A stretch of 64,000 nt of DNA from a virus. The position numbers were made by a program, and so were the translations under genes. The stretch is from the IMG/VR virus record IMGVR_UViG_3300045988_096785, positions 41,968 through 105,967 of that record. One strand, written 5' to 3'. The notes under the pieces were generated by a model. That model was not told where the DNA came from, made no database searches, and saw only the letters and a list, made by a program, of their open reading frames with translations. Below, piece after piece: positions 1 through 64,000 of this stretch. Numbering within the stretch: the first letter of the stretch is position 1; every line of letters begins with the position of its first letter.

Positions 1-15
1 GCCAAAGACAAAGCC

Positions 16-3000
16 ATGAGATCCTTGGTAAATGAATACCGAAGGAGTTTGATGGACTATAGGAATATGAATAACTTCTTGTCTAAGATGCTTGATAAAA
101 GATTCTTAGCTGAGGAAAACAGGGGATTTTCAAAAGCTCTGTCTTCTCTATGGTCTACTCCTTATAAGGGGGATGACAAGGTTCCTGATTTTGCAGAGCC
201 TAATAAAGTTGGTGAATATGATACTGATGAGGTAGTAGATCAAGCTGTGTCAGAAGGTAAGATTTCGGAAGACGAAGCTTGGACTATCAAGGCCTTTATG
301 CATGCTCTTGATAAAGTAAGAGAAGATAGGATGAAGGAAGCAGAAGATGATATAAAAGAGTCACCGCTTACGGAGTCTGTATCAGATGAAGATTATGAGG
401 TTGCTATGGATAATCCTATTATGGTTCCGGCCGTAAGGCAGTCTATAATTGATAAACTATATACAGGTAATGCCGATCTTCTTACTGTGAGAGAAAAAGA
501 TGTGTATGATAAATACAAACAAGATTTTGATGATTATGTATCGTCTTTAGGTGACAGTCCCGTTAATCTCATAAAATCATTATCTGAAAAGGCTGATAGG
601 CTTACAAGTCCGAGATCTGTGTATGAGGATAATAAAGCTATTATTGATATGGCTAAATCCAATTTAGAACCAGATCAAAGGAAGGAACTTGATGATGCTA
701 TTTCTTCGTATGTGGATATAATGAACAGACGGGACAAAGGGGAGAAAGTTGATGAAGATAAGCTTGCTGATTCGGTATTTACCATAGAAGATCTTGGCCA
801 GGTTGGAAACATCACGGATCTCCTTCCTTATGTTGAACAAAACAGGATTATTGACAAAGGTCGTATCTCTGAATCTACGTTGAGTAATTTTGGGGAAGAT
901 GATGCTAATATAGATTCTCTTGTAAATGAGCTAGATGAATCCGATAATACGCCAGGAGCCAATATAGATAGCGCCCAGAATCCAGAGACGTTGATGGTTA
1001 GAAGAATATCCAACGATGGCAACGAAAGGTATGAAATTGCAGGTCTTAGAGCCGATAAATTTATATCTTCAATAAAATCATTGGTTCCTATTCAAATAAG
1101 TTCTGAAACGAACGCTAATGGAACTAAAAGGTATTTCCTTAACATAGGTGGAGAAACGGCTACCGTGATAGAACTTCCTTATCATGCGAGATGGTCTATA
1201 GACAAAGAATCGGCTCGTGTTCTTAACCGTTACACAGATGTGTCTATTCAGGACGTGGGTAATTCATATTCTTTGGTTTATAAGCGTCTTGATTCAGACG
1301 AATTGGTTCCGTACAGAACAGGTGTTGGATTCGGAGAGAATGAAGTAGATAAAATAGATCAGGAAGCATTATCTTCTTTGAAGAAAGGAGATAAGGTTAA
1401 TCTTGAGATAGATGCAAATGATACCTATAATCAGTCTCTTTTTGCCGAATACAATGATGCTGTTCAGTCCGGTGATAAAAAAAGAATAGAATCTGCTGAA
1501 AATAAGCTGGTATCCAATATGGTTATCAAGGTCATGAGTGGAAACAGATTCGTTTCTGTTGTTAAAGCTGACACGGGTGGCATAGATGGTATAAGTAAAA
1601 TAAGAAGAACGGCTTTTAACAAGTGGAAGAAGGATGCCGGCCGGTCGGCCACCATCAACGTCGGCACGCATGTTGTTGCCCAGACCCTTCCCGGAAGACC
1701 GGTGTTTAACATGAGAGTGAACGGTCAAGGATATGGTCAGGTAGAAAATCTCCCTATTACCGAAAAAGGTGCTGAAAAAGTATCTGATGTCGGATATGTA
1801 TTAAATGGCAAAGTCGTGCTTAAGAACGGATCTAAATACACAGGCTTCCCATTTGCTTATTCTATATTAAATGACAAGGGGAATAATTACAAAAATGTAA
1901 GAGTTCCGGTAGTTGTCATCAAAGGTAAAAACGGTCTTAATTATCTTTTCCCAGTTAGCCTACGTTCTGTAGAATCAGAGGAAGGGCAGAAATGGATGTC
2001 TTTTATAGATATGCTGCTTGAATCTGGTGATTCTGAATTGCTACAGATGGGTCAAGATGATATACAAGATCTTAATGCGTATCTAACCAAGTTAGGTCTT
2101 GATCCAGCTTCGTATCAAGTATCGTATTTGAATCCTATTTCAGGTCTTAGAAAAGCTCGTGAGGCTATAGAAAAATTATCTACAGTTCCTGATGTTGTTA
2201 AGTGGGTAGAAGATGAAAGTAGGAGTGTGAAAGACATTGTGACGTCTGAAGTAGAATCTGGAATAGATTTCGAAGGTGAGATGTTTGTTGCTCCTAAGAT
2301 CAGGATTCAGTTTGGTAAATCATCTTCCAGACCTAAATCACTTATAGAAGATGATCTCCCTTTCTCCGATGAGGGTAAGACCGTTACTTCCAAGGAAGAT
2401 GTGGATATTTACGAAGAGGAAATGCCAGAGGAAGACCCTGTCCGGGGGACTCGGCCGGCGCCACCAGCTCAGCCGGCTCCTGCGGCACAAGCTACGCAGT
2501 CCTTACCTGGCAAGAAGCGCACCTCCAGAAAAAACTTCTCTATTATATTGAGTGAAATAGAAGCTCATACAGAAAAAGAAGGATTGCCGCCTTATGCTAA
2601 TATTTTTGATTTTATAGCAAGGAAGATTGTAGGAGGTGATTTGAGATTTCTTCGTGAGAGAGGTAATCCTAAAAGTCTTAAGGAGGAAATGGGATTAGAA
2701 CCTAAAGGAACAGTAGGTGATAAAATATCCACTCCTTCTAAAAAGGGAGGTAAGACCTTAGATGAATACGTTTCTTGGCTTCGTTCTCAAACGGATCAGG
2801 TAGTAGCGGATTATGTTGGGCCAAGATCTGACGAACAAATTATATCAGAGTTGAAAAACTTTTTGAAATATATTAATTTTGTTCCAAGCAAGGCTTTGAA
2901 TTATTCTCTTAGAGTCAATGGCATGGATGCCCTAAAAGAATATGGCACAAAAGAGGAAGTAAAAAAAATGGAATCTGACATCAATAGTTTGGTTTCTGAA

Positions 3001-3834
3001 GTTTTGCCTACGGTAGATAATCAAACTGTAGAAGATGTTTCTACTGCAATAGAATCAAATAACTTGCCTGCCATATGGGAGCCTATGGAAAGCCTTGATA
3101 TGACAAACGAGGAAAAAATAGAGTTTTTGAATAACGTAGCAGATTTCCTTAGTGGCATTCCAGAGTATGATGCTGTTGTGGAGTCTATAGAGTCAGAATC
3201 AGATAATATTTTAAATGATGGAAAAGAAGGAAGTGCAGAAGGCGGTGCAGTACGCACTGAGGAAGATGGCGATAAAAAGGGAGATGGAGAAGGCAAAGGA
3301 CAATCCAGAACAAATGTCGAAGTTGAAGGAAATGTCGAATTACCTGGATCTACAAAAGGAGAAATAGAAAAAGACGAACCTCGTATATCCGAAGAACCGC
3401 TTACTCACATATCAAGGGTAACAACCCCTTATTTTCTGTACGGCGGTGATGAAGCATATACATCTGTTCCGGCTAAGGTAGAACAGATACCTGAGAAGAT
3501 AATGGGTCGTAATGGCATTAAATTTGGTATGAGTGTAGTCGAGTTAACCAAATTAGGGTACAAAAAAGCTGGTGGAAAATGGATATATAAATTCTATATG
3601 AACTCAGGTGTGTATGATTTGTATAATATCAGTACCGGTGAAGCGTTTAGGGCAAAACCGGATCTTGGAGTTAAGATAAGTTCCAGTGTATTCATCCGCT
3701 CTTTATCTCAATCTGGTAGAAAAATACAAAATATGATGAGTAACATGAGTCAGGAAGAGATAGATAGGAATAAGAATCTCGTAGAAGGTTCTGATAATTC
3801 GGATTCGATAAATGAGTTAAATAAAGAGTGTTGA
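16..3834 (+). CDS. Large hypothetical virion-associated/structural protein (1272 aa). The frame is open to window start, so the true 5' end may lie upstream
   Basis: Longest ORF in the region with no in-frame stop between position 1 and the first ATG. Acidic low-complexity stretches and a Pro/Ala linker (PAPPAQPAPAAQ). Co-oriented with the other large plus-strand genes. Confidence 0.6.
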   Translation: MRSLVNEYRRSLMDYRNMNNFLSKMLDKRFLAEENRGFSKALSSLWSTPYKGDDKVPDFAEPNKVGEYDTDEVVDQAVSEGKISEDEAWTIKAFMHALDKVREDRMKEAEDDIKESPLTESVSDEDYEVAMDNPIMVPAVRQSIIDKLYTGNADLLTVREKDVYDKYKQDFDDYVSSLGDSPVNLIKSLSEKADRLTSPRSVYEDNKAIIDMAKSNLEPDQRKELDDAISSYVDIMNRRDKGEKVDEDKLADSVFTIEDLGQVGNITDLLPYVEQNRIIDKGRISESTLSNFGEDDANIDSLVNELDESDNTPGANIDSAQNPETLMVRRISNDGNERYEIAGLRADKFISSIKSLVPIQISSETNANGTKRYFLNIGGETATVIELPYHARWSIDKESARVLNRYTDVSIQDVGNSYSLVYKRLDSDELVPYRTGVGFGENEVDKIDQEALSSLKKGDKVNLEIDANDTYNQSLFAEYNDAVQSGDKKRIESAENKLVSNMVIKVMSGNRFVSVVKADTGGIDGISKIRRTAFNKWKKDAGRSATINVGTHVVAQTLPGRPVFNMRVNGQGYGQVENLPITEKGAEKVSDVGYVLNGKVVLKNGSKYTGFPFAYSILNDKGNNYKNVRVPVVVIKGKNGLNYLFPVSLRSVESEEGQKWMSFIDMLLESGDSELLQMGQDDIQDLNAYLTKLGLDPASYQVSYLNPISGLRKAREAIEKLSTVPDVVKWVEDESRSVKDIVTSEVESGIDFEGEMFVAPKIRIQFGKSSSRPKSLIEDDLPFSDEGKTVTSKEDVDIYEEEMPEEDPVRGTRPAPPAQPAPAAQATQSLPGKKRTSRKNFSIILSEIEAHTEKEGLPPYANIFDFIARKIVGGDLRFLRERGNPKSLKEEMGLEPKGTVGDKISTPSKKGGKTLDEYVSWLRSQTDQVVADYVGPRSDEQIISELKNFLKYINFVPSKALNYSLRVNGMDALKEYGTKEEVKKMESDINSLVSEVLPTVDNQTVEDVSTAIESNNLPAIWEPMESLDMTNEEKIEFLNNVADFLSGIPEYDAVVESIESESDNILNDGKEGSAEGGAVRTEEDGDKKGDGEGKGQSRTNVEVEGNVELPGSTKGEIEKDEPRISEEPLTHISRVTTPYFLYGGDEAYTSVPAKVEQIPEKIMGRNGIKFGMSVVELTKLGYKKAGGKWIYKFYMNSGVYDLYNISTGEAFRAKPDLGVKISSSVFIRSLSQSGRKIQNMMSNMSQEEIDRNKNLVEGSDNSDSINELNKEC

Positions 3835-4415
3835 GTATGAGAAGGAGATACGAAGATGTTTCAGGTCTTGTTCAGTATCAGTTGAAGACCAATCAGCAGG
3901 GGAATATAGAGGTTTATGTTGATGACAGGTTTGTTGGAAACGTAAGTGAAGGAGTCTGTAATTGGAAGGATATTGAATACAAGAGTAAGGTTACTATATC
4001 TTTGAAAGGAGTCGAGGATAAGGCTAAAACTTCAAGTAAAAGAGTCGGTCCTTATTGTCACATTAATAGCATATTTGGAGGAAATGAATCTTATCATGCA
4101 GGTCCGGATAGTAATATAAAAAAGAGTCCGGTTACTACCTTTCTAATGTATTGCTATAAAAATGGGAATATTACGACTATCACCACTTATACTAAAAATT
4201 TATCTGGAACTCTTCAGATAGGTAAAACACAATTGACTATCAATTACAAACAAAATAAAAGTCAGTCTTTTTCCGGTGGTTCTGGAGATTATGTAACATC
4301 CGTATCTGATTTCCCTTTTGTTACTGGTCCAGGAAATGATAGTGTTGAGTTTGAAGGAGAGGGAAGATTGATAGTTGAGACAGAGGCTTCGCATTATGAA
4401 ATAGAAGTTTCTTGA
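3828..4415 (+). CDS. Hypothetical beta-rich protein (about 193 aa). The first ATG is at 3837; the track start at 3828 is GTG
   Basis: ORF directly follows and slightly overlaps the 1272-aa gene. Ser/Thr/Gly/Asn-rich composition typical of structural beta proteins. Confidence 0.5.
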   Translation: MLSMRRRYEDVSGLVQYQLKTNQQGNIEVYVDDRFVGNVSEGVCNWKDIEYKSKVTISLKGVEDKAKTSSKRVGPYCHINSIFGGNESYHAGPDSNIKKSPVTTFLMYCYKNGNITTITTYTKNLSGTLQIGKTQLTINYKQNKSQSFSGGSGDYVTSVSDFPFVTGPGNDSVEFEGEGRLIVETEASHYEIEVS

Positions 4416-4600
4416 CATACTCCCATCGCTAAAGCAAACGGGATTCTTGGATACAAACGCAAGAAACCCCGATATTACTATCGTTGGAATTACTCTTACT
4501 CTCCAATTCGGAAATGCCCTTCCGAAGTATATTACGGGCTGCAAGAATATCACGGTCGTTGATGGCGCCGCACGCCGGGCATACCCACGTGCGGTCGCGT
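4380..4600 (-). ncRNA. Putative omegaRNA (reRNA) scaffold overlapping the tnpB 3' end, with the guide extending past the right end (about 4400-4428)
   Basis: Established architecture of TnpB loci (scaffold from the tnpB 3' end plus the right end, guide from the flanking DNA). Not directly verifiable from sequence without a covariance model. Confidence 0.3.
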
Positions 4601-5675
4601 AACGACAGACCTTTATTAATGCAGCCACATTCACAAGTTTTGGAAGAAGGATACCATTTGTCAATCTTGTGTATCGTTACTCCATACTTTGAAGCAACAT
4701 ACGTAAGTTTGTCAATAAAAGAAGAATGACTGAGATCGGAAACTTTCTTTCCCCACAAACGTTTCATTCCTTCAATGTTTAGATCTTCAATAAAAATATA
4801 ATCATACTGTTTGCATAACTGGTGTGCTAATCCCCATTGAAAATCCGATCGAAGATCGTTTATTTTACGATACGTTTGTTGTAGTTCAAACAGTTTTCTT
4901 CTTCTATTATTGGATCCTTTCTTTGTATTAGAAAACCGTTTGTTTAGTTTTCTAATCTTGTTTTGATATTGTTTAAAGAATAATGGAGAATCGATTTTGC
5001 TACCATCGCTTTTAGTTAGATAAGTTTTCAGGCCAAAATCTAATCCGATAGATGCACCATCATGTGTCTTTCTGTAAGAGTTTGAATGATTATGATCTGT
5101 AACTATAATCAAACTAAAACGGGAACAGGTTTCTCTAACTATTCTAATTTGTTTAACATTACCTTCGTAGACTCTACTGTATGAAAATCTAAATCGTTTC
5201 TTTCCTTTGTTAATTGTTAGACAATTCCCATTCAGGGTAAACCCTCCTTGTTTGAAAACAAAAGAGTTAAAACAATCAGCTCTTTTGAACTTAGGAGGTC
5301 GTTTAGCCAACTTCTTAAAGAAACGATTATAAGATTCATCAAGACGTTCAAGTATTTCTTGTGTTGTTTGAGAATGAAGAAGATTTCTTTTAATTCTTTT
5401 GGTAAAATGTTTCTTCATTTTACCAATTGATATATATTTCCTAAACAGTTTGTAGTATCTACGTTGTAGAGCTAACGCATGATTCCATACAAAACAACAT
5501 TCACGAAGCATTTTGTCAAGATACTTCGTTTTCTTGGAATGGTATATGTTGTATTTGTATGAAATCATTTTTATCTGTAATTTTGATTTAAAATTAATCA
5601 AACCAATTCATCCACCTTCTAAAGTATGGTGGTTTTGTTGGTTAAATTATCATAATTTCTATTTTTATAGTATCT
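4416..5675 (-). mobile_element. IS200/IS605-family (IS1341-like, TnpB-only) insertion between two plus-strand genes
   Basis: A canonical tnpB ORF oriented antisense to flanking genes fills the whole 1.26 kb intergenic gap. A CCACC-N11-GGTGG hairpin at 5612-5640 sits on the putative left-end side. No tnpA (Y1 transposase) is seen. Confidence 0.6.
4429..5601 (-). CDS. tnpB: TnpB (OrfB) RNA-guided RuvC-like endonuclease, 390 aa
   Basis: RuvC-I motif IGLDFGLKTY. RuvC-II motif IFIEDLNIEGM. Zinc finger CECGC...CPACG. RuvC-III motif NDRDILAARNI. Confidence 0.9.
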   Translation of the reverse strand: MINFKSKLQIKMISYKYNIYHSKKTKYLDKMLRECCFVWNHALALQRRYYKLFRKYISIGKMKKHFTKRIKRNLLHSQTTQEILERLDESYNRFFKKLAKRPPKFKRADCFNSFVFKQGGFTLNGNCLTINKGKKRFRFSYSRVYEGNVKQIRIVRETCSRFSLIIVTDHNHSNSYRKTHDGASIGLDFGLKTYLTKSDGSKIDSPLFFKQYQNKIRKLNKRFSNTKKGSNNRRRKLFELQQTYRKINDLRSDFQWGLAHQLCKQYDYIFIEDLNIEGMKRLWGKKVSDLSHSSFIDKLTYVASKYGVTIHKIDKWYPSSKTCECGCINKGLSLRDRTWVCPACGAINDRDILAARNILRKGISELESKSNSNDSNIGVSCVCIQESRLL

Positions 5676-7955
5676 TTGTCTAAAATATTTATCACTATGG
5701 GTGTCAAATGTCAGATAGAAAAAAAGGAAAATGAAATAAAACGGGTTAAGGCTCCTAACGGTGAGCCTTCCGTTCTTTACGAAAGTGCTTTAAAAGTATT
5801 AGGAAACAGCGAGCGGGCCCTTCAGGTATGGGCTAAGGCTTACACTCCTGGTTTTTTGTCGTATTACGGTCATTGGAACAACCCGGCTCCAGGGGAGATG
5901 TTTAATACCGATTCCAATGGTGAACCTCTCTTAGAAGACGTGCTGTCGTATATGAAGCGTCAGACTTATTTTGCTGATCCTTTAACGGCTCAGGACATTA
6001 AGGATGTAAGGGATTTCCTTTTGTCTACTCATTATTTTTTCAATGCGTCTTCATTGTCTAATGCTATCCTCTTCGATTTTTATGTAGATGGCAGTTTGAT
6101 ACTGAATGAGCAGAAATTAAGGGGATCCGGTTTGTATGATGAAACAGAAATAAGTCGTATTTTATCCGATCCTTCTGTTTTAAACGAGGTTTCGACTTCC
6201 ATGAGAAAGTTAATAGATTCTTCTATTAACGAACATGATAGGGAAAAGGATAATTATTTTATGTCTGTTGACTATCAGTATGGTCCTATTGTTTACAAGG
6301 AGGGAGTGTTTAACCAATTTGGTAAAAAAGTACCATATAATCCTTCTGAGCTTTATTATGCTATGCGTAAAACAGTAGCCGGCATAAAAAACTTTTCTGA
6401 ATTTTCATCTGCTTTTGAATCGTTGAGAAATTCATATCCTGAACTGGTTGAGAAATTCGTTTCTGATAAAGAATTTGCCGAATCTATGTTTGATGAGTTC
6501 TCATCTACGAATAAGATTCCGGTAATAAACATAGAAGGGGATGATGTGGTAGAAGGCAAGAGAAGATCCTTGTCTAAGCTACAAGATCTGTCTTATTACA
6601 ATCCTGGCAAAATAGAGTTCCTAAGAGCTCGTATATCAGCTTATTTACATAGGGCTAATGCCGACACCGAATCCGATTTAAGAAGCATGATATGGGATAT
6701 AGAAGAGGCTTGTACGTGGTTTGGCATAGATATAATAGGGACATCGGAAACTTATGATGGCACAGAAGAATCTTTGAATAAGATAGATAATTTGATGCTG
6801 GATCTTGATATTTATGTGGCCAGGCATAATGATGTAAATTATGCTCCAACGCTGGCATCTTCTATGGATGATGTTCTTGGTGATAGCACAGATTATTATT
6901 TTGGATTATTGCCGGAATATATGGATAATTTGAATATCGTTTATTCTGAATCTGATATAGACCCAGTAGAAGCATTTGAGAAACATTCATTGCTTAAGGT
7001 AGGAGATAATCTATATCAAAGGATCAGCAAAGATGATCTTAACGAGATGTATCAAATATCAACAGTGTTAGCCAAGCACAACCTAACTCATTTTTCTACT
7101 AAAATATATCCTGAATCTTGTTTTAAGAACGGCGTTTTGGATAAAGAGAAAGTACGGAACGTAGATGATAATACGCTCATGGATTCTATAAAAAAATACG
7201 TCAGATCGTTTATGGATTCTCAGAACACGGAGGACATGATAATGACCAGGCTGGCGTTTGGGCATCCGGCGGTACTTGACGTTCCTTACGTGGATGTGGA
7301 TCGGGAGTATAGTCGATACATGAACAAAAAACAAGATAGCGAAAACCCATTATCCTTATTCGATTTATACCAATCTTACCTTGACAACAAACTCCATAAA
7401 ACAAAATTATATGATAATGCCTATAAGTATCTTGACTTCAAACCTGGTCCATCTTTGGGTCTTATTTCTGATGATCCTGATATTTTGAAATCAATAGAAT
7501 TATCTTTATCTGGAAAAGACAGGTTGATGTTGTTTGATTATAGCATGACCAGTACCGACCCTTCTTTATCAGAATTGTTTTATTTGGAGAAGTATGACTC
7601 TTCGTATGCCGGGAATGATTTTGAACACTATTTTTACACCAGGCACCCGTATCTGTTAAAAGAAAAATCGGGCCCTAATATCGTAGAGCAAGATGGTGTT
7701 ATAACAGCCGAAGGTATTTATGATAATTTTATAAGAGTAGGTAATAAGATATGGTCTAAAGTAAGCGAAAGTAGTTCCGGATCTATCTACCAAAATCTGA
7801 CAGGAACCGAATCGGAGGTGAAATACGATTCTACTCAGAAGGCTAAGGTAGTAGAAACCGATTACGCTCCATACCAAAACAGATCTGGCTTGACGCAAGA
7901 CATGACCGTAAGCAAGTCTGAATTGGATGATCTTAACAAATTAGAATGCAAATAA
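5676..7955 (+). CDS. Hypothetical large protein (759 aa), possibly structural
   Basis: Long ORF co-oriented with the structural block. No recognisable motifs. Confidence 0.6.
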   Translation: MSKIFITMGVKCQIEKKENEIKRVKAPNGEPSVLYESALKVLGNSERALQVWAKAYTPGFLSYYGHWNNPAPGEMFNTDSNGEPLLEDVLSYMKRQTYFADPLTAQDIKDVRDFLLSTHYFFNASSLSNAILFDFYVDGSLILNEQKLRGSGLYDETEISRILSDPSVLNEVSTSMRKLIDSSINEHDREKDNYFMSVDYQYGPIVYKEGVFNQFGKKVPYNPSELYYAMRKTVAGIKNFSEFSSAFESLRNSYPELVEKFVSDKEFAESMFDEFSSTNKIPVINIEGDDVVEGKRRSLSKLQDLSYYNPGKIEFLRARISAYLHRANADTESDLRSMIWDIEEACTWFGIDIIGTSETYDGTEESLNKIDNLMLDLDIYVARHNDVNYAPTLASSMDDVLGDSTDYYFGLLPEYMDNLNIVYSESDIDPVEAFEKHSLLKVGDNLYQRISKDDLNEMYQISTVLAKHNLTHFSTKIYPESCFKNGVLDKEKVRNVDDNTLMDSIKKYVRSFMDSQNTEDMIMTRLAFGHPAVLDVPYVDVDREYSRYMNKKQDSENPLSLFDLYQSYLDNKLHKTKLYDNAYKYLDFKPGPSLGLISDDPDILKSIELSLSGKDRLMLFDYSMTSTDPSLSELFYLEKYDSSYAGNDFEHYFYTRHPYLLKEKSGPNIVEQDGVITAEGIYDNFIRVGNKIWSKVSESSSGSIYQNLTGTESEVKYDSTQKAKVVETDYAPYQNRSGLTQDMTVSKSELDDLNKLECK

Positions 7956-8000
7956 TTTTTGTATATATATAATATAGTTTTTTCATAGTTATAATTTGGG

Positions 8001-8032
8001 AAGTGAGGCTTGTGAAAGTCTCACTTTTCTTA
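8001..8032 (+). terminator. Rho-independent terminator after the 759-aa gene
   Basis: GTGAGgcttgtgaaagtCTCAC hairpin followed by TTTTCTT. Confidence 0.55.
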
Positions 8033-8453
8033 TATATGCACGTATATCAATAACATACAAGAAAAGTTAGATTTTCGTTGTTTATGAATTATTTTTATTA
8101 AGTTTGCAATATTAGTTTCAGGAAGGGATTATAGAAAATAGGGAAGGTAAGAACAGAACGTAACTAATAACGGTAGGAAATGAGAATCAGTACCATCAAA
8201 CGTAATAACAGCATTCATCTTATGTATAAAAAACATTATGAATGATTTAGGTCAATTAAGAACTGTAGTTTCAAAATCCTATATTTATAATCTGATACGA
8301 AATCAAACCGGATTAAGTATCAGAACTATATCCCATGTCTTGAATCACACAAAAGAACAGGATACAGATTCTTTGTGAAAAGCGTACATTTTCATACATT
8401 TGTGTATTCTTTAGTTTTTAGATTTAAGTTTTTTCATGGTATTAGTTTAGAGA

Positions 8454-8490
8454 TCAGGGCTCGCAGTGATGCGGGCCCTGGTTTGATTTA
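8454..8490 (+). terminator. GC-rich hairpin plus T-tract inside the long intergenic region. Possible sRNA terminator
   Basis: CAGGGCtCGCagtgatGCGgGCCCTG followed by GTTTGATTT. Confidence 0.4.
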
Positions 8491-8652
8491 CAGCGCTTTA
8501 CCCAAAATGGGAAAAGCGTAAGTTTCTGATTATCAGTTTTTCACCTTAAATGGGGAAAATTAATTATTGTGTATTATACTTCCGTTTTTGCTGAAAATAC
8601 TTCTCTTCTATAGGAAATAAACACACCTGTATTCCACTCTACAATCATGATC

Positions 8653-8692
8653 TTTGTTACGTGCTTCATGCACGTATGTTTAACAATTAAAT
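8653..8692 (+). promoter_or_regulatory. Bacteroidetes-type promoter candidate (-33 TTTG, -7 TAtgTTTA) overlapping a perfect palindrome TACGTGC-N4-GCACGTA (8658-8676)
   Basis: TTTG at 8653-8656 and TATGTTTA at 8675-8682, about 19 nt apart. The palindrome could be an operator. ATG at 8703. Confidence 0.4.
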
Positions 8693-8702
8693 ACTATAAA
8701 TT

Positions 8703-9710
8703 ATGGGTGGTGATAAAATCGTCCTTTTAGATGGAGCCGGGGCTAACGGTGGTGGTGCAGCCGCTAACGGTCTTCTTTCAATGATTCCCGGCATGTTTGC
8801 TAATTTAATAGGTGGTAATAAAATGGATCCGAATCTGGTGGCGGCTTTGATGAATGGTCGTAACAACCAGGACGGTTTCGGTGGGGCTAACGGTTGGTGG
8901 CTCTGGATAATTGTTTTGTTCTGGCTGTGGGGTGGACGCGGCTTCGGTAACGGTTTTGGAAATGGTGGTGATTGTTGCGCCAATGGTTTACCCGCTCAGT
9001 TGAATAACGATTACGGTCGTGAGCTTCTGATGCAGGCAATTCAAGGTAATCGTAGCGCTATAGATCAGATCGCTTCTGCTTTGAACTGTTCTACTACTCA
9101 ACTTCAGAACGCTATCTGCAACGTACAGGGTGCTATTGATAAAGTAGCTGGTCAGGTAGGTATGACTTCTCAGGCTGTTATCAACGCAGTTCAACAACAA
9201 GGTTGTGAAATCGGAAATCAAATCAGCTCTTGCTGCTGCAATCTGAGTTCGTTGATCAATCAAAGCACTTGCCAGACTCAGGGAATGATTACTCAGCAAG
9301 GTTTTGATAACCAGCTTCGCACGTTGGAACAAACCAATATCTTGCAGAACGGTCTCAACCAAGGTCTGGCTAACAATCGTGAGCAAGCTACAAGCCAATT
9401 TAATATCTTGTCTGCGAAACTTGACGCTCAAACCGTTATGATCAACGACAAATTCTGTCAGTTGGAAATGAGGGAGATGCAGAACACTATTGCTCAACTT
9501 CGTGAAGAAAAAGCGGCTTTGACAGCTTCGGCATTATCTCAGCAACAAACCCAGAATATCGTTGGTCAATTACGCCCGACGGCCGTCCCAGCCTACCCCT
9601 CTTGTTCTCCTTACCAGGCTTATTCTTGGGGACAGGTATTCGGAGGAGGTTACTGCAATAACGGATGTGGATGTAACAACGGATGTTGCAATAACAACGC
9701 TGCTGTCTGA
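8703..9710 (+). CDS. Gly/Trp/Cys-rich protein with a central coiled-coil (335 aa), hypothetical
   Basis: N-terminal Gly-rich region. Trp-rich hydrophobic segment WWLWIIVLFWLWGG. Gln-rich coiled-coil. C-terminal CCNNGCGCNNGCC. Confidence 0.6.
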   Translation: MGGDKIVLLDGAGANGGGAAANGLLSMIPGMFANLIGGNKMDPNLVAALMNGRNNQDGFGGANGWWLWIIVLFWLWGGRGFGNGFGNGGDCCANGLPAQLNNDYGRELLMQAIQGNRSAIDQIASALNCSTTQLQNAICNVQGAIDKVAGQVGMTSQAVINAVQQQGCEIGNQISSCCCNLSSLINQSTCQTQGMITQQGFDNQLRTLEQTNILQNGLNQGLANNREQATSQFNILSAKLDAQTVMINDKFCQLEMREMQNTIAQLREEKAALTASALSQQQTQNIVGQLRPTAVPAYPSCSPYQAYSWGQVFGGGYCNNGCGCNNGCCNNNAAV

Positions 9711-9733
9711 TTTTATTAAGAGAGGAGGCTAAT

Positions 9734-10147
9734 ATGGCTTGTGTTTCTAAAATAGGATCGTTGTATGAGATGGTTACGAAGAATGTTATTGTCAGTACGA
9801 CAAATACAATCTTCGGTATTAACCCACGGGCTTGGATCGCCCTTCCGTGTGAGGGTCTTATCCTTCTTAAGATAAGGCAAGTAGTCCCCACAGCCGGAAG
9901 TGCTCTACCGGTACAGATTGCGGTCCCGGCAAACAGCACAGTTTCAACAGTAGGAGCCGACACCTGTTGCTCGGTTACGGGAGTGAATGTCGTGAACCCT
10001 ATTAACGTAGCTGTAACGGGTGCTGCTATGGTAAATGGCACAGAACGCCTTCTGTACTTCAATAAAGTTCGTGGCGTGTTAAGATTAATGGATTGCTGTG
10101 TTCCAGTAGCGGCAGCCCAGGCGTCTGAAGTTAAAGCAGGTAAATGA
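9734..10147 (+). CDS. Hypothetical beta-rich protein (137 aa)
   Basis: ORF directly downstream of and co-oriented with 8703..9710. Confidence 0.5.
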   Translation: MACVSKIGSLYEMVTKNVIVSTTNTIFGINPRAWIALPCEGLILLKIRQVVPTAGSALPVQIAVPANSTVSTVGADTCCSVTGVNVVNPINVAVTGAAMVNGTERLLYFNKVRGVLRLMDCCVPVAAAQASEVKAGK

Positions 10148-10197
10148 TTTCAGTAGGGTGATGGAGATCATCACCCTATTTTCACCTAAATAATATT

Positions 10198-10692
10198 TTG
10201 ATCATGTTTTCAGATTTGAAGAAAGGGTTTCAGGTACATACCCTTGATACTAATACAGTACCTAAATACGAATTGGGAAAGGTAGTAGCCGTATCCGAAC
10301 CCAGGTATCTTCCTCCTCAGCCGGGTCAGTATCAGGCGATGCAGACCCGCGTGGTGGATCTGACGGTAGAGCTCACTGGCGAAACCAAAACCTATACGGT
10401 TCCGGAATCCCAGAATGTGGCTAAGGCTATGGGTATAACATTATCTACCAGCATAGATCCGATTATGAACGAACTGAATGCTATAAAAAGCACCAGTCAA
10501 GACATAATAGACAGCGTAGATACCCATCGTGCCAAGATAGAGGCTTGTGAATCTATATTAGAAGACATCAATCCGGCATTCAAACAAACGAGAGAGCAGG
10601 ATCGTAAAATAGCTGGTATAGAAAATAAGGTGAATGACCTTACTGATTCATTCGAAGATTTAAAGAAGTTAATTGTAGAACGTTTGAAATAA
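10198..10692 (+). CDS. Hypothetical coiled-coil protein (164 aa)
   Basis: ORF. Helical heptad-like C-terminal half. Confidence 0.5.
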   Translation: MIMFSDLKKGFQVHTLDTNTVPKYELGKVVAVSEPRYLPPQPGQYQAMQTRVVDLTVELTGETKTYTVPESQNVAKAMGITLSTSIDPIMNELNAIKSTSQDIIDSVDTHRAKIEACESILEDINPAFKQTREQDRKIAGIENKVNDLTDSFEDLKKLIVERLK

Positions 10693-10699
10693 GTATAAT

Positions 10700-11077
10700 A
10701 TGATAGTATATGATTTAAATTCAGGACACAGAGAATATCCTGGATATGATGAGATAGAAGACAGGCGAGGTGGAGGCAGAGGCAGAAGCCGTCGTTCTGA
10801 TGGGACGTACATGGAGTACGGACATGGGTTCCTTCCTCCTTATGATCATTACGGTATGCATGAGAAGATGAAGGAAATGGAAGAACGCGAAAACGAGCTG
10901 GAAGAAAGGGAAAGAAGGCTCGAAGAGCGCGAACGTCGTCATGAAATGGAGGACCGGGAATACCGGAGGATGGGTTACGAATCCTACCCGACCGATTACT
11001 ATGGAGACGACAGATACTACGGTGACGGACCTCAGATGCGTAGAGGTCGCGGACGTGGCAGAGGTCGTTCTTATTGA
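10700..11077 (+). CDS. Highly charged RG-repeat / Glu-Arg-rich protein (125 aa), possibly nucleic-acid binding
   Basis: RGGGRGRSRR and RGRGRGRGRS repeats at both ends and an EERERRLEERERRHE core. Confidence 0.5.
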   Translation: MIVYDLNSGHREYPGYDEIEDRRGGGRGRSRRSDGTYMEYGHGFLPPYDHYGMHEKMKEMEERENELEERERRLEERERRHEMEDREYRRMGYESYPTDYYGDDRYYGDGPQMRRGRGRGRGRSY

Positions 11078-11170
11078 GGAGCAGACGCAGAGGATCCAGC
11101 TTATCAGAAATATGTAGATACTTACGGCTACCATTTTTCTAATGCTCTTGCTGATGAGGCGGTAAAGAAG

Positions 11171-11464
11171 ATGGTCAACGTCGATGGATCCAAGAGGATC
11201 TGGAAGCAGCCGGAAATAAAAGATATTTTTGAAAAGTGCGGAGCGAAGAAGCCGGATAAAGCGACATGGGGCGATGTCCAATATGTCTTTGCAATGTACT
11301 ATTCGGATGGTTTTCCGAAGGTCTTCAAATGTGAGAACGAGTTGGTGAAAGCTACGTTAATGTATTTGGATGATCCGGATGCTCCCGAAGGAGTAGCCTT
11401 TATAAGATGGCTTGCCGTGCAAGATTACCTCGGCGAAAAAATAAACTGGAAGGATCTGACCTGA
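11171..11464 (+). CDS. Hypothetical protein (97 aa)
   Basis: ORF. A terminator-like hairpin region follows at 11575-11626. Confidence 0.45.
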   Translation: MVNVDGSKRIWKQPEIKDIFEKCGAKKPDKATWGDVQYVFAMYYSDGFPKVFKCENELVKATLMYLDDPDAPEGVAFIRWLAVQDYLGEKINWKDLT

Positions 11465-11829
11465 GATCCAGGCCCAGGCCCTTCCGGTGGTGCGGGAGCC
11501 ATAGTAAAAAATATGATTCCCGCATTCCCGTTTTTCCCGTTTGGAAAAAAAGGAATAAAAAAATGTTATACCGGTCGGCGGGCAATAGAATACCCGTGGC
11601 CGGTTTGTTTCACATAACTTTTTTTGGACATGAATATGGCACACGAATCTAAATCAAATAAAACCCCATTGTATTTAATAGGAGAGTTGATTGGCGTACC
11701 GAATACGGTTATGGACTCAGCATTGCATGAACTGAGAGATAGAATAGACAAAGACCCTAAATATAAAGATGTTAAAAATTGGCTCGAGTCTTTACCCAAG
11801 ATCTGAACCTATTTTTTTTCAATACCAGG

Positions 11830-11863
11830 CCCGATGCGATTTTAACGTATCGGGTTTTTATTT
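11830..11863 (+). terminator. Rho-independent terminator
   Basis: CCCGAT-N13-ATCGGG hairpin followed by TTTTTATTTT. Confidence 0.5.
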
Positions 11864-11934
11864 TAATTTATATTGTTTTATTTTAAATCTAATTAATTCA
11901 TGGATGTCGTACATTTGTTGAAAAACTATTCTAT

Positions 11935-12162
11935 ATGGAAAATAAGGAAGATTACGTTGGTTACGAAGATCAAGAACTGTGTAACCGATATTACAAAGAG
12001 GCTGAAGCCATGAGACAAAAGCAGGACTGGTCTCGGCTTAGGGCTGTCGCTGCTCCGGCTAAGGGAACGCCATCGCCCGGCTGGGGTCAGCTTGGACGTG
12101 GAAATGGTGTCAGTGTTAAGTATGTGAGTATCAATTCAGGATTGGGAGGAGACAGGTTATGA
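11935..12162 (+). CDS. Small hypothetical protein (75 aa)
   Basis: ORF. Its stop overlaps the next start (ATGA). Confidence 0.4.
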   Translation: MENKEDYVGYEDQELCNRYYKEAEAMRQKQDWSRLRAVAAPAKGTPSPGWGQLGRGNGVSVKYVSINSGLGGDRL

Positions 12163-12377
12163 CAGTAGAAGAATTGGCTAACAAAAGATACGGTGGAGAA
12201 TTTGTTTTCATGTTTGGTCATCTTGAAGGTAGAACAAGATTCGTTTTTGAATGCTTTGATCCTAAACCTGATTACGAAGGTAAAAGCACTTATATGGTTT
12301 CCTATTTTGAGAAGGGACTTTGCAGAAGAGATGTGGTAGATGTACCGTGTTATATGAATGTTTTACCAAAATCATGA
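12159..12377 (+). CDS. Small hypothetical protein (72 aa)
   Basis: ORF translationally coupled to the upstream ORF. Confidence 0.4.
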   Translation: MTVEELANKRYGGEFVFMFGHLEGRTRFVFECFDPKPDYEGKSTYMVSYFEKGLCRRDVVDVPCYMNVLPKS

Positions 12378-12570
12378 AAACACTACTTTTAAAAGAGACT
12401 CGTATTGTTCGGTTTGTGGATGTACGGGAGGGTGTAACTTATGCGATGATGTAAGTAAATATAGGATTTCAGAACAACTAAAATATTACAAATAATGGAA
12501 TTAAAAGATTTAGTCAGGGTAATGACAAAAGAAGAGTTCGAATCAGCAATCAACGAAGATATTAAATTCG

Positions 12571-13245
12571 TTGAAAGATTTAAGCATTTTTTTTAAACAT
12601 GATGATGTTGCGAGGATAATAGAACACGTAAAGTCAGTGTTAGAAGCATCAGTGGACTACTGCTATCCGAATCATCCTGAACCTAAAGCAGAACCTGGAG
12701 ACATGGGAGAGGTTTCTGATGGATACCATACTTTCAATGAATTGTATCGGTACCGCATGTTGTATAACGCCGCCTTTTTTAATCTATTAGCCAGAAATGG
12801 ACAGGTTGAAGTTTGCAAATCAAGGAGACACAGCGACGGAGAAAAATGTTTCGGTTCTGATGACTGGTTTATTGTGATGGCGATCCTGCCTACCGGTCAG
12901 GTATCTAATCACTATGAAAGCAAATACTGGGATTTGTTTGATGTTCCTGAAAGAGAAACCGCTTTCGAATACGATGGACATACACCAAATGAAGCTGCTG
13001 ATAGGATAGAAAAGTACCTTAAGTTGCCTTGTTACGGTATGACGTTTGAAAAGGCTTTGGAATCACTCAAATTGGGTCACAAGATAAAGAGAACTGATTG
13101 GGGTGGAAAGTATATCCAGATGTTTGTTTCGTATTCTAACATAATTTTATTAATGGTAGATACAGATCAAAAGTCGACAACAGAATGGATCCCTTCTTAT
13201 AACGATATAGTGTCTAACGACTGGATAGTATTACAATTACAATGA
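12571..13245 (+). CDS. Two-domain protein. N-terminal domain carries an HTFNELYRYR motif (possible all-alpha NTP-pyrophosphohydrolase-like). C-terminal domain is DUF2829-like (Tad2-type)
   Basis: C-terminal MTFEKALESLKLGHKIKRTDWGG matches the FxxALxxLKxGxKxxRxxW signature of DUF2829, as I recall it. Confidence 0.55.
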   Translation: MKDLSIFFKHDDVARIIEHVKSVLEASVDYCYPNHPEPKAEPGDMGEVSDGYHTFNELYRYRMLYNAAFFNLLARNGQVEVCKSRRHSDGEKCFGSDDWFIVMAILPTGQVSNHYESKYWDLFDVPERETAFEYDGHTPNEAADRIEKYLKLPCYGMTFEKALESLKLGHKIKRTDWGGKYIQMFVSYSNIILLMVDTDQKSTTEWIPSYNDIVSNDWIVLQLQ

Positions 13246-13517
13246 GTTTATTTGTATGTTCAAAATGTGGCTGTATAGATAATACAGCCACATCATATTA
13301 CTGGGCTCTTATAAGACCTTGTAAGAATCGTATTTACGATAAGTCACTAAAGGGATATGAAGGCAAGCCTCTTTGTTCTGAATGTGCCGCTATTGAATAT
13401 AGTAAGGGAGACGAAGTGGTGGTAGTTCCTGGAACGTGGCACGGTAAGTTCAAGAAAGAATGGCCTACTGAAGAAGAAAAGAAGCATATTGGTAAAAATG
13501 GTATTTTAAATTATTGA
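13242..13517 (+). CDS. Zinc-ribbon protein (91 aa)
   Basis: CSKCGC...CSEC four-Cys arrangement. ATGA overlap with the upstream gene. Confidence 0.5.
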   Translation: MSLFVCSKCGCIDNTATSYYWALIRPCKNRIYDKSLKGYEGKPLCSECAAIEYSKGDEVVVVPGTWHGKFKKEWPTEEEKKHIGKNGILNY

Positions 13518-13520
13518 TTT

Positions 13521-13826
13521 ATGTGTGATAAGGAAATTGTTATATGCGCAGCTATCTGGGTTCAAGATTACAAGAATAAGCCTCACGGTCCAATAAATAT
13601 ACCATCCGGAACCGTATTTTGTGGATTGAGACACTGTTCTATAATATCGCAACTTGCTGCATACGGTATAGCTCATAAAAACCGCAGTGTTCAAGGATTT
13701 TTGACAAGCAAGAACCGGTTTCTGACGAGAGAAGAAGCGTCTGAGCTTGTTAAGAACAATAATCAGGAGATGGTAGTAGATAGGAATGCTATTAGAGAAC
13801 AATTGTATTCAGAAGATTTATATTAA
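13521..13826 (+). CDS. Hypothetical protein (101 aa)
   Basis: ORF in an operon-like tight spacing. Confidence 0.45.
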   Translation: MCDKEIVICAAIWVQDYKNKPHGPINIPSGTVFCGLRHCSIISQLAAYGIAHKNRSVQGFLTSKNRFLTREEASELVKNNNQEMVVDRNAIREQLYSEDLY

Positions 13827-13843
13827 CTAAAAAACAAAACAAC

Positions 13844-14200
13844 ATGGGGTTTAAAATCAAAAAGTCAATCATTTATAATATGATGAACGGCAGTCGGGTA
13901 GAGTACGAATTTGACAATACCAAGGATTTTGATTATATTACATTTAAGGGTGATGGCAAAGAGTCTTTTTCATTTAACGTAATCCTTGTTAAACAATTAA
14001 TTGCAACATTTGAAATCATGTTGCAGGATATATATTCTGATAATTATAAGCTTAAGGTTTATGCTGGTAATTGCATAGTTCAATTGAACGCAAATCCAAA
14101 GGACTCAAGTGAATCCTTTTTTGACGTATATGATAAAGATGAAACGAAACTGATATATGGAATAGAGATCGGTATTCTGAAAGGAATGTTTGGCATATGA
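13844..14200 (+). CDS. Hypothetical protein (118 aa)
   Basis: ORF. Confidence 0.45.
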   Translation: MGFKIKKSIIYNMMNGSRVEYEFDNTKDFDYITFKGDGKESFSFNVILVKQLIATFEIMLQDIYSDNYKLKVYAGNCIVQLNANPKDSSESFFDVYDKDETKLIYGIEIGILKGMFGI

Positions 14201-14514
14201 TTACTAAACAAGATATACAAGCAGCAGCATCGTATATTTTCCGAAGCAGTTTTGTCTCAGAAGACCAGGCAAGGAAAGTAACGATAAGAGCCGGTAATAA
14301 CGCTACCAAGAACCTTGTCAAGACCTTCAGAGGAAAGTTGTTCAAGAAGGCTTTTGGAAGAGCTCGTAGAGGAAAGGATATCAGTTCTTTTGAAAGACAA
14401 GAAAAAGAAAGTGGTTTTAATTTTCTTTATAATCCTAATAATGGTCGTATGCGAAGCGGTCATATTATAATAGATGGAATTGGTCTGTTTAAACAAATAA
14501 TTCATGAAAGGTAA
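14197..14514 (+). CDS. Hypothetical basic protein (105 aa)
   Basis: ORF with ATGA overlap with the upstream gene. Confidence 0.4.
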   Translation: MITKQDIQAAASYIFRSSFVSEDQARKVTIRAGNNATKNLVKTFRGKLFKKAFGRARRGKDISSFERQEKESGFNFLYNPNNGRMRSGHIIIDGIGLFKQIIHER

Positions 14515-14687
14515 AAAAGTTGATATTCGTTTAGGCAGAGGTCTGGCGAATCAGATTAAGATAAACAAAACCATCCCAGTGTCTCATAAACCAAAAGAAG
14601 AACGTCGAATGATGTTTATTTGTGGTGATGATATTGCTTCTCTTATAAAGCGGTTTGAAAACGAATCAAAGTAATATAAAGTAGGAC

Positions 14688-15047
14688 ATGTATCTTGTCC
14701 GATTTTTTTTATATATTTGTGGCATGGCAAGAGGTTATTATTGGATACCACAAACAGATGAAACGTTAAATGGCAGAAGCTATTACGTGGCTAAGATAGT
14801 AGGAGATATCACGTTTGATACTAAACGAAAAAGAATCGTATTTCAAGCTGATAGGTATTTCCCTGTAGGATCTGTTTTCCATTTTACGCACAATTGCTTC
14901 AACTATATCATAACTTGCCGACTTCGTAAGCCGGGGCTTTGGTTTGAAGCCAGGAGAGAAGATTCAGGCTCTATTTGCCCTGAAGATATTGAGCGCTTTG
15001 AATCGGGAAGGTTTATACACCGAGATGGGTACATGCATTACATATAA
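14688..15047 (+). CDS. Hypothetical protein (119 aa)
   Basis: ORF. Confidence 0.4.
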   Translation: MYLVRFFLYICGMARGYYWIPQTDETLNGRSYYVAKIVGDITFDTKRKRIVFQADRYFPVGSVFHFTHNCFNYIITCRLRKPGLWFEARREDSGSICPEDIERFESGRFIHRDGYMHYI

Positions 15048-15189
15048 GCTGAACTTGACGATTTTTCGTCAGATTATAATTTTTTTTCATATTATTTTTA
15101 AGCCATCAGACTGAGAAGTTAGGTGGCTTTATTTTTTATGATATGCTTGATTTTTAACTACCTTTGTCTCATAACAAAAATGTTTTACT

Positions 15190-18100
15190 ATGACATCAAC
15201 GTGTATTATTAAAAGAGATAATAAAAATAAAGTTGTTTCTGTCTCTACCAGATCAGGGGACAGGTCTATGTTGTTTGATAAAATAGCATCTATTCCTCTT
15301 ATGGAGAATAGGGAACGGGCTACTACTGTTTTTAAAACCGTATTTTCTAATAAGTTCTTAAAGGCTTTTGGTGACTGGAGAAGGAATGTGCCTATCAACA
15401 AACAGGCTTATAATAAGGTAAAATCCAATATCGACCTTATTCCGGAAGCCTATAGAGAAAGGGTGCTGGATAAGGCTTCTAAGATGAGCAACCCTATTCT
15501 TGTGTCGAAATCAGATGCACCTTATGGGATTCAAGAATCGGGCTTTGGATTCTACAGCCAAGATCTGGGTGATAATATTATGTTGGTGGATGCTATGGTC
15601 CCGTCAAGTATTTCCGTACCGGAAGGACCGGGAATAGACGCCGGGCAGTATCTACAAGATGCTATATCTTCGGACTTCACTCCCGTATCTATGGTACGGG
15701 ATAAGGGTGTTAATTATATGGTTATAAAAGACGGTCTTAAGATATTTAGCCCAGAGGAGTTACCAGAAGCAGATTCTAATCCTGTGGGTGTAACGTATCA
15801 GACCGGAGAGCCTCGTTTGTTTTTTATGAACGATCGTAGTCAATTATTTGAAGATTACGGAGAAGCTCTTCGCTCTGGCGGGAATGATATCAGAATAGGG
15901 TTCTTATCCGGCATCGTTCAAGAATCTACCGTGGATGGAGTGGCAGACATTACTTACAAGGCTGGAAAGTATGTCCTTAACAACCCCAAATCTTTTATAC
16001 CTGTTATGACCGCCTCTACTTCCACTTCTTTATCAACAAAAGGTGGGATAATAAACTACCTTATAAAGAAAGGTCTTTTGTCCGGATCCAAGATATTCGA
16101 TCCGGAAACAAGAAGCTATTATCTTACAGGAGAAGGACATGCAGGACAAATTAGGCTTTTCAATTCAGCATTATCCTACACTGAGCTCCGTAATCATTTT
16201 GGTTCTGATGTTTCCATGAATGATCAAGGCATGATAACCATAAATTCATTGGATAATAGTAAGGTGACTATGAGACTCGCCACCGGAGGAACGGAAAGGG
16301 TTAGTAAGGAGCAGATAAAGAGCGATCTTAAGTCTGGAAGATACAATGAATTGGACGCCAAGTACGATCATTTTGATGCGCTTGTAGTTTCATTCATATT
16401 AGAAGACAATGATCTTTATGCTGATACTAAAGCTAAGATCGTATCGGATTATAGCCAAGAGGAACGTAATCAACGAAATTCTATTGTTGAGATACTGAAA
16501 ACGCTGGGCGTTAGTGTCGTTGGCATGACCGATTATATAGAGAAGTACCAAACTAAATACGGACACGAACCTTCTGCTAAGGCATTGGCGGATATTGCCA
16601 ATAACGTAATAGCAGTCGGTGAAGATGCTACTTTGTCTGACTTAGTAGAAGAAACAGCACACTTTCTCGTAGAGGCGTACAGAGATCAGAATGCTGTTGA
16701 ATCTGTTTTGCAAGATGTAGAAGGCACTGAAGAATGGAATCAGTATGCAGGTCAGTATTATAATACATACGGTAAGGTATATGAAGGCTCTGAACTTGAT
16801 AATGCTGTTAGGAGAGAAATTCTTGGAAAGATCCTCGCCAGGGAGATGCAGACCGGCACAGCACAGGCGCCGGTAGAGCCCACCTCCTTCCTGGGGCGCG
16901 TCCGGCAGCTTCTCTCTGGAATTGTAAACTGGCTTAAATCAGCTTTATCAACCCAAAGACAGGATTTGAATAACGTTATTAAAAATATTCGTGATCTTGC
17001 TATTACCGACATAGATAAAGGATTTGATACTTCTCTTTTGAAGGATAATGACTTTACATTATACTCCCTTTCTTCTATGAACAAGAACAAGTTTCTTGAG
17101 TCTAAAATCAGGGCATTGAGAAAAACGTTAAGAGACTTACGTCAGATAAGCTCTGATAGGGCTGTAACTACGTCTATGACCCTTGCTCAGCTTAAGACCA
17201 TAGAAGATAAGATAAATAAGGTAGAGACCGAAATAGACAAGAATGAGATGGCGGCTGCCATGAACAGCATGATCTCTACAGCCGAAGCTCAGGTCAGATA
17301 CTTAAGCAATGTGGTGAACACCATCCTTCATGGTGATACCAAAGACGGCAAGCTTCACTTCAATACCAATGATCGAAAGAACGTAGATATTATCAACAAT
17401 CAGGTTCTTCCGATCATGAACGATCTTCGAGGATATATCCGTAACAGAAGTACCGAATTTGATGAACGTGAAAAGCAGGATTATACAAATAGGATCAATA
17501 CCGTCATTGCAGACATCAATGGTATTCAGTCTGATATTAAATCAGTACAAGACCTTGATGAAAGCACGTTGCTTGATAAGTTAATGAACGAACTTCATGT
17601 GCCGGCAGATAAGGTAAAGAGAGTAAAAGAATTTTTTGACAAGGTTCAACACGATGTTTCTTGGATAAGTAGGTGGTTTGGTATATTAGAGCATTCTTCC
17701 AGCCCGTTCAATAACGCTCTTGGAACTATGATTGCCAAAGACAATTACAATGCGATGGTGAATGCCCAGCCCGCCATATCCGACTTCCTGGCATATGCGA
17801 AAAAGCATGGTTTTAACAAATCTGAATTTGAAAAACTGCTTCAGAAAGTAGACGGAAAAATTTCTAATTATCTTCGTAGTGCTCTTGATATGGCTAAATA
17901 CGATCGTAATAAGAAGCTGGCGCAGATGCGAGCGTTTGCGACCGCCATGAACATAGAGATATCAGAAGAAGAAATCAATGATGTGGTTGACAATAACCGT
18001 AATTACGTATTTAAAAGAGAAGTAGTTGACAAGGACGGAAATACGGTTACCGAGAACGCTAAATTTAAACCGTCGTCCGATAGGGTTAATACCGATATTT

Positions 18101-21100
18101 TTACCATCGAGCAGGAAAAGATTTATACAGAACAGATGGAGAAGTGGGATGCTGAAAATTCAGAACTGGAATTTAGTGAAAGTTATGCCACAAGAATGGA
18201 ATCCATATACAAAAAGGCCGAAGAAGAATTAGGGCATCCGGTTTCTCAAACAACCAAAGAATACCTTAATGCTCTTTCTCGGCAGAAGCGGATATTGAGG
18301 CAGCCTTTTATTGATAGCAATGGTAATTTTGATGAGGTTGCTTACTATAAGAGTAGTAACTACGAAGAAGAAGGACTGCTTCGTAAACAACGTAAGGAAG
18401 CAGCTTCAGAATACATATATGTAGGAACCAGGAGAGTGGAAAAAACCGGTGATCAACTCAAGATGGCTAAAGAAATACAAGCCATAAATGAAGTTTGGAG
18501 AAAAGAATCAAATAATGTCACTAATGCCGTATCAGAATCATTTCTGCAAAAATTGAGAACTATTCAGCGTGAATCTGGAGGGGAAGCTGCGCTGAAGACA
18601 CTTATGTTGGGAGGTCACCTGTCATTTAATGATCGGTTTTGGAATGACGTAGAATCGGAACAGTCGGCGCGCACCGAATCAAACAACAAGGCTTCGTATC
18701 TTAAAATGGCGCATGATATCATTAGCTCTACGACAAGTGATAGAGATGCGACTGACGTGGATTCGATTGTGAAAGATATAGAAAAAAATAAGGCCATTAT
18801 CAAGGAAATAATCGGAAACAACCGAGATGTGGCTGATATCGGAGAAATTAACGAAGCGACATTTACCTCATCTGAAAGAGATGCTTTTAGGGCCGCATCT
18901 GAAGCTATTGAAGCCGATTACGCTATTTTGATAGATTATGCTAAGATGGTGGGTCTTGAAGATATTGATAAGTACCTTACTAAAAGCAGTAAGGCTGAAA
19001 ACGAAGTAAATCAGTCTTATTTAAATGCTCTTGCTGACTCCAAGGAAGTGGAATGGAAGTTCGTACAACGTCATACTACGGCGAAGAAAGCAAAAAGGAT
19101 TCAGGCTTTAAGGGATAAGCTGTTTAAGGCTGCTGATAACCGATATCTGTTTACCGTATCTGAAACCAACTACCTGTCAGAAAAGCTTGGTATAAGCAAA
19201 GAATTAGACGGTAGAGATTTCAGGAATGCTGTTAATGCTAAGATGGCCAGCTTATTTTTAAATAATACAAGAGAAGAGGGCGTAGAAGAAGCTAATGCTA
19301 TTGTTAATGAATTTGCCAGAAGCCAGGTTTTTTCGTACTATAAACGCATGGCGCCTACCGGATATGCAGCTATGATCGACAAAATCGGTCGAGGTGAGAT
19401 AGATGTGGCGCAGATGGTTAAGGACGTACAAAACGGTACATCCACCCAAGATTATGGCATGGACATATCGTACCTGTCTTTCGACCCTGCAAGGGCATGG
19501 GTGGCTGAATCTGAAGCCGAAAATAACGGTCGTAATCCTGATTATGTAAAAGATCATGGGTATGGTCATCGCATGCCTAAGAAAAGCCTGTATCGTGATG
19601 AATCGTATTTCAATGACTTTGGTATCAAGTATGATGCTGACGGTAATGAAGTTGCTACTAAAAACGTAGAGCAGTGGAATATGATTCAAAAACTCAAGGA
19701 AATAAAAAGACAATCCCTTGATCTATACAAAGAGCAGAGCCCGAACCTGTATGCTATTCCACAGATATCAAAACAAGACATAGAACGTATGGAAGGATTG
19801 GGTATTAACTTCAAAAATACGGTTCGTAATTTTGTATCAGATCTGTGCCTGGACAGAGTAGACGATTCTCTATATGGTAAGACCAGGCAAGGAGAAGTGT
19901 ATGACCCGGAAGACAGACTTAGGTCTATACCTAAATACTACATATATGAATTGGAGAACCAAGATGATGTATCTCACGATTTTGGCTACTCTTATTCGAT
20001 GCTTATGATGCAGTCATCGTTATACAACGAAAAGCAGAAGTCTATAGAGCTCGCTCAAGGACTGGAGCAGATGTTACTGAATAAGCAATTTGAAGGCGGT
20101 AAGAAAGCTGAGGCAACCCAAGCATATCAGATGTTCAGGGACTTCTTCAACGATCATTATTATGGCATTAGGATGAACACCAAAAAACTTACGGTAAACA
20201 TCGGAGGATATACGGTAGACCTTACAAGAATTATGATGGCTGTTGAAAGGTTTATGTCGGTCATGAACTTGGCACTGTCTCCGTTTGTGGCAGCTACCGG
20301 CGCCTTAACAGGTCATATCAACCTCATCATGGAATCTGCCGTAGGACAGTATATAAGCAAAGACTCCCTTAAATACGCATCGGCTGAATTTTCACGCCTT
20401 GCGCCATCTTGTATAGCAGAAACCGGAGACATAGATAGGAAAAGCAAATTATATGTCATAGGTGAGAGAATGGGGATATTCAATATCCGAAATCGTATGT
20501 ATGGTGCCGGATACAATAGAGTGGCCAGGACCTTAATGCGTTCGCCTATGTATGCTTTTATGGAAATCCTGAACTACCCTCTTGATCCGCAGGTTATGAT
20601 TGCTACTATGGACAATGTTCGTTATTACAAAGGTCGGTTCTACACGTTCCAAGATTTCAAGATGGAAAAAGAACGTAATAAAGAACAGAGTACCATAAAA
20701 AGAGAATGGAATGCATTAAAAGATCGTACTTTATGGAGTATGGTAGATGTCGTGGATGGGAAGGTGGTTGTAAAGCCCGGATCAGGTGTTACTGTTGAGG
20801 AAGTTGAAACCCAGATGGCTATAACCAGAAATCAAGTTCGTAGCTTGTCGCAGATATGTAACGGATCTTTGAATGAAGAAAACCGAACTGCCGCATCGCG
20901 CAACTGGATAGCTAGGTTCATGACCGCCCACCGAGGATGGTTGGTGCTGGCGGCTCAACGTCTGTGGAAAAGACGTGGCTTCAATTTCCAGACAATGCAA
21001 GAAGAGGAAGGACTGTCAATTACGTTAAAGAATATGATAGCCAAAACATTTAGCTTAGCTTCCGAGTCTGGTATGAAAAACATCATAGATGCCTGGAACG

Positions 21101-21612
21101 AAAATAAAGACAATATGAATGAGGTAGAAAAAACCAATCTCAAACGTCTCAGTGTCTATGCCGGCACGTTCCTTATCATGCAGGCCGTATCTATGCTTCT
21201 TGCCGGATGGCGTGATGATGATGAAAACGAAGAAAGTTGGCTTACTCAATTTGGATCCTATGTCGGATTCAGAACCATAAACGAAATAGCTTCACAGATG
21301 CCGTTTATTATGGAGCTTAACGTGGTAGATATCATTAACGATCCGTTCGTCATGGGACGGAAGCTGAAGGATCTTACCGATCTTAGGAATTATTCACTTG
21401 ATAAAGTAACATCCGGTACATACAAGGGAGAGTCTAAGTTATTTAGGCAACTCGCCAAACAGACGTTTATCAAACAATGGTATAATATCAAGACGCCGGA
21501 AGACGTAGCGCGCGCCTATAATTGGTGGCAGCAGACGAACAACAAGTCAATGATGTTCTTCATCGGCGCCACTCCTGATTCGGAAGGAGACGATGATGTT
21601 AGCTACAAATAG
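15190..21612 (+). CDS. Giant hypothetical protein (2140 aa). Candidate virion/injection protein. Should be compared to crAss-like virion RNAP and tape-measure proteins
   Basis: 6.4 kb ORF, mostly predicted helical, with a hydrophobic segment near the C-terminus (VYAGTFLIMQAVSMLLAGW). No DxDGD motif was found (only DADGN). Confidence 0.7.
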   Translation: MTSTCIIKRDNKNKVVSVSTRSGDRSMLFDKIASIPLMENRERATTVFKTVFSNKFLKAFGDWRRNVPINKQAYNKVKSNIDLIPEAYRERVLDKASKMSNPILVSKSDAPYGIQESGFGFYSQDLGDNIMLVDAMVPSSISVPEGPGIDAGQYLQDAISSDFTPVSMVRDKGVNYMVIKDGLKIFSPEELPEADSNPVGVTYQTGEPRLFFMNDRSQLFEDYGEALRSGGNDIRIGFLSGIVQESTVDGVADITYKAGKYVLNNPKSFIPVMTASTSTSLSTKGGIINYLIKKGLLSGSKIFDPETRSYYLTGEGHAGQIRLFNSALSYTELRNHFGSDVSMNDQGMITINSLDNSKVTMRLATGGTERVSKEQIKSDLKSGRYNELDAKYDHFDALVVSFILEDNDLYADTKAKIVSDYSQEERNQRNSIVEILKTLGVSVVGMTDYIEKYQTKYGHEPSAKALADIANNVIAVGEDATLSDLVEETAHFLVEAYRDQNAVESVLQDVEGTEEWNQYAGQYYNTYGKVYEGSELDNAVRREILGKILAREMQTGTAQAPVEPTSFLGRVRQLLSGIVNWLKSALSTQRQDLNNVIKNIRDLAITDIDKGFDTSLLKDNDFTLYSLSSMNKNKFLESKIRALRKTLRDLRQISSDRAVTTSMTLAQLKTIEDKINKVETEIDKNEMAAAMNSMISTAEAQVRYLSNVVNTILHGDTKDGKLHFNTNDRKNVDIINNQVLPIMNDLRGYIRNRSTEFDEREKQDYTNRINTVIADINGIQSDIKSVQDLDESTLLDKLMNELHVPADKVKRVKEFFDKVQHDVSWISRWFGILEHSSSPFNNALGTMIAKDNYNAMVNAQPAISDFLAYAKKHGFNKSEFEKLLQKVDGKISNYLRSALDMAKYDRNKKLAQMRAFATAMNIEISEEEINDVVDNNRNYVFKREVVDKDGNTVTENAKFKPSSDRVNTDIFTIEQEKIYTEQMEKWDAENSELEFSESYATRMESIYKKAEEELGHPVSQTTKEYLNALSRQKRILRQPFIDSNGNFDEVAYYKSSNYEEEGLLRKQRKEAASEYIYVGTRRVEKTGDQLKMAKEIQAINEVWRKESNNVTNAVSESFLQKLRTIQRESGGEAALKTLMLGGHLSFNDRFWNDVESEQSARTESNNKASYLKMAHDIISSTTSDRDATDVDSIVKDIEKNKAIIKEIIGNNRDVADIGEINEATFTSSERDAFRAASEAIEADYAILIDYAKMVGLEDIDKYLTKSSKAENEVNQSYLNALADSKEVEWKFVQRHTTAKKAKRIQALRDKLFKAADNRYLFTVSETNYLSEKLGISKELDGRDFRNAVNAKMASLFLNNTREEGVEEANAIVNEFARSQVFSYYKRMAPTGYAAMIDKIGRGEIDVAQMVKDVQNGTSTQDYGMDISYLSFDPARAWVAESEAENNGRNPDYVKDHGYGHRMPKKSLYRDESYFNDFGIKYDADGNEVATKNVEQWNMIQKLKEIKRQSLDLYKEQSPNLYAIPQISKQDIERMEGLGINFKNTVRNFVSDLCLDRVDDSLYGKTRQGEVYDPEDRLRSIPKYYIYELENQDDVSHDFGYSYSMLMMQSSLYNEKQKSIELAQGLEQMLLNKQFEGGKKAEATQAYQMFRDFFNDHYYGIRMNTKKLTVNIGGYTVDLTRIMMAVERFMSVMNLALSPFVAATGALTGHINLIMESAVGQYISKDSLKYASAEFSRLAPSCIAETGDIDRKSKLYVIGERMGIFNIRNRMYGAGYNRVARTLMRSPMYAFMEILNYPLDPQVMIATMDNVRYYKGRFYTFQDFKMEKERNKEQSTIKREWNALKDRTLWSMVDVVDGKVVVKPGSGVTVEEVETQMAITRNQVRSLSQICNGSLNEENRTAASRNWIARFMTAHRGWLVLAAQRLWKRRGFNFQTMQEEEGLSITLKNMIAKTFSLASESGMKNIIDAWNENKDNMNEVEKTNLKRLSVYAGTFLIMQAVSMLLAGWRDDDENEESWLTQFGSYVGFRTINEIASQMPFIMELNVVDIINDPFVMGRKLKDLTDLRNYSLDKVTSGTYKGESKLFRQLAKQTFIKQWYNIKTPEDVARAYNWWQQTNNKSMMFFIGATPDSEGDDDVSYK

Positions 21613-21748
21613 ACGAAGAATATCGGACTTGCATTGTTTTGGTATGATTCCAATATGCTATATTAGCATCGTCAAAGAGTAGATTGTACGTTTTTTGTTC
21701 TTACTTGAAAGATTATGTAGGTTTAATTTTTTCTGAAATTGTTTTCTT

Positions 21749-21790
21749 ACCGGTTCTCAGTCAGGGATGATAGGGAACCGGTTTCTTTTA
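21749..21790 (+). terminator. Rho-independent terminator of the plus-strand module
   Basis: ACCGGTTC-N18-GAACCGGT perfect 8-bp stem followed by TTCTTTTAT. Confidence 0.6.
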
Positions 21791-21814
21791 TGTTGTACCA
21801 AACAATTGCGATAT

Positions 21815-21860
21815 GAGTTTAAATAAAAAACAATTATGGCACCAAGAACTATTGGTGCCA
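21815..21860 (-). terminator. Terminator of the minus-strand module
   Basis: GGCACCAA-N6-TTGGTGCC perfect hairpin. On the minus strand it is followed by ATAATTGTTTTTTATTT. Confidence 0.5.
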
Positions 21861-21980
21861 TAATTGTTAAAACCGTTTATTGTAACAAGAGTCCACTACC
21901 TTTACCCTCTTTTCTTCTTTCTTACTTCCCCATTAGTTGATTTCCTTTCAACTATTCTAAGAGGAATATGAAACAAGTTT

Positions 21981-22469
21981 CTAAGCATTAATTTCATGAC
22001 CTTCCCTATTTGTGAAAACTAAACCAATACCTTCTATAATATATCCTACTACAGGAGCTTTGTCAAATTCCTCCTTCGTAGCCCAGGTAGCATTATCAGG
22101 CATCAGATCCTTGAATGCGTCCGAAACATCACCTTGACACCAGCAGTTATTTGATACAACAATGCCTTTCCCTTCGATATTGATATACATTTTTCTTCCA
22201 CCACATCCAAGGGTGTTCCATCCGCTCGGTACGTTTTCCACCATAGGCTTAAGCACCCAGCTTACACCGTCTATCCTAACCCATCCAGGATCGTCTTTGT
22301 GCTTGTCGTACAAGTTTTGCCAAAAAGAGCATTCGTAGCACCACCCCCTGTCTTCCATGACAGTTCTTATCTCACTCCTTTCAAATCCATCTGCATCCAT
22401 CGTGTGCGGAGAATGAGGCTGGTGAGGGGTGCCACATTTTGGACATACGAGTTTTAAATTATTTTCCAT
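21981..22469 (-). CDS. Hypothetical Cys-rich protein (162 aa)
   Basis: ORF with an N-terminal CPKCG motif. Last gene of the minus operon. Confidence 0.5.
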   Translation of the reverse strand: MENNLKLVCPKCGTPHQPHSPHTMDADGFERSEIRTVMEDRGWCYECSFWQNLYDKHKDDPGWVRIDGVSWVLKPMVENVPSGWNTLGCGGRKMYINIEGKGIVVSNNCWCQGDVSDAFKDLMPDNATWATKEEFDKAPVVGYIIEGIGLVFTNREGHEINA

Positions 22470-22711
22470 ATTATTTTACTTTCACGATCTTAATAGAATC
22501 TCCGATATTGTATTCCCCTTGGTGTCCAACGAATTTTATGATTCTATTATGTTTAAATATTGAAATTATTTCGTCTTCAGCATAATACATCACACGTCCA
22601 CCCTGTAAAGGACGTAGATCATATATAACCCATCCGTCATTAACCTGATGATTATTTGAACATGATTATAATACTAATGTCATCAATAAAATAAAATACT
22701 TCATATTATTT

Positions 22712-22903
22712 TCAGCATAAAAATTTGTAACCTGGTTTTACAGCTTCCGCTTCTTCTCTCGTATCAAACATTAAGGTAGTGACAGCTCCTATTCCTTCAC
22801 AAACGTAAGACACTTTCACCCACCACCTAAAAACCCCAGAGCCGTAATCATCATAGTACGGCTCAGAAAGAACTTCTTCTACATACCCATCCAAATAATT
22901 CAC
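22712..22903 (-). CDS. Small hypothetical protein (63 aa)
   Basis: ORF overlapping the start of the upstream gene. Confidence 0.35.
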   Translation of the reverse strand: MNYLDGYVEEVLSEPYYDDYGSGVFRWWVKVSYVCEGIGAVTTLMFDTREEAEAVKPGYKFLC

Positions 22904-23616
22904 GATCGCTCCTCCTTATTTTTAGATTCTGCCTCTTCGAGTATGCTGATCACCTTATCAACAATATCCGAATCAGACATTTTCTCAATAAAAACATCCA
23001 TCGTCTTAGTTGTGTCATTGGCTTCTTTTTCTTCAAGAGCAATTTCTCCACCGGTAATAGCATCAGATAATGATGTAGATAAGTGTCTTATCTTATCAAT
23101 GCTCATAAACGTAAATGGATTACCACCTTGACCCCCACCCATTTCTTTCATAATCTGATATCCACCTGAAATAAGTCTGCCTGATGTCGTGGCTAAGGAG
23201 GATACGATTAGGGACAGTACCGCCGCTTCCGTCCGCTCCTCGGACACGCCCTTCGACCACACGGCTGCCCTTATAGCGCCGGCCAGGTCGTCTATGTATG
23301 GCATGAGACAGTCTTCCATAACTTGTGTTATATCAGCTATAACCTCACTACGCTCTTTATTTATGTAGTAGATAGAAGCATTGTATTTCCTTATCTCCTT
23401 ATCCATATCATTCAAGAATCGTTTGACATTATGTCTGTACATAGGACCGCCCTTAACCACTTCCTTTAGCTTAAGAATGTAATTATAAGCCTGGTCGTTT
23501 ACAAATAATGTCATGGTCTCAACCGTTGAATGAAGTGTGTTAAGACTGTTAAGAATCTTATCGAAATTGTTTATCAAATAAGCCTTCCTGGCTTTTGCTG
23601 CGTAGTTAATCATCAC
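22900..23616 (-). CDS. Hypothetical protein (238 aa)
   Basis: ORF translationally coupled on both sides. Confidence 0.5.
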   Translation of the reverse strand: MMINYAAKARKAYLINNFDKILNSLNTLHSTVETMTLFVNDQAYNYILKLKEVVKGGPMYRHNVKRFLNDMDKEIRKYNASIYYINKERSEVIADITQVMEDCLMPYIDDLAGAIRAAVWSKGVSEERTEAAVLSLIVSSLATTSGRLISGGYQIMKEMGGGQGGNPFTFMSIDKIRHLSTSLSDAITGGEIALEEKEANDTTKTMDVFIEKMSDSDIVDKVISILEEAESKNKEERS

Positions 23617-24136
23617 ATTCGAATTTTAGATTTTCAAGTTCATTCAATTGTTTCTTAATTGACTCGATCAGGTGCGTTCTCCGTTCCTCTGCATGTTTTA
23701 AAGCTTCTTCTTTGCTCTCAAAAGCATCCCTTCCTATTTCATAAGGAGTGATCCTATCAGGAATGTCGGCTAACAAAAGACCACCATAATCTTCTATTTT
23801 AGCTTTTACTTTTCTTATTACACCGTCTCTCATGCACGCATCTGTAATCCATATAAACCTATCACATTCTTCTAATTCCCTTTCGTACAATTCATACCAT
23901 TCCGGTTTAGGAAATCTTAATGTAAATCTAATCTCGGTATCTTTTTCTAAGACATTAATATCATACGCCTCCGGCCACAGTTCTTTTATGCTGTCTTCAT
24001 CTTCAGCATACGCCACCAATACAAATGAATTACTGGATTCTGCACTACACCAATATGGATGTTTTATAGGCCATTTGACTGGACGGTAATCATTATCACA
24101 GTCATCCTTTCTAATGTAAAATCTTGCTCTAATCAT
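23606..24136 (-). CDS. Hypothetical protein (176 aa)
   Basis: ORF. Confidence 0.5.
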   Translation of the reverse strand: MIRARFYIRKDDCDNDYRPVKWPIKHPYWCSAESSNSFVLVAYAEDEDSIKELWPEAYDINVLEKDTEIRFTLRFPKPEWYELYERELEECDRFIWITDACMRDGVIRKVKAKIEDYGGLLLADIPDRITPYEIGRDAFESKEEALKHAEERRTHLIESIKKQLNELENLKFECDD

Positions 24137-24137
24137 G

Positions 24138-24446
24138 TTATTCTACTTTTTTGATTTCGCTCAAATCGTCTTCATACACCAAATAAGATCCTCTTCCAGG
24201 TCTTCCTTCTTTATTAGCTTTCTGGATTGTAAATATAACTGTTCCAGTATTCGTGATTTGCACGTTCTTAAAGAAACCAACAAGAGGCTCTTTCGAACGT
24301 TTGTAAAGAACACTCACTTTATCTCCATTCTTTAACCCATAAACAGAATCGAAATATTCCTTTTTAATTCTTTCAATATTACTTCTATGTTTGTTCATTG
24401 CATCAAGCTCGTCGTCTAACAGTTGAATCATTTGTTTTTTTGTCAT
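24138..24446 (-). CDS. Hypothetical protein (102 aa)
   Basis: ORF. Confidence 0.45.
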   Translation of the reverse strand: MTKKQMIQLLDDELDAMNKHRSNIERIKKEYFDSVYGLKNGDKVSVLYKRSKEPLVGFFKNVQITNTGTVIFTIQKANKEGRPGRGSYLVYEDDLSEIKKVE

Positions 24447-25009
24447 TTCTTTTCCTCCTTATTTAATGGTATTAATCCTTTTCCGTGTTTATCATACCAC
24501 AACATAGTTATCACATTCCATGCAGCCGCAGCTAAATGGTGCACGTTCGTCTCTTTATCCGTTCTCTCTCCTTTCAGGTATGCCATTATATGCCTGGCAG
24601 CCGCCGCACGATACCGTTCAAAGCCATTGTCAAGATTCTGCCAATTATTAGGCCCATATTTCTTGGCTCCGGCATGATAGACTTTTACAATGTCCTCAAT
24701 CTCTTCCATCGGAAGCAAATCCCATCGTAGTTTGTCGTCAATGATGTCATTTTTCACTGATTTTATTGAAGTACTTTTTTCTGGATCTCCTACAAGAACA
24801 AGTTCCATAATATCTGTTTCTATAATAATTGTGTTTCCATTGTAACAAACTTCAGCAAACTTGTCATTTTCTTTTATATTTGTTACTGCAACTACTATAG
24901 ATCCTTTGTACATTATAGTACTTTTATCTATTTTATCATCTTTCAATGTACGAAAAATAGATCCTTTTGGATAAAGGATGTTTTTAGTATTATTGTCCAT
25001 CTTTTCCAT
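24443..25009 (-). CDS. Protein with a C-terminal all-alpha NTP pyrophosphohydrolase (MazG-like / dATP-dGTP pyrophosphohydrolase-type) domain, 188 aa
   Basis: RWDLLPMEEIEDIVKVYHAGAKKYGPNNW...RYRAAAARH...HHLAAAAWNVITMLWY resembles phage MazG-like/DUF550-type domains as I recall them. Confidence 0.5.
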   Translation of the reverse strand: MEKMDNNTKNILYPKGSIFRTLKDDKIDKSTIMYKGSIVVAVTNIKENDKFAEVCYNGNTIIIETDIMELVLVGDPEKSTSIKSVKNDIIDDKLRWDLLPMEEIEDIVKVYHAGAKKYGPNNWQNLDNGFERYRAAAARHIMAYLKGERTDKETNVHHLAAAAWNVITMLWYDKHGKGLIPLNKEEKK

Positions 25010-25058
25010 CGTTTTATCGTTGTTTTAATCAATTAGTATAATAATATAGCCCATTATT

Positions 25059-25400
25059 TTATTCTTCGCCTATAAAGCGATCAAATTCTTCTCCGCTCAT
25101 AACAATGCGGTTAATGATGATTGTGCCGTTATTGCTATAATCGTCATTTTTAACTCCCACATCATCAAGCTCCCTCTTTAAGTCTTCAAATGTAGGACCG
25201 GTCTTGCTTTTAAAAAATAAAGTAGCATATACAACCTTTCCGTTGTTTAGTTTTACTCTCACGGTATAGACATATCCTTTTTCCTCTTCATCCTTTTTGT
25301 TGACACCATCAAGGATGCTATTTATCATGTTCTTATCCTCACGTGATAGGTTAGATATGGCTATTCTGCCCTTCAACCTAAATATTTCGTTTTCGTTCAT
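25059..25400 (-). CDS. Hypothetical protein (113 aa)
   Basis: ORF. Confidence 0.45.
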   Translation of the reverse strand: MNENEIFRLKGRIAISNLSREDKNMINSILDGVNKKDEEEKGYVYTVRVKLNNGKVVYATLFFKSKTGPTFEDLKRELDDVGVKNDDYSNNGTIIINRIVMSGEEFDRFIGEE

Positions 25401-25684
25401 GACTTTCTGTTTTTATTGTTTTCAAAATATTGTCTTACAGCTTCTATAGCCTTATCATCATCAAAAGCCTCTTCAAACTCCGTATAGAACCTATCTCGTT
25501 CCATGCAGAACGTGTTTTTCCCTTCTGGTATAGGACGGAATACAACCACCCTCTCTTCAGCGTGATTGGTTCCTATTATGTTATTATCTAAGACAATAGA
25601 ATACCTTTTTGAACTTTTGTTGATAACAACATCATGCTGAAGACCATACAATTTAAGTATTTCCCTTAATTCACTTGTTTCCAT
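25397..25684 (-). CDS. Hypothetical protein (95 aa)
   Basis: ORF with ATGA overlap. Confidence 0.45.
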   Translation of the reverse strand: METSELREILKLYGLQHDVVINKSSKRYSIVLDNNIIGTNHAEERVVVFRPIPEGKNTFCMERDRFYTEFEEAFDDDKAIEAVRQYFENNKNRKS

Positions 25685-25688
25685 TATT

Positions 25689-26459
25689 TTAAGATTTTAT
25701 ATTTTTAGAAGACACTGCTCCCGATCCCCACTTTTTCTTATATATAGTCCCCATCATGTTTATTAAATCGGAAAAAGAAGATATGGTTTCCATTTCTATA
25801 CAAAATGCAAGATTGGATTGAAGCATTTCAAGTTCTTTTAACTGCTCTTGAGTTGCTCTGTTTCTTATCATGCTCTCATGTTCGTTAAAAACGATCCAAT
25901 TGAGGCCTTTAGCCATTCTTGTATAATCTGCATCAGGAAATCTTGATATAGCCCTTGATAGGACATTATATTTATCTCCTGCCTCTATCCTATTTAAAAT
26001 AAGTTTGTCCGTCAACCATGTTACTACTTCAGCATACAGCATAGGGTTAAGCTCCATAGCTACAAGAACCCATATATAAGGATTGCACATCGTTCTCCTA
26101 TTCTCTCCTCTTCCCATAGTTTTATAAGCCCCCATCTTTTTCATCACTTTTATAAGTGATTCTTTTTCAACAGATTGGATAAAACCAGGAAATCCTGCTT
26201 CTATTGTATATCCTTGTTTTTCAAGGATATAGTATATTCGTTCAGCACTTTCTTTGTTGGACAGAATGTTTTCTATTCTCTTTTCATTCCATCCCATTTC
26301 TATCCTTTTTCTCGTATAAGCCTCTTGTAAGTCTGTTAAGGACATAAATGATGTTTTGGTATCTTGTTTAATTATAACACCAAACAGTTCCCGATCTTTC
26401 GATACCATTGTAACATTTGTTTTCATGAAATATAACACTAAAAAAATATCATGATGCAA
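25689..26459 (-). CDS. Hypothetical protein (256 aa), possibly antirepressor/KilA-N-like (weak)
   Basis: ORF. Loose resemblance only. Confidence 0.45.
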   Translation of the reverse strand: MHHDIFLVLYFMKTNVTMVSKDRELFGVIIKQDTKTSFMSLTDLQEAYTRKRIEMGWNEKRIENILSNKESAERIYYILEKQGYTIEAGFPGFIQSVEKESLIKVMKKMGAYKTMGRGENRRTMCNPYIWVLVAMELNPMLYAEVVTWLTDKLILNRIEAGDKYNVLSRAISRFPDADYTRMAKGLNWIVFNEHESMIRNRATQEQLKELEMLQSNLAFCIEMETISSFSDLINMMGTIYKKKWGSGAVSSKNIKS

Positions 26460-26527
26460 ATATATACATCATGATACATTAATAAAAGATTATAGTGTTA
26501 AATTTTACTTATAGTGTTTTTATGGAC

Positions 26528-26884
26528 TCACATTATTTCTTCTAAATTTACTTTTATAGAACCATTTATGGTTTTGATGTTCCCATCTATGGTTGAAATC
26601 ACATCATCTAAATCGTTTATAATGCCTTCCATGTCATCAACCACCTCTTCCATATCAGTTACAGCCTGATCTGATTCCCAATATTTTTCTGAGTCTTGTA
26701 ACGATTCCGGTATATTATCTCTCGCCTCAGTCTCTTCATCTAAAATCATATCAACATCATCCTTGGCTGAATTTATGTTGTACTTCAACTCCGATAACTT
26801 TGATTTGATGTATTCAAAATCTGTTTTATACTTATTTACGTTTTTGATAACATCCGATATTTTTTTTCTTCTCTTGTTGTTCAT
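26528..26884 (-). CDS. Hypothetical acidic coiled-coil protein (118 aa)
   Basis: ORF overlapping the helicase stop. Confidence 0.45.
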   Translation of the reverse strand: MNNKRRKKISDVIKNVNKYKTDFEYIKSKLSELKYNINSAKDDVDMILDEETEARDNIPESLQDSEKYWESDQAVTDMEEVVDDMEGIINDLDDVISTIDGNIKTINGSIKVNLEEIM

Positions 26885-28305
26885 GCCTTTATCCTATTAT
26901 AATATTCGATAATCTTTTCTTTCCTATCTCCCGGTTTTACTGCCATATTCTCAGCCAAGAACCTAAAATACGACACCGGTATGTCCTTGAATCTAATTCC
27001 TTCATATTTTCCAAACCACATTATTATGCTGTCAAGATCGTCTTCTCTCCTACCATCTCCATTCACAGATTTAAGTGAGGCTGCCCGGCGAAGAATTTCG
27101 TCTTTGGTAATAATATCACCCATCCTTATATTGGACAGAAGTTGATTGCCGGCAAACATACACCAGCCCTTAGAAGGAAATTGTTCGATCGTCAAGTCTT
27201 CTATCCGACCAAAACGTCTCATGTTGTCGCAGCAATCAACTATCAGCGCCTCTTTCTTATCAGGATGGATGCGGACGGCGCGGCCTAATATTTGGTAATA
27301 CGTTGAATATGAGAACGTTGGTCGACCAAACATCACACAATCAAGTTCAGGAAAGTCAAATCCGGTAGCAAGCGTTGAATAATTAAAAACCACCTTCAAC
27401 TTACCTTCTTTGAAATCTGATATGATTTGCTCTCTTTTCTTTTTGGTTGTTAGCGATGTTACGACACCGGTTATGGCTCCCATTTTGGCATTCATAAACT
27501 CTGATATTCTATTACATGATTCGATAGAATCCATACAAACCAAAATGGCTTTACGCTCGTTCATAAGCTGAAGAAGACGCTTGTAGATAGAGTTGTTTAA
27601 GCCATTTCGTACGATGCTTTCTTTAATAGATTCGTTGGTATATTCGGCTCCGGTACTGTTTAGCATCAGAGCCGATTCATCAAATGACCATCGTTCGTAC
27701 TTAAGTGGACACCAAAAACCTTGAGAAGTTAGCTCTTGTATTTGTATTACATGAACTAACTTCTTGAAGAAGTTATGCTCGTCTTTTGTCAGCATATTAA
27801 GTTTGCTATAGTTTCCTTCCAGCATGGAACTGTAGGCTCTGAGGCGGCAGGGAGTGGCGGTGAAGCCCAGCACCTTCGCCTCGGGAAACTCGCTCATAAA
27901 CTCCATAAATTCAGAACCTTCTTCAGGAGAATATCCTGAATGACATTCGTCTATCAATAAGGTATCTATCCCTGTATCTTTCAACCTTGCTACGTCTTTC
28001 TTTATGCTTTTAAGTGTAGCATAAGTCATAGCCGATAATTCCTTTACGCCACATGAGGCAGAGTATATAGTAGGTTCGGAGCCAAACGATACAGCCTTAG
28101 CATAATTCTGCTCCAGAATTTCTTTTGATGGCTGCAATACTAACGTTGGTCTATTTATCTCATGTGCTATCTTGGATATCAGAAGGCTCTTACCCGCTCC
28201 GCATGGGGCTACTATTATGCCAGGCTTTTTAGATCTTCCTGTAAGAAACTTAAGCCCGGCATCTACTGCTTCTTTCTGGTAAGGTCTAAGTTCAAAGCCC
28301 ATCAC
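26881..28305 (-). CDS. SF2 DEAH-box DNA helicase (474 aa) with a C-terminal DUF3820-like tail
   Basis: Walker A APCGAGKS. Motif II LLIDECH. Motif III TATP. Motif VI QILGRAVR. C-terminal MWFGKYEGIRFKDIP...YFRFL. Confidence 0.8.
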   Translation of the reverse strand: MMGFELRPYQKEAVDAGLKFLTGRSKKPGIIVAPCGAGKSLLISKIAHEINRPTLVLQPSKEILEQNYAKAVSFGSEPTIYSASCGVKELSAMTYATLKSIKKDVARLKDTGIDTLLIDECHSGYSPEEGSEFMEFMSEFPEAKVLGFTATPCRLRAYSSMLEGNYSKLNMLTKDEHNFFKKLVHVIQIQELTSQGFWCPLKYERWSFDESALMLNSTGAEYTNESIKESIVRNGLNNSIYKRLLQLMNERKAILVCMDSIESCNRISEFMNAKMGAITGVVTSLTTKKKREQIISDFKEGKLKVVFNYSTLATGFDFPELDCVMFGRPTFSYSTYYQILGRAVRIHPDKKEALIVDCCDNMRRFGRIEDLTIEQFPSKGWCMFAGNQLLSNIRMGDIITKDEILRRAASLKSVNGDGRREDDLDSIIMWFGKYEGIRFKDIPVSYFRFLAENMAVKPGDRKEKIIEYYNRIKA

Positions 28306-28678
28306 AATCTATTATATTATTTTTTGAAAGTTCTATTATCGCCTCTTTCAACATCTCCCTTGCTTTATTCTCATTATCTTCAAACAGGCATACACTGCAT
28401 GTAGCACCTTTGGAGGGGTAGTCTCTGTAGGCTTCTGCTCTTTCTACAACGTACTCACAACAATAGTCGTGACTCATGTCTTTTGCTATACTTATGAAAT
28501 GATCTTCTCCATCCATCAACACGCAATATTCAGCATCGTTTTCGCATGCAATAACACCTTTGTTTTTTAAAATGGATAGCACTTTATTTCCAAAAAGTCC
28601 AATATAGACCCATATACCTTTCCCTGCATTTTTGTAAAAAATATCCATCCCTTCTTTGATTGTGACTTTCTTTTCCAT
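28292..28678 (-). CDS. Hypothetical Cys-containing protein (128 aa)
   Basis: ORF. Confidence 0.45.
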   Translation of the reverse strand: MEKKVTIKEGMDIFYKNAGKGIWVYIGLFGNKVLSILKNKGVIACENDAEYCVLMDGEDHFISIAKDMSHDYCCEYVVERAEAYRDYPSKGATCSVCLFEDNENKAREMLKEAIIELSKNNIIDCDGL

Positions 28679-28684
28679 AATCCC

Positions 28685-29035
28685 TTATTTTATATCAGTA
28701 ATTAAAACATATCTTTTAGCAATATCTTCAAGACTCACAGAAGAACGTATATATAGTTTTTCTTCGTACTCATATAGAGCGTACCCTTCTTTTATGTCTA
28801 ATATCTTAATCACATGCTTGCCTCTTTCAAATGGATCCTCAAAGTAGTTCTTATGTTCGTATCTTTGACCTACTTTGATTTTGTCAGTTTTCTTCTTTAT
28901 CTTATAACGATCTACTGCTCTACCTGTTTTTATGAAAGCTGTCGTGAGCAAGTATAATAAAACTAAATACAAAAGGATCGCTACTCCACATATTAGATCT
29001 TCTTTCATTACACTCCTTTTAAATAGTTGAACCAT
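28685..29035 (-). CDS. Hypothetical membrane-anchored protein (116 aa)
   Basis: N-terminal hydrophobic helix ICGVAILLYLVLLYLLTTAFI. Confidence 0.45.
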   Translation of the reverse strand: MVQLFKRSVMKEDLICGVAILLYLVLLYLLTTAFIKTGRAVDRYKIKKKTDKIKVGQRYEHKNYFEDPFERGKHVIKILDIKEGYALYEYEEKLYIRSSVSLEDIAKRYVLITDIK

Positions 29036-29174
29036 ATATCCTCCAGCTTCTCCTGAAGCTCAAACGCTTTCTTGAAATTCCCGCATCGTACAGCAACGTC
29101 TCTCATGTATGTCAAGTTTATAACTTCCGGATCTTGCCGGTATTTTGTTCTTAACTTTTGAACATCATCGTATT

Positions 29175-30194
29175 TCATCGTTTTATCTTTTTAGACGGAT
29201 CCCAATCCGAAGAGAAAGGGCATTCGTTTTTGTTATGTAATCCAAAGTCACAATAATAACACAGTGCTGACGGGTAGGGTTGTTTGTTTTGCGGAACAGG
29301 CTGGCTTAGGGTGGCACGCCGCTTGCTATACCTGGCTCCTTCTGCTCCCTGGATGTACGCTTGAAATGATTTTACACTATTATCTTCAAAATCATACATT
29401 TTAGACAAAGTGTCATTTAGCATCTCTATAGATTTTGTTTTACGTTCCTCATCCACCTTAACCTTTTGGTACTGCCTGGTCCTGGTAAAGAAATAGATGT
29501 TCATATCTGGAAGAACTCCACCATATTTTCTATAGATGTAAAATGAATATATAGGATGCTGTAAATTCGTTTCCAACTTCTTAGAATCAAAAACCTTATT
29601 ACCTGATTTCCAATCTATGACATAATGGTGAACTACGTTCTTGCTTTTTATAGCCAGATGAAGGTCTACCGATCCTACTATGTACACATGAGTATGAATT
29701 ACTCCATTTATGTTAACAGGCTTAGGAAGACGGTACGGCAGCACAAAATCTTCTTCGACTCCAACTATAGCGCCGTGTCTGATAAGTTTCTCGCAGGGAT
29801 TAAGATCACTATCAGCTATCATAAACCTATTGCCGTCTTTTTTAAACAGATCCACAATCCAAGCAAGAAGCTCTCCAGATTGCTTCATGGCTATCATCAT
29901 ATTTTCCGGTGATTGCCAAGGTATGTCTTCTTGGTAAGCATAGTAACTTATAGCTTCCCCCAGGTCTTTGCCAGAAGGCTGTCTTCCGTTCTTGAAGAAG
30001 TATTCCAGTGTCTTATGAATAACTGTACCATAAGACGTAGCTTCTTGTTTTTCCGTAGACCTTTTGCCCTCCACGTAAGTTTTATACCATTTCATTGGAC
30101 AGGTAAGAAACGTGTCTATCTGGGAATAAGATATGGCAAGACGTTTCACACCATTAAACTCCTTATATAGCAAATGCGTTTCCGGGACCATCAT
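29175..30194 (-). CDS. PD-(D/E)XK nuclease, Cas4/RecB-like with an Fe-S Cys cluster (339 aa)
   Basis: N-terminal Cys (LTCPMKW) and C-terminal C-x2-C-x8-C (LCYYCDFGLHNKNEC). VDLH and VIDWKSG match nuclease motifs II/III. QHPIYSFY matches the QxxxY motif. Confidence 0.6.
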   Translation of the reverse strand: MMVPETHLLYKEFNGVKRLAISYSQIDTFLTCPMKWYKTYVEGKRSTEKQEATSYGTVIHKTLEYFFKNGRQPSGKDLGEAISYYAYQEDIPWQSPENMMIAMKQSGELLAWIVDLFKKDGNRFMIADSDLNPCEKLIRHGAIVGVEEDFVLPYRLPKPVNINGVIHTHVYIVGSVDLHLAIKSKNVVHHYVIDWKSGNKVFDSKKLETNLQHPIYSFYIYRKYGGVLPDMNIYFFTRTRQYQKVKVDEERKTKSIEMLNDTLSKMYDFEDNSVKSFQAYIQGAEGARYSKRRATLSQPVPQNKQPYPSALCYYCDFGLHNKNECPFSSDWDPSKKIKR

Positions 30195-30538
30195 AAGTCA
30201 TTGTCTTTAAATCCTTCCGGGTAATATACGACATACTTCTTACCGTCTTCTGGTGTCATGGCAAACTGCATGTAGTTATTACGATTACGATGCTTGCCAT
30301 CCAATCCTCGTTTCCAATACAGGATACCGTCTATATCCACATAAGACCGTCCGCGTTCGGCTCTAACCACGTCCGTGTGTAGCAGATACCCGTCGGAAGA
30401 CACAATCCACACTTTATCCCCTTTGTTTAAATAAGATATTCTTTTTCTTACTATAATCTTTTTCTTATTATCCAATACAAATTCCTCGTCAGTCATACTC
30501 TTCATCCTCCTCTTCTTCTGTTTCAAAATCAATTCCAT
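30191..30538 (-). CDS. Hypothetical protein (115 aa)
   Basis: ORF overlapping the nuclease start. Confidence 0.45.
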   Translation of the reverse strand: MELILKQKKRRMKSMTDEEFVLDNKKKIIVRKRISYLNKGDKVWIVSSDGYLLHTDVVRAERGRSYVDIDGILYWKRGLDGKHRNRNNYMQFAMTPEDGKKYVVYYPEGFKDNDL

Positions 30539-31067
30539 ATCTCATATTCTATTAAATATATTTAAAGCTATTCATATGTTTTAATACATCCCCTCGGAGA
30601 CCTTCCGGTCTCCTTGGTAGATGTAAATCCCGTTAGGGATAAGTCAGGATTTCTCCTGTAAGTACCCATCGCCAATGTTATAAGAGGTTTTATATAATGG
30701 CAACACTGTTTCGTCAAATACACTACTCCTGTTTAATCACCATCCTTAGAGCAAGAAACTTGGATAAACATTCCTTGGTAACTATTTATTCTCAAATAAC
30801 GTAGCCTCTGTTTCAAGGCTTAGGCTAATAACCCGATCTCTGAAAGAGATGTATTAAACTTTTATAATAGAATTATATTGGGTTAATACTATTTGGGGTT
30901 ATAACACCGATCATAATGCTTGGTCAGTTCTTCTGGTTCTAAATCTTGTCCAAAATCCATGTTAAAAATATCGTAATTAGTAAAGCACTGTTCCTGCCGG
31001 CAGGAAATCTATGAATGCTGCTTTTATTTCTTCAATTAGGCCCAAGTGTAACCTTGGGCCATTGTAT
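30539..31067. other. 530-bp structured noncoding region. Contains perfect hairpins GGAGACCttccGGTCTCC (30596-30613) and GGCCCAAGtgtaacCTTGGGCC (31039-31060), and the 16-bp palindrome TTCCTGCCGGCAGGAA (30991-31006)
   Basis: No ORF of 60 aa or more. Several perfect inverted repeats. A T-tract follows the 31039-31060 hairpin on the plus strand. Confidence 0.5.
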
Positions 31068-31283
31068 TTATTTTTTGTCATCTCCTTTTAATTTCTTTAA
31101 AGTATCTGCAATCGGAAGCTGATCAATGACTCCCAATGCCGGAGCGACGGTCTTAACAACATTGTTAAGGAAATTACCGGTACTGTTCTGACCGCCGTCA
31201 AATACCGTGATATTTCCGAGGTTAATGTGCTCAAATGCCTTAACCTGTTCTCCGGCAATTTCTTTCCACTGATTAACCATCAC
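31068..31283 (-). CDS. 71-aa ORF resembling a flotillin C-terminal tail, in a different frame from the upstream flotillin gene (possible split or frameshift)
   Basis: GTG/ATG start overlaps the flotillin stop. ITVFDGGQNSTGNF...APALGVIDQLP resembles Gly-rich flotillin C-termini. Confidence 0.35.
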   Translation of the reverse strand: MMVNQWKEIAGEQVKAFEHINLGNITVFDGGQNSTGNFLNNVVKTVAPALGVIDQLPIADTLKKLKGDDKK

Positions 31284-32764
31284 TGGATGGCGATCTGAGG
31301 ATTGGATTCTGCTGCTTCCACCATAGCCTTAAATCCGTCGGCTTCTGCCATTAACGACTTTTTCTTACCTTCGGCTTCTGCCTCCAGTTTCATCTGAATA
31401 GCCTTTGCCTCTGCCTCAGCTTTTGCCAAATGTGCTGCCGCCTCAGCCTCAGCCCGGCGTTTGATCTTCTCTGCCTCAGCATCAGCTTGTAATATAGCCT
31501 CTTCCTTCTGGGTTTCAGCCGGCACAATCTTTTCAGCCTTAAGCGCAGCCTGAACTTTCTTAGCCTTAGCTTCTTCCACTTCTTTGTCGGCAAGCTCTTT
31601 TGCTGTTTTTACAGCCGCTTCCGATTTAACTCTCTCTTCTCCGGCTTTCTTTTCTGATTGAGCTTTGATAACCTGTAGCTCTGATTCTGATACAGCAACC
31701 TCTTTCTGAGCATTGTTGTAGCCTACAGAAGCATTTTTCTCAGCCTCAGCTTTCTTAATCTGAGCTTCAGAGTCTTGTATTGCTATAGCTGCTTGTTTAT
31801 CAGCTTCAGCTTTATTCTTCCCGACTTCTTCCATTCTTTCGGCTTCAGCTTTGTTTACTTCAAGTTCTGCCTTAGATCTTGCGATCGCTGATTCCTTATC
31901 AGCCAAAGTCTTTGCAATAACCGCAGCCCTATCTCTATCGGCTTGAGCTACACCGATCTGTTTTTCTTTATCGGTTAAAGCCAAAGCTACTTCTTTTTCT
32001 TTCTTTGTTTCAGCTACTACCGTTTCCTTTTCTTTTTCAGTATAGGCAATTTGAATCTCTTGCTCTTTTTGGGTATTAGCTACAGCCGTTTCTTTTTCCT
32101 TTTGCTGTACAGCAATCTTAATAGCACCCAGTTTCTCCTGTTCTTCGATATTAGCCTGTGCTTCGTTCAGAGCCCTACTTTCAGCCTCCTTACCAAGGTT
32201 CATAATATAACCGGCTTCGTCTCTGATGTCACTGATGTTGATGTTCAGGAGGTAAAGACCTAACTTATTAAGCTCGTTATCAATGTTCTTTCTTGCCTTA
32301 TCCAAAAACTCATCCCTGTCAGAATTAAGTTTTTCGATTGTCATTTCAGCAATAATCAAACGCATCTGACCGTAAACGATGTCCGTAATAAGATTTTCAG
32401 TAGATTCGGTATCCATCCCCAAAAGTCTTTCTGCCGCATTTTGCATGATTTCGGGATTTGTACTGATAGCTACTGTAATGGTCGTAGGTACATCTACTCT
32501 AATATTCTGAGATGACAAAGCACCGGTAAGCTTGCAATCTATTTGCATAGGCTCCATAGACAAAATATCATAGCTTTGAATAATAGGCAAGACGAATGCC
32601 GCTCCACCATGATATAATTTCGCCGATTTCTTTTCCCCACCTGTCTTACCATAAACGACCAAGACTTGATTAGGCTTACATCTACGATACCTTGATAAGA
32701 CTCCGATGATTGTCAAAATAATCACTACAGCTAAAATAGCTGACACGTACATGATTGTTGTCAT
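31280..32764 (-). CDS. Flotillin-like SPFH/band-7 protein (494 aa)
   Basis: N-terminal transmembrane helix. SPFH core (VLVVYGKTGG...AAFVLPIIQSYDILSMEP). Long Glu/Ala/Lys-rich coiled-coil. Confidence 0.8.
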   Translation of the reverse strand: MTTIMYVSAILAVVIILTIIGVLSRYRRCKPNQVLVVYGKTGGEKKSAKLYHGGAAFVLPIIQSYDILSMEPMQIDCKLTGALSSQNIRVDVPTTITVAISTNPEIMQNAAERLLGMDTESTENLITDIVYGQMRLIIAEMTIEKLNSDRDEFLDKARKNIDNELNKLGLYLLNINISDIRDEAGYIMNLGKEAESRALNEAQANIEEQEKLGAIKIAVQQKEKETAVANTQKEQEIQIAYTEKEKETVVAETKKEKEVALALTDKEKQIGVAQADRDRAAVIAKTLADKESAIARSKAELEVNKAEAERMEEVGKNKAEADKQAAIAIQDSEAQIKKAEAEKNASVGYNNAQKEVAVSESELQVIKAQSEKKAGEERVKSEAAVKTAKELADKEVEEAKAKKVQAALKAEKIVPAETQKEEAILQADAEAEKIKRRAEAEAAAHLAKAEAEAKAIQMKLEAEAEGKKKSLMAEADGFKAMVEAAESNPQIAIQ

Positions 32765-32797
32765 AACTTTTAAAATTTAATTGTTGATAAAAAAAAA

Positions 32798-33292
32798 TTA
32801 GATGCTTAATTCTCCTTCTTCGTATTTTATATTCACCTTGTCACCGTTTTTGTAATTTTTTCCAGACAAGCATCTTACTCTCATTTGCTCTTGTCTTCCA
32901 TTTTTCACAATATTTACCATATAATGATTCTTCCCTGATCTAAACACTATCTCCACCTCTCTGCCATTTAAATCTTCCGGACATTCGTACACCATTTCTT
33001 GCTTTAACTTAAGAAGTAACTTATATACATAAAACAAAACGATAAAGAAAAACGACCCTATTACGACCCCTACTAAATGGGAACCCGAAAAGTATGTGGT
33101 CCAGCTATATCCAAGAATAAAATGTGTTATGCCCTTGAATGATATGATGTCCGACAAAGACATGCTTAAATCAGAAGCGCTGTTAATGTCAATATCCGTA
33201 TCCAGATCAGATCCTAATATCGACAACAAAAACTGTATAACAAAAGCAAATGACGCTATTAAAGCCATGCATAAAATTATATCACTTCCCAT
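32798..33292 (-). CDS. NfeD-like membrane protein with a C-terminal OB-fold (164 aa)
   Basis: Two hydrophobic helices then a beta-rich C-terminus. This is the classic short-form NfeD partner of SPFH proteins. Overlaps the acyl carrier protein gene. Confidence 0.6.
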   Translation of the reverse strand: MGSDIILCMALIASFAFVIQFLLSILGSDLDTDIDINSASDLSMSLSDIISFKGITHFILGYSWTTYFSGSHLVGVVIGSFFFIVLFYVYKLLLKLKQEMVYECPEDLNGREVEIVFRSGKNHYMVNIVKNGRQEQMRVRCLSGKNYKNGDKVNIKYEEGELSI

Positions 33293-33533
33293 ACCCTTCT
33301 GTTATTATTTTGTAAACAAGATCAGTCATATCTTTGATGGTCTCCATATCATAATCAATAATAACAATATTGAATTTTTGTTCCACCATCGCATCAAGCT
33401 CAATTCGATCAATAGAGTCTAATCCAAGTTCTTTAAACGACACATCTTCTTCATGAACTATATCCATTTCCGAATTAAGAAACTGAGTAATAATTATATC
33501 CTCTATTATCTTTCTGATTCTTACTTTTTCCAT
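33282..33533 (-). CDS. Acyl carrier protein-like (83 aa)
   Basis: LGLDSIDRIELDAMVEQKF matches the ACP/PCP phosphopantetheine-attachment motif (DSL becomes DSI). Confidence 0.6.
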   Translation of the reverse strand: MEKVRIRKIIEDIIITQFLNSEMDIVHEEDVSFKELGLDSIDRIELDAMVEQKFNIVIIDYDMETIKDMTDLVYKIITEGYGK

Positions 33534-34234
33534 TGCTTTCTAATTTTGTTAAATAAGTATGTTTTTATGTTTTTCAATCGCTCTTTGTCTGTTTCAGAAC
33601 TTCCGGTAAACAAATAATCCGGATTGCCTTTAGCCGGCGGCGTAGGCAATTTAGATACGGCAAACAACCAATCCATTTCCTTATTCTTCTTAGACTCCAA
33701 ATAAGGCTCGGTAGCGATCTTAAATTTTTCAGCTATTAAGTCAAAGAGCTTTGAATTTTTAAGGTTCATATGGACTGAAAAAGCCTGAGAAGGCGGTTTC
33801 CATATGAAGTTACATAAGCTCATCGTATAATCTCCTGACTCTGCTATATAAGATTCCGTTACCTGAAGTATGACCTCTTTCTTGAATGAGGTGTTACCCA
33901 TAAACCAACATAATCTGGATTCCGCTTCTTTTCTGCTGACACCTATGTCTTTTGAATATGATTCGTACATTCCTATCATAATCTTCAACGTTTCTAGGAC
34001 CTCGTCCGTCATTTCCGGTGTCTCTATATAATTCACAAAAGACGTTCCTTTGTTGGTTAATCTCATCACACCTGATTTTAATTTCTCAACCAGGCCAAGC
34101 TCTATATACCTCCCAGCATCTTTTTCCAGCATGGCTTCGATCATAACCGTATCCTTCTGTCTTATAGCAAGAAGATTAGCCAGATCATTAGGGGTCATGT
34201 CTGATGCTGCAAGTTGTCTGAAATTGATGTACAT
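33521..34234 (-). CDS. Hypothetical protein (237 aa)
   Basis: ORF translationally coupled to the acyl carrier protein gene. Confidence 0.5.
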   Translation of the reverse strand: MYINFRQLAASDMTPNDLANLLAIRQKDTVMIEAMLEKDAGRYIELGLVEKLKSGVMRLTNKGTSFVNYIETPEMTDEVLETLKIMIGMYESYSKDIGVSRKEAESRLCWFMGNTSFKKEVILQVTESYIAESGDYTMSLCNFIWKPPSQAFSVHMNLKNSKLFDLIAEKFKIATEPYLESKKNKEMDWLFAVSKLPTPPAKGNPDYLFTGSSETDKERLKNIKTYLFNKIRKQWKK

Positions 34235-34236
34235 GC

Positions 34237-34446
34237 CTAATCAGCTTTAATAAAAATAACATCCTTACCATCCTCCCTCTCTACGTGATTACACGGGCCT
34301 GCGACTACATCTACCGACCCGCATGTAATGTGGTCGTTAAATATACATCCTTCACATCCTAAGTCTGGCTCTGGAGCATCCACACATTTTAATCTCACAA
34401 GTCCGGCATCAAACACTTCTCCTACTTTAAATTCCTTCTTTTCCAT
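34237..34446 (-). CDS. Small Cys-rich protein, member of a three-copy paralogous family (69 aa)
   Basis: KCVDA...GCEGCIF...C...PC pattern shared with 59304..59552 and 60739..61008. Confidence 0.5.
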   Translation of the reverse strand: MEKKEFKVGEVFDAGLVRLKCVDAPEPDLGCEGCIFNDHITCGSVDVVAGPCNHVEREDGKDVIFIKAD

Positions 34447-34461
34447 ATTTCCTCCTTGTTT

Positions 34462-35064
34462 TTAACTGTTGTACCCTTCTTTGATAATCGAATTTCTACC
34501 GGTAGATACCGACTGTCGAAGATCGTCATGTACAGAATCTACCGTAGAATACTTGTTTCTGGTTGTAAAAATCACTTCCAGCATCTCCTTGTAATCACCT
34601 AAAGCTACTTCGTATCTCGGATCCACTTTGGCTTTTCTTTCAGCCTCGGCATTACTTTTAGCCAGTTCTCGATCAAGAAGATCTTCTTTGATTCGGTCAG
34701 CAATCATATCAAGTTCTTTTTTAATAACTTCTCCTGCTGCCCGAAGTTGACCTTCTACGTCACCAAGCTGGTCTTGGACGGTTCCTATTTCTTTCTTTAG
34801 GCGATCGTATTCGTTAATCATACCCATATCACCTGCATAGCCGGAAAAGTCCTTGATTATTCTGGTTCCTTCTTTAAGGAGCTCAATGACTCGTCTTTTG
34901 CGTTCTCTGCTTATTAAAGACGGAAGACGATAATTCATATCCGCTACTGCTTTATCATGTATGGAGTTGATTAAAAACATCTCTCTTTCATCCCCTGCGA
35001 ACTCAGTAAGAACCAAAAGGAACTTACTTATCAGGTATTCGTTTTCTTCTACGGTAAGTCTCAT
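34462..35064 (-). CDS. Hypothetical coiled-coil protein (200 aa)
   Basis: ORF. Confidence 0.5.
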   Translation of the reverse strand: MRLTVEENEYLISKFLLVLTEFAGDEREMFLINSIHDKAVADMNYRLPSLISRERKRRVIELLKEGTRIIKDFSGYAGDMGMINEYDRLKKEIGTVQDQLGDVEGQLRAAGEVIKKELDMIADRIKEDLLDRELAKSNAEAERKAKVDPRYEVALGDYKEMLEVIFTTRNKYSTVDSVHDDLRQSVSTGRNSIIKEGYNS

Positions 35065-35077
35065 ACGTTTCTTTTTT

Positions 35078-36211
35078 TTAATATACTGACTGTTCTTCCT
35101 TTACCTCTTGTTCTTGATCTTGATTGTTCGTAACGTCTTCCACAGTATAGAGCTTGGGCGGCGTCGGCGGCTGGTTGGGGTTCACGAACTTCGTCCCTCC
35201 CTCCCCGTACATCCATCCATGCCCCGGCAGGATCTCTGGGTGGATTGTATTAGTAAGCTCTTCCATACTAACTTGCCTTACCTTCAGTATATGATGAAAC
35301 ACCAGTCCGGCTGTCCTGAATGATGTTTTGTTTTCAGTTTTAAACCGGTCAAGAGTCTGATACCAATCTTTCCCAAATATCATATACTTATCCAGCCCGT
35401 ACCTACGAGGATTGTGCAAACCTATCATTAACGTACATAACTGACCCAGCGTATCAGATTGGTAAAAATCAGAAAGACGGGGAGGCTGCTCTTGAGGGCT
35501 TTTTATCCTTCCTTCTATCTCTCTGTTGAATTGGGATATGATGAGGAAAAATATGTTTTTATATACTAATTTAGCCTCGTTCATAACTGCCACCAAATCA
35601 TCTATAGCCGACTTAGGATCCAATCCCATTCTTTTTATCAAAGCAATATGATCGACTTTAAATATTATAAGACGTTTGTCTTTGTGTTTGGTAGCTATAT
35701 GATACACAGCCGCCTCAAACTCTTTTACCGTACACGGAGCATCGATGTATATTATATTATTTCTAATTTCACCTTGAAGGATTTCAAACATCCTCATCTC
35801 TTCTACTGTATTAGAATCTTGCCTTCTTAATATTTCAGGAGCCCGTTTTTTCATATCCTGGCTCATTCTGCGAAGAAGAAGATCTTGAGGATTCATTTCG
35901 AACTCGCAATTGACAAGAAAATAATCTTCTGCTTGCGGGTTGATCATCGGATTCATCACATTTTCCAATATCTTTTGGGCCACATACGATTTACCCACAG
36001 ATGGCCGAGCTCCTATGGCAATAGCATGCTGAGGGAAAATACCTCCAAGCAAAGCCTCATCAATATAATCGTATCCGGTTTTAGCGGGGATAAGCTCTCC
36101 CCGCCTGTATTTTAAGATATTCTCATACGCCTCTTCCATAACCTGTTTAGAGGTTTTGAATATCCTTCTTATATCTATCCTATTTGCTATCTCCTCTTGC
36201 ATTTTTGTCAC
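35078..36211 (-). CDS. DnaB-family replicative helicase (377 aa)
   Basis: Walker A GARPSVGKS. IISQFNREIEGR matches the DnaB SQLNR motif. Confidence 0.75.
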   Translation of the reverse strand: MTKMQEEIANRIDIRRIFKTSKQVMEEAYENILKYRRGELIPAKTGYDYIDEALLGGIFPQHAIAIGARPSVGKSYVAQKILENVMNPMINPQAEDYFLVNCEFEMNPQDLLLRRMSQDMKKRAPEILRRQDSNTVEEMRMFEILQGEIRNNIIYIDAPCTVKEFEAAVYHIATKHKDKRLIIFKVDHIALIKRMGLDPKSAIDDLVAVMNEAKLVYKNIFFLIISQFNREIEGRIKSPQEQPPRLSDFYQSDTLGQLCTLMIGLHNPRRYGLDKYMIFGKDWYQTLDRFKTENKTSFRTAGLVFHHILKVRQVSMEELTNTIHPEILPGHGWMYGEGGTKFVNPNQPPTPPKLYTVEDVTNNQDQEQEVKEEQSVY

Positions 36212-36458
36212 CTTTCGTATCCGATTTGGATCCCCTATTAGCTTTTACTGATTTATACCTAAGACCGTTCTTGGTATGAGAACAATCTTTGCCTTTCCTC
36301 CAGCTTTTGCCTTTCTTCTTATCCGTTTCGTAGTTTTTACGACCAAGCTCCCGGCGTTTGGCTTTCTGTTCCGGTCTGGCATTTATCTCCTTGTCCTTTT
36401 TAGCCTTTTTCTTCCTGGCTTCGGGATGAGTCCTGTAGTACTCTGTCGATCTACCCAT
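36180..36458 (-). CDS. Small highly basic Lys/Arg-rich protein (92 aa)
   Basis: ORF fills the gap upstream of the DnaB-family gene. About 35 percent K/R. Confidence 0.4.
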   Translation of the reverse strand: MGRSTEYYRTHPEARKKKAKKDKEINARPEQKAKRRELGRKNYETDKKKGKSWRKGKDCSHTKNGLRYKSVKANRGSKSDTKGDKNARGDSK

Positions 36459-36509
36459 GTGCTTATGTTTTTTTGATTAATAATAGCACAAAGATAGGCA
36501 ATTCGCGCC

Positions 36510-37076
36510 CTATTTCAATCTGCCGTAACTCATATCAGGATCACACCAGACATACCCGTCTTTCTCATCATGAAGATACTCAGGGCATCCTCTGCATGCG
36601 CTACTGCCTGACACTATTTGGTTGTTCTTATTAGGGCACTTATCTCCAGGCTTATGCCATTCTATTCTCGAACCTGATCGTTCTTTGTTTACATGACAGA
36701 ACTGAAAGACTTTTCCCATCGTCTTCTCTCCGAACATACCTATATGTGTGTACTCTTCCGGTATAGAGAGAAATTCAGATAAATCTTTATACATCCTTTC
36801 CCGTTCTTCCGGCGTAGACCACAGTCTGTCAAGTTCGGCATGGACTCTTATTTTAAGAGACCTTAGTGATGGGCTCGCAAGCCGGCCTTTAGCTTTTCCC
36901 TTATTTGGCCCTGATTCATGAACACCGACATAAGCGTTGCATGGTTTACACATCATAACCATCCCTAAGCCTTTTCTGCTATATATTTTATCGGCATTGA
37001 TCAACTCGGTTTCTCTTCCGCAATAAGGACAAATTTCGCCTCTTAAAACCCGTTGTTGGCGCTCATTAAGTTCCAT
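36510..37076 (-). CDS. Zinc-binding hypothetical protein (188 aa)
   Basis: CPYCG...CKPC and CRGC motifs. Confidence 0.5.
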   Translation of the reverse strand: MELNERQQRVLRGEICPYCGRETELINADKIYSRKGLGMVMMCKPCNAYVGVHESGPNKGKAKGRLASPSLRSLKIRVHAELDRLWSTPEERERMYKDLSEFLSIPEEYTHIGMFGEKTMGKVFQFCHVNKERSGSRIEWHKPGDKCPNKNNQIVSGSSACRGCPEYLHDEKDGYVWCDPDMSYGRLK

Positions 37077-37321
37077 ACCCTATTCTTTTGTTTTTCTTTA
37101 AACTTTTCATACAAACTGTTTTCAGTTTCCATTTCCGAAATCTCTACCTCTACGTCCTCTCTTTTGAAAATTACTTTCTTGGCTGTCGGATACGCACATT
37201 TAGAGATACGAATAGCATTACGAATAGCGTAAACAAAATACGTTTCTGGTGATGATTCGATCACCACTACCTCGTTTAAAGTATTTTTATAATTTTCCAT
37301 GTTGTTATCTACTTGCTTCAA
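37043..37321 (-). CDS. Hypothetical protein (92 aa)
   Basis: ORF. Confidence 0.4.
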   Translation of the reverse strand: MKQVDNNMENYKNTLNEVVVIESSPETYFVYAIRNAIRISKCAYPTAKKVIFKREDVEVEISEMETENSLYEKFKEKQKNRVWNLMSANNGF

Positions 37322-37658
37322 TTATATAACCCGGATGATCTTCACACGCCTCTTTGTATTTGATAAGAAACTTAAGAAATGAATCATAAGACCCCCATCC
37401 GTTTTCCGGCTCGTATCTCAAAAGACTTTTTCTCTTAGAGATCATAACACATATACCTTTTGTAAGTACATTCTTCATCTCATCGGTATCTATTTCCCTA
37501 CCCAATTCTTCTGGTCTCCAAACATAATCGTACAGCGTTTCTTTATTTTCTGATACGAATATTCTTTGTGCCATCTTGTTCATGTTGTGGGTGATGTTTG
37601 CAACCCATTCACGATCCTCTTCTTTTTTCTTGTTCTTAATATAAACATCCAGGCTCAT
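37305..37658 (-). CDS. Hypothetical protein (117 aa)
   Basis: ORF. Confidence 0.45.
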   Translation of the reverse strand: MSLDVYIKNKKKEEDREWVANITHNMNKMAQRIFVSENKETLYDYVWRPEELGREIDTDEMKNVLTKGICVMISKRKSLLRYEPENGWGSYDSFLKFLIKYKEACEDHPGYIIEASR

Positions 37659-38649
37659 ACTGTTTTTCTTTTACCTTGTTACTAATTATCAAATCTGCCA
37701 CATCATCTCCGTCTCCTACATTTTCAACATTTTGAAGATAGTCCGATACTTTTATCCTTGACTTCATCATCATCCCATCTATCTTTTTACTCCATGTCTC
37801 AAATGCTTGTCCTTTGTCCGGAAAAGCTACAGTCTTTCTATCTTTTAAGACATCTATCACTTCCGGCCTTAGATTCTGCAACCCACCGGTAGCTACAAAT
37901 AACTCATCTGGTTTATTCACAGCGCATATAATAGCCGTCTTTTCTGATTCCACCAAATTAACCACCTTATCCGGATACTGGCTTAGAAGATGCTCTCCGA
38001 ACAGGCATTGTCTAAACAAGAAGTCTCTTGCATGCAACGAGTGATAAAACATAACATGAGGCCGCTCATTGTCGCCGTCTTTTTCCTTCACTCTTTTTAC
38101 ATCAATCTCATTCCCCTGGCCGTCGGTTTTTATATAAAAGTCCATGATCTTGCCGGTTCTGCATACAAAATCTTTGTCTATCTGCCAGAATATACAACAT
38201 CCTTTCCATCCCCATAAGTCCATTGTTCCTACATGATACCTCCTGAATACATCAGACACCCTTTCTTTTCCCCATAGAGATGATAAAAATCTAAATACAG
38301 TGTTTCTATCGTCTGGAACTACAGTCCTCTCAAACTCGCTAAAAGGTATGTAATTTACAACGTCAGGATTTACAGGAGGGCGATAAGCTCTTATACACTT
38401 GTTTCCTGAAATCCAAAGATCTTTGTCACCTACATCCTTACCAGTAGGTCGTTTATCGTAACCGCAAGTCCGTTCATGATCGCATCTTCCGAACTCGTTG
38501 CCAACAACCTGACCTGTTGCCACATCAATATAAGGAGTGAGGCACCGGCTTTTCCCGCAAGCCGGGCAGGTCAGCTTTAGTCGGCTCCTGCCAGGCCTGC
38601 GGTCAAGTTGAAACCGAGGTACGTTTTCGTATTTTCTAAAATCAAGCAT
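37636..38649 (-). CDS. Putative primase / zinc-finger replication protein (337 aa)
   Basis: N-terminal CPACG...CDHERTCGYD zinc-binding region. Sits immediately upstream of the DnaB-family helicase block. C-terminal region is weakly Toprim-like. Confidence 0.35.
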   Translation of the reverse strand: MLDFRKYENVPRFQLDRRPGRSRLKLTCPACGKSRCLTPYIDVATGQVVGNEFGRCDHERTCGYDKRPTGKDVGDKDLWISGNKCIRAYRPPVNPDVVNYIPFSEFERTVVPDDRNTVFRFLSSLWGKERVSDVFRRYHVGTMDLWGWKGCCIFWQIDKDFVCRTGKIMDFYIKTDGQGNEIDVKRVKEKDGDNERPHVMFYHSLHARDFLFRQCLFGEHLLSQYPDKVVNLVESEKTAIICAVNKPDELFVATGGLQNLRPEVIDVLKDRKTVAFPDKGQAFETWSKKIDGMMMKSRIKVSDYLQNVENVGDGDDVADLIISNKVKEKQYEPGCLY

Positions 38650-38671
38650 CCTTAGCTCCTCTCATTGCTTT

Positions 38672-39988
38672 TTATATCATGAATCTTTTAGACATTTCCT
38701 CTGCAATATCATATACAACCGTATGATCTTCTTCATTGTACGGCTTATTGATATTCAACACTCCTTTTCTCACTTTAAACTTCTTATCTTTTCTAAGGTG
38801 ATTCAACATACCTTGTTGGAACACACAGTCCGCCTTTTCAAGTGCTACACTGTCTTCTGTCCATTCTTTCAGCGTATATCCTTTACTGCTCGTGCTTTTT
38901 GGAGAAAAGTTCATAATACGTGCATCAATGCCATACCATGCTTTAACCATTCTTCTTTCAGCTTCCAATTGGAATGCATATGATTCCCATATTCCTCCCG
39001 ATTTAAAGTCAAGAATGACCACTTCTTCTTTTTCCACTTCTCTTACTTCCTTCTTCGGATCACCTTTTTTGAACTGTCCGGTAGCCCTTTGATACACGGC
39101 TCCAAAATAACCTTCTTCTTTGTATTTGAATGTCATTTTAACCATCGCATCAATAGGTGTTGCTACAAGGTAATCCTCTAAAGAAAGGATTCTTTCTATC
39201 ATCATCGGTTTCACCTTGTAATCAGAACAGAATTTGGCAAACTTCATGACCCTGACAATCATATCGTCAAGATCATCTATGCTATTAAAGAACCGATCAA
39301 GATTTTTCTTAGATATTTTCAGTTTGCCTTCTTGCACTGTCTTAACCACAAAGCTTCGATTTAAGACCATATCTCTACCTGTTAGGTACAATCCGTATAA
39401 GTAGTGCATGATCGTTCCCTTATCGGCTTCATACTGCGCTACCTCTTCTGGATTGCGACCAAGCATCTTTATCTCTTGCTTCCATTCCTGAAGTGCTGTC
39501 TTATCATCTACATACCCATCTTTGATTAAAGTTGTTACCGAAGCATATATCTTAGCCGTCCCATCATCCATCTTTCTTACATAAAAACGATTATCGTCTA
39601 ATGTCAATCTTACGAATTTGGGAGTCTCAATCTTCTTCAATTCATCACAGATATAAAATGGCTCTAACGTTTCCTGATTTTCTGTAAACGGATTCAAATC
39701 TTCTTCTCCAGGGTTAGGAGCGGCTTCCTCCGCCGGAGCTTCCGGTTCCTCTCCCTGGACCGGCTCTGGCTCAGGCGCCGGCTCTTCAACTATTGGAACC
39801 TGCCCGCCTCTTTCTGCTATGTCTCTGTTCTTTATTAAAGACATAACCTCCTTCTTCAACTGCTCTGGTGTTTGGTTAGGATCTGACACCGACATCACAA
39901 CATCGTTCATTCTAAACAACGTATTTCCTTCTCCTTCCACCATGGGTACAAATCCTAAATTTGTCAATATTTTTATTTTTTCTTTCAT
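38672..39988 (-). CDS. PD-(D/E)XK family nuclease (RecB/lambda-exo-like), 438 aa, with an acidic Pro/Glu linker
   Basis: TPIDAMV and VVILDFKSGG match motifs II/III. YAFQLEAERRM matches the QxxxY-like motif. Paralogous to the 29175..30194 nuclease core. Confidence 0.45.
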   Translation of the reverse strand: MKEKIKILTNLGFVPMVEGEGNTLFRMNDVVMSVSDPNQTPEQLKKEVMSLIKNRDIAERGGQVPIVEEPAPEPEPVQGEEPEAPAEEAAPNPGEEDLNPFTENQETLEPFYICDELKKIETPKFVRLTLDDNRFYVRKMDDGTAKIYASVTTLIKDGYVDDKTALQEWKQEIKMLGRNPEEVAQYEADKGTIMHYLYGLYLTGRDMVLNRSFVVKTVQEGKLKISKKNLDRFFNSIDDLDDMIVRVMKFAKFCSDYKVKPMMIERILSLEDYLVATPIDAMVKMTFKYKEEGYFGAVYQRATGQFKKGDPKKEVREVEKEEVVILDFKSGGIWESYAFQLEAERRMVKAWYGIDARIMNFSPKSTSSKGYTLKEWTEDSVALEKADCVFQQGMLNHLRKDKKFKVRKGVLNINKPYNEEDHTVVYDIAEEMSKRFMI

Positions 39989-40170
39989 GATCTTCCTCTA
40001 ATCAATTCTTCTTTAATACAATGTAACACTGTTTCCACTTCATCTTTATCTCTATCTTTCACTGCGATAGCTATATCCTTACCATAACTCTCTCTTCGTA
40101 TGTGAGCATAAAAGATAGTTTCATCGTCAGCTTCTATTCTTATTTTATAAAGTTTTCTCATATCTGTCAA
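39985..40170 (-). CDS. Small hypothetical protein (61 aa)
   Basis: ORF. Confidence 0.35.
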   Translation of the reverse strand: MTDMRKLYKIRIEADDETIFYAHIRRESYGKDIAIAVKDRDKDEVETVLHCIKEELIRGRS

Positions 40171-40660
40171 TTATTTCAATAATTAATCTACCTCTTTCTT
40201 TAATCATTCCCCTGCTTTCCATATCCAGCACCTTCTTTACCGCATACTTCCATACAAAAGGAAATTCTGTTTCAAGTTTATCAAATTCCATCCGGTCAAG
40301 ATACATGTCGAATACCGTATGCTCCGATTCATGAAGGAAAACTATATTATCCCTGCAAGTAGCAACCGACTTATATATCCTTTTCGGAAGTATGTGACAT
40401 ACGTTACATACTGTAGGAAAATGAATAGCCTTACCGGTCATAGACATCCGACTATTATTTAACTCTTCCAGCATAAGACGAAAAAACCCGGATAAATCCG
40501 GGTTCTCTAACTTTTTCTTCTTGCTGCTGTTTTTAATGGATGTAATTCTGTCTTTTTTCTTCGGAGTCAACTCTTTGCTCCTGCAAGCCTGGCATAAGCC
40601 ATGACTTCTTATCATCACTTTTCGTCCGCATCTTTCGCAGACGTACAATTTCTTTTCCAC
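40145..40660 (-). CDS. Zinc-ribbon hypothetical protein (171 aa)
   Basis: CERCG...CQAC N-terminal motif. Confidence 0.5.
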   Translation of the reverse strand: MEKKLYVCERCGRKVMIRSHGLCQACRSKELTPKKKDRITSIKNSSKKKKLENPDLSGFFRLMLEELNNSRMSMTGKAIHFPTVCNVCHILPKRIYKSVATCRDNIVFLHESEHTVFDMYLDRMEFDKLETEFPFVWKYAVKKVLDMESRGMIKERGRLIIEIIDRYEKTL

Positions 40661-40837
40661 TCTTTATATTTCAATACAAGTGATATGCTTGAAAAGGATA
40701 CTGCCGTTAAAGATAACGTATATGGTAAGTTCATTAACCATCTCGGTACTTCTTCGGTCTTAATCACTATCAACAAAGTAGCACCTGCTACTACCAATAA
40801 TACAATTGCTGTCGCAAGTGCTACACGGGAAACAATA

Positions 40838-41308
40838 TCACTCATCAGTTTTCTTTTCTCCCAATTTTTCTACACCTTTTTGCAGATCGTATTTAAACAC
40901 TTCAATGATCTTTGTTTCAGCAATAGACTCGCAATTCCAGTCTCCCAACGTACCCTGCATACCTTTAGTCAACACAGCTTCGGCGTCTTTAGGATTGCCG
41001 GCTTGGACATACATATAGCATGGCGTTTTCTTTTCTTTACCTTTCTTTTCATCCAGTGTAATGTAATTCACCTTGCACTTATACCAGTACTCAGCTTCTC
41101 CGTTGAAAAAGATTTCTGACACTTTAATAGGGTTAATTTTTACAACCTCGAAAGAATTGTACAAATCCTTAAAGATCTCCAACGATCTTGATTCTGCCTC
41201 TGTATAAGACAAGGCATCCACCAAATACTTTTCAGTTACTTTCTTTTTTTTGCCGTTCTCGATATTATCAATCTCGGCTTTTACCGTAATTTCAAACCAG
41301 CGATTCAT
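40838..41308 (-). CDS. Hypothetical protein (156 aa)
   Basis: ORF. Confidence 0.5.
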   Translation of the reverse strand: MNRWFEITVKAEIDNIENGKKKKVTEKYLVDALSYTEAESRSLEIFKDLYNSFEVVKINPIKVSEIFFNGEAEYWYKCKVNYITLDEKKGKEKKTPCYMYVQAGNPKDAEAVLTKGMQGTLGDWNCESIAETKIIEVFKYDLQKGVEKLGEKKTDE

Positions 41309-41319
41309 TGTATTAATAT

Positions 41320-41628
41320 TTAATTAGTTGATTTCTTTCCTTTCTCTATACTGTTTTTAAATCTTTCAGAACACCACTGCAAAACGTCCATCATCATCAT
41401 CTCATTATTAGATAAGATACCTTTTATAACTAACGCCAATTGATGCTGTGACATTCTTAAGCTCATATCAAATCTTCTTTCCTCTTCATTTACTATCGTG
41501 GCTACGAAATACTTACACCCCTCTAAGTGCGTCAGGGCCTCAATCATAGCCTCCTTTATCTCTTTTTCTTCCATTATGTTTGTTTTTTTGGACAAAGATA
41601 TGTCTTTTGATAATAAAAAAAGATTCAA
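41320..41628 (-). CDS. Hypothetical protein (102 aa)
   Basis: ORF. Confidence 0.45.
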   Translation of the reverse strand: MNLFLLSKDISLSKKTNIMEEKEIKEAMIEALTHLEGCKYFVATIVNEEERRFDMSLRMSQHQLALVIKGILSNNEMMMMDVLQWCSERFKNSIEKGKKSTN

Positions 41629-41648
41629 AATGATTTAATTTAGCTTAA

Positions 41649-42317
41649 TTACCGCTCTTTTGATTCGTCCGACATAGGCATGTCAAACTTTTTCCTGATA
41701 AACGATTCTGTTTCTTCATTGAATGGATAGGCCTCCTTGATAAAATTCATAGCCACCTCCATGTCGCCATCTGCTATATCCTTATACCTCTCAAAGATGC
41801 CAACCATGTCGTTGTTATATGAACGCTCTTGTTTTATATTGTACACGTATTTCAATACCCTATCTTTGATTTCATTGGCTTTTTTCACGGTGTCATTGAA
41901 GGTATTTATACCTGTCAATTCAGGGTTTTTATTTTTCTCATCTATCTTATCAAACTCTTCCTCGCTATATCCTGTTTCTCCTTTAACAGCCGGGCAAACA
42001 CCCTCCTTCATGATCCAAAACTGTTCATACGATCCTGCCAGATATCTCGATTCTGTTTTAAATGCATTATACTTGACAAGCAAATTAGCCACCTCAGTTG
42101 CACCTTCTATGGTTCTAAAACCGATGCCGATATCTTTTAATACAAATAATGGAACTCCTGTTTTGGGGTACGAGATTTCTTTTTTGTTCTTTATATTCCA
42201 GTTTTTAGCTTCAATTGGAATACCTTTATTAGCAAGCTCTTTGTCTATATACAGACTTATGTCTTCGTCTGTCAATGCCACAATCTCATCTCTGCTTAAA
42301 TCAAAAACTGTTTTCAT
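41649..42317 (-). CDS. Hypothetical protein (222 aa)
   Basis: ORF. Confidence 0.5.
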   Translation of the reverse strand: MKTVFDLSRDEIVALTDEDISLYIDKELANKGIPIEAKNWNIKNKKEISYPKTGVPLFVLKDIGIGFRTIEGATEVANLLVKYNAFKTESRYLAGSYEQFWIMKEGVCPAVKGETGYSEEEFDKIDEKNKNPELTGINTFNDTVKKANEIKDRVLKYVYNIKQERSYNNDMVGIFERYKDIADGDMEVAMNFIKEAYPFNEETESFIRKKFDMPMSDESKER

Positions 42318-42517
42318 TTTTCTTTATTTATTAAATTAAACAACTTACTTCTTTGTTCAGGCTCCGTATATTCTACCCATATATCGGCTGCCACATTTCT
42401 AAGAAATTCCATAAAGTCTTGATGATCTCTGTATTCAGTAGAATCGACTTTTCTCACAAAACTTAGAATTTCCTTTAACATCTTATTGTTTTCTTCAAGA
42501 AGTTCTCTGTCAGTCAT
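42314..42517 (-). CDS. Small hypothetical protein (67 aa)
   Basis: ORF with ATGA overlap. Confidence 0.4.
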   Translation of the reverse strand: MTDRELLEENNKMLKEILSFVRKVDSTEYRDHQDFMEFLRNVAADIWVEYTEPEQRSKLFNLINKEK

Positions 42518-42625
42518 AACCTTTCAAATTTTCTTCTTAAGCCTTTACCTGCCCAGATATCATGTCTTTTTCTTGATAAATCTTTGCTGCTTTTCCAATA
42601 TCTTCTCTCTTCATAATTTTATACT

Positions 42626-42886
42626 TTAATCTAACACTCCAATAAAATCATCGGGAGTTATATATCCTGCTGATTCCATACAGTCTATAATCTCATTCGC
42701 ATTCATTTCTGAACAGTTCCATTCAAGCATGATTTCATTTCCTGGAGTCATGCTCAAATTAGGCTCAATATCTCTAAATCCTGAGAAAGCAAGATGTTTC
42801 CAAATGGATTGCAGTGCAAGGTCTGCTTCATTTTGTTTGTTTTCTGCTTTCTTTATGGCATTTCTTAATCTTTTATTCATTATCAC
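42626..42886 (-). CDS. Hypothetical protein (86 aa)
   Basis: ORF. Confidence 0.4.
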   Translation of the reverse strand: MIMNKRLRNAIKKAENKQNEADLALQSIWKHLAFSGFRDIEPNLSMTPGNEIMLEWNCSEMNANEIIDCMESAGYITPDDFIGVLD

Positions 42887-43142
42887 CCCCTCCCTCTTCT
42901 TCTTTGCATGGGAGCAAGTCTTCGATGTATGCCCAGCGCATATAATGATTCTTTTCCGAAAGTTCTTCCCATGGCTTGCTCTTGGTTAAAAAATAGACCA
43001 AATCATAAGCACTGTCAATATCCTCCACAATGAGCAGCTTCCCTTTGTCTGGCTTTTCTCTTGCATCGTGCCACACGCTGTTAATGCGCCATTCTGCACC
43101 AGCTTTAAAAAGAGGAACAGCATATTCTATATCTTGTTTCAT
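42873..43142 (-). CDS. Hypothetical protein (89 aa)
   Basis: ORF. Confidence 0.4.
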   Translation of the reverse strand: MKQDIEYAVPLFKAGAEWRINSVWHDAREKPDKGKLLIVEDIDSAYDLVYFLTKSKPWEELSEKNHYMRWAYIEDLLPCKEEEGGGDNE

Positions 43143-43186
43143 GTCTTATTATTGTTTAATTAATTTAAATATTTTTAGTTTTGAAA

Positions 43187-43432
43187 TTATTTAATATGCT
43201 TATCGGCTGGATTGATTATCAATCCATCGTCACATGAAGGGAATGATATGTTAGATTCTCCATTATCAAGATTAGTCAGTTTAACCGTTCCAGCATATTC
43301 ATCATCCACAAAAAACAATTGACCCGAAGAAACCACAAACCTGCATTGATATGCATTCATCATTGCTCCAAGTTGTCTAATCTTAGTTTTAATCTCTAAA
43401 AGTTGAGCGTTGTTGATTATATTCTTATTCAT
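43187..43432 (-). CDS. Hypothetical protein (81 aa)
   Basis: ORF. Confidence 0.4.
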   Translation of the reverse strand: MNKNIINNAQLLEIKTKIRQLGAMMNAYQCRFVVSSGQLFFVDDEYAGTVKLTNLDNGESNISFPSCDDGLIINPADKHIK

Positions 43433-43586
43433 ATTTTATTAAAGTTTATCTATTATTTTGTCATCCATTTCCTGCCATTCATCACTCACGCTTATAACCA
43501 ATCCTATGACAGTGAATGATAATAGCAACGTAAAAATAAGCCATAACAGAAAGCAGATAAAAAACACATACATACCTCATGATTTT

Positions 43587-44333
43587 TCAGTTGTTAGATA
43601 AAAGCAAAATCGGTTCATTTGACTCCGCAATTGCTTTTATTTGTTCTGGATTGATAAAACTCTTAACTTGTTCGCTTATATTACAAATGGACTTGATCAT
43701 ATCAACGAATAATTTCGAGGTACATTCGTTACACTCCACTTCCATTACCTGTTTATGTCTATTGTATGATATGCTCGTTACACAATTCAGCCAGTGCGCA
43801 TAGGTTCCTTTTTCTGTATTTAACCTGCTGTATTCTACTTTTGTCTCTCCATTTCCATATTCAATTACTCTTTTTAGAAATGGTTTTGCATAAACACTAA
43901 AACCGAAAGGTTGGGCGTTTAAGGCATCTAAACGGGAAGTTCCATCCCTCCATTCTCCATTTTCATCGCCTCCTGTCCATTCCTTAGAGGGGTTAGGGAC
44001 AATATTTCCGTTTTTGTCATATGAAAACAGGCAATTCGTTTCCAGTTGATACTTAATAACAGGCACTTCTTCTACTATTTTATAACTCAAACATCTCTTC
44101 AGAACTTTCCTGATTTGACTCACTAAATCAGAAAATGATGTGCTATTGAAATATCCTTCGTTACCTAATCTGTTTGTAGGTAATTTGATCCCATAAGAAC
44201 GAATCTTATCCACATCTTCTTTTGATAAAGTAGTGGTAAGCACTCCTTTTTGGGTGATATTCACTTTAACAGTTACAGATAAACTGTTGTTATCATTCTT
44301 TTCCGTTATATTTAGTGTTGTTAATACTGCCAT
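43587..44333 (-). CDS. Hypothetical protein (248 aa)
   Basis: ORF. Confidence 0.5.
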   Translation of the reverse strand: MAVLTTLNITEKNDNNSLSVTVKVNITQKGVLTTTLSKEDVDKIRSYGIKLPTNRLGNEGYFNSTSFSDLVSQIRKVLKRCLSYKIVEEVPVIKYQLETNCLFSYDKNGNIVPNPSKEWTGGDENGEWRDGTSRLDALNAQPFGFSVYAKPFLKRVIEYGNGETKVEYSRLNTEKGTYAHWLNCVTSISYNRHKQVMEVECNECTSKLFVDMIKSICNISEQVKSFINPEQIKAIAESNEPILLLSNN

Positions 44334-44351
44334 AATCAGATCTTTTTAAAA

Positions 44352-44603
44352 TCAATTTGAATAAATATAATGCATTCCTGCTTCATATACCTTATGTACA
44401 TCAGGGTCATTCTTGTCTTCCGGTTCCAATTCACTCTCTTCACAAGTATAATCCCATTCAGAGTTGTAGTACATATCCTCGTCTGTTTTCTCCAAGGAAC
44501 AATCTTTCATTAGATTCATATTTTCTCCCCATACTGCAACTTCTTGCTGTTGCTCTTCTTCTGTCATAAGGGATATTTTGTCTTTCAATTCTTTCCAGGT
44601 CAT
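44352..44603 (-). CDS. Small acidic hypothetical protein (83 aa)
   Basis: ORF. Confidence 0.4.
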   Translation of the reverse strand: MTWKELKDKISLMTEEEQQQEVAVWGENMNLMKDCSLEKTDEDMYYNSEWDYTCEESELEPEDKNDPDVHKVYEAGMHYIYSN

Positions 44604-44663
44604 GATTTCTAAAATATGATCAATAATTCATTCTACATCAAAAAGTTGATCTAACACCAATAA

Positions 44664-45011
44664 TTAGGCATCCATATCTTCATCTTTCGGGAAACGAACT
44701 TTTATGTTTCCGAACTTAGATGTCTTAAACAAGATGTAGGGGTTCATGTCTTCGGCAGTCACCGGCTTATATTCCTTAACTTCCGACATCTTGAGATACC
44801 AGTCGCCTATTTTTACAAATCCGGAGAAGACAGAACATAGATGCGCTTTTACAGACTGTATCTCCTTTTTATCTTTGAAAGGTATAATTTCGTCCTTTCC
44901 CCTTATCCTGATTGACAGAAAAGGGCGAATGTTATCTGTTTCATTTTGAAATTTGAAGCCTGTTATGGCCTGCTTTGGGATTCTTCTCCCCATTAATACA
45001 AAATAGCTCAT
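44664..45011 (-). CDS. Hypothetical protein (115 aa)
   Basis: ORF. Confidence 0.45.
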   Translation of the reverse strand: MSYFVLMGRRIPKQAITGFKFQNETDNIRPFLSIRIRGKDEIIPFKDKKEIQSVKAHLCSVFSGFVKIGDWYLKMSEVKEYKPVTAEDMNPYILFKTSKFGNIKVRFPKDEDMDA

Positions 45012-45023
45012 TGTTGAAAATAT

Positions 45024-45821
45024 TTAATTGGACATAAATATACAAGTTTTACTAAGATATCCTTCTGTCATCTCTATGAAATTCACACAATCTAATTTGC
45101 TTAACTTGTAAATCAATGCCGGATTGTGTATTATGGCTATAATTTGTGTTTGTGGTTTATGAAATGATAATACATTGTAAATCTGCATTATGTTGTCAAT
45201 ATCAAGATTCCTGTCTGGCTCATCCATGAGAACCGTGTATTCAAAACTGCCTTCTGTTAATGTTATGCGGTTTCTTTTATAATACTTCAACAGGTTATCA
45301 ATTCTTTTGATCCAAAATGCATTTGATTTTTTCTTGTATTCTGCAAGATCTTGCATTGGAAACGCATAATCCTTTTGGTTGAACATTAAATTGAAAAGTG
45401 ATTCCAATGATAACACCACTTTTTCTCCATAAGATTTTTGAATGCTATTCACATACAAATCGAAATTGCTGATGTTTTTTAATACACTATCTCGATTTGT
45501 CTCCGCCGATGGCAATAAACGGAATACTTTCCCTGCATAATCGGATAATATGCCAATCCCATCAAGAACCTTGTCATCATCATCAAATATAGGTGGAAAA
45601 TCCAGCGCCTCGATCGGCATTTCAGAGCACATGGACTTCTCACATAACGCATACATTGATATGATGTTAAGTAAGGTTGATTTTCCACTACCGTTTTTCC
45701 CTATAATCACATTCACTCCTGGCTTGAAAATAAATTCTCTGCCATTTTCAAACGCCTCTATGTCAGAAACATATTCAAAAGGAGTTTTTGTGTTGTCTTT
45801 TATTTTTACTGATGTTATCAT
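45024..45821 (-). CDS. Compact ABC-type (SMC/RecF-like) ATPase, 265 aa
   Basis: Walker A GKNGSGKST. Signature-like SYGEKVVLSL. Walker B VLMDEPDRNLD. H-loop IIAIIHNP. Confidence 0.65.
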   Translation of the reverse strand: MITSVKIKDNTKTPFEYVSDIEAFENGREFIFKPGVNVIIGKNGSGKSTLLNIISMYALCEKSMCSEMPIEALDFPPIFDDDDKVLDGIGILSDYAGKVFRLLPSAETNRDSVLKNISNFDLYVNSIQKSYGEKVVLSLESLFNLMFNQKDYAFPMQDLAEYKKKSNAFWIKRIDNLLKYYKRNRITLTEGSFEYTVLMDEPDRNLDIDNIMQIYNVLSFHKPQTQIIAIIHNPALIYKLSKLDCVNFIEMTEGYLSKTCIFMSN

Positions 45822-45833
45822 ATGTAATCCTTT

Positions 45834-46670
45834 TTAAAAATCAATTACCGCCCGAACCCCGTTACTATTGCACTTGCAGTTGCTGCCCGTGAGGCCATTG
45901 GAGAAGTACACGATCCATGCGGCGCTCTGGCTGTACTCGGTACTGGACCAATACCACGCCGAGCCTAACGGTTTTGCGCCTATGTATTCAAGCGCATCGT
46001 TTATACTGTCTTTGTAATGCGCCATTAGGTTGAGTTGTCTCAACGAAGGGATGTATTCGCCATCTTCCAGCAGATTTTTCAACTTTGGATTTCTGGCTAC
46101 AAAGCGTTCCGTATTGTCGTGTCCGTCAATGTCAAACAGCGCATCACATTCACGTTCGTAATATGTCTCACCTCCGGATTCTTCACGGCTATCATCGTCA
46201 AGCAATTGTACGTTATCATGCTCCGTCAGTGAGATAGCAAACGATACGTCTTTGTGCTTTAATCCAATATAACGCACATTCTTTTTGAAATTCTCTCCAG
46301 TAAACGGCTCAGCGTGTCCGTTTCCGTAGATTAGATACAAACCATCTTTTCTTGATGGTACTCTATTTTCACATACGCATCTTTCATTTTTGGAACTTAC
46401 AATTATATTTAACTCATTTAACACATGATCTTTTATAACCTCCTTACATATTCTTTCTACAAAATCAGAATTTCTTTGTTTAAGTTCGTCATTAACCATA
46501 CATCTGATCCAATGTTCTATTTGATTGTTATTCCCATATGTATTATTCATACACTGTTTTACAAGTTTTTCCAATAATGATTCTATGTTTTTGATTATGT
46601 CTTCTTTGGTAAGGTGAAGTTCATTTAGTATGCAGTTCCTTACCGCCTTGTATTCTTTACTTGTTCTCAT
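45834..46670 (-). CDS. Protein with a C-terminal DUF1566 (Lcl C-terminal domain)-like region, 278 aa
   Basis: YIPSLRQLNLM...GSAWYWSSTEYSQSAAWIVYFSNG...NGVRAV resembles the DUF1566 signature (WRLPt..EL...yWSSt...aw.v.f..G...vRcVR) as I recall it. Confidence 0.5.
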   Translation of the reverse strand: MRTSKEYKAVRNCILNELHLTKEDIIKNIESLLEKLVKQCMNNTYGNNNQIEHWIRCMVNDELKQRNSDFVERICKEVIKDHVLNELNIIVSSKNERCVCENRVPSRKDGLYLIYGNGHAEPFTGENFKKNVRYIGLKHKDVSFAISLTEHDNVQLLDDDSREESGGETYYERECDALFDIDGHDNTERFVARNPKLKNLLEDGEYIPSLRQLNLMAHYKDSINDALEYIGAKPLGSAWYWSSTEYSQSAAWIVYFSNGLTGSNCKCNSNGVRAVIDF

Positions 46671-46681
46671 GATGATATTTT

Positions 46682-46918
46682 TTATAATTCAACTCCCTTA
46701 TTTTCCATTTCCTTAATTACCTTTCTTGCTGTCTCAAGTTCAAAAAGTCTCGCTATTGCTTCATCCTTCATTTTTTTAGCATTTCTGAATCTTTCAGGGT
46801 TTTCTCCTCTCTTAAAAAAGTCATAACCGGCCTCTTCGTATTCTGAAATGGATCTCTTTACTTCCATAACTGCTTTGAATGATTCATTTTCAAGATAAGC
46901 ATGTGCTGTTGGTTTCAT
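46682..46918 (-). CDS. Small hypothetical protein (78 aa)
   Basis: ORF overlapping the methyltransferase stop. Confidence 0.4.
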   Translation of the reverse strand: MKPTAHAYLENESFKAVMEVKRSISEYEEAGYDFFKRGENPERFRNAKKMKDEAIARLFELETARKVIKEMENKGVEL

Positions 46919-47580
46919 TTTAGTTCTTTGATTAAAGCATCCGCATATATCACAGCTAATTCAGCCGCCTTATCACACGCTTCCAATATTAATTCACCGT
47001 GAGGTCCACGCCCTGATACAGATGTGATCGGAAGCACAGTTTTCGCTATCTCGTATCTACGTTGTTCCCAATCTACATGGGTGTTACACGGTTCTTGATT
47101 GACCTGTATATATCTTCCTTCAATATTAGAAGATCTTAATGTTTCCGCATTCTCTTCGCCGAATGCAACCAGAATAGACCCACATCCTGGACTTTCACCT
47201 ATTGTCCCATCTTCTCTGTGGAATTTCATTCTTCCTTTCATGAACAATATACCTTTCGCTTTCGGGAATACAACATCCTGAAACATCTTATTGTCAAGAC
47301 GATTGAAAAGAAGAGCTATTCCATTATTGTACTCTACCATACGAGTAATAAAATGCTCTATCGTCGGTCTTGAATAAGGTGGGTTTAACCATACCCTTCC
47401 TTCCCATTCCTGTTTTAATCCATCTTGTTCTTTGTTGTACATCACTCTGGCTGTCCTCCATAAAGGACGCATAGGCGCACATGGATCTAAATCAAATTCT
47501 CCTAAAGCATCTATAATCTCTTTAGGTGTGTACCATTCATCTGTACTATTTTTTTTTGATTTTTCAAATGATGTGTTCAT
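46915..47580 (-). CDS. Phage-type DNA N6-adenine methyltransferase (221 aa)
   Basis: DEWYTPKEIIDALGEFDLDPCA N-terminal motif and WLNPPYS catalytic motif IV. Confidence 0.8.
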   Translation of the reverse strand: MNTSFEKSKKNSTDEWYTPKEIIDALGEFDLDPCAPMRPLWRTARVMYNKEQDGLKQEWEGRVWLNPPYSRPTIEHFITRMVEYNNGIALLFNRLDNKMFQDVVFPKAKGILFMKGRMKFHREDGTIGESPGCGSILVAFGEENAETLRSSNIEGRYIQVNQEPCNTHVDWEQRRYEIAKTVLPITSVSGRGPHGELILEACDKAAELAVIYADALIKELK

Positions 47581-47598
47581 ATATTTATGTTTTATAAG

Positions 47599-47919
47599 TT
47601 AATCCCATCCTCCATCAGCATACAAAGATACGTCTTCCTCCTCTACATTCACACCCTTAAGAGCTTGCAGAAGCTTTTTCTTTGTCTCCCTACACATATT
47701 GTAACCATATCCCTTATACTTATATGATCTTTCCCATGTACTCACTGGGAAGGGGATATTTTCATCAATGACCAGCCTCTTCATATGAAGATGTTCGAAG
47801 AATTTATCATGGTATAGAAGTTTATACTCGTATCCTACTATATCAGTAGATGAGAATGGAAAATAATCATCTTCCTTTTCTTCGTATTTAGGCTCCTTAT
47901 AGTAAGCCATTTTTGTCAC
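47599..47919 (-). CDS. Hypothetical protein (106 aa)
   Basis: ORF. Confidence 0.45.
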   Translation of the reverse strand: MTKMAYYKEPKYEEKEDDYFPFSSTDIVGYEYKLLYHDKFFEHLHMKRLVIDENIPFPVSTWERSYKYKGYGYNMCRETKKKLLQALKGVNVEEEDVSLYADGGWD

Positions 47920-48128
47920 AGTAAAATCGAAGCTCCTAAGAATCTCTTCTGGCTTTCCAAACTCTGACTCTATGAACTCTATCCATACCTTTTCTCCCTC
48001 TTTCTGGAACGCACATACCTTCTATTTCTCCACTTTTAATTTTTCTCGCCGTATTTAAATCAAACGGAACAACAATTGAATTTTTCATATCTTTTCGTTT
48101 TTAATTGTTATAAAATAGGATGGGTTAC

Positions 48129-49190
48129 TTACGCCCATCCCAGTTGTTTTGCAATACTTTCCATCTCGCTATACGCAATACGATGACATCCAGCAGTCAG
48201 TATATCGTTTTTATACCGGTTTATTCTCCACCTGTTGCCGTCTACGTCCTCTACCAGGCCATGCCGGAACTGACCTCCCTGGTGCAACAGTGACACAACC
48301 TGCCACATTCTTCTGGCCTCTTCTATCCCGATTTTTATTTCTTTGCTTGTTTCAATAATCCCTCCTTTTATACGCATCCAAACATTTGGTTTATCATAAG
48401 AAGTAAGATCACACGCATGCAAGAAATCAAGTTCTCCTGACTTCCATTTTTCTAATTTTTCATGGAAATCCCTACTACGTTCTTCTTCCAGCTCTTTCAG
48501 TTTCCTTAACTTTTCAACCTCTTGTACTTCTCTACTTATTCTATATTTTTCAACTCTTTCCCGATATTTCAACCAAGTTCCTTCACCACAAACTTCATCT
48601 ACAACCACATTAACGGTTCCAAGGACTTCCAGTGCTTGATGATTCAACAATATCTGGAAAATACGTTTCAATTCACTGACATGTTCACGTTTAATCTTAT
48701 CTGATTTCCGTGATAATTCATGGTTAGTTCCAAGCCATTCGTTTGCGCTCTTTTTAAGAAGACGCTGGGGAGTCCCCATATCGAAGAACTCAATATAACC
48801 CATCAGATTTTTAAACGCTCCCCAAACATTCTGATAAGGCAATTCAGTTCTGGCTTTCTTGTATTTTTCAATAGCATCTTTAATGGATTCCAACCCACTG
48901 GTGGCAAATGCCATATTACCATTATTTGACATATTATATCCAACACTGAATACCTTTGAGCCAGTTGGTATTGCTTCACGAACATAATATTGATGCCTGC
49001 TTGTAGTAGAAGAATAATATCTATCATTAATCAAATACGCCTTTTCTCCACGCTTGTTTCGCACGATTCTTCCAACCTCAAAATGTCTTCCATAGGAGTA
49101 AATACTTTGTCCTTCAAAATAGAAGTTACTACCATTTGCTGATTCTTGACTTTCATTTGCCCACAAGTGAGCGACCATTGAATTGTTCAT
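48129..49190 (-). CDS. Hypothetical protein (353 aa)
   Basis: ORF with a TTAAACAATTAAAAA motif 12 nt upstream of the ATG. Confidence 0.55.
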   Translation of the reverse strand: MNNSMVAHLWANESQESANGSNFYFEGQSIYSYGRHFEVGRIVRNKRGEKAYLINDRYYSSTTSRHQYYVREAIPTGSKVFSVGYNMSNNGNMAFATSGLESIKDAIEKYKKARTELPYQNVWGAFKNLMGYIEFFDMGTPQRLLKKSANEWLGTNHELSRKSDKIKREHVSELKRIFQILLNHQALEVLGTVNVVVDEVCGEGTWLKYRERVEKYRISREVQEVEKLRKLKELEEERSRDFHEKLEKWKSGELDFLHACDLTSYDKPNVWMRIKGGIIETSKEIKIGIEEARRMWQVVSLLHQGGQFRHGLVEDVDGNRWRINRYKNDILTAGCHRIAYSEMESIAKQLGWA

Positions 49191-49202
49191 ATAAGTATCT
49201 TT

Positions 49203-49517
49203 TTAATTGTTTAACTTACCTCTACTATATAATCCTCTTTGTTCATATTTTTCAATACATTCGGTTATCATATCGCAGAACACTTGCCCTTCTTTTTCGG
49301 AACCTCTGAAGTAACCAATCATCTTCAGGATATTCCCGTTAAACTCATGGACAAACTTATTGTAATAATGCTCTCCCATAACTTTCCCGTATTTTTCCAT
49401 GAACAAATTCTTGTCCAGTGATTCATCCTTAAAGCAGCGGTTGTAATCCCATCTTACGATACGAAACAATGTTTCAAAATTCAATCTTTCCATATCCTGT
49501 ATTTTATTTAAGTTCAA
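49203..49517 (-). CDS. Hypothetical protein (104 aa)
   Basis: ORF. Confidence 0.45.
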   Translation of the reverse strand: MNLNKIQDMERLNFETLFRIVRWDYNRCFKDESLDKNLFMEKYGKVMGEHYYNKFVHEFNGNILKMIGYFRGSEKEGQVFCDMITECIEKYEQRGLYSRGKLNN

Positions 49518-50400
49518 ACTTGATTCCTTCCGGTAACTGAGAGCGGTCTACGTTGTTTACAAAATCATCAAACTCTTCCTGTGTGATTTTTTCTCCATAA
49601 CCGTTCCAGTTGAAAGACAAAGTGTTCGTGTGAGGATAATATATGGCGTTATCAGTAGATAACCCATAATCAAACACACAGAGCATTATCTTCTTTTCAA
49701 CTTCTGCTTGTCTGATTTCTTTGTCATATTGCTCACAAATCTTGGCACGCTTTTCCACCATCTTTGCCTTATGAGCCTCTTCCCGGCGTTTTTCGATATT
49801 TTCCGCAGAATAATACCCGGCTTTAATGCGCTCTTCAATAAGCAAACGTTCCTCGTCCATTAATGTCAAAGTAAACCTTTCCTTTTCCGGTGTATATGGA
49901 TTTACCCATTTCTTGCCACACAGGTCTTCAAGTTCAACAAGAAGCTCGTCTGATTCACATTTCCATCTATCCACAATCCCCAGATTGAAAAGCAGATACT
50001 TGAAATACATCTTATCCTCAGAGGCTTTATATAATTCTACGCATTCTTGTTCTGATATACGCAAATACTCCATTGCCACAGACATACCACTTCTTCTAAC
50101 GTGATATATGCCATTTTCCACCGGATACATAGGAGCACCATAATGGTTACAAAGATGCAACGATATGAATTTCGCCAATTCCGGAAAATGTTTTGCAACT
50201 TCATCGTGGCAGCAACCTCCCATATACTCTACATACGTTCCTTGTTGATCTTTCTGTCTAATATCAGCCGTTACGCTCCAGTCACACATATTGTTATGAC
50301 AATCATCATCTAAAGATATTGTGACTGTTATTCTGTATTCTTCTTTGTTTTCTGTAAAGAATTTTGTACTTGAATAAATTAGTTTGTTTGCAGTTTCCAT
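49504..50400 (-). CDS. Hypothetical protein (298 aa)
   Basis: ORF. Confidence 0.5.
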   Translation of the reverse strand: METANKLIYSSTKFFTENKEEYRITVTISLDDDCHNNMCDWSVTADIRQKDQQGTYVEYMGGCCHDEVAKHFPELAKFISLHLCNHYGAPMYPVENGIYHVRRSGMSVAMEYLRISEQECVELYKASEDKMYFKYLLFNLGIVDRWKCESDELLVELEDLCGKKWVNPYTPEKERFTLTLMDEERLLIEERIKAGYYSAENIEKRREEAHKAKMVEKRAKICEQYDKEIRQAEVEKKIMLCVFDYGLSTDNAIYYPHTNTLSFNWNGYGEKITQEEFDDFVNNVDRSQLPEGIKFELK

Positions 50401-50411
50401 ATTATTTTAGT

Positions 50412-50648
50412 TTAATCATTACGCTTGTAAAAAATAAAATCTGCACATTCTCCCGGTGTATTATTAGCGTTATTGTACCAATAAAAACCTTCTGTTTTCC
50501 AGTCTACATCTACGGGATCTTCTTTTACTCGTTCCAAGAAATTCCTTATTTCTCGTTCTTCATTATCTGACAAACCTGTATAATCACCATTTATCAGAGC
50601 ACAAGCCCAATAAACTGGAAGCCTGTATCTTGTTACCTTTATACTCAT
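50412..50648 (-). CDS. Hypothetical protein (78 aa)
   Basis: ORF. Confidence 0.4.
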   Translation of the reverse strand: MSIKVTRYRLPVYWACALINGDYTGLSDNEEREIRNFLERVKEDPVDVDWKTEGFYWYNNANNTPGECADFIFYKRND

Positions 50649-51037
50649 AGCTTCATTAATTTACAATGACAATCATCAAATACCGGAATCATCCCTTGTT
50701 CTCTAAAATAAGCGGTAGCTACTTTGAAAGCATACAAAGGATTTACCTTCTTAATTTCCTGCTGGGATTTATAGAAAGTTACCGGCTGGCATACATAGAA
50801 GTTTTCATTACAAAAACGTCCGAAAACCCAATTCATAGTGCTTTCGTTACAATTAGTGCCACCAAGTATAATTAGATCACATCCGGTCTTCCGGGTCCCT
50901 AAGATGAATGTCTTGTTCTTATTCTCTGGCTGCATAAATATTTCCTTGTCAATACTAAACCAGTCGCTCTGGCAAATCTCCACATCCCGGCGGACAATTT
51001 CGTCAATTTCAAATGCATATTCTTCTTGTGTTTTCAT
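50645..51037 (-). CDS. Hypothetical protein (130 aa)
   Basis: ORF with ATGA overlap. Confidence 0.45.
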   Translation of the reverse strand: MKTQEEYAFEIDEIVRRDVEICQSDWFSIDKEIFMQPENKNKTFILGTRKTGCDLIILGGTNCNESTMNWVFGRFCNENFYVCQPVTFYKSQQEIKKVNPLYAFKVATAYFREQGMIPVFDDCHCKLMKL

Positions 51038-51049
51038 AAGGCATATTAT

Positions 51050-51463
51050 TTAAAAGAAACTCCAACAATATGTCACAATAAATTCCCTCATTCCGTATTC
51101 AGCAAGCTGCTGAAACGATTCTATCCCATTACAATAATAAAAAACAGCATCATTATCATCATCGTTGATACTCAGCGATAGTTTGATTGTCACTCTTTTA
51201 TCGTCTCCTGTTTCTTTCCACACAATCTGACATTCTACGTATTCAGGCTCCTTACCTGTTCTTTCTACAAATTCAAGGAATCTTAAATCAATTTCATATT
51301 TGACTCCTTCAACATTAGATATCACTACCTCGTTTTCACAATCACTGCAAATAGCATGCATGAAAGCTCCAGCAAAATAATCTATTATTTCTCCGGTATT
51401 CGGATTTACTATGGCTTCACAGGTAACATTTGTTCCACCACATCTTGTACATATATATCCCAT
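51050..51463 (-). CDS. Zinc-ribbon hypothetical protein (137 aa)
   Basis: CTRCG...CSDC motifs. Confidence 0.45.
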   Translation of the reverse strand: MGYICTRCGGTNVTCEAIVNPNTGEIIDYFAGAFMHAICSDCENEVVISNVEGVKYEIDLRFLEFVERTGKEPEYVECQIVWKETGDDKRVTIKLSLSINDDDNDAVFYYCNGIESFQQLAEYGMREFIVTYCWSFF

Positions 51464-51607
51464 AATTATCTGTTTTTAAAATGTTCAATAATTTCATCTA
51501 CTGTAGCCTTACGCCATGTAAGACAGCCCGCGTCTCCCCTGAGCCGGAACTCTTCGCACTCTACCCACCTGTCTCCTGTGGCGTCCGTCACTATCAGCCA
51601 TTATAAC

Positions 51608-52450
51608 CTATTTTTCTAAGCCATTCTCTATCATGACTTCCTTTATCAATTCATCTGTCTCCTCGTAACATCCCCAGCAAGAATCAACCTCTTCCCATTC
51701 TTCTTCCTCTTCATCCTCCCTGGATTCATCTTCGTATTTCTTGATAAATTTCACTTTCTTTTCAAGCACATACCTCTTTACATCTCCCCACATCCACATA
51801 CCTATGGATTCCACTTCACCATCAATCAATTTATCAATTTTGGTTTTCCAATCGGAAGTATTATTACTAACCATTTTTATGTACCTCTCCTTTGTACAAA
51901 AAGCTATACCTTCAATATAATCCCCTTGGCAATATCCTCTTGTGGACCATTCTTTGACAAATATATCCTTACCTAAGTCTGAAAGAATCTGAATCAATTC
52001 GTCACACTCCAAGTATTCTATAAATTCATCCGTATAATCATACGTATAAAGGTCGGAAGGAGAAACGCTAATAGTTTCTTGCCAGCCTTTATACTCTGTG
52101 TATTGTGGATTGTTATACCATCCCAAATACCACATTTTCTCATGTCTATCATATCTCATTCGATAACCGTCAATCTTGCCTTTCTTAAAATAATTCAGCA
52201 AGTCTTTCCATTCAACATATTCACTAATAAGTTTATGTAGTGCATCTATAAGTGAGTGTCGGCTATCTCCGTATTTACCAAACACTTCTCTCCAATCGCA
52301 CACATCTTGCAGTCGGTATGAATCGCTATATTCCCATAAGAAACATGCTGCCATATCCCAACTTTCACAAGGACATGTACTGTCAGTATCATAGTATATT
52401 TTTATACGATAATCCCCTACTTCTTTTGTTGTGATAAGTCCGTCTTCCAT
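51608..52450 (-). CDS. Hypothetical protein with an acidic tail (280 aa)
   Basis: ORF. Confidence 0.5.
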   Translation of the reverse strand: MEDGLITTKEVGDYRIKIYYDTDSTCPCESWDMAACFLWEYSDSYRLQDVCDWREVFGKYGDSRHSLIDALHKLISEYVEWKDLLNYFKKGKIDGYRMRYDRHEKMWYLGWYNNPQYTEYKGWQETISVSPSDLYTYDYTDEFIEYLECDELIQILSDLGKDIFVKEWSTRGYCQGDYIEGIAFCTKERYIKMVSNNTSDWKTKIDKLIDGEVESIGMWMWGDVKRYVLEKKVKFIKKYEDESREDEEEEEWEEVDSCWGCYEETDELIKEVMIENGLEK

Positions 52451-52461
52451 GTCTTTATATT

Positions 52462-52920
52462 TTAAATAGTTCCTAACTTCTCATCAATAAATGCATCTAT
52501 TGCATCATAGTATGAGCCATTAGAATCACAATCCCCATATTCCTCTGTAAACTCTTTAGCCCACTCTTGAATGATGTTAAATGCCTTTTCCCTGCTATAT
52601 TTTTTTGGTCCTGTTAAATACTCCACAGCTTCCACCGACAACTCTTGCAAATTTCGTAAGTATTTAAAATCTATTCTATACGGTAGCTTACCCACTTCTA
52701 TGCATACATGATGACCTTGTTTAAAGGCATCCTGTAAATCTTCCAAACTTTCTATCAATGACTCGGACTCATCATCTACCCTCACCTTGTATAACTCAAA
52801 ATCTTCATTTTCTGCCGACACCCATATCTTGTAGGCTTTTTCGTTGGACAATCTTTTCCAAACAAATCCGTCACTGAATACAATTAGGCTGCCTGTTACT
52901 ATCGTATTTTTCATAATCAC
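52462..52920 (-). CDS. Hypothetical protein (152 aa)
   Basis: ORF. Confidence 0.45.
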   Translation of the reverse strand: MIMKNTIVTGSLIVFSDGFVWKRLSNEKAYKIWVSAENEDFELYKVRVDDESESLIESLEDLQDAFKQGHHVCIEVGKLPYRIDFKYLRNLQELSVEAVEYLTGPKKYSREKAFNIIQEWAKEFTEEYGDCDSNGSYYDAIDAFIDEKLGTI

Positions 52921-52923
52921 TTT

Positions 52924-53238
52924 CTAATCTGTTACTCTGTAATAATAATCAAGTTCTTCTCCCTTAAAATTGTTCATGGCATACTCGTCAGCTTCCCGCC
53001 ATAACCGGTCATACAATGCAGCCAGTTCACGATTGCTTTTATAATGTTGCCAGATTTTATGATTCAATACCAGCGTCAATTCTGTAAAGAACTTATAATC
53101 GTCTTTCCATTCGCTAAACGCACGTCTGTAAGTATCTTTGACACCTGCTATACCATACTTGTCGGCTATACTAAAATCCTCCCAAAAGGTAGTTATCAGG
53201 TCATAGCCGTTCTCCTGCATAAATTCTTTGAATGTCAT
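52924..53238 (-). CDS. Hypothetical protein (104 aa)
   Basis: ORF. Confidence 0.45.
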   Translation of the reverse strand: MTFKEFMQENGYDLITTFWEDFSIADKYGIAGVKDTYRRAFSEWKDDYKFFTELTLVLNHKIWQHYKSNRELAALYDRLWREADEYAMNNFKGEELDYYYRVTD

Positions 53239-53249
53239 AAACTATTATT

Positions 53250-53717
53250 TTAGGTATATAATTGCCTTATCTTATCAATGACATCTTCCTTAAATTCGTA
53301 ATACTCATATATACGACCTTTGTAATCAGCTATCATTTCTTCAATCTTGCTTTCGGATGCCCATAGCCCGCAATACACATAGCAATCCAATAATCTATCT
53401 ACTGAAGAAACACCGATCAACATCATCTTAGAAAATGGATTCCCTTCTTTTTCCAATTCTTCCTTGGATCTGTCTGTCACCTCATCCCACCATTGTCCTT
53501 CACACTTCTCTACCTTTCCGTTGTCAAGTACGATATCGAACTTTCTACCTCCGAAAGCTTCTCTTCTCTCATTTCTCTTTGCAAGGAAATCATAGAATAT
53601 ACCTCCTATCCTTCCAATAATGGTATCATCTCCGTACTTTGTGCTAATTTTATCAGGCATTTCGTCGAAGACAAGGAACTTCGATTCTCCTGACTCTACT
53701 AAGTATAATAGCTTCAT
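53250..53717 (-). CDS. Hypothetical protein (155 aa)
   Basis: ORF. Confidence 0.45.
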   Translation of the reverse strand: MKLLYLVESGESKFLVFDEMPDKISTKYGDDTIIGRIGGIFYDFLAKRNERREAFGGRKFDIVLDNGKVEKCEGQWWDEVTDRSKEELEKEGNPFSKMMLIGVSSVDRLLDCYVYCGLWASESKIEEMIADYKGRIYEYYEFKEDVIDKIRQLYT

Positions 53718-53728
53718 GATTTATTTCT

Positions 53729-54208
53729 TTAGATGTAAGTTATTCCTCCAACCTTGATCTGCATTATATCGTTTTCAAGCATAATGAAATTATTTTGTTT
53801 TATGGATCCAAATATCAATCCATATACACTTACCGTATTAAACAGCCTAACAGTGTGAAAATCTTCATTTAGCCTTACTCTGTTTTTATTCCAATATCCC
53901 AAATCGTTGATAGTTATCGGGAATCCTTCTATGTTGTTATACCTGTAGTAATTGTTTTCATTGAAAACTATTTTCTTTATTAACAGGTTCCCGATGCTTT
54001 TCATGTTGAATCCGGACAACTCTATCTGTTCTGAAATATAATCAATCAGATTATTATGATATGTGTTTGGTTTATCTTCTTTCTCATTAATGATTTTCTT
54101 CCATTTCTTTGTTAAAGGAATCCGTATATCCATATATGTGCTAAATACTACTATAATAGGACATTCCCCTTCAAACTTCGTTAAATCTTCTACTCTCATA
54201 ATTAACAA
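53729..54208 (-). CDS. Hypothetical protein (159 aa)
   Basis: ORF. Confidence 0.45.
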   Translation of the reverse strand: MLIMRVEDLTKFEGECPIIVVFSTYMDIRIPLTKKWKKIINEKEDKPNTYHNNLIDYISEQIELSGFNMKSIGNLLIKKIVFNENNYYRYNNIEGFPITINDLGYWNKNRVRLNEDFHTVRLFNTVSVYGLIFGSIKQNNFIMLENDIMQIKVGGITYI

Positions 54209-54301
54209 ATATTTGTATTGTTTTCGTCGTTCACTATCTGACTAATATACGGCCCTGGCCACAGACAGCCAGGCCGACCTCATGGCAGGGCGGGCGCCGT
54301 C

Positions 54302-54490
54302 TTACTCTGGCTGTTTCACCCACTCCCTGTACCCTACATTAAAACCAATAGGATCATACCTTTTGATCATAGTACCATAATTCTCTCTACCACAATACCT
54401 GTTTTTCCCTCCAATGATCCATGCCTCATCGTCTCTATCTGGAGATATGGAGTTAAGATACTTTTCATAATCCTTTCTACTCTTTCCCAT
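54302..54490 (-). CDS. Small hypothetical protein (62 aa)
   Basis: ORF. Confidence 0.35.
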   Translation of the reverse strand: MGKSRKDYEKYLNSISPDRDDEAWIIGGKNRYCGRENYGTMIKRYDPIGFNVGYREWVKQPE

Positions 54491-54836
54491 CTTTGTCTTG
54501 ATTTAAACAATAGTTAATAAAATAAGCAACCTGTTCATTTTCCCCTGTATTATCAAAATCACCTAAAGTCATATCATCATAATCCAGCAGAACCATACGA
54601 AAACCGTTTTTTTTGACATACACCTCCGTTAAAAACATAGGAATCCCAGCAATTTCTATTATCACCGGAAACTGATCATCAAAGTCAAACGCATTATTAT
54701 CTTCTCCCCATTTTTTAAATTTTAGCTTTATACTTCCACCGTTCTCCACTAATGCCTCTTTGATGTACTTTAATCTTTTTGCATTCAGATCAATCTCTGC
54801 TTTTTCTATTTCTTTGTACAATTCATTCAGATCCAT
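54477..54836 (-). CDS. Hypothetical protein (119 aa)
   Basis: ORF. Confidence 0.45.
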   Translation of the reverse strand: MDLNELYKEIEKAEIDLNAKRLKYIKEALVENGGSIKLKFKKWGEDNNAFDFDDQFPVIIEIAGIPMFLTEVYVKKNGFRMVLLDYDDMTLGDFDNTGENEQVAYFINYCLNQDKDGKE

Positions 54837-55338
54837 ATTCCACTATATTTATGTTGTCAAATTTTTCTTTTATAACATCCAAGGCTCCACACTCGTTTGT
54901 TACCATAACATACTTTCCTGGCTTCATTCTCCACAGATTAAAATACCTTGTCACATTCATAGTGGCATTAAATAATGATATTTCGTATCTTGTGTTCCCA
55001 TTTTCATCATGTCCCGCTTTTTTAAAATAACATAGGGTCGGCTTGTATTTGAAATAATTAAAAAGCCTATACCATCCCTTTCCGTTACATGTTTCACAAT
55101 TCCATATTCCAGCAAGCTTCCTATATCCCCTTACCGGTATTCTCTCTATTTCTTTTGGTACGATCTTGACATACTTTCCTTCTCCGATTGGTATGGTCAT
55201 ATTACCTGCCTCTTTCGTGCAAAAGTATTCTATTTCAGATGCCATTCCTTTATACATATAGAACCGGTATAAGTTCCCGTCAGGGTCTACCCGATCCATG
55301 TAATATAAAACCACTTTGTCTACTTTTATCGTTTTCAT
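54823..55338 (-). CDS. Hypothetical protein (171 aa)
   Basis: ORF. Confidence 0.45.
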   Translation of the reverse strand: MKTIKVDKVVLYYMDRVDPDGNLYRFYMYKGMASEIEYFCTKEAGNMTIPIGEGKYVKIVPKEIERIPVRGYRKLAGIWNCETCNGKGWYRLFNYFKYKPTLCYFKKAGHDENGNTRYEISLFNATMNVTRYFNLWRMKPGKYVMVTNECGALDVIKEKFDNINIVEYGSE

Positions 55339-55658
55339 TCCTTTATTCTCCTTATCTTTAAATTGTCATTCTTACAGTATTTCTTCAGCCAACTATCTGT
55401 TAGATAACGATTGACTCTATCGTATTTCTTTTTCGGACCCTTGCTCCAGAATTTCCATTCGTTTGTGATATTGTACCCATATTTATCAAACCAATAGATA
55501 TAATACACTACGTTACCGTATAAATCCACTCTTTTTCTTTCCTGTATGACTACCTCATAAGGTATCTCCTTGTCTCTTTTTCCCATCTTTGTCCTCCTTT
55601 CTTGAATAAAAAAAACGGCACCTATCTTCACAGACCAGTGCCGGCAACTAACTCGCAT
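55335..55658 (-). CDS. Hypothetical protein (the real start is likely the internal MGKRDKE, giving about 83 aa)
   Basis: ORF. Confidence 0.4.
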   Translation of the reverse strand: MRVSCRHWSVKIGAVFFIQERRTKMGKRDKEIPYEVVIQERKRVDLYGNVVYYIYWFDKYGYNITNEWKFWSKGPKKKYDRVNRYLTDSWLKKYCKNDNLKIRRIKE

Positions 55659-55664
55659 GGAAAA

Positions 55665-56075
55665 CTACTTAACTTCAACTAATTCTACAGAGTTGTAGAA
55701 TTTAGTGAAGCTACCAACAAATTCTCTTATATTTTTATATTCTTCTGGTCGTTTTCTGTTACCATCTTTTATATAATTCACCCACAGTCTATCCTCTATG
55801 TTCTTAATCGCATTCTCTATCGTAAATTCGTCGCTGACGCTCATTAAACACGAAGACCCGGTTTTCTTATGTGGTTTATATATCCTTGAAAAAGACCACA
55901 TTTTTATTCTATCATATATATATCCGTTGTTGGGATAAACGAATCCTATCCGGCTGTCACCTTCTTTAGCGTAAAACACACCTGGCTCCTTCCCGCCCTT
56001 TCTATATACTACAAATCCTTTTTCTTTTAGGATATTAACCACTTTATCTAATTTATTTTCTACGTTCATTTTCAT
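55665..56075 (-). CDS. Hypothetical protein (136 aa)
   Basis: ORF. Confidence 0.45.
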   Translation of the reverse strand: MKMNVENKLDKVVNILKEKGFVVYRKGGKEPGVFYAKEGDSRIGFVYPNNGYIYDRIKMWSFSRIYKPHKKTGSSCLMSVSDEFTIENAIKNIEDRLWVNYIKDGNRKRPEEYKNIREFVGSFTKFYNSVELVEVK

Positions 56076-56526
56076 GCAAAAATTTAAAAACGACCCTCAT
56101 TATAGTTGCGAAGTTCTCTACCTTAACCCACTCATGAGCTACTGCTCTAAGTACGGATGTTTCGTATGTTGGAATATTATCTTCTTCAACCACCTTACAG
56201 GAAGCTAGAACTCCTTCGGTCGGCTTTAGTCCACGGTCATGCAGCTCGCAGAGACCGTCTGGCCGGCGGAATGCGCACCACCCGTCTTTCTCTGTCGGCT
56301 GGATCATCGCTATTGGTTTTTCTTTCACTGCAATATACCCTACCATCCACATTGTTTCTTTTAGCCTGTCAGCGTATCCGGCATCTATGATAGCTTCTAT
56401 GTCTTTTGGCGTACCAATACAAGGAACCTCACACATGTTCTTGCATTTATCACATGTACAAGGCTGCTCCCATCTATTATGATCTATGCCAACCAACTTC
56501 TTTATCCGTTCTACTTCCTCTTTCAT
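56053..56526 (-). CDS. Cys-cluster hypothetical protein (157 aa)
   Basis: CTCDKCKNMCEVPC cluster. Confidence 0.45.
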   Translation of the reverse strand: MKEEVERIKKLVGIDHNRWEQPCTCDKCKNMCEVPCIGTPKDIEAIIDAGYADRLKETMWMVGYIAVKEKPIAMIQPTEKDGWCAFRRPDGLCELHDRGLKPTEGVLASCKVVEEDNIPTYETSVLRAVAHEWVKVENFATIMRVVFKFLHENERRK

Positions 56527-56527
56527 A

Positions 56528-56812
56528 TTATACTGTCTCTGTTAGTTTTTCGTAATACAACTTCATTTCCGGTGAAGCGTATTCCATGAATGCTTCGAAT
56601 AAGTGTGGTACCTCTATTATCATATTCACATTACAACCTTCTGTCTGTGAAAGCGATTCAAGATCATTACTGTACAGGCACGTAACATAGGCACCTATAT
56701 TAAATACATGCAAATCTATCCTTACGTATTCTATACATGAAGACAATGCATTAAACAAATTCTTTACTTCATTCTTGTCAAAAAGTTCTACAAATTCTCT
56801 CAACCCCATCAT
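56528..56812 (-). CDS. Hypothetical protein (94 aa)
   Basis: ORF. Confidence 0.4.
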   Translation of the reverse strand: MMGLREFVELFDKNEVKNLFNALSSCIEYVRIDLHVFNIGAYVTCLYSNDLESLSQTEGCNVNMIIEVPHLFEAFMEYASPEMKLYYEKLTETV

Positions 56813-57192
56813 TTTACCACCCTTTCTATGTGTTTAATTAATACTACTGCTATTCCCTTACCGGTTTTTATCGCACATTCCGACCCTTTTATCCATTCTA
56901 CACACCCTACATACTTTTCCGTAGCATGAAATCCGGGATTGTATTTTCCAGATGTACTGAACTCTACCGTATCCCCTACCCTCAGATCATCAAAAGCAAT
57001 AGACCATGTGGTCCAAATTCTGTCATGTCTCCCAGGCTGAATGGCCCCGATTACGCCTTTTTTACGACCGTTTTTTATTGCCCTTAGTATTATCTTCCTA
57101 TCACCTTCGATAAGGCTGCAAAAGCGCCCGTAAAAGGTCAAATCAACCTGTTTTCCTCCTATTTCTTCTCTTATTTTTGTTATTCTGTTCAT
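56809..57192 (-). CDS. Hypothetical protein (127 aa)
   Basis: ORF. Confidence 0.45.
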   Translation of the reverse strand: MNRITKIREEIGGKQVDLTFYGRFCSLIEGDRKIILRAIKNGRKKGVIGAIQPGRHDRIWTTWSIAFDDLRVGDTVEFSTSGKYNPGFHATEKYVGCVEWIKGSECAIKTGKGIAVVLIKHIERVVK

Positions 57193-57416
57193 TTTCTGAT
57201 TTTGTTTTATTTTTTTCTTTGTTTTTTCTATCTTCTATAGAAGATGATAATAACATTATCTTTTCTATGTTACTTTTTGACTGTAAAAAAGAATCGCATT
57301 TCATTACTACTACCACCTTCTTAAGTTCCCCATTATCGTATAGCGATACACGCATCATGTTTTGCGCCTCGTCCACTATCAGACCTGGAGTAGTCTTAGC
57401 CATTTTACGTAGCTTG

Positions 57417-57701
57417 TTATACTCCGGTCTTTCCATTTCCTCTGTTTATTACTCTATAGTATTTATCCTTATCCCCTTCTTTTAACTTCTCCAGATAGAA
57501 AATTCCATCATGTAAATGAGACAAACAAAATCTGTATCCGTATTTCTGTACTCTTCTTACATGATCCCGCAGTCTTATCTCTTCACTTTTGTCTTGTACT
57601 TTGATCTTAATACTGTCTCCTTCTTTGATTGTGTATAAAATAGTTTGAATCTCTTCTTTTTTCATCTTATAAAATATTTTAACGGCAGCACCTATACTCA
57701 C
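57417..57701 (-). CDS. Hypothetical protein (94 aa)
   Basis: ORF. Confidence 0.4.
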   Translation of the reverse strand: MSIGAAVKIFYKMKKEEIQTILYTIKEGDSIKIKVQDKSEEIRLRDHVRRVQKYGYRFCLSHLHDGIFYLEKLKEGDKDKYYRVINRGNGKTGV

Positions 57702-57728
57702 GCACCACTACTGCCTTATGTTTAACAA

Positions 57729-58538
57729 TTAAATACTTAACTCTTCAATGGTCAAGCCTTTTTCTTTTGCCCACTTTAGCATTGCGCATAATTCTGTTTC
57801 TGACTTATATTTCGGATCACGCCACGCCCATCCGAATTTATCCAGGACATGATGATATAATTCGTCGGCCTTTGCCGTGTAAATGTCTTTGAATAAATGC
57901 TCCGAACCTTCCGGTATAAGCATCTCTGTTGTTGCAAAATCGGAATACGACAAACATCCGTAAGCATATTCTGTTATTTCACTCCATGCTTCTCCGGCTT
58001 TAAATCCAAATTCTTTTACAAAAGCCAAAGTTAGATACATATTTAATAATATTGTTACATCATATTCCGAATCCGACTTTCTTTCTATTATTTCTTTTTC
58101 AAATTCCTTTAAATCTTCAGGCCCTAAAAAGATGTATCCTGATACCGACCGGTAATTAGCCTCCGCATACTTCTTGCATTTATCATCATTGACAATCTTA
58201 CCAATGTTAGATAACATCTTTTGCCTCCATTCATCACAAAACTCTACCCTTACATCCATCCAATCAGTACCATAATTGTGATCTTTTGGATGTCCGACCG
58301 ATATTACCTTTATGTTATTCACACCATATTCATAAAGGCGTTCGCCCACCTTATTCGCCCATTCCTGTACAAAAGGAATAAACTTATTGCAATAAGAATC
58401 AAAATCAAAATCTAATTCCTCCTCATATTCTGGCATCTCTTCATAATCTTGTTCAAAGAAATATCGAGGATCTGCTATTGTTTCATAGAAACTTACGTTA
58501 ATGAAACAAAACTCGTTGGTTGTCGTTTTTAATATCAT
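57729..58538 (-). CDS. Hypothetical protein (269 aa)
   Basis: ORF. Confidence 0.5.
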   Translation of the reverse strand: MILKTTTNEFCFINVSFYETIADPRYFFEQDYEEMPEYEEELDFDFDSYCNKFIPFVQEWANKVGERLYEYGVNNIKVISVGHPKDHNYGTDWMDVRVEFCDEWRQKMLSNIGKIVNDDKCKKYAEANYRSVSGYIFLGPEDLKEFEKEIIERKSDSEYDVTILLNMYLTLAFVKEFGFKAGEAWSEITEYAYGCLSYSDFATTEMLIPEGSEHLFKDIYTAKADELYHHVLDKFGWAWRDPKYKSETELCAMLKWAKEKGLTIEELSI

Positions 58539-58789
58539 AGCTTTTTGTATTTACGTACATTTTTCTTGCCATAGAATCTACACATGGCACGAATCTGACT
58601 ATAAAATACTTTTGTCCTCCTGGCCTCAAAGTATTTAAACATTTCTTCATTCTTTGTTTCCCACACGTAGTCCGTTTGAGAACTCATGTGATTTTTGTCC
58701 TTGCGTGAATAATGGTAATATGATACCACAACACGTTTCTCACCATTCTTTACAGGTACGATATTCACATCTATGTTATTATCTGTCAT
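58535..58789 (-). CDS. Hypothetical protein (84 aa)
   Basis: ORF with ATGA overlap. Confidence 0.4.
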   Translation of the reverse strand: MTDNNIDVNIVPVKNGEKRVVVSYYHYSRKDKNHMSSQTDYVWETKNEEMFKYFEARRTKVFYSQIRAMCRFYGKKNVRKYKKL

Positions 58790-58908
58790 ATTATTATTGT
58801 TTTATATATTATACAAATACAAAGAGCGCATACCTTCACAGGCCGGCGCTCTTTTCAATAAAAATGAAAAAACTAACATTACATAAACATATTGTTTTCT
58901 GCTCTTTA

Positions 58909-59142
58909 TTACAATACTTTTGTCCCACAATTGTTATATCGTCCGTACTCTTTTTTCGTATCATTCAAGATTTCAAACACCATCTTCTTATGATCTTTGT
59001 TTGGTAACTTGTCTTTAACAGCCGATATCACGCTCGCTATAGACGTAAAGCCTGAATCTGTTATTGAACACAACAACAAACCTCTGTCGTCGTCTGTGCT
59101 TATCGCTGACGCCTTTATAATATCATTCCTATATATTCTCAT
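58909..59142 (-). CDS. Hypothetical protein (77 aa)
   Basis: ORF. Confidence 0.35.
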   Translation of the reverse strand: MRIYRNDIIKASAISTDDDRGLLLCSITDSGFTSIASVISAVKDKLPNKDHKKMVFEILNDTKKEYGRYNNCGTKVL

Positions 59143-59320
59143 AATCTTTCGTTTTATTGTCTACAAACTTATCTATATCGTCTCTTATTCTTTTTAGCAC
59201 TCCGGCTATAATTTCCGGCATCTCTCCTTCGGTACGGTTCAGAGTTTCTATCACCCCATCAATCCTACCAATTTGACGCCATAAGAAATTGGCGTCTTTC
59301 GCATTAAATTCCCTCATCAT
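59129..59320 (-). CDS. Hypothetical protein (63 aa)
   Basis: ORF. Confidence 0.35.
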   Translation of the reverse strand: MMREFNAKDANFLWRQIGRIDGVIETLNRTEGEMPEIIAGVLKRIRDDIDKFVDNKTKDYENI

Positions 59321-59552
59321 GTCTTATTTTACAGTAAACAACTTGCTTTTTTAAGCACCAGTCTTGCGATTCTGAGAGTGAACACCGTTCGGAGTTGTTA
59401 AAAAATATACAATCTTTGCAGAACATAAGAGGATCTTCGTCGTCACCAACTACTTTGACATCATACTCTATACCATACAATTTTAATCTAAATACATCTC
59501 CTGTTTTTTTAGAAGACAAATCCATGTTCGGACCGAATGTTATTACTTCCAT
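59304..59552 (-). CDS. Small Cys-rich protein, paralog family member (82 aa)
   Basis: DLS..G..F..K..G...V.AKVV...C..CIFF.....C.LS.S...C pattern shared with 60739..61008 and 34237..34446. Confidence 0.5.
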   Translation of the reverse strand: MEVITFGPNMDLSSKKTGDVFRLKLYGIEYDVKVVGDDEDPLMFCKDCIFFNNSERCSLSESQDWCLKKQVVYCKIRHDEGI

Positions 59553-59572
59553 ATAATTATGTTTTATTGTTT

Positions 59573-59668
59573 GTGAGATGCCCAGAATCGAACCAGGACC
59601 GGCACATACATACCGGCACGCCGCGCCATCCCTCTATGATACACAAATAGACATGCCTATTCTCACGA
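59573..59668 (-). tRNA. Possible tRNA or tRNA-like element (T-arm GGTTCGATTCT plus acceptor-like CATCTCAC). Non-canonical by manual folding
   Basis: The plus strand shows CCCAGAATCGAACCAGG, the reverse complement of a T-arm. An intergenic GTGAGA...TCTCAC pairing spans about 94 nt. Confidence 0.3.
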
Positions 59669-59725
59669 ACCGACATGCCAAAACCCAAAACTTAATTTGA
59701 TGAATAAAATAGATTAACAAAAATA

Positions 59726-60040
59726 CTATTCTAATTCTTTTATAATATCTTTCACAATATTCAGCCTTACCTCCTTCGTTTCTGGACTAAGACAACCAAA
59801 CCACCCATAAAACGTTCTTGTTTCCTCTGGTTCTGTGGCCATACTTATCTTCTCTTCCAATTCCGGGAAATATATTCTCACCATTTCGTCTGAACGAAAC
59901 TCATAGATATTTTTATGTGTTTTGAAATACATAAACACTACATTTCTTAACGCAACACATATGTATTCCCCATCCTCTAACCTATCAATCATCTCATATA
60001 CCTTTTTCCATATGAATAATCGCTCTTCTTTTGTAAACAT
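59726..60040 (-). CDS. Hypothetical protein (104 aa)
   Basis: ORF. Confidence 0.45.
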   Translation of the reverse strand: MFTKEERLFIWKKVYEMIDRLEDGEYICVALRNVVFMYFKTHKNIYEFRSDEMVRIYFPELEEKISMATEPEETRTFYGWFGCLSPETKEVRLNIVKDIIKELE

Positions 60041-60054
60041 ATCCTTCTTTATTT

Positions 60055-60471
60055 TTATGGTATTATTTGACTGTATGCAGACTTTTCCATGTACACAATA
60101 TTATGCTCCTGTCCAAATATCTTCTTTGCCGCCTCTTTCTTTATCGCACAATATCTCCCTGTACGATACGGATTCTTTTGATCTGATCCATCCTCGACTT
60201 CGATAATAAAACAGCCTCCGTCATCTATTATCTTTTTGCAATTGTCACATACTCCGCCCGTGCATATATGATGCGGTGCCTGCCCTTTGATATTATTCCC
60301 TAATAAAGCAATGCCCATCTCTTCGCCACATATCATGCAGACTTCTATAGACGGATTCAATCCGTGTTCTGGATGTAATGTAACACCATCTTTCATTTTC
60401 TTTCCTCCTTTGTTTTTAATGTTGTGTGAGATCGCCGGAATCGAACCGACTTGCTGCACCATGAATCCCAT
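60055..60471 (-). CDS. Zinc-ribbon hypothetical protein (the real start is probably the internal Met MKDGVTL)
   Basis: CMICG...CDNC motifs. Confidence 0.4.
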   Translation of the reverse strand: MGFMVQQVGSIPAISHNIKNKGGKKMKDGVTLHPEHGLNPSIEVCMICGEEMGIALLGNNIKGQAPHHICTGGVCDNCKKIIDDGGCFIIEVEDGSDQKNPYRTGRYCAIKKEAAKKIFGQEHNIVYMEKSAYSQIIP

Positions 60472-60497
60472 AAATCAAATGCTCCGATCTTCGCAGA
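60428..60497 (-). tRNA. Possible tRNA or tRNA-like element (T-arm GTCGG-TTCGATT-CCGGC plus acceptor-like GATCTCAC)
   Basis: The plus strand shows GCCGGAATCGAACCGAC. The T-arm is good, but a full cloverleaf was not found by hand. Confidence 0.3.
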
Positions 60498-60738
60498 TGG
60501 GAGCATTCTGTCTAAAGCATAAGAAAATTAATGAAGAAAATTTTTCTCACTTACGCCATAGCATCTAAAATAGCTATCAACACTATTTCTATGACAAGCA
60601 TAATAGAGAATGTCTTAAATATCTTTTTCATATCTCCTCCTTTTTTATCTGTTCTTTTCACGTTCCACAATAAACTGTTCCGGCTCTGCTCCGAACTACG
60701 TTCCACCTACAACCGCAGGCCTTAGCCCAAGGCGCCGC

Positions 60739-61008
60739 CTACTCCCCCTCTATGGCAGCCTGTTCGTACCTACAAATCCAATCTCCATCTACACAACTAT
60801 CACTACGCGATAATAAACATTTATCCTTATAACAATCATAAAAAATACACCTATCACAACTGTAATCCTTAACGTCTACACAGCTAACTACCTTAGCATA
60901 TACTATACCATCACTGCCTTCTATTCCTTTCACCCCAAAAATAGAACCTTCTACTTCTTTACTCAAATCTAAATCGGGTGCAAAATCATATACGTTCATA
61001 CCATCCAT
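60739..61008 (-). CDS. Small Cys-rich protein, paralog family member (89 aa)
   Basis: SCVDV...CDRCIFYDCYKDKC pattern. TGTTTAACAATTAAAAT sits immediately upstream of the ATG. Confidence 0.5.
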   Translation of the reverse strand: MDGMNVYDFAPDLDLSKEVEGSIFGVKGIEGSDGIVYAKVVSCVDVKDYSCDRCIFYDCYKDKCLLSRSDSCVDGDWICRYEQAAIEGE

Positions 61009-61069
61009 ATTTTAATTGTTAAACATTCCGATTACCACTAATCTATAGAATATAGTTTTCAACTCTCAA

Positions 61070-61186
61070 CCTATTGAATTTTGTAGAATAAACTCACATT
61101 TTGCTGTTTTAAAGCACTGTAATCCTTAATTTTGTGGGAAAACCCTACATAATGTTGTTTTAAAACGCTTATCTATTGAATTTTGT
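61070..61186. repeat. Direct repeat CTATTGAATTTTGT x2 (61070-61083 and 61173-61186)
   Basis: Exact 14-mer duplicated 103 bp apart in a noncoding region. Confidence 0.6.
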
Positions 61187-61252
61187 TGGTAGGGAGTGCC
61201 CTCCCCCTCCCTCTCTCCAACTCCCGCTAATCCTCCGGCTTTCCGCATAGAA

Positions 61253-61386
61253 CCCACGCCCTACCGCCTCACTACCGGCATACGGAGAGCGCTACAAGCT
61301 TATACTCTGGCATGGAGTATGGGGGATTTGGAGATAATATCATTCCATAGAGAGAATAGAGAGCCTTCAGCCCACGCCCTACCGCC
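61253..61386. repeat. Direct repeat CCCACGCCCTACCGCCT x2 (61253-61269 and 61370-61386) in a C-rich (minus-strand G-rich) island
   Basis: Exact 17-mer duplicated 117 bp apart. The minus strand at 61195-61215 carries GGGAGGGGGAGGG G-runs. Confidence 0.6.
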
Positions 61387-61720
61387 TGCTCCTCCTATCA
61401 AGATAGATATTTAAACCTATAATCAAAGCCAACAAAGAAAAGCAAAAGACCATTACAATATTATACTGATCCGGTCCGTACTCCAACATAGAGCGAATAC
61501 CAACCGACAGAAAATAAAGATCAGCTACTAATAAAAACCACCACATAGAATAAAAAAAATACAATAAGTATGTCCAAAAATACGGGGATTATAAAACCTA
61601 ACTAATTGATAATCAAGCATACCTCATTTTTAAGAAAAATACAATAAGCCTAATTTTCAATCCATAGAGACGAAAAAGGCGGCATCCGACACCCTATTTT
61701 GGGTCAGAAAACCGCCTCAA

Positions 61721-61817
61721 GTTTCGTTTTAGACCAATTTTAACGACATGATATAGACAAAATACCGGCATTATATCCGAATGGCCTTATTTTTGTTTCG
61801 TTTTAGACCAATTTTGT
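61721..61817. repeat. Direct repeat GTTTCGTTTTAGACCAATTTT x2 (61721-61741 and 61797-61817)
   Basis: Exact 21-mer duplicated 76 bp apart in a noncoding region. Confidence 0.65.
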
Positions 61818-61916
61818 CCACGTCCGCCGTTCACTCTCAGAATACCTACCCGTAAATAGAAAGAGTAGGATACGAAAATAGGGCTACTCCGATATTCGGA
61901 ACAACCCTATTCCTGT

Positions 61917-62123
61917 TTAAATACTGTTTATGTTTTCTTTCACGTATGTTCGTGATGTATGGACTTTGCGTTTGCATTTGTCCTTTCCCGTATCGGCATG
62001 ATACGCTTCTTTAAGATCACGATACAACATAAATTCCCGATACGCTCTTTTCCGCTTTTCTTTAGCTTCTTTCCTGGACAGACCGCGAACGTCTACCATG
62101 TGAGATTTAAATTTCCTTTCCAT
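61917..62123 (-). CDS. Small basic hypothetical protein (68 aa)
   Basis: ORF. Lys/Arg-rich. Confidence 0.35.
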   Translation of the reverse strand: MERKFKSHMVDVRGLSRKEAKEKRKRAYREFMLYRDLKEAYHADTGKDKCKRKVHTSRTYVKENINSI

Positions 62124-62145
62124 TTTCTTTATGCTTTAATTATGA

Positions 62146-62367
62146 TTAACCCCAGCGGTTAAGTGCTTCAATATAGAAACCTTCCGCCTCTTTGTACTCA
62201 CTTTCGCTCAATGTTTCCACCGTCTCGATATAGTTACGCAATGTTATTTTTACGCAACTGTTTTTAGATTTATTGAACGCTTCAGTTAAAGCGTTGATCA
62301 TTGCTTTCTTTCCCATGTTATTATATTGTTTATAATTTAGAGGTTGCTCCGGAATCGAACCGGACAC
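62146..62367 (-). CDS. Small hypothetical protein (73 aa)
   Basis: ORF. Confidence 0.35.
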   Translation of the reverse strand: MSGSIPEQPLNYKQYNNMGKKAMINALTEAFNKSKNSCVKITLRNYIETVETLSESEYKEAEGFYIEALNRWG

Positions 62368-62407
62368 GCATTCCTATCCTATAGAGATTTTATGCTACAA
62401 CCAACAG
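62341..62407 (-). tRNA. Possible tRNA or tRNA-like element (T-arm TCCGG-TTCGATT-CCGGA plus acceptor-like GCAACCT)
   Basis: The plus strand shows CTCCGGAATCGAACCGGA. A 6 of 7 acceptor pairing to TGGTTGT exists, but the element is only about 63 nt. Confidence 0.3.
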
Positions 62408-62899
62408 CCCGTAATTAGTACGTAGTTCTTGCGTACAGGCCCGTACTATGTTTTTATTATATTTTCCGTCTGCTACACTATTTCGCCACACATAACGGCA
62501 TAGTGTCCTTGCGTTTTGATACGGCACGTCCCTACATGGTAGGCTACATGTTTATACCCTGTAATTTAATCTACAGCCTTGTCCTATTTTACGTGTAGGC
62601 AAGTAAGACACGTTTCGGTCTGGAGATAAACCGCGTACAACGGTATGTTTTCCAAACTGTACTAACATACCTAACATAACTACATTTATCCAATGTAATA
62701 CATGCAGTAATACCAGCCCTTTAATTGCCAACGGCAAGGGCAAAGGTATATCTATCTCCAATATGTAAAATAACTCTCTGTTTTGTCAGCTTCAGTCTAA
62801 AGCATACGCGGGACGTGCACCCACTGACAACGGCGTACAAGCGCGTTTAACGGTACGCGTCAAACCTTTGGAGAGCTTAACGGCGCTCTCCGTGCCTTG
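62408..62899. other. 490-bp GC-richer noncoding region with recurring GTACG/CGTAC and AACGG motifs
   Basis: No convincing ORF (62552..62761 is likely spurious). AACGG occurs 6 or more times. Several CGTAC-containing short palindromes. Confidence 0.4.
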
Positions 62900-63445
62900 T
62901 TACTGCTGGTTGCTTTCATGTGCGAGGTATTCACTTACACACTTTGCCACAGTGCGAATAGAATAAGATTTGATCTTAACAGCCACATAAGTAGCTTTAT
63001 ACTCGTCGTTTTCTTTTATCAACCATTTAGTGCTTTTTTTGGTCTCCAATGATTCGGCAGTAGTAAAACCAAATGATTTATATTCGCTACCGTAAACCAC
63101 ATTCTCAGCGCACCAATCAGCCGTTTTAGCCTCAACGCCTTTCTCTTTGTCTGCATTGGTATCCTTATACACTTTAGAGTATAAAGCAAATTTAACAAAT
63201 GTATCGTCAACTTTCGGTAACATTTGGCTACACACAGCTACCAGGCGTTTTTTATCCTTGGCGAGGGCTGCAACCTTTACGGCGTATTCTGCCGGTATTT
63301 CCAAGGCCTTGCAAATAGACTTAAGATCAGCTCCATTAGCAAATAAAGCGTTGTATAACTTTACGGCACCTACCAAATTTGCAGCGTTTTCTTTGATAAC
63401 AGCATTCTGTAGTTTGTTTACATTTTTTTTCGTAATCATATCCAA
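62900..63445 (-). CDS. Hypothetical protein, first gene of the leftward module (the real ATG is probably at 63439; the track start is TTG)
   Basis: ORF preceded by TGTTTAACAATTAAAAT about 10 nt upstream. Confidence 0.5.
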   Translation of the reverse strand: MDMITKKNVNKLQNAVIKENAANLVGAVKLYNALFANGADLKSICKALEIPAEYAVKVAALAKDKKRLVAVCSQMLPKVDDTFVKFALYSKVYKDTNADKEKGVEAKTADWCAENVVYGSEYKSFGFTTAESLETKKSTKWLIKENDEYKATYVAVKIKSYSIRTVAKCVSEYLAHESNQQ

Positions 63446-63664
63446 TATATTTTAATTGTTAAACAAATGATATTCAATTTAATGACCCACAACGCAGGCA
63501 ATTACAGATACATATATAGTTCACCCAACGGGTACACTATATAGATTCACTATGTTAACTCGTAATCTCTCTCGATCACGACGCAAATATACGACATTTG
63601 TCAATACTACAAATATATATACTATCTTTTTTTTGTTAATTTGTATTAATTTCGATTCTATTAT

Positions 63665-63813
63665 CTGATTATCAGCAATTTGCAAAACACACAAGAGCAG
63701 TACTATACGCGTACATTAATATGTAGGATATATGTTTATTTAAGTGGCTTATAATCAATATGTTATAATAATACATTGATTATCAATAATTTAAATAAAC
63801 TGTTGATAATCAG
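63665..63813. promoter_or_regulatory. Three TGATnATCA-type palindromes (CTGATTATCAG 63665-63675, TTGATTATCAA 63776-63786, TTGATAATCAG 63803-63813). Candidate operators or initiator sites
   Basis: Three related 11-bp palindromes within 150 bp, upstream of the whole minus-strand module. Confidence 0.45.
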
Positions 63814-63833
63814 CGAGTTTATATGTTTGAGGT

Positions 63834-63888
63834 GAAAACGCGTTTCCGGTTTTCCAGCGAAGGGGGTGTGGGGGAGAAAACGCGTTTC
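63834..63888. repeat. Two copies of the 12-bp perfect palindrome GAAACGCGTTTC (63834-63846 and 63876-63888) flanking G-runs
   Basis: GAAAACGCGTTTC x2 with GGGGGTGTGGGGGAG between them and GGGGGCGGGAGG after. Confidence 0.55.
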
Positions 63889-63947
63889 GGGGGCGGGAGG
63901 TTCGTGATAGGTACCCCCTCTCTCCCATCACATAAACATTTTTTTTT

Positions 63948-63980
63948 ACATCCATCATCACATCCATCATCACATAAACC
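63948..63980. repeat. Tandem repeat (CATCCATCATCA) x2
   Basis: ACATCCATCATCACATCCATCATCACATAAACC. Confidence 0.5.
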
Positions 63981-64000
63981 TCTTTCTCATATCTCTCCCA

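What the first reader, a model, noticed from the sequence alone, without database searches (positions are those of the whole stretch)
59573..62407. Three tRNA-like T-arm/acceptor elements that do not fold into canonical tRNAs
CCCAGAATCGAACCAGG (59581), GCCGGAATCGAACCGAC (60441) and CTCCGGAATCGAACCGGA (62349) are reverse complements of the canonical tRNA T-arm (GGTTCGATTCC). Each is followed by an acceptor-like stretch. All are intergenic and co-oriented with the minus-strand genes. By manual folding the 5' acceptor and anticodon arms are imperfect and the lengths are odd (about 63, 66 and 94 nt). They could be real but divergent phage tRNAs (possibly with introns or suppressor types), tRNA-derived fragments, or tRNA-mimic RNA elements (primers, processing signals).
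Basis: seen in the sequence. Interest (0 to 1): 0.55.

Follow-up and report, generated by a model that had tools for sequence, protein, structure and literature searches.

The report
tRNA top-half mimics in gut phage
Three conserved RNA elements in a crAss-like gut phage keep only the acceptor/T-arm half of a tRNA, one of them capping a new ~530-nt highly structured RNA, and they most likely recruit the host's tRNA-processing enzymes rather than decode codons.

Summary
Three canonical T-arms (5-bp stem, loop UUCGAUU) lie on the minus strand at 59581-59597, 60434-60450 and 62348-62364. Each runs straight into a 6-7-bp acceptor-like stem.

They are not tRNAs. ARAGORN and Rfam find none, and the D-arm and anticodon arm are missing. 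What survives is the roughly 12-bp acceptor/T-stem stack plus a GG-containing linker. The cores are 61, 45 and 64 nt.

The window is a crAss-like (probably Epsilon-group) phage, about 95% identical to csAssE-Sib. More than 100 IMG/VR relatives carry all three elements. The T-loops are invariant, substitutions preserve pairing, and T-arm diversity is at or below that of codon positions 1-2 of neighbouring genes.

The third element is the 3' end of a ~529-nt noncoding RNA (62340-62868). That RNA has 163 predicted pairs, 24 with compensatory changes, and no Rfam match.

Real tRNAs of this phage family sit in the same layout: GNRA-capped hairpin, then tRNA, then about 20 nt, then ATG.

Best reading (about 45%): these are tRNA-derived punctuation modules cut by host RNase P and RNase Z. 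Rivals are trans-acting tRNA mimics, decaying pseudogenes and recombination sites. No transcript data were available to decide between them.

The parts
59573..59633 (-). Element 1 core (61 nt). Acceptor 5' strand AGGGAUG (59633-59627). Invariant linker GCGCGGCGUG. Dispensable hairpin CCGGUA-UGUAUG-UGCCGG (59616-59599). T-arm CCUGG-UUCGAUU-CUGGG (59597-59581, loop 59592-59586). Acceptor 3' strand CAUCUCA (59580-59574). Discriminator C at 59573.
   Evidence: Sequence. Pair counts on 46 unique relatives: 97.7% paired, with mostly one-sided changes. Rfam aligns it as acceptor + long variable arm + T-arm with the D and anticodon arms deleted (13.8 bits). L074 keeps only this core after an upstream deletion, and two relatives lack the hairpin. 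Diversity (pi) is 0.026 in the T-arm against 0.053-0.078 at codon positions of the adjacent gene.
59650..59679 (-). Leader hairpin before element 1: GGCAUGUC-GG-UUC-GUGA-GAA-UA-GGCAUGUC (GNRA tetraloop), followed by UAUUU.
   Evidence: Minimum-free-energy fold. Variants keep the 8-bp outer stem. The same design sits before real tRNA-Met in csAssE-Sib and before paralog E5.
59680..59725 (-). A/T-rich block between the upstream stop codon and the hairpin. It includes a Bacteroidota -7-like box, TATTTTTG (59725-59718). It is a candidate promoter.
   Evidence: Nearly invariant across 76 relatives (pi 0.001). -7 box match. Function is inferred, not shown.
59553..59572 (-). A-rich trailer of element 1 (AAACAAUAAAACAUAAUUAU), running to the ATG at 59552.
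   Evidence: 38-nt similarity with the element 2 trailer, 76%. Homology between relatives breaks about 12-15 nt after the discriminator.
60426..60470 (-). Element 2 core (45 nt). Acceptor UGGGAUU (60470-60464) paired with GAUCUCA (60433-60427), with G3.U70. 13-nt linker CAUGGUGCAGCAA. T-arm GUCGG-UUCGAUU-CCGGC (60450-60434, loop 60445-60439). Discriminator C at 60426.
   Evidence: On 53 unique relatives, 99.7-100% of cells are paired. L112 changes three acceptor positions and all three keep pairing with the near strand. GUCAG/CUGGC is a compensated T-stem variant. Pi is 0.029 for the core and 0.017 for the T-arm, against 0.045-0.136 in the adjacent gene.
60478..60507 (-). Hairpin before element 2: AAUGCUCC-C-AUCU-GCGA-AGAU-C-GGAGCAUU (GNRA tetraloop), followed by UGAUUUA.
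   Evidence: Three pairs show compensatory changes (A-U to G-C, U-A to C-G, C-G to A-U). 0 of 500 shuffles reach the observed covariation.
60397..60425 (-). Trailer of element 2 (ACACAACAUUAAAAACAAAGGAGGAAAGAAA), running to the ATG at 60396.
   Evidence: Pi 0.016. Alternative downstream genes begin after ...CAUUAAAA in relatives.
62340..62403 (-). Element 3 core (64 nt). Acceptor UGGUUGU (62403-62397) paired with GCAACCU (62347-62341). Then A. Interrupted arm GCAU-AAA-AUCU-CUAUA-GGAU-AGGA-AUGC. Then GUG. T-arm UCCGG-UUCGAUU-CCGGA (62364-62348, loop 62359-62353). Discriminator C at 62340.
   Evidence: RNAalifold consensus. Helices 23-26: T-stem C-G to U-A in 4 sequences, and the upper arm stem has C-G, U-G and U-A. 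L090 and L114 change acceptor positions 66 and 72 and gain a perfect 7-bp stem. Pi is 0.031 in the T-arm and 0 in the T-loop.
62404..62868 (-). Body of a large structured noncoding RNA, about 465 nt. With element 3 it totals about 529 nt (62340-62868).
   Evidence: No conserved ORF and no 3-base periodicity in 74 relatives. 163 pairs in 26 helices are 97.8% paired. 24 pairs and 186 cells change on both sides, against 13.9 and 59 in shuffles (0 of 500) and 2-8 pairs in slid controls. Many invariant G.U pairs fix the minus strand as the RNA strand. No Rfam family matches. All 103 true homologues found carry the tRNA-like module 455-464 nt downstream of the 5' marker.
62317..62339 (-). Trailer of element 3 (UAAAUUAUAAACAAUAUAAUAAC), running to the ATG at 62316. 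Together with the discriminator it resembles the trailer of the real phage tRNA-Cys (CCUCUAAA).

Best explanation
**What they are.** The three elements are tRNA-derived 'top-half' modules. Each keeps a 6-7-bp acceptor stem stacked on a 5-bp T-stem with a canonical T-loop. Each also has a short GG-containing linker that could mimic the D-loop at the tRNA elbow. The D-arm and anticodon arm are gone.

**Where they sit.** They lie inside minus-strand transcripts, in a cassette of this form: conserved A/T-rich block, then GNRA-capped hairpin, then tRNA-like module, then a 20-29-nt A-rich trailer, then a start codon. Real tRNAs of this phage family use the same layout.

**Proposed mechanism (inferred, not shown).** Host RNase P cuts at the 5' side of the module. 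RNase Z or an equivalent cuts after the discriminator, as they would on a real pre-tRNA. This separates the upstream RNA from the downstream mRNA without ending transcription. For element 3 the upstream RNA is a ~465-nt ornate noncoding RNA; for elements 1 and 2 it is a hairpin leader. A 45-64-nt tRNA-like RNA is released in the process.

**Shown:** the structure, its conservation and its position. **Inferred:** transcription as one unit and the cleavages.
For: 1. The canonical T-arm plus adjacent acceptor is retained in all three elements, and in a fourth paralog (E5) in a relative. The sequences are completely different but the stack is the same length: 92% of cells are paired, 8 of 12 pairs change on both sides, and the covariation score is 0.58 against 0.26 in shuffles (0 of 500). 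This is the part of a tRNA that RNase P, RNase Z and CCA-adding enzyme recognise (established knowledge).
2. Constraint sits on exactly that part. The T-loop is invariant across the E1-E3 copies first collected from the fetched relatives. The only changes seen later are at loop positions 59-60, in two homologues of element 3. T-arm pi is 0.017-0.031, against 0.032-0.063 at codon positions 1-2 and 0.078-0.136 at position 3 of adjacent genes. Linker parts and the element 1 hairpin vary or can be deleted.
3. Position. Each module lies 20-29 nt before a start codon and just after a stable hairpin.
4. In csAssE-Sib, real tRNAs sit in the same cassette: a GUGA-capped hairpin plus UUUUAA 6 nt before tRNA-Met, and tRNA-Cys ending 22 nt before the next ATG. 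Transcripts carrying both a tRNA and an mRNA, which must be processed, are therefore plausible in this family.
5. Every true homologue of the large RNA carries the module at a fixed distance of 455-464 nt, as expected if the module defines that RNA's 3' end.
Against: - There are no transcript or cleavage data of any kind.
- Single-sequence folding energies of the cores are no better than shuffles (z about 0). The element 1 T-stem is not even in the minimum-free-energy fold.
- Within element 1 alone, covariation is not significant.
- Pair 1:72 is a mismatch in elements 1 and 3.
- Invariant linker segments (GCGCGGCGUG; CAUGGUG) and the conserved trailers are more than a bare processing signal needs. 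They hint at an additional or different function.
- The nearly invariant promoter-like block upstream of element 1 suggests it starts its own transcript, so 'punctuation between genes' may be too simple.
- The relatives are close (about 90-97% identity), so many changes are inherited events rather than independent ones.
Confidence: 0.45

Rival explanations
1. The modules are stable, trans-acting tRNA mimics. After release and possibly CCA addition, they bind or titrate proteins that recognise the tRNA acceptor/T-arm or elbow. Candidates are modification enzymes, EF-Tu, AlaRS via G3.U70 in elements 1 and 2, acceptor-end-targeting immune toxins, or the phage family's own RNA-handling proteins. 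For element 3, the module would tether such a factor to the large RNA.
For: - Linker segments containing GG are invariant, while neighbouring linker positions vary.
- Elements 1 and 2 keep G2-C71, G3.U70 and G4-C69 in 44 of 46 and 52 of 53 unique variants. These match the known alanine identity set (established knowledge).
- The relative csAssE-Sib encodes Ro60/Rsr with a YrlA-like RNA, a CCA-adding/poly(A)-polymerase-like nucleotidyltransferase and Pnkp. The family therefore invests in tRNA-like RNAs and RNA-end chemistry.
- The large RNA and its module are always linked. GOLLD RNAs likewise sometimes carry covalently linked tRNAs (PMC12286853).
Against: - No CCA is encoded.
- The discriminator is C, not A.
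- G3.U70 is lost in a few variants (A3-U70, G3-C70) and is absent from element 3 and E5.
- The nucleotidyltransferase gene is truncated in this very window; only residues 74-220 remain.
- rsr lies about 75 kb away in csAssE-Sib and has its own tRNA-like partners.
- There is no evidence of RNA accumulation.
Confidence: 0.25
2. They are decaying tRNA pseudogenes, left by internal deletions in former phage tRNA genes. They would be carried along without function and look conserved only because the relatives are close.
For: - ARAGORN and Rfam are negative.
- Folding z-scores are about 0.
- Pair 1:72 is mismatched.
- The element 1 hairpin is deleted in two relatives and its upstream part in another.
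- Within element 1, changes are mostly one-sided and not significant against shuffles.
- The cassette layout shared with real tRNAs is also what descent from tRNA genes predicts.
Against: - Four paralog families have all lost the same two arms and all kept the same roughly 12-bp stack and T-loop.
- T-arm diversity is at or below that of codon positions 1-2 and 3-8 times below position 3 of adjacent genes.
- Compensatory double changes occur (UCCGG/CCGGA to UCUGG/CCAGA; GUCGG/CCGGC to GUCAG/CUGGC; the L112 triple and L090 double acceptor changes).
- The elements persist while flanking genes come and go.
Confidence: 0.12
3. The elements act at the DNA level, as recombination or attachment sequences (tRNA-like att sites or cassette junctions) that mediate exchange of the small downstream genes.
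For: - Homology between relatives breaks 12-15 nt past elements 1 and 2.
- Different genes follow each element in different relatives. After element 1 there are 71 MRIY.., 28 MEVITF.. and 2 MMGEF... After element 2 there are 46 MLKEEF.. and 58 MK[DN]... After element 3 there are 65 M[EG]KK.. and 15 MERKF...
- tRNA 3' halves are classic integration targets (established knowledge).
Against: - A 20-nt exact search for the element 3 T-arm/acceptor in one genome each of 185,579 species gave a single hit, in a Thermoleophilaceae MAG, where ARAGORN calls no tRNA. It is therefore not a copy of a host tRNA end.
- No integrase is annotated in csAssE-Sib.
- Flanking proteins have no recognisable domains.
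- G.U pairs and compensatory changes are strand-specific, which points to RNA-level selection.
- Junctions next to a conserved block are expected anyway when everything around it is variable.
Confidence: 0.08
4. They are genuine decoding tRNAs of unusual shape: armless, intron-containing or suppressor types.
For: Element 3 has three arms, like D-armless mitochondrial tRNAs. Crassvirales are known to encode suppressor tRNAs (PMC7886860, abstract as I recall it).
Against: - No 7-nt anticodon loop exists in any of them.
- The element 3 arm loop is 5 nt and varies among near-identical phages.
- Element 2 has only a 13-nt linker.
- ARAGORN and Rfam tRNA models call real tRNAs in the relative at 43-53 bits, but nothing here.
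- The far-upstream partners tested as split or intron 5' halves are not supported.
Confidence: 0.02

Closest known systems
tRNA-like processing signals: plant-mitochondrial t-elements and the MALAT1/MEN-beta mascRNA-type tRNA-like structures
   Same: A reduced tRNA mimic that keeps the acceptor and T-arm. It is embedded in a longer transcript, at the junction between a long RNA and what follows. It is used (there, experimentally) by RNase P and RNase Z to create RNA ends. Element 3 at the 3' end of a large noncoding RNA matches the MALAT1-mascRNA layout.
   Different: Those systems are eukaryotic or organellar. Here the host would be a bacterium and the carrier a DNA phage. Cleavage has not been shown. 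The D and anticodon arms are absent altogether rather than degenerate. The modules come with a conserved GNRA-capped hairpin and a conserved trailer.
GOLLD and ROOL large ornate phage/prophage RNAs (Rfam RF03087 and the GOLLD family; PMC5737381, PMC12286853)
   Same: For the RNA at 62340-62868: about 0.5 kb, many covariation-supported helices and multistem junctions, phage-encoded, and physically associated with tRNA(-like) sequence. GOLLD sometimes carries covalently linked tRNAs, and both classes lie near tRNA islands.
   Different: No sequence or structure match to either Rfam model at E<=10 in a 581-nt search. The linked module is a truncated tRNA mimic, not a tRNA. So far it is found only in one clade of crAss-like gut phages. 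Oligomerisation is unknown.
YrlA (bacterial Y RNA-like tRNA mimics bound by Ro60/Rsr; Rfam RF02553; PMC4201824)
   Same: A noncoding tRNA mimic with a canonical T-arm, known from bacteria and phages. The related phage csAssE-Sib encodes Ro60.
   Different: YrlA is circularly permuted, with a closed acceptor and a Ro-binding stem, and is encoded next to rsr. Elements 1-3 have the normal strand order and no Ro-binding stem. They give no RF02553 hit, and in csAssE-Sib they lie about 75 kb from rsr. The rsr-adjacent locus there does give a sub-threshold YrlA hit (28.5 bits).
tmRNA tRNA-like domain
   Same: Acceptor plus T-arm without an anticodon arm. G3.U70 in elements 1 and 2. The best Rfam local alignments of the T-arms are to tmRNA models (6-9 bits).
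   Different: No tag reading frame or pseudoknots lie between the acceptor strands. ARAGORN finds no tmRNA. The near acceptor strand is supported comparatively, not a 5'-end/3'-end closure.
Phage T4 species 1 and 2 stable RNAs in the tRNA cluster (from my own knowledge)
   Same: Small phage RNAs of unknown function, encoded among tRNA genes, with tRNA-like termini and matured by the tRNA-processing machinery.
   Different: No sequence relation was tested. The T4 RNAs are 120-140 nt and lie inside a tRNA cluster. Here the elements sit in front of small protein genes, and one is fused to a 0.5-kb RNA.

Membership tests
canonical tRNA | Called by tRNA finders or covariance models (ARAGORN; Rfam RF00005 gathering score 29 bits) | tested here: not met
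   ARAGORN finds 0 genes in the window. No RF00005 hit at E<=10. As a control, real tRNAs in the relative score 43-53 bits.
canonical tRNA | Cloverleaf with a D-arm and an anticodon arm carrying a 7-nt loop | tested here: not met
   Between the acceptor 5' strand and the T-arm there are 29 nt (element 1: 10-nt linker, 18-nt hairpin and 1 nt), 13 nt (element 2) and 32 nt (element 3: one arm with a 5-nt variable loop).
canonical tRNA | T-arm with a 5-bp stem and loop UUCRANN | tested here: met
   The first five loop bases, UUCGA, are unchanged in every copy seen. Only positions 59-60 vary, in two distant variants.
canonical tRNA | 7-bp acceptor stem continuous with the T-stem (12-bp stack) | tested here: met
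   12 contiguous pairs with 92% of cells paired. Pair 1:72 is mismatched in elements 1 and 3, so the stack there is effectively 11 bp.
tmRNA | tRNA-like domain formed by the 5' and 3' ends, enclosing a tag ORF and pseudoknots; G3.U70 | tested here: not met
   ARAGORN finds no tmRNA. Rfam tmRNA models align only the 15-17-nt T-arm at 6-9 bits. G3.U70 is present in elements 1 and 2 only. Far-strand closures are not supported.
YrlA / bacterial Y RNA | Match to RF02553; permuted tRNA-like domain plus Ro-binding stem; encoded beside rsr | tested here: not met
   No RF02553 hit on 59300-62700. Strand order is normal. In csAssE-Sib, rsr is at 73.1-74.7 kb while the elements are at 148.6, 149.8 and 0.5 kb. 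The rsr-adjacent locus scores 28.5 bits.
tRNA-like processing elements (t-elements, mascRNA type) | Reduced tRNA mimic retaining the acceptor and T-arm, placed at a junction within a longer transcript | tested here: met
   Anatomy and positions. The layout is shared with real tRNAs of the family.
tRNA-like processing elements (t-elements, mascRNA type) | Cleaved by RNase P at the 5' side and RNase Z at the 3' side | not testable with these tools
   No transcriptome or biochemical data are available.
GOLLD / ROOL | Match to the Rfam covariance models | tested here: not met
   cmscan of 62320-62900 at E<=10 returns only a weak RT-14 hit (22.9 bits, E 0.78).
phage attP / copy of a host tRNA 3' end | Sequence identity with the 3' end of a host tRNA gene; integrase nearby | tested here: not met
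   The 20-mer GGTTCGATTCCGGAGCAACC gives one hit in 185,579 species genomes, with no tRNA called there. Only element 3 was tested this way. No integrase is annotated in csAssE-Sib. Flanking ORFs have no domains.
viral 3' tRNA-like structures (TYMV/BMV type) | 3'-terminal, CCA-ended, aminoacylatable | not testable with these tools
   No CCA is encoded. RNA ends are unknown.

The most novel reading that the evidence does not exclude
This clade of abundant human-gut crAss-like phages has evolved a small family of tRNA 'top-half' mimics that do more than mark cleavage sites. Once released and CCA-tailed, they would engage host factors that read the acceptor/T-arm. Examples are alanylation through G3.U70 in elements 1 and 2, or acting as decoys for immune toxins that modify tRNA 3' ends. 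One mimic would be permanently fused to a previously undescribed ~0.5-kb ornate RNA. That RNA would form a new class alongside GOLLD and ROOL, with the mimic as its handle for tRNA-binding machinery.
Probability: 0.2. Interest if true: 0.85.

Novelty: new variant of a known kind. Interest (0 to 1): 0.62.

Why it matters
Crassvirales are among the most abundant viruses of the human gut, yet I found no description of their noncoding RNAs.

If the modules are RNase P/Z punctuation marks, this would be a bacterial-virus counterpart of the MALAT1-mascRNA and plant-mitochondrial t-element strategy. It would explain how these phages, which lack their own RNA polymerase (Epsilon group, PMC7886860), mature long early transcripts.

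The ~529-nt RNA is independently valuable. It is a new, strongly covariation-supported large RNA with a built-in tRNA-like handle. That makes the long-noted but unexplained association between large ornate phage RNAs and tRNAs directly testable in a defined system.

Annotation pipelines currently call spurious 'hypothetical proteins' over these elements. In csAssE-Sib, the CDS at 148558-148716 overlaps element 1.

Tried and rejected
1. **Far-upstream closing stems.** I tested GUGAGA/UCUCAC for elements 1 and 2, and AAAGGUU/AACCUCU (5' end of the large RNA) for element 3. These would make long tRNA-like or tmRNA-like molecules, or a tRNA with a giant intron. RNAalifold proposed them, but variants contradict them. 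L090 loses GUGAGA with no change in the partner. L112's three changes fit only the near strand. L090/L114's two changes perfect the near stem and weaken the far one. L074 deletes the far partner. The conserved GUGAGRAUA is better explained as the top of a GUGA-capped hairpin.
2. **A third pairing of element 2** (linker GUG.AG with CUCAC) appears in the minimum-free-energy fold. It is broken in several variants.
3. **Protein coding in 62340-62868.** There is no conserved ORF and no codon periodicity. The 95-aa CDS annotated in csAssE-Sib is interrupted in the window.
4. **Known RNA families.** Six Rfam searches covered the window, including narrow, permissive ones; a seventh was a control on the related phage. 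Nothing matches beyond T-arm fragments.
5. **Bacteroidota promoter consensus.** TTTG-N18-22-TANNTTTG is not enriched, and no full match lies directly upstream of any element. Only a -7-like box precedes element 1.
6. **Sigma-70 and terminator scans** gave nothing decisive.
7. **Flanking proteins.** No Pfam hits. One PHROG of unknown function.
8. **A cross-family covariance model was not built.** MAFFT shifted the 5' strands (A7). Instead I counted pairs on a gap-free alignment with the linkers removed. That alignment is an artificial construct and is stated as such (A8).
9. **My first diversity comparison was confounded** by relatives carrying a different downstream gene. I redid it on matched sets.
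10. **Literature searches** for csAssE-Sib, crAss-like with tRNA-like, and Crassvirales with Ro60 found nothing relevant.

Full report
**Observation.** GGTTCGATTC(C/T) occurs on the minus strand at 59584-59594, 60437-60447 and 62351-62361. These are the only matches with at most one mismatch in the 64-kb window. Shuffles expect 0.75, and one shuffle in 100 reaches three. Each motif is embedded in a perfect 5-bp stem with the 7-nt loop UUCGAUU, and 7 nt of acceptor-like sequence follow directly. All three lie between minus-strand ORFs, 20-29 nt upstream of the start codons at 59552, 60396 and 62316.

**They are not tRNAs.** ARAGORN finds no tRNA or tmRNA in the window. At gathering thresholds Rfam finds only an unrelated HEARO RNA. 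A permissive scan of 59300-62700 gives no tRNA-clan hit at E<=10. Scans of about 100-400 nt around each element align only the T-arm (6-9 bits, to tmRNA models). The one exception is element 1, which gets a 13.8-bit tRNA-Sec-like alignment: acceptor, long variable arm and T-arm are matched, and the D and anticodon arms are deleted. As a control, the same tools call six real tRNAs in the related phage at 43-53 bits.

**Anatomy (minus strand).**
- Element 1 (59633-59573): AGGGAUG, then GCGCGGCGUG, then hairpin CCGGUA-UGUAUG-UGCCGG, then U, then CCUGG-UUCGAUU-CUGGG, then CAUCUCA, then C.
- Element 2 (60470-60426): UGGGAUU, then CAUGGUGCAGCAA, then GUCGG-UUCGAUU-CCGGC, then GAUCUCA, then C.
- Element 3 (62403-62340): UGGUUGU, then A, then arm GCAU-AAA-AUCU-CUAUA-GGAU-AGGA-AUGC, then GUG, then UCCGG-UUCGAUU-CCGGA, then GCAACCU, then C.

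Each keeps the acceptor stem stacked on the T-arm (7+5 pairs, with pair 1:72 mismatched in elements 1 and 3). Each replaces the D and anticodon arms with a 13-32-nt linker that always contains an invariant GG. A long hairpin capped by a GNRA tetraloop, followed by a U-rich stretch, precedes elements 1 and 2. These are 59679-59650 (GUGA loop) and 60507-60478 (GCGA loop).

**Source and relatives.** The window is about 95% identical and collinear with phage csAssE-Sib (OR575929.1, 151 kb, human gut). That record carries crAss-type muzzle and ring proteins, and its size and its lack of an RNA polymerase block fit the Epsilon group of crAss-like phages (PMC7886860). All three elements are conserved in it, and none is annotated as RNA. 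Exact-pattern scans of IMG/VR returned 65 loci for element 3 and at least 119 for elements 1 and 2, mostly from contigs of 80-172 kb.

**Comparative support.**
- *Element 2.* Across 53 unique variants, 24 pairs are 99.5% paired. The leader hairpin has three compensatory pairs (0 of 500 shuffles). The acceptor and T-stems change only in pair-preserving ways.
  - One variant (L112) alters three acceptor positions, and all three keep pairing with the near strand.
  - Another shows GUCGG/CCGGC changed to GUCAG/CUGGC.
- *Element 3.*
  - The T-stem C-G becomes U-A in four variants.
  - The upper arm stem shows C-G, U-G and U-A.
  - Two variants change positions 66 and 72 and thereby gain a perfect 7-bp acceptor.
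- *Element 1.* It is 97.7% paired, but its changes are mostly one-sided and not significant against shuffles.
  - Two relatives lack the inner hairpin.
  - One relative (L074) retains only the core after an upstream deletion.
- *Fourth paralog (E5).* A 172-kb relative carries a fourth family with the same design but a different sequence: GGGACG...GAGCGG-UUCGAUU-CCGCUC-CGUCCC, preceded by a GUGA-capped hairpin and UUUU.
- *Cross-family count.* I removed the linkers and aligned the 27 distinct top halves of the four families. This is an artificial construct (A8). The 12-pair stack is 92% paired, 8 of 12 pairs change on both sides, and the covariation score is 0.58 against 0.26 in shuffles (0 of 500).
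- *Nucleotide diversity.* The constraint sits on the same part:

| Region | pi |
|---|---|
| T-arms | 0.017-0.031 |
| T-loop, element 3 | 0 |
| Adjacent genes, codon positions 1-2 | 0.032-0.063 |
| Adjacent genes, codon position 3 | 0.078-0.136 |
| Element 2 variable linker | 0.066 |
| Element 1 inner hairpin | 0.097 |

- *Caveat.* Single-sequence folding energies are no better than shuffles (z about 0). The relatives are also close, so counts overstate the number of independent events.

**The large RNA.** The 580 nt between the ORF ending at 62900 and the ATG at 62316 are noncoding. No ORF is shared by more than 20 of 74 relatives, and variable sites show no 3-base periodicity. From a conserved AAGGUU at about 62868 to element 3, the sequence folds into 26 helices on 73 unique relatives.
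- 163 pairs are 97.8% paired.
- 24 pairs and 186 cells change on both sides, against 13.9 and 59 in shuffles (0 of 500) and 2-8 pairs when partners are slid.
- Whole helices are swapped between relatives: GCCC..GGGC to UAUC..GAUA, CUGUAG..UUACAG to CUACGG..UCGUAG, and UUGCC..GGACAA to UGAUC..GGAUCG.
- Invariant G.U pairs fix the minus strand as the RNA strand.
- The body evolves almost as fast as synonymous sites (pi 0.075 against 0.087) while keeping its pairing.
- No Rfam family matches.
- All 103 true homologues in the fetched data carry the tRNA-like module 455-464 nt downstream of a 5' marker. Two of them have T-loops UUCGAGU and UUCGAGC, which differ only at the normally variable positions 59-60.

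**Context.**
- In csAssE-Sib the real tRNA cluster has a canonical Bacteroidota promoter (TTTG-N20-TAACTTTG). Next comes a GUGA-capped hairpin plus UUUUAA, 6 nt before tRNA-Met. Another hairpin precedes tRNA-Arg, and tRNA-Cys ends 22 nt before the next ATG. Its trailer (CCUCUAAA) resembles that of element 3.
- The elements therefore occupy the positional niche of real tRNAs, and tRNA-mRNA co-transcripts appear to be normal in this family.
- The 46-nt A/T-rich block upstream of the element 1 hairpin is almost invariant (pi 0.001) and contains a -7-like box. Element 1 may therefore head its own transcript.
- Gene content changes exactly at the 3' edge of each element among relatives.
- The CCA-adding/poly(A)-polymerase-like gene of csAssE-Sib is truncated in this window.
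- rsr (Ro60) and its YrlA-like neighbours lie elsewhere in csAssE-Sib.

**Mechanism.** I commit to the following as most likely, at about 0.45. These are tRNA-derived modules that have been pared down to what RNase P, RNase Z and CCA-adding enzyme recognise. They are used to cut long phage transcripts. They would release the hairpin leader or the large RNA upstream, free the downstream mRNA with a short A-rich leader, and liberate a small tRNA-like RNA.

The structure, conservation, position and analogy with the family's real tRNAs are shown. Co-transcription and every cleavage step are inferred.

The main rival (0.25) is that the released or tethered mimics have their own trans function. This would explain the invariant linker segments, the conserved trailers and the G2-C71/G3.U70/G4-C69 set in elements 1 and 2. 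The other rivals are:
- pseudogenes (0.12), disfavoured by selective retention of the same half in four families and by compensatory changes;
- DNA-level recombination sites (0.08), with no host tRNA identity, no integrase, and strand-specific pairing;
- true tRNAs (0.02).

**Comparison and novelty.** Functionally the closest known systems are plant-mitochondrial t-elements and the MALAT1-mascRNA tRNA-like 3'-end signal (from my own knowledge). For the large RNA, the closest are GOLLD and ROOL, which are phage-borne, lie near tRNA islands and sometimes carry linked tRNAs (PMC5737381, PMC12286853). Membership in the tRNA, tmRNA, YrlA, GOLLD and ROOL families, and the attP interpretation, were each tested and not met. 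Targeted full-text searches found no description of these elements. I rate this a new variant of a known kind, with a new large RNA attached.

Noticed in passing
window 30658-30902 (-): Full-length HEARO (IscB-associated omega-RNA-like) match, 95 bits against a gathering score of 83. It lies in a ~360-bp insertion absent from csAssE-Sib, and no IscB-sized ORF sits next to it. It looks like a solitary HEARO RNA in a phage replication-gene region.
   Followed up: partly
window 61009-61916: About 900 nt without a credible ORF. It is rich in exact direct repeats: 21 nt twice at 61721 and 61795, 17 nt twice at 61253 and 61371, and several 14-42-nt families. The ends of the linear csAssE-Sib record map to 61835/61836. 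It may be an origin, a terminus or a regulatory region.
   Followed up: partly
window 60640-60738 (-) and 60551-60631 (-): A conserved GC-rich segment follows a Cys-rich gene and shares CAUAGAGGG..GGCGGCG with the 5' flank of element 1. After it comes a conserved 26-aa hydrophobic ORF (MKKIFKTFSIMLVIEIVLIAILDAMA) with a strong AAGGAGG site, which is unusual for a Bacteroidota phage.
   Followed up: partly
window 59304-59552 (-) and 60739-61008 (-): The small Cys-rich proteins flanking the elements are paralogs (36% identity over 67 aa, E 8e-07). The region therefore contains a tandem duplication.
   Followed up: partly
window 47599-48042 (-): The CCA-adding/poly(A)-polymerase-like nucleotidyltransferase of csAssE-Sib is truncated here. 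Only residues 74-220 are encoded (90% identity), and the catalytic N-terminus is missing.
   Followed up: partly
L164 17560-17980 (csAssE-Sib 72.5-73.0 kb, upstream of rsr): Three tRNA or tRNA-like units precede the phage Ro60/Rsr gene and share the leader GUGGUGAUGG..UACUUCG. One is a sub-threshold YrlA-like match (28.5 bits, E 7e-4) overlapping a 22.5-bit tRNA-like match. These are candidate phage Y RNAs in a crAss-like phage.
   Followed up: partly
L094 about 10950-11060 (IMGVR_UViG_3300029745_000341, 172 kb): A fourth paralogous top-half element (E5) with its own GUGA-capped hairpin and U-tract, about 30 nt upstream of an ATG. It is absent from the window.
   Followed up: partly
window 60506-60521 and 62791-62806 (minus-strand RNA): A 16-nt motif, UAUGCUUUAGAC(A/U)GAA, is shared (15 of 16) between the leader of element 2 and the 5' part of the large RNA. 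A roughly 10-nt complementarity also links 60693-60710 and 62411-62428. Significance is unknown.
   Followed up: no
window 59553-59572, 60397-60425, 62317-62339 and relatives: Gene gain and loss among relatives occurs immediately 3' of each element. For example, 71 relatives have the MRIY gene directly after element 1, where the window has two extra genes. The conserved RNA modules therefore mark mosaic junctions.
   Followed up: partly

Follow-up and report, generated by a model that had tools for sequence, protein, structure and literature searches.

Positions 61010-62899 of the 64,000-nt stretch of DNA analysed here (the window) probably form, with a likelihood that we put at about 60%, a composite and mostly noncoding control region that adjoins the physical end of a phage genome. 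This region consists of four separate parts: a structured RNA with a tRNA-like element, a pair of DNA boxes, a tandem array and a pair of 17-mers. The source is an epsilon crAss-like gut phage of the crAssE-Sib group, with about 90-98% identity to crAssE-Sib (OR575929, the genome record described in PMC11054128), and the alignment of that record with the window runs unbroken through the record's end and start. We compared the region among close relatives of the crAssE-Sib group (lineage 1) and with a second lineage represented by the contigs L281 and L282 (lineage 2). Searching IMG/VR for more lineages with the homologues P0126, P0127 and P0132, which are distant relatives of a 181-aa protein, gave none, and a search of genome contigs returned solely a mis-binned 3.9-kb 'Veillonella' MAG contig. 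An apparent adjacency of the window's start to its end was rejected because it arose artificially from the mobile TnpB element at 4411-5660, whose site differs among relatives. Six-frame translation of 60380-62960 with stop types gave no long ORF recoded at TAG or TGA.

The initial annotation had described the region as GC-rich and had listed three exact repeat pairs as a possible iteron system. Overall GC is 38% in the window, 40% in 61010-62899, 43% in the RNA stretch and 56% in 61190-61400, and only this last part is GC-rich. The three repeat pairs are real and non-random: of 1000 dinucleotide-preserving shuffles of 61010-62899, 8 produced an exact repeat of at least 14 nt, and none produced a repeat as long as 17 or 21 nt. 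They do not form one system. The 14-mers belong to a variable array and differ in copy number among relatives, the exact 17-mer pair is lineage-specific and is not conserved, and the 21-mers are boxes whose spacing is kept.

The pattern of paired changes among relatives indicates that the minus strand from 62867/62861 to 62341 is a gene for a previously undescribed folded RNA of about 525 nt. A literature search for a described large RNA or tRNA-like RNA of crAss phages found none. The RNA contains the following features:

62404-62867, minus strand: large structured domain of about 460 nt, multi-helix, with long-range helices
62578-62603, minus strand: pseudoknot between hairpin loop 62603-62598 and 62583-62578
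62341-62403, minus strand: tRNA-like element (TLE) of 63 nt, the 3' end of the RNA, covalently joined to the ~460-nt domain

The whole fold comprises 27 helices and the pseudoknot. The 5' boundary of the large domain is uncertain, as the first supported hairpin begins at 62861, and the only role seen for 62867-62863 (AGGUU) is that of an alternative partner with which the RNA's 3' end could pair. In alignment A1 (111 distinct sequences, 162 pairs), 98.3% of pair cells are paired versus 32-42% when the partners are slid as a control, and 28 pairs are altered on both sides in a compensatory manner. Cells changed on both sides number 304 versus 96±9 in shuffles (0 of 500 shuffles reached this count), many of them reflecting a few events spread by recombination, because lineage-1 sequences are 78-97% identical and mosaic. 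Alignments A5 and A7 had been fitted to model structures. G-U accounts for 11.9% of pair cells and the opposite strand would pair in 87% only, indicating that the transcribed strand is the minus strand. The RNA therefore combines compensatory changes above both shuffled and slid controls with a G-U strand asymmetry, as expected of a conserved structured RNA. Pair counts in the pseudoknot are UA63/CG46, GC93/AU14/GU4, UA99/GC11, UA92/UG19 and CG111, with slid controls at 22-49% paired. A covariance model of the mid domain (R2) detects lineage 2 at 63-67 bits, and 11 of its 27 pairs are changed on both sides; judged by these matches and by those of the TLE model below, the mid and 3' domains are conserved across the two lineages.

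An RNA locus had been among the functions first proposed for the region, and for 62408-62899 that suggestion agrees with the covariation-supported structure on the minus strand. The same segment had been noted as enriched in two motifs. This is borne out for AACGG (6 versus 0.56 expected, 0 of 500 shuffles) and is marginal for CGTAC (4 versus 1.37, 21 of 500 shuffles); both are components of RNA helices and loops, not DNA repeats. Five CCGUU loop motifs are conserved in the RNA.

Covariation between the lineages identifies the TLE as a mimic of the acceptor/T-arm half of a tRNA. Its acceptor stem has seven positions (62403-62397 with 62347-62341), with pair 1-72 mostly a U.U mismatch. A single central hairpin (62395-62368, 5-nt loop) stands where the D and anticodon arms would be, and the T arm (62364-62360 with 62352-62348) carries the loop UUCGAUU, which is near-invariant together with its closing G-C pair. 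C62340 occupies the discriminator position, and CCA is not encoded. Minimum-energy folds, done independently, reproduce the three-way shape. Covariance model R1 detects lineage 2 at 40-45 bits (E 1e-12 to 1e-14), with 23 of 44 pairs changed on both sides across lineages, and the acceptor is fully re-coded (GGCAUAC/GUAUGCU in lineage 2 versus UGGUUGU/GCAACCU here). The element thus shows an acceptor of 6-7 bp, a 5-bp T stem, a UUCRANY-type loop with G-C closure, and cross-lineage covariation. A long-range helix closing the 5' and 3' ends of the RNA (62867-62863 with 62345-62341), proposed by RNAalifold, was demoted below the local acceptor stem because lineage 2 and variants within lineage 1 fit local pairing only: changes of G to A and U to A on the 3' strand gain a U-A pair in the local stem and break the long-range alternative.

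On negative ARAGORN and Rfam results, we rejected the reading of the three GGTTCGATTCC sites as true tRNA or tmRNA. ARAGORN reported no tRNA or tmRNA gene in the window and none at the TLE of L281 or L282, and the Rfam tRNA model gave no match at E<=10; the TLE has neither a D arm nor an anticodon arm. Like tmRNA, the RNA is large and pseudoknotted, and its 3' end carries a T arm with a canonical T loop together with an acceptor-like stem. Unlike tmRNA, its acceptor pairs locally rather than between the 5' and 3' ends, the third pair is G-C with no G3:U70, and neither a CCA nor a tag reading frame is encoded; the Rfam tmRNA models gave no significant match, and the sole Rfam trace is an 11-bit match of the T loop to tmRNA. 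More broadly, Rfam cmscan returned chance-level matches only, both for 57000-64000 (E<=10) and for L281 and L282 (E<=1), and ROOL (RF03087), GOLLD (RF01998), HEARO, OLE and the other Rfam large-RNA models gave no match at 62341-62867. Elsewhere in the window, a HEARO match lies at 30658-30902.

By analogy, the large RNA may be a phage 'ornate' RNA of the ROOL/GOLLD kind. Like these, it is phage-encoded, about 0.5 kb long, multi-helix, pseudoknotted, noncoding and physically linked to a tRNA-type structure. ROOL and GOLLD are found near tRNA islands, GOLLD sometimes with covalently linked tRNAs (PMC12286853), and in a similar setting the lineage-2 contigs carry a true tRNA island 6.5-8.5 kb upstream of the RNA on the same strand. 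In contrast to ROOL and GOLLD, it matches neither of their Rfam models even at E<=10, its host range is that of Crassvirales of gut Bacteroidales, and the linked element is a 63-nt mimic without D and anticodon arms, not a real tRNA. The arrangement of a long structured RNA followed by a tRNA-like element, with predicted recruitment of RNase P and RNase Z, also resembles MALAT1/mascRNA and viral tRNA-like structures; those are eukaryotic or belong to RNA viruses, whereas here a DNA phage carries three elements in an operon. Relatives also encode a tRNA-repair-type polynucleotide kinase/phosphatase at a distance of a few kb.

Each of three T-loop-bearing elements stops 21-30 nt short of a start codon; besides the TLE, two other tRNA-like elements sit upstream of the genes at 60396 and 59552. 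The TLE could be recognised by RNase P and RNase Z, although its mostly mismatched pair 1-72 and the lack of an encoded CCA speak against this. The RNA would be produced as the tail of a leftward operon, and host RNase P and RNase Z, possibly with a CCA-adding enzyme, would act at the TLE; cleavage would free a stable large RNA and give the downstream mRNA a 5' end that lies 21-30 nt ahead of its start codon. We tentatively extend this to a new class of 'ornate' RNA, in which the three tRNA-like elements punctuate polycistronic transcripts for RNase P/Z, and the freed RNA self-assembles or titrates a host factor through its CCGUU loops, a scheme that we rate as somewhat unlikely in full. Candidate host factors include a tRNA-targeting defence nuclease and a tRNA-processing enzyme, and the model for the punctuation is that of mitochondrial tRNAs, the three elements here lying within a stretch of 3 kb. 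The position of all three elements just before start codons is also what would be seen if 62341-62867 were a cis-acting 3'UTR/5'UTR element of the operon, acting, for example, in stabilisation, as a platform for processing or in the translational control of the small genes downstream, with the elements near 60396 and 59552 belonging to the same system; a separate promoter or terminator for the RNA was looked for and none was found, which fits as well. We regard this as unlikely, since a conserved pseudoknotted structure of about 460 nt far exceeds the needs of known processing signals and lineage 2 keeps the RNA with a different gene downstream.

Between the RNA and the array, the region holds small genes and hairpins:

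62149-62316, minus strand: 56-aa ORF, a variable cassette that begins 24 nt after the TLE
61920-62123, minus strand: gene for a 68-aa basic protein, kept in both lineages
61845-61913, minus strand: two tandem hairpins (about 61913-61875 and 61870-61846), just past the 68-aa gene
61675-61718, unstranded: long GC-clamped hairpin with A-run and T-run flanks
61382-61546, minus strand: gene for a 55-aa small protein with two hydrophobic segments (membrane-like)

The statement that only tiny ORFs intervene understated this coding content. Strong third-codon-position variation among relatives indicates that the 55-aa and 68-aa ORFs are real genes (diversity by codon position 8.85/0.57/3.33 and 9.65/1.01/2.42, respectively). 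The 56-aa ORF is replaced or strongly diverged in some relatives and is missing in lineage 2, where the homologue of the 68-aa gene (MKSFKSHMVDVRGLSRKEAKEKRK, present in both L281 and L282) directly follows the TLE. Pfam and PHROG gave no match to the 68-aa protein, which has no recognised DNA-binding domain, and nothing usable for eight neighbouring small proteins. The tandem hairpins, predicted by RNAalifold from 100 sequences and showing stem-repairing changes in crAssE-Sib, look like terminators that would end the leftward operon before the genome end. The hairpin at 61675-61718, with one pair showing compensatory change, looks like a bidirectional terminator.

Beyond the tandem hairpins lie the elements that we associate with the presumed genome end:

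61721-61741, plus strand: box copy 1, core GTTTCGTTTTAGACCAAT
61795-61815, plus strand: box copy 2, core GTTTCGTTTTAGACCAAT
61829-61843, plus strand: invariant 15-mer, GTTCACT followed by CTCAGAAT, 14 bp beyond box 2

The 21-mer GTTTCGTTTTAGACCAATTTT is exact at 61721 and 61795, 74 nt start to start and not 76 bp as first given. The box itself is 18 bp, and its two copies stand at exactly 74 nt in all 190 of the relatives' loci. Lineage 2 has four boxes at 75/147/74-75 nt with a motif that is 16/18 identical, so that both sequence and spacing are conserved in relatives, as for a pac site. Despite variable flanks, 185 of 191 loci share the 15-mer unchanged. Position 1 of the crAssE-Sib record aligns to window position 61836, which places the junction between 61835 and 61836 inside the 15-mer and the record start 20 bp from box 2. 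That start was placed with PhageTerm (p = 1.5e-22, according to the authors), and the packaging class is not stated (PMC11054128). Among about 200 IMG/VR contigs, none ends at 61835/61836.

We read the 21-mer pair together with the 15-mer as a candidate terminase recognition region, based on conservation and position. The earlier proposal of a packaging site is thereby supported for the 21-mers, by their conserved phasing and the PhageTerm-set record start. In this reading, the small terminase, or a different protein that recognises the end, would bind the boxes as phased sites (74 bp is 7 helical turns), and the cut would be marked by the 15-mer. Headful pac sites such as those of SPP1 (pacL/pacR), P22 and P1 contain several short phased direct repeats beside the first terminase cut. 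The candidate site resembles them in its intergenic short direct repeats phased on one face of the DNA, and differs in that the terminase genes are about 17 kb away in the relative.

The opposite end of the region is occupied by the array and its GC-rich neighbourhood:

61010-61195, unstranded: hypervariable tandem array of three ~51-nt units starting at 61043, 61094 and 61145
61199-61212, minus strand: G-tract GGGAGGGGGAGGG(CAC), directly adjoining the array; the plus strand reads CCCTCCCCCTCCC
61190-61380, unstranded: GC-rich (56%) noncoding island that holds the 17-mer pair

Each array unit consists of the palindrome GTTTTAAAAC or a variant plus TTGAATTTTGT, and the 14-mer CTATTGAATTTTGT, exact at 61071 and 61173, belongs to units 1 and 3. 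Among 144 loci the array measures 136-573 nt with 1-10 units in 79 versions. A total of 25 of 80 related contigs terminate within it and several circular assemblies break there, so that the hypervariability of the array accounts for the constant position at which these genomes fragment in assembly. The array units might be promoter or operator units, which is a guess; the promoter reading is weak, as the window shows no enrichment of TAnnTTTG promoter motifs. The G-run noted on the minus strand at about 61195-61215 is real and corresponds to the G-tract above. Its length differs among close relatives, and lineage 2, which has a homologous array, carries GGGGAGGGGAGGCACC at the equivalent array junction with unrelated flanks. 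For an intramolecular G-quadruplex (at least four G-tracts of at least three Gs with short loops, a definition that does not cover a two-tetrad or intermolecular form), GGGAGGGGGAGGG falls short with three tracts, and GGGGAGGGGAGG of lineage 2 with two to three.

Within the GC-rich island, the 17-mer CCCACGCCCTACCGCCT is exact at 61253-61269 and 61371-61387, a distance of 118 nt start to start that had been given as 117 bp. Copy 1 differs at 4-5 positions in most relatives, pointing to a recent lineage-specific duplication in a GC-rich spacer as the origin of the exact pair. The 64-kb window contains no further copies of the 17-mer or 21-mer, save a 3-mismatch match to the 17-mer at 27842-27858. 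The plus-strand ORF at 61196-61414 is noncoding, as had been suspected: the island has no codon periodicity and shows 1-nt indel polymorphism. There is little covariation on either strand, and a structured RNA in 61186-61930 was rejected for both strands, with local hairpins only and 0-4 covarying pairs.

Instead of a terminase, the protein bound by the boxes could just as well be a replication initiator or a repressor. As iterons of a replication origin, with or without the array, they would be direct repeats in the same orientation at multiples of the helical turn, as observed, and their copy number differs between lineages (2 versus 4); the neighbouring sequence is AT-rich, the tandem array bears palindromes, and a DnaB-like helicase is encoded in the window. 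The PhageTerm peak would then be unrelated or an artefact, yet it is the sole datum of an experimental type and puts a DNA end 20 bp from box 2. Moreover, the replication genes lie about 25 kb off with no initiator gene adjacent, and cumulative GC skew has no switch here, leaving an origin improbable. A role of the boxes and array units as operators or promoters for early genes, where a DNA-binding protein of phage or host would loop the DNA across 74 bp and so control leftward transcription from the genome end, seems to us similarly improbable. The boxes do lie between the terminator-like hairpins and the next gene block, with many small genes without assigned function downstream. Upstream of the 55-aa gene, the minus strand has a Bacteroides-type -7 box (TATTTTTG) near 61582, and the array units bear TAATTTTG or GAATTTTG on the plus strand. 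However, TAnnTTTG stands at chance level in the window, no candidate repressor lies beside the boxes (the 68-aa protein, as noted, has no recognised DNA-binding domain), and the invariant 15-mer at the record start is left unexplained.

The clustering of contig ends raised one more reading, in which a direct terminal repeat of about 2.86 kb (~61140-64000) has the repeats as its boundary signals. Among IMG/VR contigs, 20 or more have an end near 61040-61200 and 18 or more near 63940-64100, and a separate contig of 2.75-2.84 kb occurs in thousands of Logan assemblies. Both end hot spots are, however, hypervariable tandem arrays beside G/C homopolymer-like tracts, and 106545, 108509, 125255, 116230 and 105159 have both their ends in the same array, as broken circular assemblies do. 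With circular contigs ending twice within one array, and a second copy of the segment absent from every contig, the terminal repeat was rejected as highly improbable.

In the human gut, epsilon crAss-like phages belong to the more common viruses, and a 2.8-kb segment with the RNA is present in thousands of public sequencing runs. It is rare for bacterial and phage RNAs to exceed 400 nt and to have a conserved pseudoknotted fold, and the known large RNAs (RNase P, tmRNA, OLE, ROOL, GOLLD and HEARO) each launched a line of research. The new RNA has clear covariation support and a built-in tRNA mimic, and its location about 500 bp from the presumed genome end makes it a tangible target for experiments on these poorly culturable phages. 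The hypervariable array could serve as a strain marker, and the box pair with the 15-mer is a well-delimited candidate for the packaging signal in a phage group whose DNA ends have hardly been characterised.

The initial annotation described 61010-62899 as GC-rich noncoding islands with three exact repeat pairs, whose iteron-like spacing suggested an origin of replication, a packaging site or a regulatory RNA locus; its observation is confirmed and its interpretation partly supported. All three pairs occur in the window (14-mer at 61071 and 61173, 17-mer at 61253 and 61371, 21-mer at 61721 and 61795) and are non-random, an exact repeat of at least 17 nt arising in 0 of 1000 dinucleotide shuffles and one of at least 14 nt in 8 of 1000; elsewhere in the window, the 17-mer and 21-mer have no copies except one match with 3 mismatches. 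GC richness holds for 61190-61400 (56% GC) and fails for the rest of the region. Nor is the region free of ORFs: two small minus-strand genes (61382-61546 and 61920-62123) vary clearly at the third codon position among relatives.

Layout of the region along the minus strand, in order:
Gene for a 181-aa protein
~62869-62896: optional hairpin, with indel polymorphism
62867/62861-62341: large RNA, ~525 nt
62403-62341: tRNA mimic, the 3' part of the large RNA
Variable 56-aa cassette
Gene for a 68-aa protein
Two terminator-like hairpins
61829-61843: 15-mer and presumed genome end
61795-61815, then 61721-61741: box 2, then box 1 (the 21-mer pair)
Bidirectional terminator-like hairpin
Gene for a 55-aa membrane protein
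61190-61380: GC island
~61199-61212: G-tract
Tandem array
Gene for an 89-aa protein

The optional hairpin lies directly past the 181-aa gene stop as a GC-rich 7-bp stem, GGAGAGC-GCCGTTAA-GCTCTCC, and is strain-dependent, with an A-run in its place in other strains, including crAssE-Sib. A common 30-nt leader, reading TATTTTAATTGTTAAACA on the plus strand (60996-61025 and 63436-63465, 83% identical), directly precedes the ATG of two genes, whose starts are at 61008 and 63445. The leader has no Shine-Dalgarno sequence; neighbouring genes (e.g. 60396, 60631) have strong AGGAGG sites.

The window comes from a human-gut phage of ~150 kb. GenBank contains a single relative, OR575929, filed there under 'csAssE-Sib'; the accompanying paper names it crAssE-Sib and assigns it to the epsilon crAss-like phages, with Epsilonunovirus as proposed genus (PMC11054128). 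We fetched ~200 IMG/VR loci from the same species-level group as the window phage; in this region their DNA is 78-97% and their protein 88-100% identical. Homologs of the upstream 181-aa protein exist at 26-44% identity, and through one of them (P0131) we reached a second lineage, first as contigs L281 and L282 and then, by scanning metagenomes for a pattern, as L310, L311, L313 and L315. These lineage-2 contigs probably represent the second of the proposed genera. L307 (NZ_DXLG01000138.1, 3943 nt), from the 'Veillonella sp.' MAG HRGM_Genome_0346, also holds the phage RNA gene (212 bits to R1, the 3'-domain covariance model), but is almost certainly a binning contaminant and no evidence on the host.

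We aligned 111 distinct minus-strand homologs of 62330-62875 and folded them with RNAalifold, obtaining 27 helices and 162 pairs. Canonical pairs fill 98.3% of pair cells, compared with 32-42% in slid controls (3' partners shifted by 1-3 columns). Twenty-eight pairs are changed on both sides, in 304 cells against 96±9 in shuffles (0/500 reach this value). Because G-U pairs, invariant and frequent, make up 11.9% of cells and the opposite strand would pair in just 87%, we assign the RNA to the minus strand. A pseudoknot joins 62603-62598 with 62583-62578 (counts include UA63/CG46 and GC93/AU14). The AACGG enrichment reported earlier stands (6 found, 0.56 expected), CGTAC being only marginally enriched; in the RNA, AACGG reads CCGUU and falls mostly within or beside hairpin loops. 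All lineage-2 contigs carry the 181-aa gene homolog, then ~640 nt of noncoding sequence, then directly the 68-aa gene homolog, and this noncoding sequence has core stretches in common with the window phage RNA. Covariance models of the 3' domain (R1) and mid domain (R2), built from lineage 1 alone (close relatives of the window phage), score lineage 2 at 40-45 bits (E 1e-12 to 1e-14) and 63-67 bits (E about 1e-12), respectively. In the cross-lineage alignments, which are fitted to the model structures and therefore somewhat biased toward them, both sides are changed in 23/44 R1 pairs (1-5 in slid controls) and 11/27 R2 pairs (1-3 in slid controls); the lineage-2 sequences were found by score, and their re-coded stems are plainly visible despite the fitting. 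The large RNA matches nothing in Rfam at gathering thresholds, nor with the cutoff relaxed to E<=10, and literature searches found no description of it. We put the probability that it is a conserved structured RNA at about 95%; of the earlier proposals, the RNA locus is the one that stands for 62408-62899.

In the RNAalifold model, a long-range helix of AGGUU (62867-62863) with AACCU (62345-62341) closes the molecule; we demoted it after lineage 2 showed another solution. The strand that follows the T arm has a local partner: UGGUUGU pairs with GCAACCU in lineage 1 and GGCAUAC with GUAUGCU in lineage 2, giving acceptor stems of the same register and different sequences. Lineage-1 3'-strand variants G->A and U->A break the RNAalifold pairings and gain U-A pairs in the local stem, and a U->C variant gains a C-G pair there. 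The resulting tRNA-like element (62403-62341, minus strand) has an acceptor stem of 7 positions, with pair 1-72 mostly U.U, a single central hairpin, a 5-bp T stem with G-C closure and a UUCGAUU loop; its discriminator position is C. Independent minimum-energy folds recover the three-way shape in both lineages, and we consider this local fold very likely. The element is not a tRNA, having neither D arm nor anticodon arm and being negative with ARAGORN and the Rfam tRNA model; nor is it a tmRNA, its stem being local and G3:U70, CCA and a tag frame all absent.

Two further minus-strand T-loop elements of similar layout lie at 60427-60490 and 59574-59633, with T arm GGUUCGAUUC(C/U) and a possible acceptor stem of 5-7 bp. 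As with the 62341 element, a start codon (60396 and 59552, respectively) follows 21-30 nt after the end of each. They may be of the same kind, but remain candidates because their pairing shows one-sided changes only; no tRNA is called at either site. In our proposed mechanism, RNase P and RNase Z of the host would cut at such mimics, releasing the large RNA and defining the 5' ends of downstream mRNAs. We regard this processing as possible, though somewhat less likely than not.

The 18-nt core of the 21-mer occurs as two copies exactly 74 nt apart in 190/190 loci containing it, and lineage 2 has four copies of a box identical at 16/18 positions, spaced by 75, 147 and 74-75 nt. No RNA structure or covariation was found through the boxes, and a distance fixed at seven helical turns points to a protein that binds DNA. 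The 15-mer GTTCACT/CTCAGAAT (61829-61843; slash, crAssE-Sib record position 1) lies 14 bp past box 2 and is identical in 185/191 loci amid variable flanks. The module resembles the pac regions of headful-packaging phages. Window 60414-64000 aligns contiguously over the end and start of OR575929 (~89.5% identity), which places its position 1 at window 61836; PhageTerm was used for termini and start of the pseudo-circular crAssE-Sib assembly (p = 1.5e-22; PMC11054128). Given the conservation of boxes and 15-mer and this PhageTerm statement, their best reading is a putative terminase recognition and cleavage region. For the boxes themselves, a terminase signal is a tentative assignment: a replication origin or an operator array are live rivals, and no IMG/VR contig ends at the 61836 junction. 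We count the module as a candidate packaging signal that is well conserved. The 15-mer also occurs, exact but inverted (ATTCTGAGAGTGAAC), at 59369-59383 within an 82-aa gene (59304-59552), and this copy is kept in 22/31 loci; with roughly 0.01 such matches expected within 5 kb, chance is unlikely.

Conservation among close relatives differs between the repeats: the 21-mer keeps number and spacing, the exact 17-mer pair is not kept, and the 14-mer array varies in copy number. Copy 2 of the 17-mer is conserved and most relatives depart from copy 1 at 4-5 positions, so the exact pair is a lineage-specific duplication or conversion and not a conserved signal. The surrounding island (61190-61380) has no codon periodicity, a 1-nt indel polymorphism and scant covariation on both strands. 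Another minus-strand motif, TCTCTATGGAWTGA, recurs at 61340-61353 and 61657-61670, 317 nt apart, and lineage 2 has a similar motif, TTCTTTATGGAATTG, twice in L282 (4379-4396 and 4656-4673, 277 nt apart); they may represent another conserved box family of the control region.

Three ~51-nt repeats form the tandem array, with the 14-mers lying in units 1 and 3; across 144 loci the array spans 136-573 nt and 1-10 units in 79 versions, some being runs of a 21-nt sub-unit. The array is hypervariable and assembly-breaking: contig ends from IMG/VR accumulate in it and in a second array (~63925-64070, ~29-nt units), with 25/80 loci fetched with the neighbouring gene ending in the first. We rejected a 2.86-kb terminal repeat, since both ends of five near-complete contigs lie within the first array and no contig has the segment twice. 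In Logan assemblies of thousands of runs, the stretch between the two arrays forms a contig of its own, 2.75-2.84 kb long. The G-run, previously a G4 candidate, is present, but its G-tracts are too few to make a canonical quadruplex. It directly adjoins the array, and the corresponding junction of lineage 2 shows GGGGAGGGGAGGCACC, a nearly identical motif, next to a 41-nt array of that lineage; as the flanks are unrelated between lineages, G-tract and array form a conserved module. The units contain a 10-bp palindrome and a plus-strand TAnnTTTG-like motif, which is not enriched within the window, so that reading them as promoters is a guess. A second GC-rich island (59% GC; 63830-64000 and beyond, in L007, L027 and L031) has the palindrome GAAAACGCGTTTC twice, 42 nt apart, followed by the second array (CATCACATAAAC.TCTTTC...); it too is a hot spot of contig ends and of similarity loss between strains.

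Elsewhere, HEARO RNA (RF02033), the RNA partner of IscB/HNH elements, has a full-length match at 30658-30902 (minus strand; 95.2 bits, E = 3.4e-18), with no obvious IscB beside it among the scanned ORFs, SPFH/Band-7 (31280-32764) and a PD-(D/E)XK nuclease (29175-30194). A TnpB / IS605 OrfB-type gene (ORF 4429-5601, minus strand, in 4411-5660) matches Pfam OrfB_IS605 and Cas12f1-like TNB. Copies ~90% identical to this element occupy different positions in relatives (e.g. L066, between window positions 58805 and 58808), indicating a mobile element that is active in the phage population.

In layout, as a long RNA whose 3' end is a tRNA mimic, the large RNA resembles MALAT1/mascRNA. It is alike in kind to ROOL and GOLLD, large pseudoknotted phage RNAs near tRNA islands, with tRNAs covalently linked in some cases of GOLLD (PMC12286853), but belongs to neither family. 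No more than about 3 kb from the RNA gene, relatives carry genes for a polynucleotide kinase/3'-phosphatase and an NrnA-like phosphodiesterase (crAssE-Sib 2615-4409, just past the window's right end), and 6.5-8.5 kb upstream lineage-2 contigs have a same-strand tRNA island (Gln, Asn, Cys, ±Met; L313 326-715, L315 291-823). The chief finding is a new structured RNA, tRNA-like at its end, encoded by a gut phage that is widespread, and this RNA-repair and tRNA gene context may bear on its role.

Follow-up and report, generated by a model that had tools for sequence, protein, structure and literature searches.

A conserved non-coding control region with a promoter match and repeated dyads between leftward operons of an epsilon crAss-like phage

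Positions 63446-64000 of the DNA analyzed here (a stretch of 64,000 nucleotides, hereafter the window) make up most of a 0.65-1 kb conserved, non-coding, cis-acting control region in the genome of an uncultured human-gut crAss-like phage. We favor, with a probability of roughly 0.5, the reading of this region as a promoter preceded by an array of operators or enhancers and set between two co-directional operons. Along the minus strand, its elements follow each other in the order terminator (past the window end), tandem array, GC-rich core, AT-rich stretch, promoter, leader, and 181-aa ORF. The evidence comes from the position-conserved dyads and promoter of close relatives, from the layout kept in distant lineages, and from the near-invariance of the core.

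Genomic setting and conservation of the region

Epsilon crAss-like phages, which are uncultured, abound in the human gut, and the two papers describing them leave intergenic elements unmentioned. The window belongs to this group, its last 2 kb being 87.6% identical to crAssE-Sib (OR575929; 151,256 bp, human gut), the sole GenBank phage that matches this part and a member of the genus 'Epsilonunovirus' within the epsilon crAss-like group (PMC11054128). Close relatives are found on >130 IMG/VR contigs. A tblastn search of GenBank phages for cultured relatives returned crAssE-Sib and one unannotated fragment, nothing else, and the core pattern was missing from 185,579 bacterial species genomes searched for prophage or plasmid carriage.

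The original prediction placed the region upstream of the whole leftward module. Alignment to crAssE-Sib, in which window position 64000 equals record position 2135 of OR575929, revealed a different setting. In that phage, leftward genes occupy the record from ~110.9 kb onward and, across the record junction, as far as position 17,367, the point at which the rightward terminase/structural block adjoins them. Past the window end they thus continue for ~15 kb more upstream of the region, in a segment that includes NrnA, polynucleotide kinase, tRNAs, dUTPase, SSB, clamp, RuvC, ThyA, and helicase. Because these genes lie upstream, 63446-64000 is an internal spacer between two co-directional operons. 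In relatives, the intrinsic terminator of the upstream gene stands just past the window end and is followed by a variable-number tandem array (VNTR-B), which the window end cuts, so that the window does end inside the region, as had been noted at the outset. The gene before the terminator is NrnA or, in a minority of genomes, an optional 130-aa ORF. This ORF (phrog_1365; 2226-2618 in the contig L001) sits between NrnA and the tandem array, just past the window end; most relatives lack it, and the site beside the array is thereby marked as a hotspot of insertion and deletion.

We considered whether the region could be the coding 5′ end of a gene starting beyond the window, an outcome that the original prediction had itself named as fatal. 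It is conserved non-coding DNA and not a gene start, and the ORF that overlies it is implausible. Specifically, the hypothetical protein WOZ57220.1 is annotated in OR575929 over the core and the array (1938-2105, corresponding to 63791-63973 on the minus strand of the window), and we rejected it as a real gene. This CDS is probably spurious, because relatives carry frame-breaking 1-nt indels and conserve neither a start codon nor a frame. More generally, 1-nt indels in the core, together with array units whose lengths are not multiples of 3, mark the core and the array as non-coding. Such 1-nt indels also alter the palindrome spacing among close relatives.

Conservation, the other point on which the original prediction could have failed, was found at two depths. 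In ~80 close relatives, the promoter and the operator-like dyads are conserved in position. In loci of distant homologues of the 181-aa protein, taken from Logan, ENA, and JGI assemblies, the elements are arranged identically: a GC-rich block is followed by ~185-245 bp of dyad-bearing AT-rich DNA, then by a TAnnTTTG(C/T)A box and the gene. This layout (core, AT-rich stretch, promoter, gene) is kept where the downstream protein is only 27-44% identical. The core itself is recognizably homologous in the L101/L110/L115/L116 and L104/L114/L117 lineages, where it reads ...ACCACCTACCATGAACCYCCCGCCYCC-AAAWCGCGTTTT-N-AAAACGCGTTTT and spans 42-43 bp from CGCG to CGCG with a different spacer sequence; the L108 core has a single palindrome. 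P0126 was absent from viral contigs in the search for distant loci.

Promoter, leader, and downstream gene

The best-supported component of the region is a putative host-type promoter (Bacteroidota primary-sigma type) that faces the 181-aa ORF, taken together with the dyads upstream and the one downstream that surround the invariant GC core. The original prediction overlooked this match (63584-63613, minus strand), which reads TTTG-N18-TATATTTG (-33/-7 boxes) and is the sole one in the last 3 kb of the window. It lies 145 bp upstream of the start codon, with the -7 box TATATTTG at 63591-63584 (minus strand) and a predicted transcription start near 63577 (minus strand). The likeness to known Bacteroidota primary-sigma promoters (-33 TTTG/-7 TAnnTTTG) extends to the exact boxes, the right orientation, and the presence of the -7 box in all lineages: a TAnnTTTG(C/T)A box precedes the homologous gene in 11/11 lineages examined. 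The differences are a spacer of 18 nt instead of the usual 19-21 and a -33 TTTG that, found at N18 in the window, is unconserved in crAssE-Sib and in the distant lineages. A sigma-54 promoter was discarded upon inspection of the alignment by eye, the GG-N10-GC pattern being absent in most lineages, and a search for an iteron-like half-site at the promoter gave no match within 3 mismatches.

The leader (5′ UTR; 63446-63583, minus strand) measures ~135 nt, is less conserved (0.76-0.85), and carries, besides an imperfect 14-bp hairpin (63513-63543), a copy of the AACAATTAAA motif (63451-63460). Seven copies of this motif are present in the window (at 8682, 32776, 48100, 49202, 57724, 61011, and 63451) versus 0.7 expected, most of them on the coding strand, and it is also found in distant relatives. 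At 61011 and 63451, the two sites checked, it precedes a start codon by 3-12 nt. It may be a translation-initiation leader motif.

The 181-aa ORF (62900-63445, minus strand; ATG at 63439) is the gene that the control region immediately precedes. With cluster representatives as the search set, homologues were recovered down to ~21-27% identity. The protein has no Pfam or PHROG match, and its AlphaFold2 model (pLDDT 88.7) yielded no structural match and no recognizable DNA-binding fold; neighboring proteins, surveyed for a regulator gene, gave no domain matches. The ~500 bp downstream of the ORF (62390-62900) have poor coding potential in the window and only a weak, sub-threshold Rfam match (RT-14, E = 4.2), and the counterpart in crAssE-Sib is annotated with a 95-aa CDS. 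Elsewhere in the window, at 30658-30902 (minus strand), a match to the Rfam HEARO RNA (IscB-associated omega RNA) scored 95.2 bits (gathering threshold, 83), which hints that the phage carries an IscB/IS200-605-type element.

Dyads, GC-rich core, and tandem arrays

The motifs that drew attention to the region do exist and are not random; their original description contained minor errors. Three 11-bp palindromes of the TGATnATCA type were reported; TGATWATCA is indeed found at all three places (63666-63674, 63777-63785, and 63804-63812), and the perfect 11-bp form in the first two only. The window holds 6 TGATWATCA sites versus 1.6 expected. An extended version of this dyad, TGATWATCARNNNNTT, searched with at most 1 mismatch, yielded 14 matches in the window versus 3.9 expected, a number that 0/100 shuffles reached, and 8 of the 14 fall within 63659-63819. 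The AT-rich stretch (63620-63830; ~210 bp, conservation 0.91-0.96) accommodates four 23-bp dyads with TGATWATCA-like cores, centered near 63670, 63753, 63781, and 63808, along with a 67-bp imperfect palindrome (63734-63800). In most close relatives, the TGATWATCA sites occupy fixed positions. A further conserved dyad, TGATAATCA, lies outside the region at 61607-61615, with the predicted genome start ~230 bp to its right, and is found at the same place in most relatives.

On the minus strand, 63797-63812 fits the IHF consensus WATCAANNNNTTR, which is that of E. coli, and an ATCAA-N4-TTA motif (again the E. coli IHF consensus) stands beside the core in the window and in the L101, L104, and L108 lineages. 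All crAss-like phages have IHF genes (PMC7886860). Three crAssE-Sib proteins annotated as 'DNA-binding' were scanned against Pfam for a phage IHF/HU, without a match.

The GC-rich core (63831-63926; ~95 nt) is near-invariant and occurs as a single copy per genome; nhmmer found no second copy in the window or in 110 kb of crAssE-Sib. Across 82 distinct relatives, identity over its positions 63841-63925 reaches 98-100%, above the 76-95% of the core flanks and the neighboring gene. The core contains two GAAAACGCGTTTC words, G-runs at 63862, 63870, and 63889, and a C-run at 63914-63926. The original prediction had read a 12-mer perfect palindrome, GAAACGCGTTTC, which is absent as written and was mis-transcribed: the word actually repeated is the 13-mer GAAAACGCGTTTC (63834-63846 and 63876-63888), and the perfect palindrome inside it is AAACGCGTTT. 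The G-rich string quoted as the spacer between the copies is part of it, and the full spacer is the 29-nt CGGTTTTCCAGCGAAGGGGGTGTGGGGGA. Similarly, both arms of the inverted G/C pair, GGGGGCGGGAGG (63889-63900) and CCCCCTCTCTCCC (63914-63926), are present, with imperfect complementarity. G or C runs of at least 5 nt are concentrated toward this end of the window, 7/15 lying after 60700 and 4 within 63862-63918. As for the claimed capacity of the G-runs to form a G-quadruplex, the canonical motif, with four runs of three or more G and no loop longer than 7, occurs nowhere in the window, and the relaxed motif at 63862-63897 (plus strand) qualifies only if a 14-nt loop is allowed.

The two core palindromes are centered on ACGCGT, and their centers are 42 bp apart, i.e., exactly four helical turns. 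This spacing (41-45 bp, mode 42) is kept in three lineages, L101 and L104 included, despite diverged spacer sequence. Helical phasing thus applies to the sites of both classes, at 42 bp for the ACGCGT dyads and at 27-28 bp for the TGATWATCA sites. In the whole 64-kb window, ACGCGT occurs at 4 sites, all of them in 62855-63885, that is, in the 1 kb around the 181-aa gene (p ~2e-5 by our own estimate). The third site, missed by the original prediction, is centered in the dyad TACGCGTA(C) (63701-63718; ACGCGT at 63707-63712), ~130 bp upstream of the predicted transcription start, and this dyad is the most widely conserved motif across lineages. The fourth, GGTACGCGTC (62855-62860), lies just past the stop codon of the 181-aa ORF; it was found at +560 to +590 in 27/49 close relatives and also downstream of the gene in L104 and L111. 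Among the 49 full-length close relatives, ACGCGT is almost confined to these four positions within 8.5 kb, and the L104 lineage has three upstream sites and one downstream, as in the window. The pattern is the strongest indication that a site-specific, probably dimeric, DNA-binding protein acts around the promoter and the gene.

VNTR-B occupies 63926-64000 and continues past the window end, with the minus-strand unit GTTTATGTGATGRGAGAGATATGARAAAGAKG. It begins with CATCACATAAAC-type units (63926-63943 and 63968-63985), likewise overlooked originally. Its units are GA-rich and irregular (27-33 nt), and their number varies from ~1 to 14 across 62 relatives, with 3-4 units in the window and crAssE-Sib and ~14 in L030. 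The tandem repeat of ACATCCATCATC in two copies was correctly reported; it is a 12-nt duplication (63948-63971) specific to the lineage of this strain and mostly a gap in relatives. The tandem array is absent in the L101, L104, and L116 types, and GA-rich or other repeats are carried by L105, L108, and L111. Since several lineages do without it, the array is not essential.

A sister element, region A (61071-61400), lies upstream of the next leftward operon. It consists of an array of 51-nt units (61071-61186; 2.3 copies in the window, up to 9 in relatives) adjoined by a GC-rich element of ~215 nt (61187-61400). Its minus strand has a relaxed G4 motif at 61199-61225, and some of its units bear a TAATTTTG box on the plus strand. 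Region A and the region under study (region B) contain the only non-coding tandem arrays found in the ~170 kb examined, and they bracket the predicted packaging start and a segment of low coding density.

Regulatory, replicative, genome-end, and RNA readings

Repeated dyad-symmetric sites, conserved in sequence and position and enriched over expectation, fit the repressor-operator array of the original prediction. Upstream of the promoter there are three ACGCGT-centered dyads and four 23-bp dyads centered on TGATWATCA. None overlaps the -33/-7 boxes, so the arrangement departs from classic repression, in which the operator overlaps the promoter. With the nearest dyad center (63670) ~90 bp upstream of the predicted transcription start, simple steric repression is unlikely. 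The closest likeness is to enhancer/loop control regions with an IHF bend and looped operators (gal, deo, lac), which is apparent in the paired dyads four turns apart and 260-300 bp upstream, the IHF-consensus site beside them, the AT-rich bendable DNA that follows, and the further dyad downstream of the gene. The region differs from these systems in that its promoter is not of the sigma-54 type and no operator overlaps it. Counting against the operator reading, near-invariance over 85 nt exceeds the needs of typical operators, and neither the fold of the adjacent 181-aa protein nor the Pfam scan of the three annotated 'DNA-binding' proteins pointed to a regulator.

In the mechanism that we propose, dimeric regulators of phage or host origin would bind both dyad classes, and an IHF-like protein would bend the AT-rich DNA. 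Such bending is suggested by the fact that all crAss-like phages encode such proteins and by the fit of the site near the core to the IHF consensus. The bend would allow a core-bound complex to loop to the promoter, and perhaps also to the downstream dyad, and the loop would turn the small operon, which runs toward the packaging start, on or off. In this scheme, the array of tandem units would serve as a fast-evolving spacer or as an auxiliary array of binding sites.

The main rival to this promoter-operator reading is a replication origin, formed by the region alone or together with region A, which we regard as doubtful. Here, the tandem units would be iterons, the GC core with its paired dyads the landing pad of an initiator, the IHF-bent AT-rich stretch the unwinding element, and the 181-aa protein a linked initiator or accessory factor, with the promoter alongside as in iteron replicons. 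The tandem array, GC core, and AT-rich stretch do fit an origin architecture as well. The component list resembles those of lambda ori, pSC101, and RK2 oriV: direct repeats, a GC-rich block bordered by ~210 bp of AT-rich DNA in which an IHF-like site occurs, and, next to them, a promoter and a gene. However, iteron-type origins have conserved repeats of constant length, whereas the units here are irregular in length, vary widely in copy number, and are dispensable in sister lineages (missing in L101, L104, and L116). There is no DnaA-box cluster, only one single-mismatch DnaA box; the 181-aa protein is unlike any Rep or other initiator, and the replication genes are ~24 kb away. The single copy of the core and its close association with a single gene family, maintained over deep divergence, are in keeping with an origin. 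So is a step in the GC skew of the leftward block from ~-0.32 to ~-0.17 across the region, but this step is not unique, with comparable variation elsewhere in the block, and the extremes of the cumulative skew, a check suggested by the original prediction, fall at strand switches and not at 63446-64000. An analogy is offered by the prototypic crAssphage, for which two candidate origins 2.6 kb apart have been proposed near the terminal-repeat region (PMC10983915).

The proposal that the region is a genome terminus conflicts with the published start of the crAssE-Sib record. Set by PhageTerm (p = 1.5e-22; PMC11054128), this start maps to window position 61836, 1.6 kb left of 63446-64000, which puts the region 1.6-2.2 kb away. 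We also deem it very improbable that the region is a packaging or genome-end element of another kind, either the right boundary of a ~2.9-kb terminal repeat from region A to region B or a terminase/injection-control site flanking the packaging start. Such an element would account for the contig ends of relatives, which form two clusters 2.9 kb apart (12 ends at 61055-61203 and 12 at 63945-64132), for the thousands of short-read assemblies in Logan that give the intervening 2.75-2.84 kb as a separate contig, for a PhageTerm start that falls between the two points, and for the restriction of non-coding tandem arrays to A and B. Both end clusters, however, lie inside the arrays, which by themselves break short-read assemblies and so make ends accumulate at both points; contigs that start at A or B carry the segment once only, none with two copies; and the crAssE-Sib paper gives a single start point and no terminal repeat (PMC11054128). 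Because the ends fall in arrays and the segment is carried once, it is no more than possible that the two arrays bound a terminal repeat. Two copies of GTTTCGTTTTAGACCAATTTT (61721-61741 and 61795-61815) just left of 61836 are candidate packaging-recognition repeats; the motif is found four times in the distant relative L101 (5723-6040).

It is improbable that the region is a non-coding RNA gene. On this reading a transcript, perhaps made by the virion RNA polymerase, would cover the GC core alone or the core together with the array. The idea draws on the crAss-like phage phi14:2, in which a pair of long intergenic stretches close to the genome end yields abundant early non-coding RNAs (bioRxiv 10.1101/2020.03.07.982082). 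Both phages are members of one taxonomic order, and here too a pair of long non-coding regions lies among small genes near the genome end, but the epsilon phage region is without sign of RNA structure and the likeness is one of analogy only. The two palindromes could pair into a 13-bp stem, a single substitution in L110 and L115 turns copy 2 into an exact reverse complement of copy 1, which is asymmetric, and the plus-strand hairpin has G-U pairs. Nevertheless, Rfam gave no match at gathering or E-value thresholds, folding of the core is not unusual (z-scores of -0.7 for the plus strand and -2.3 for the minus strand), and the covariation terms of RNAalifold were positive, that is, unfavorable, on both strands across five lineages. 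Moreover, L110 breaks the apparent compensatory pair of hairpin 1, L108 has only one palindrome, and the GC element of region A folds no better than shuffles. Rfam, folding, and covariation thus lend no support to a structured RNA at the core. A plus-strand TAnnTTTG box (63822-63829) followed by a T-run (63939-63947) would suit transcription into the core, but a plus-strand promoter at this box was rejected, as it is absent in L101, L104, and L108.

A tentative and rather unlikely reading joins regions A and B into a bipartite cis-element that would serve as origin(s), as the boundary of a terminal repeat or of injection control, or as a source of early non-coding RNA. Each combines a fast-evolving tandem array with a conserved GC-rich block, the two flank the packaging start along with a few genes, and the layout is kept across epsilon lineages at 27-44% protein identity. 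If this reading were true, A and B would be a genome-end organizing module new to Crassvirales. The two arrays systematically break short-read assemblies of these phages, and a genome 'end' or a 'terminal repeat' read off such contigs may be an artifact. Finally, the promoter, the two dyad classes, and the invariant core supply the biology of epsilon crAss-like phages with testable DNA sites.
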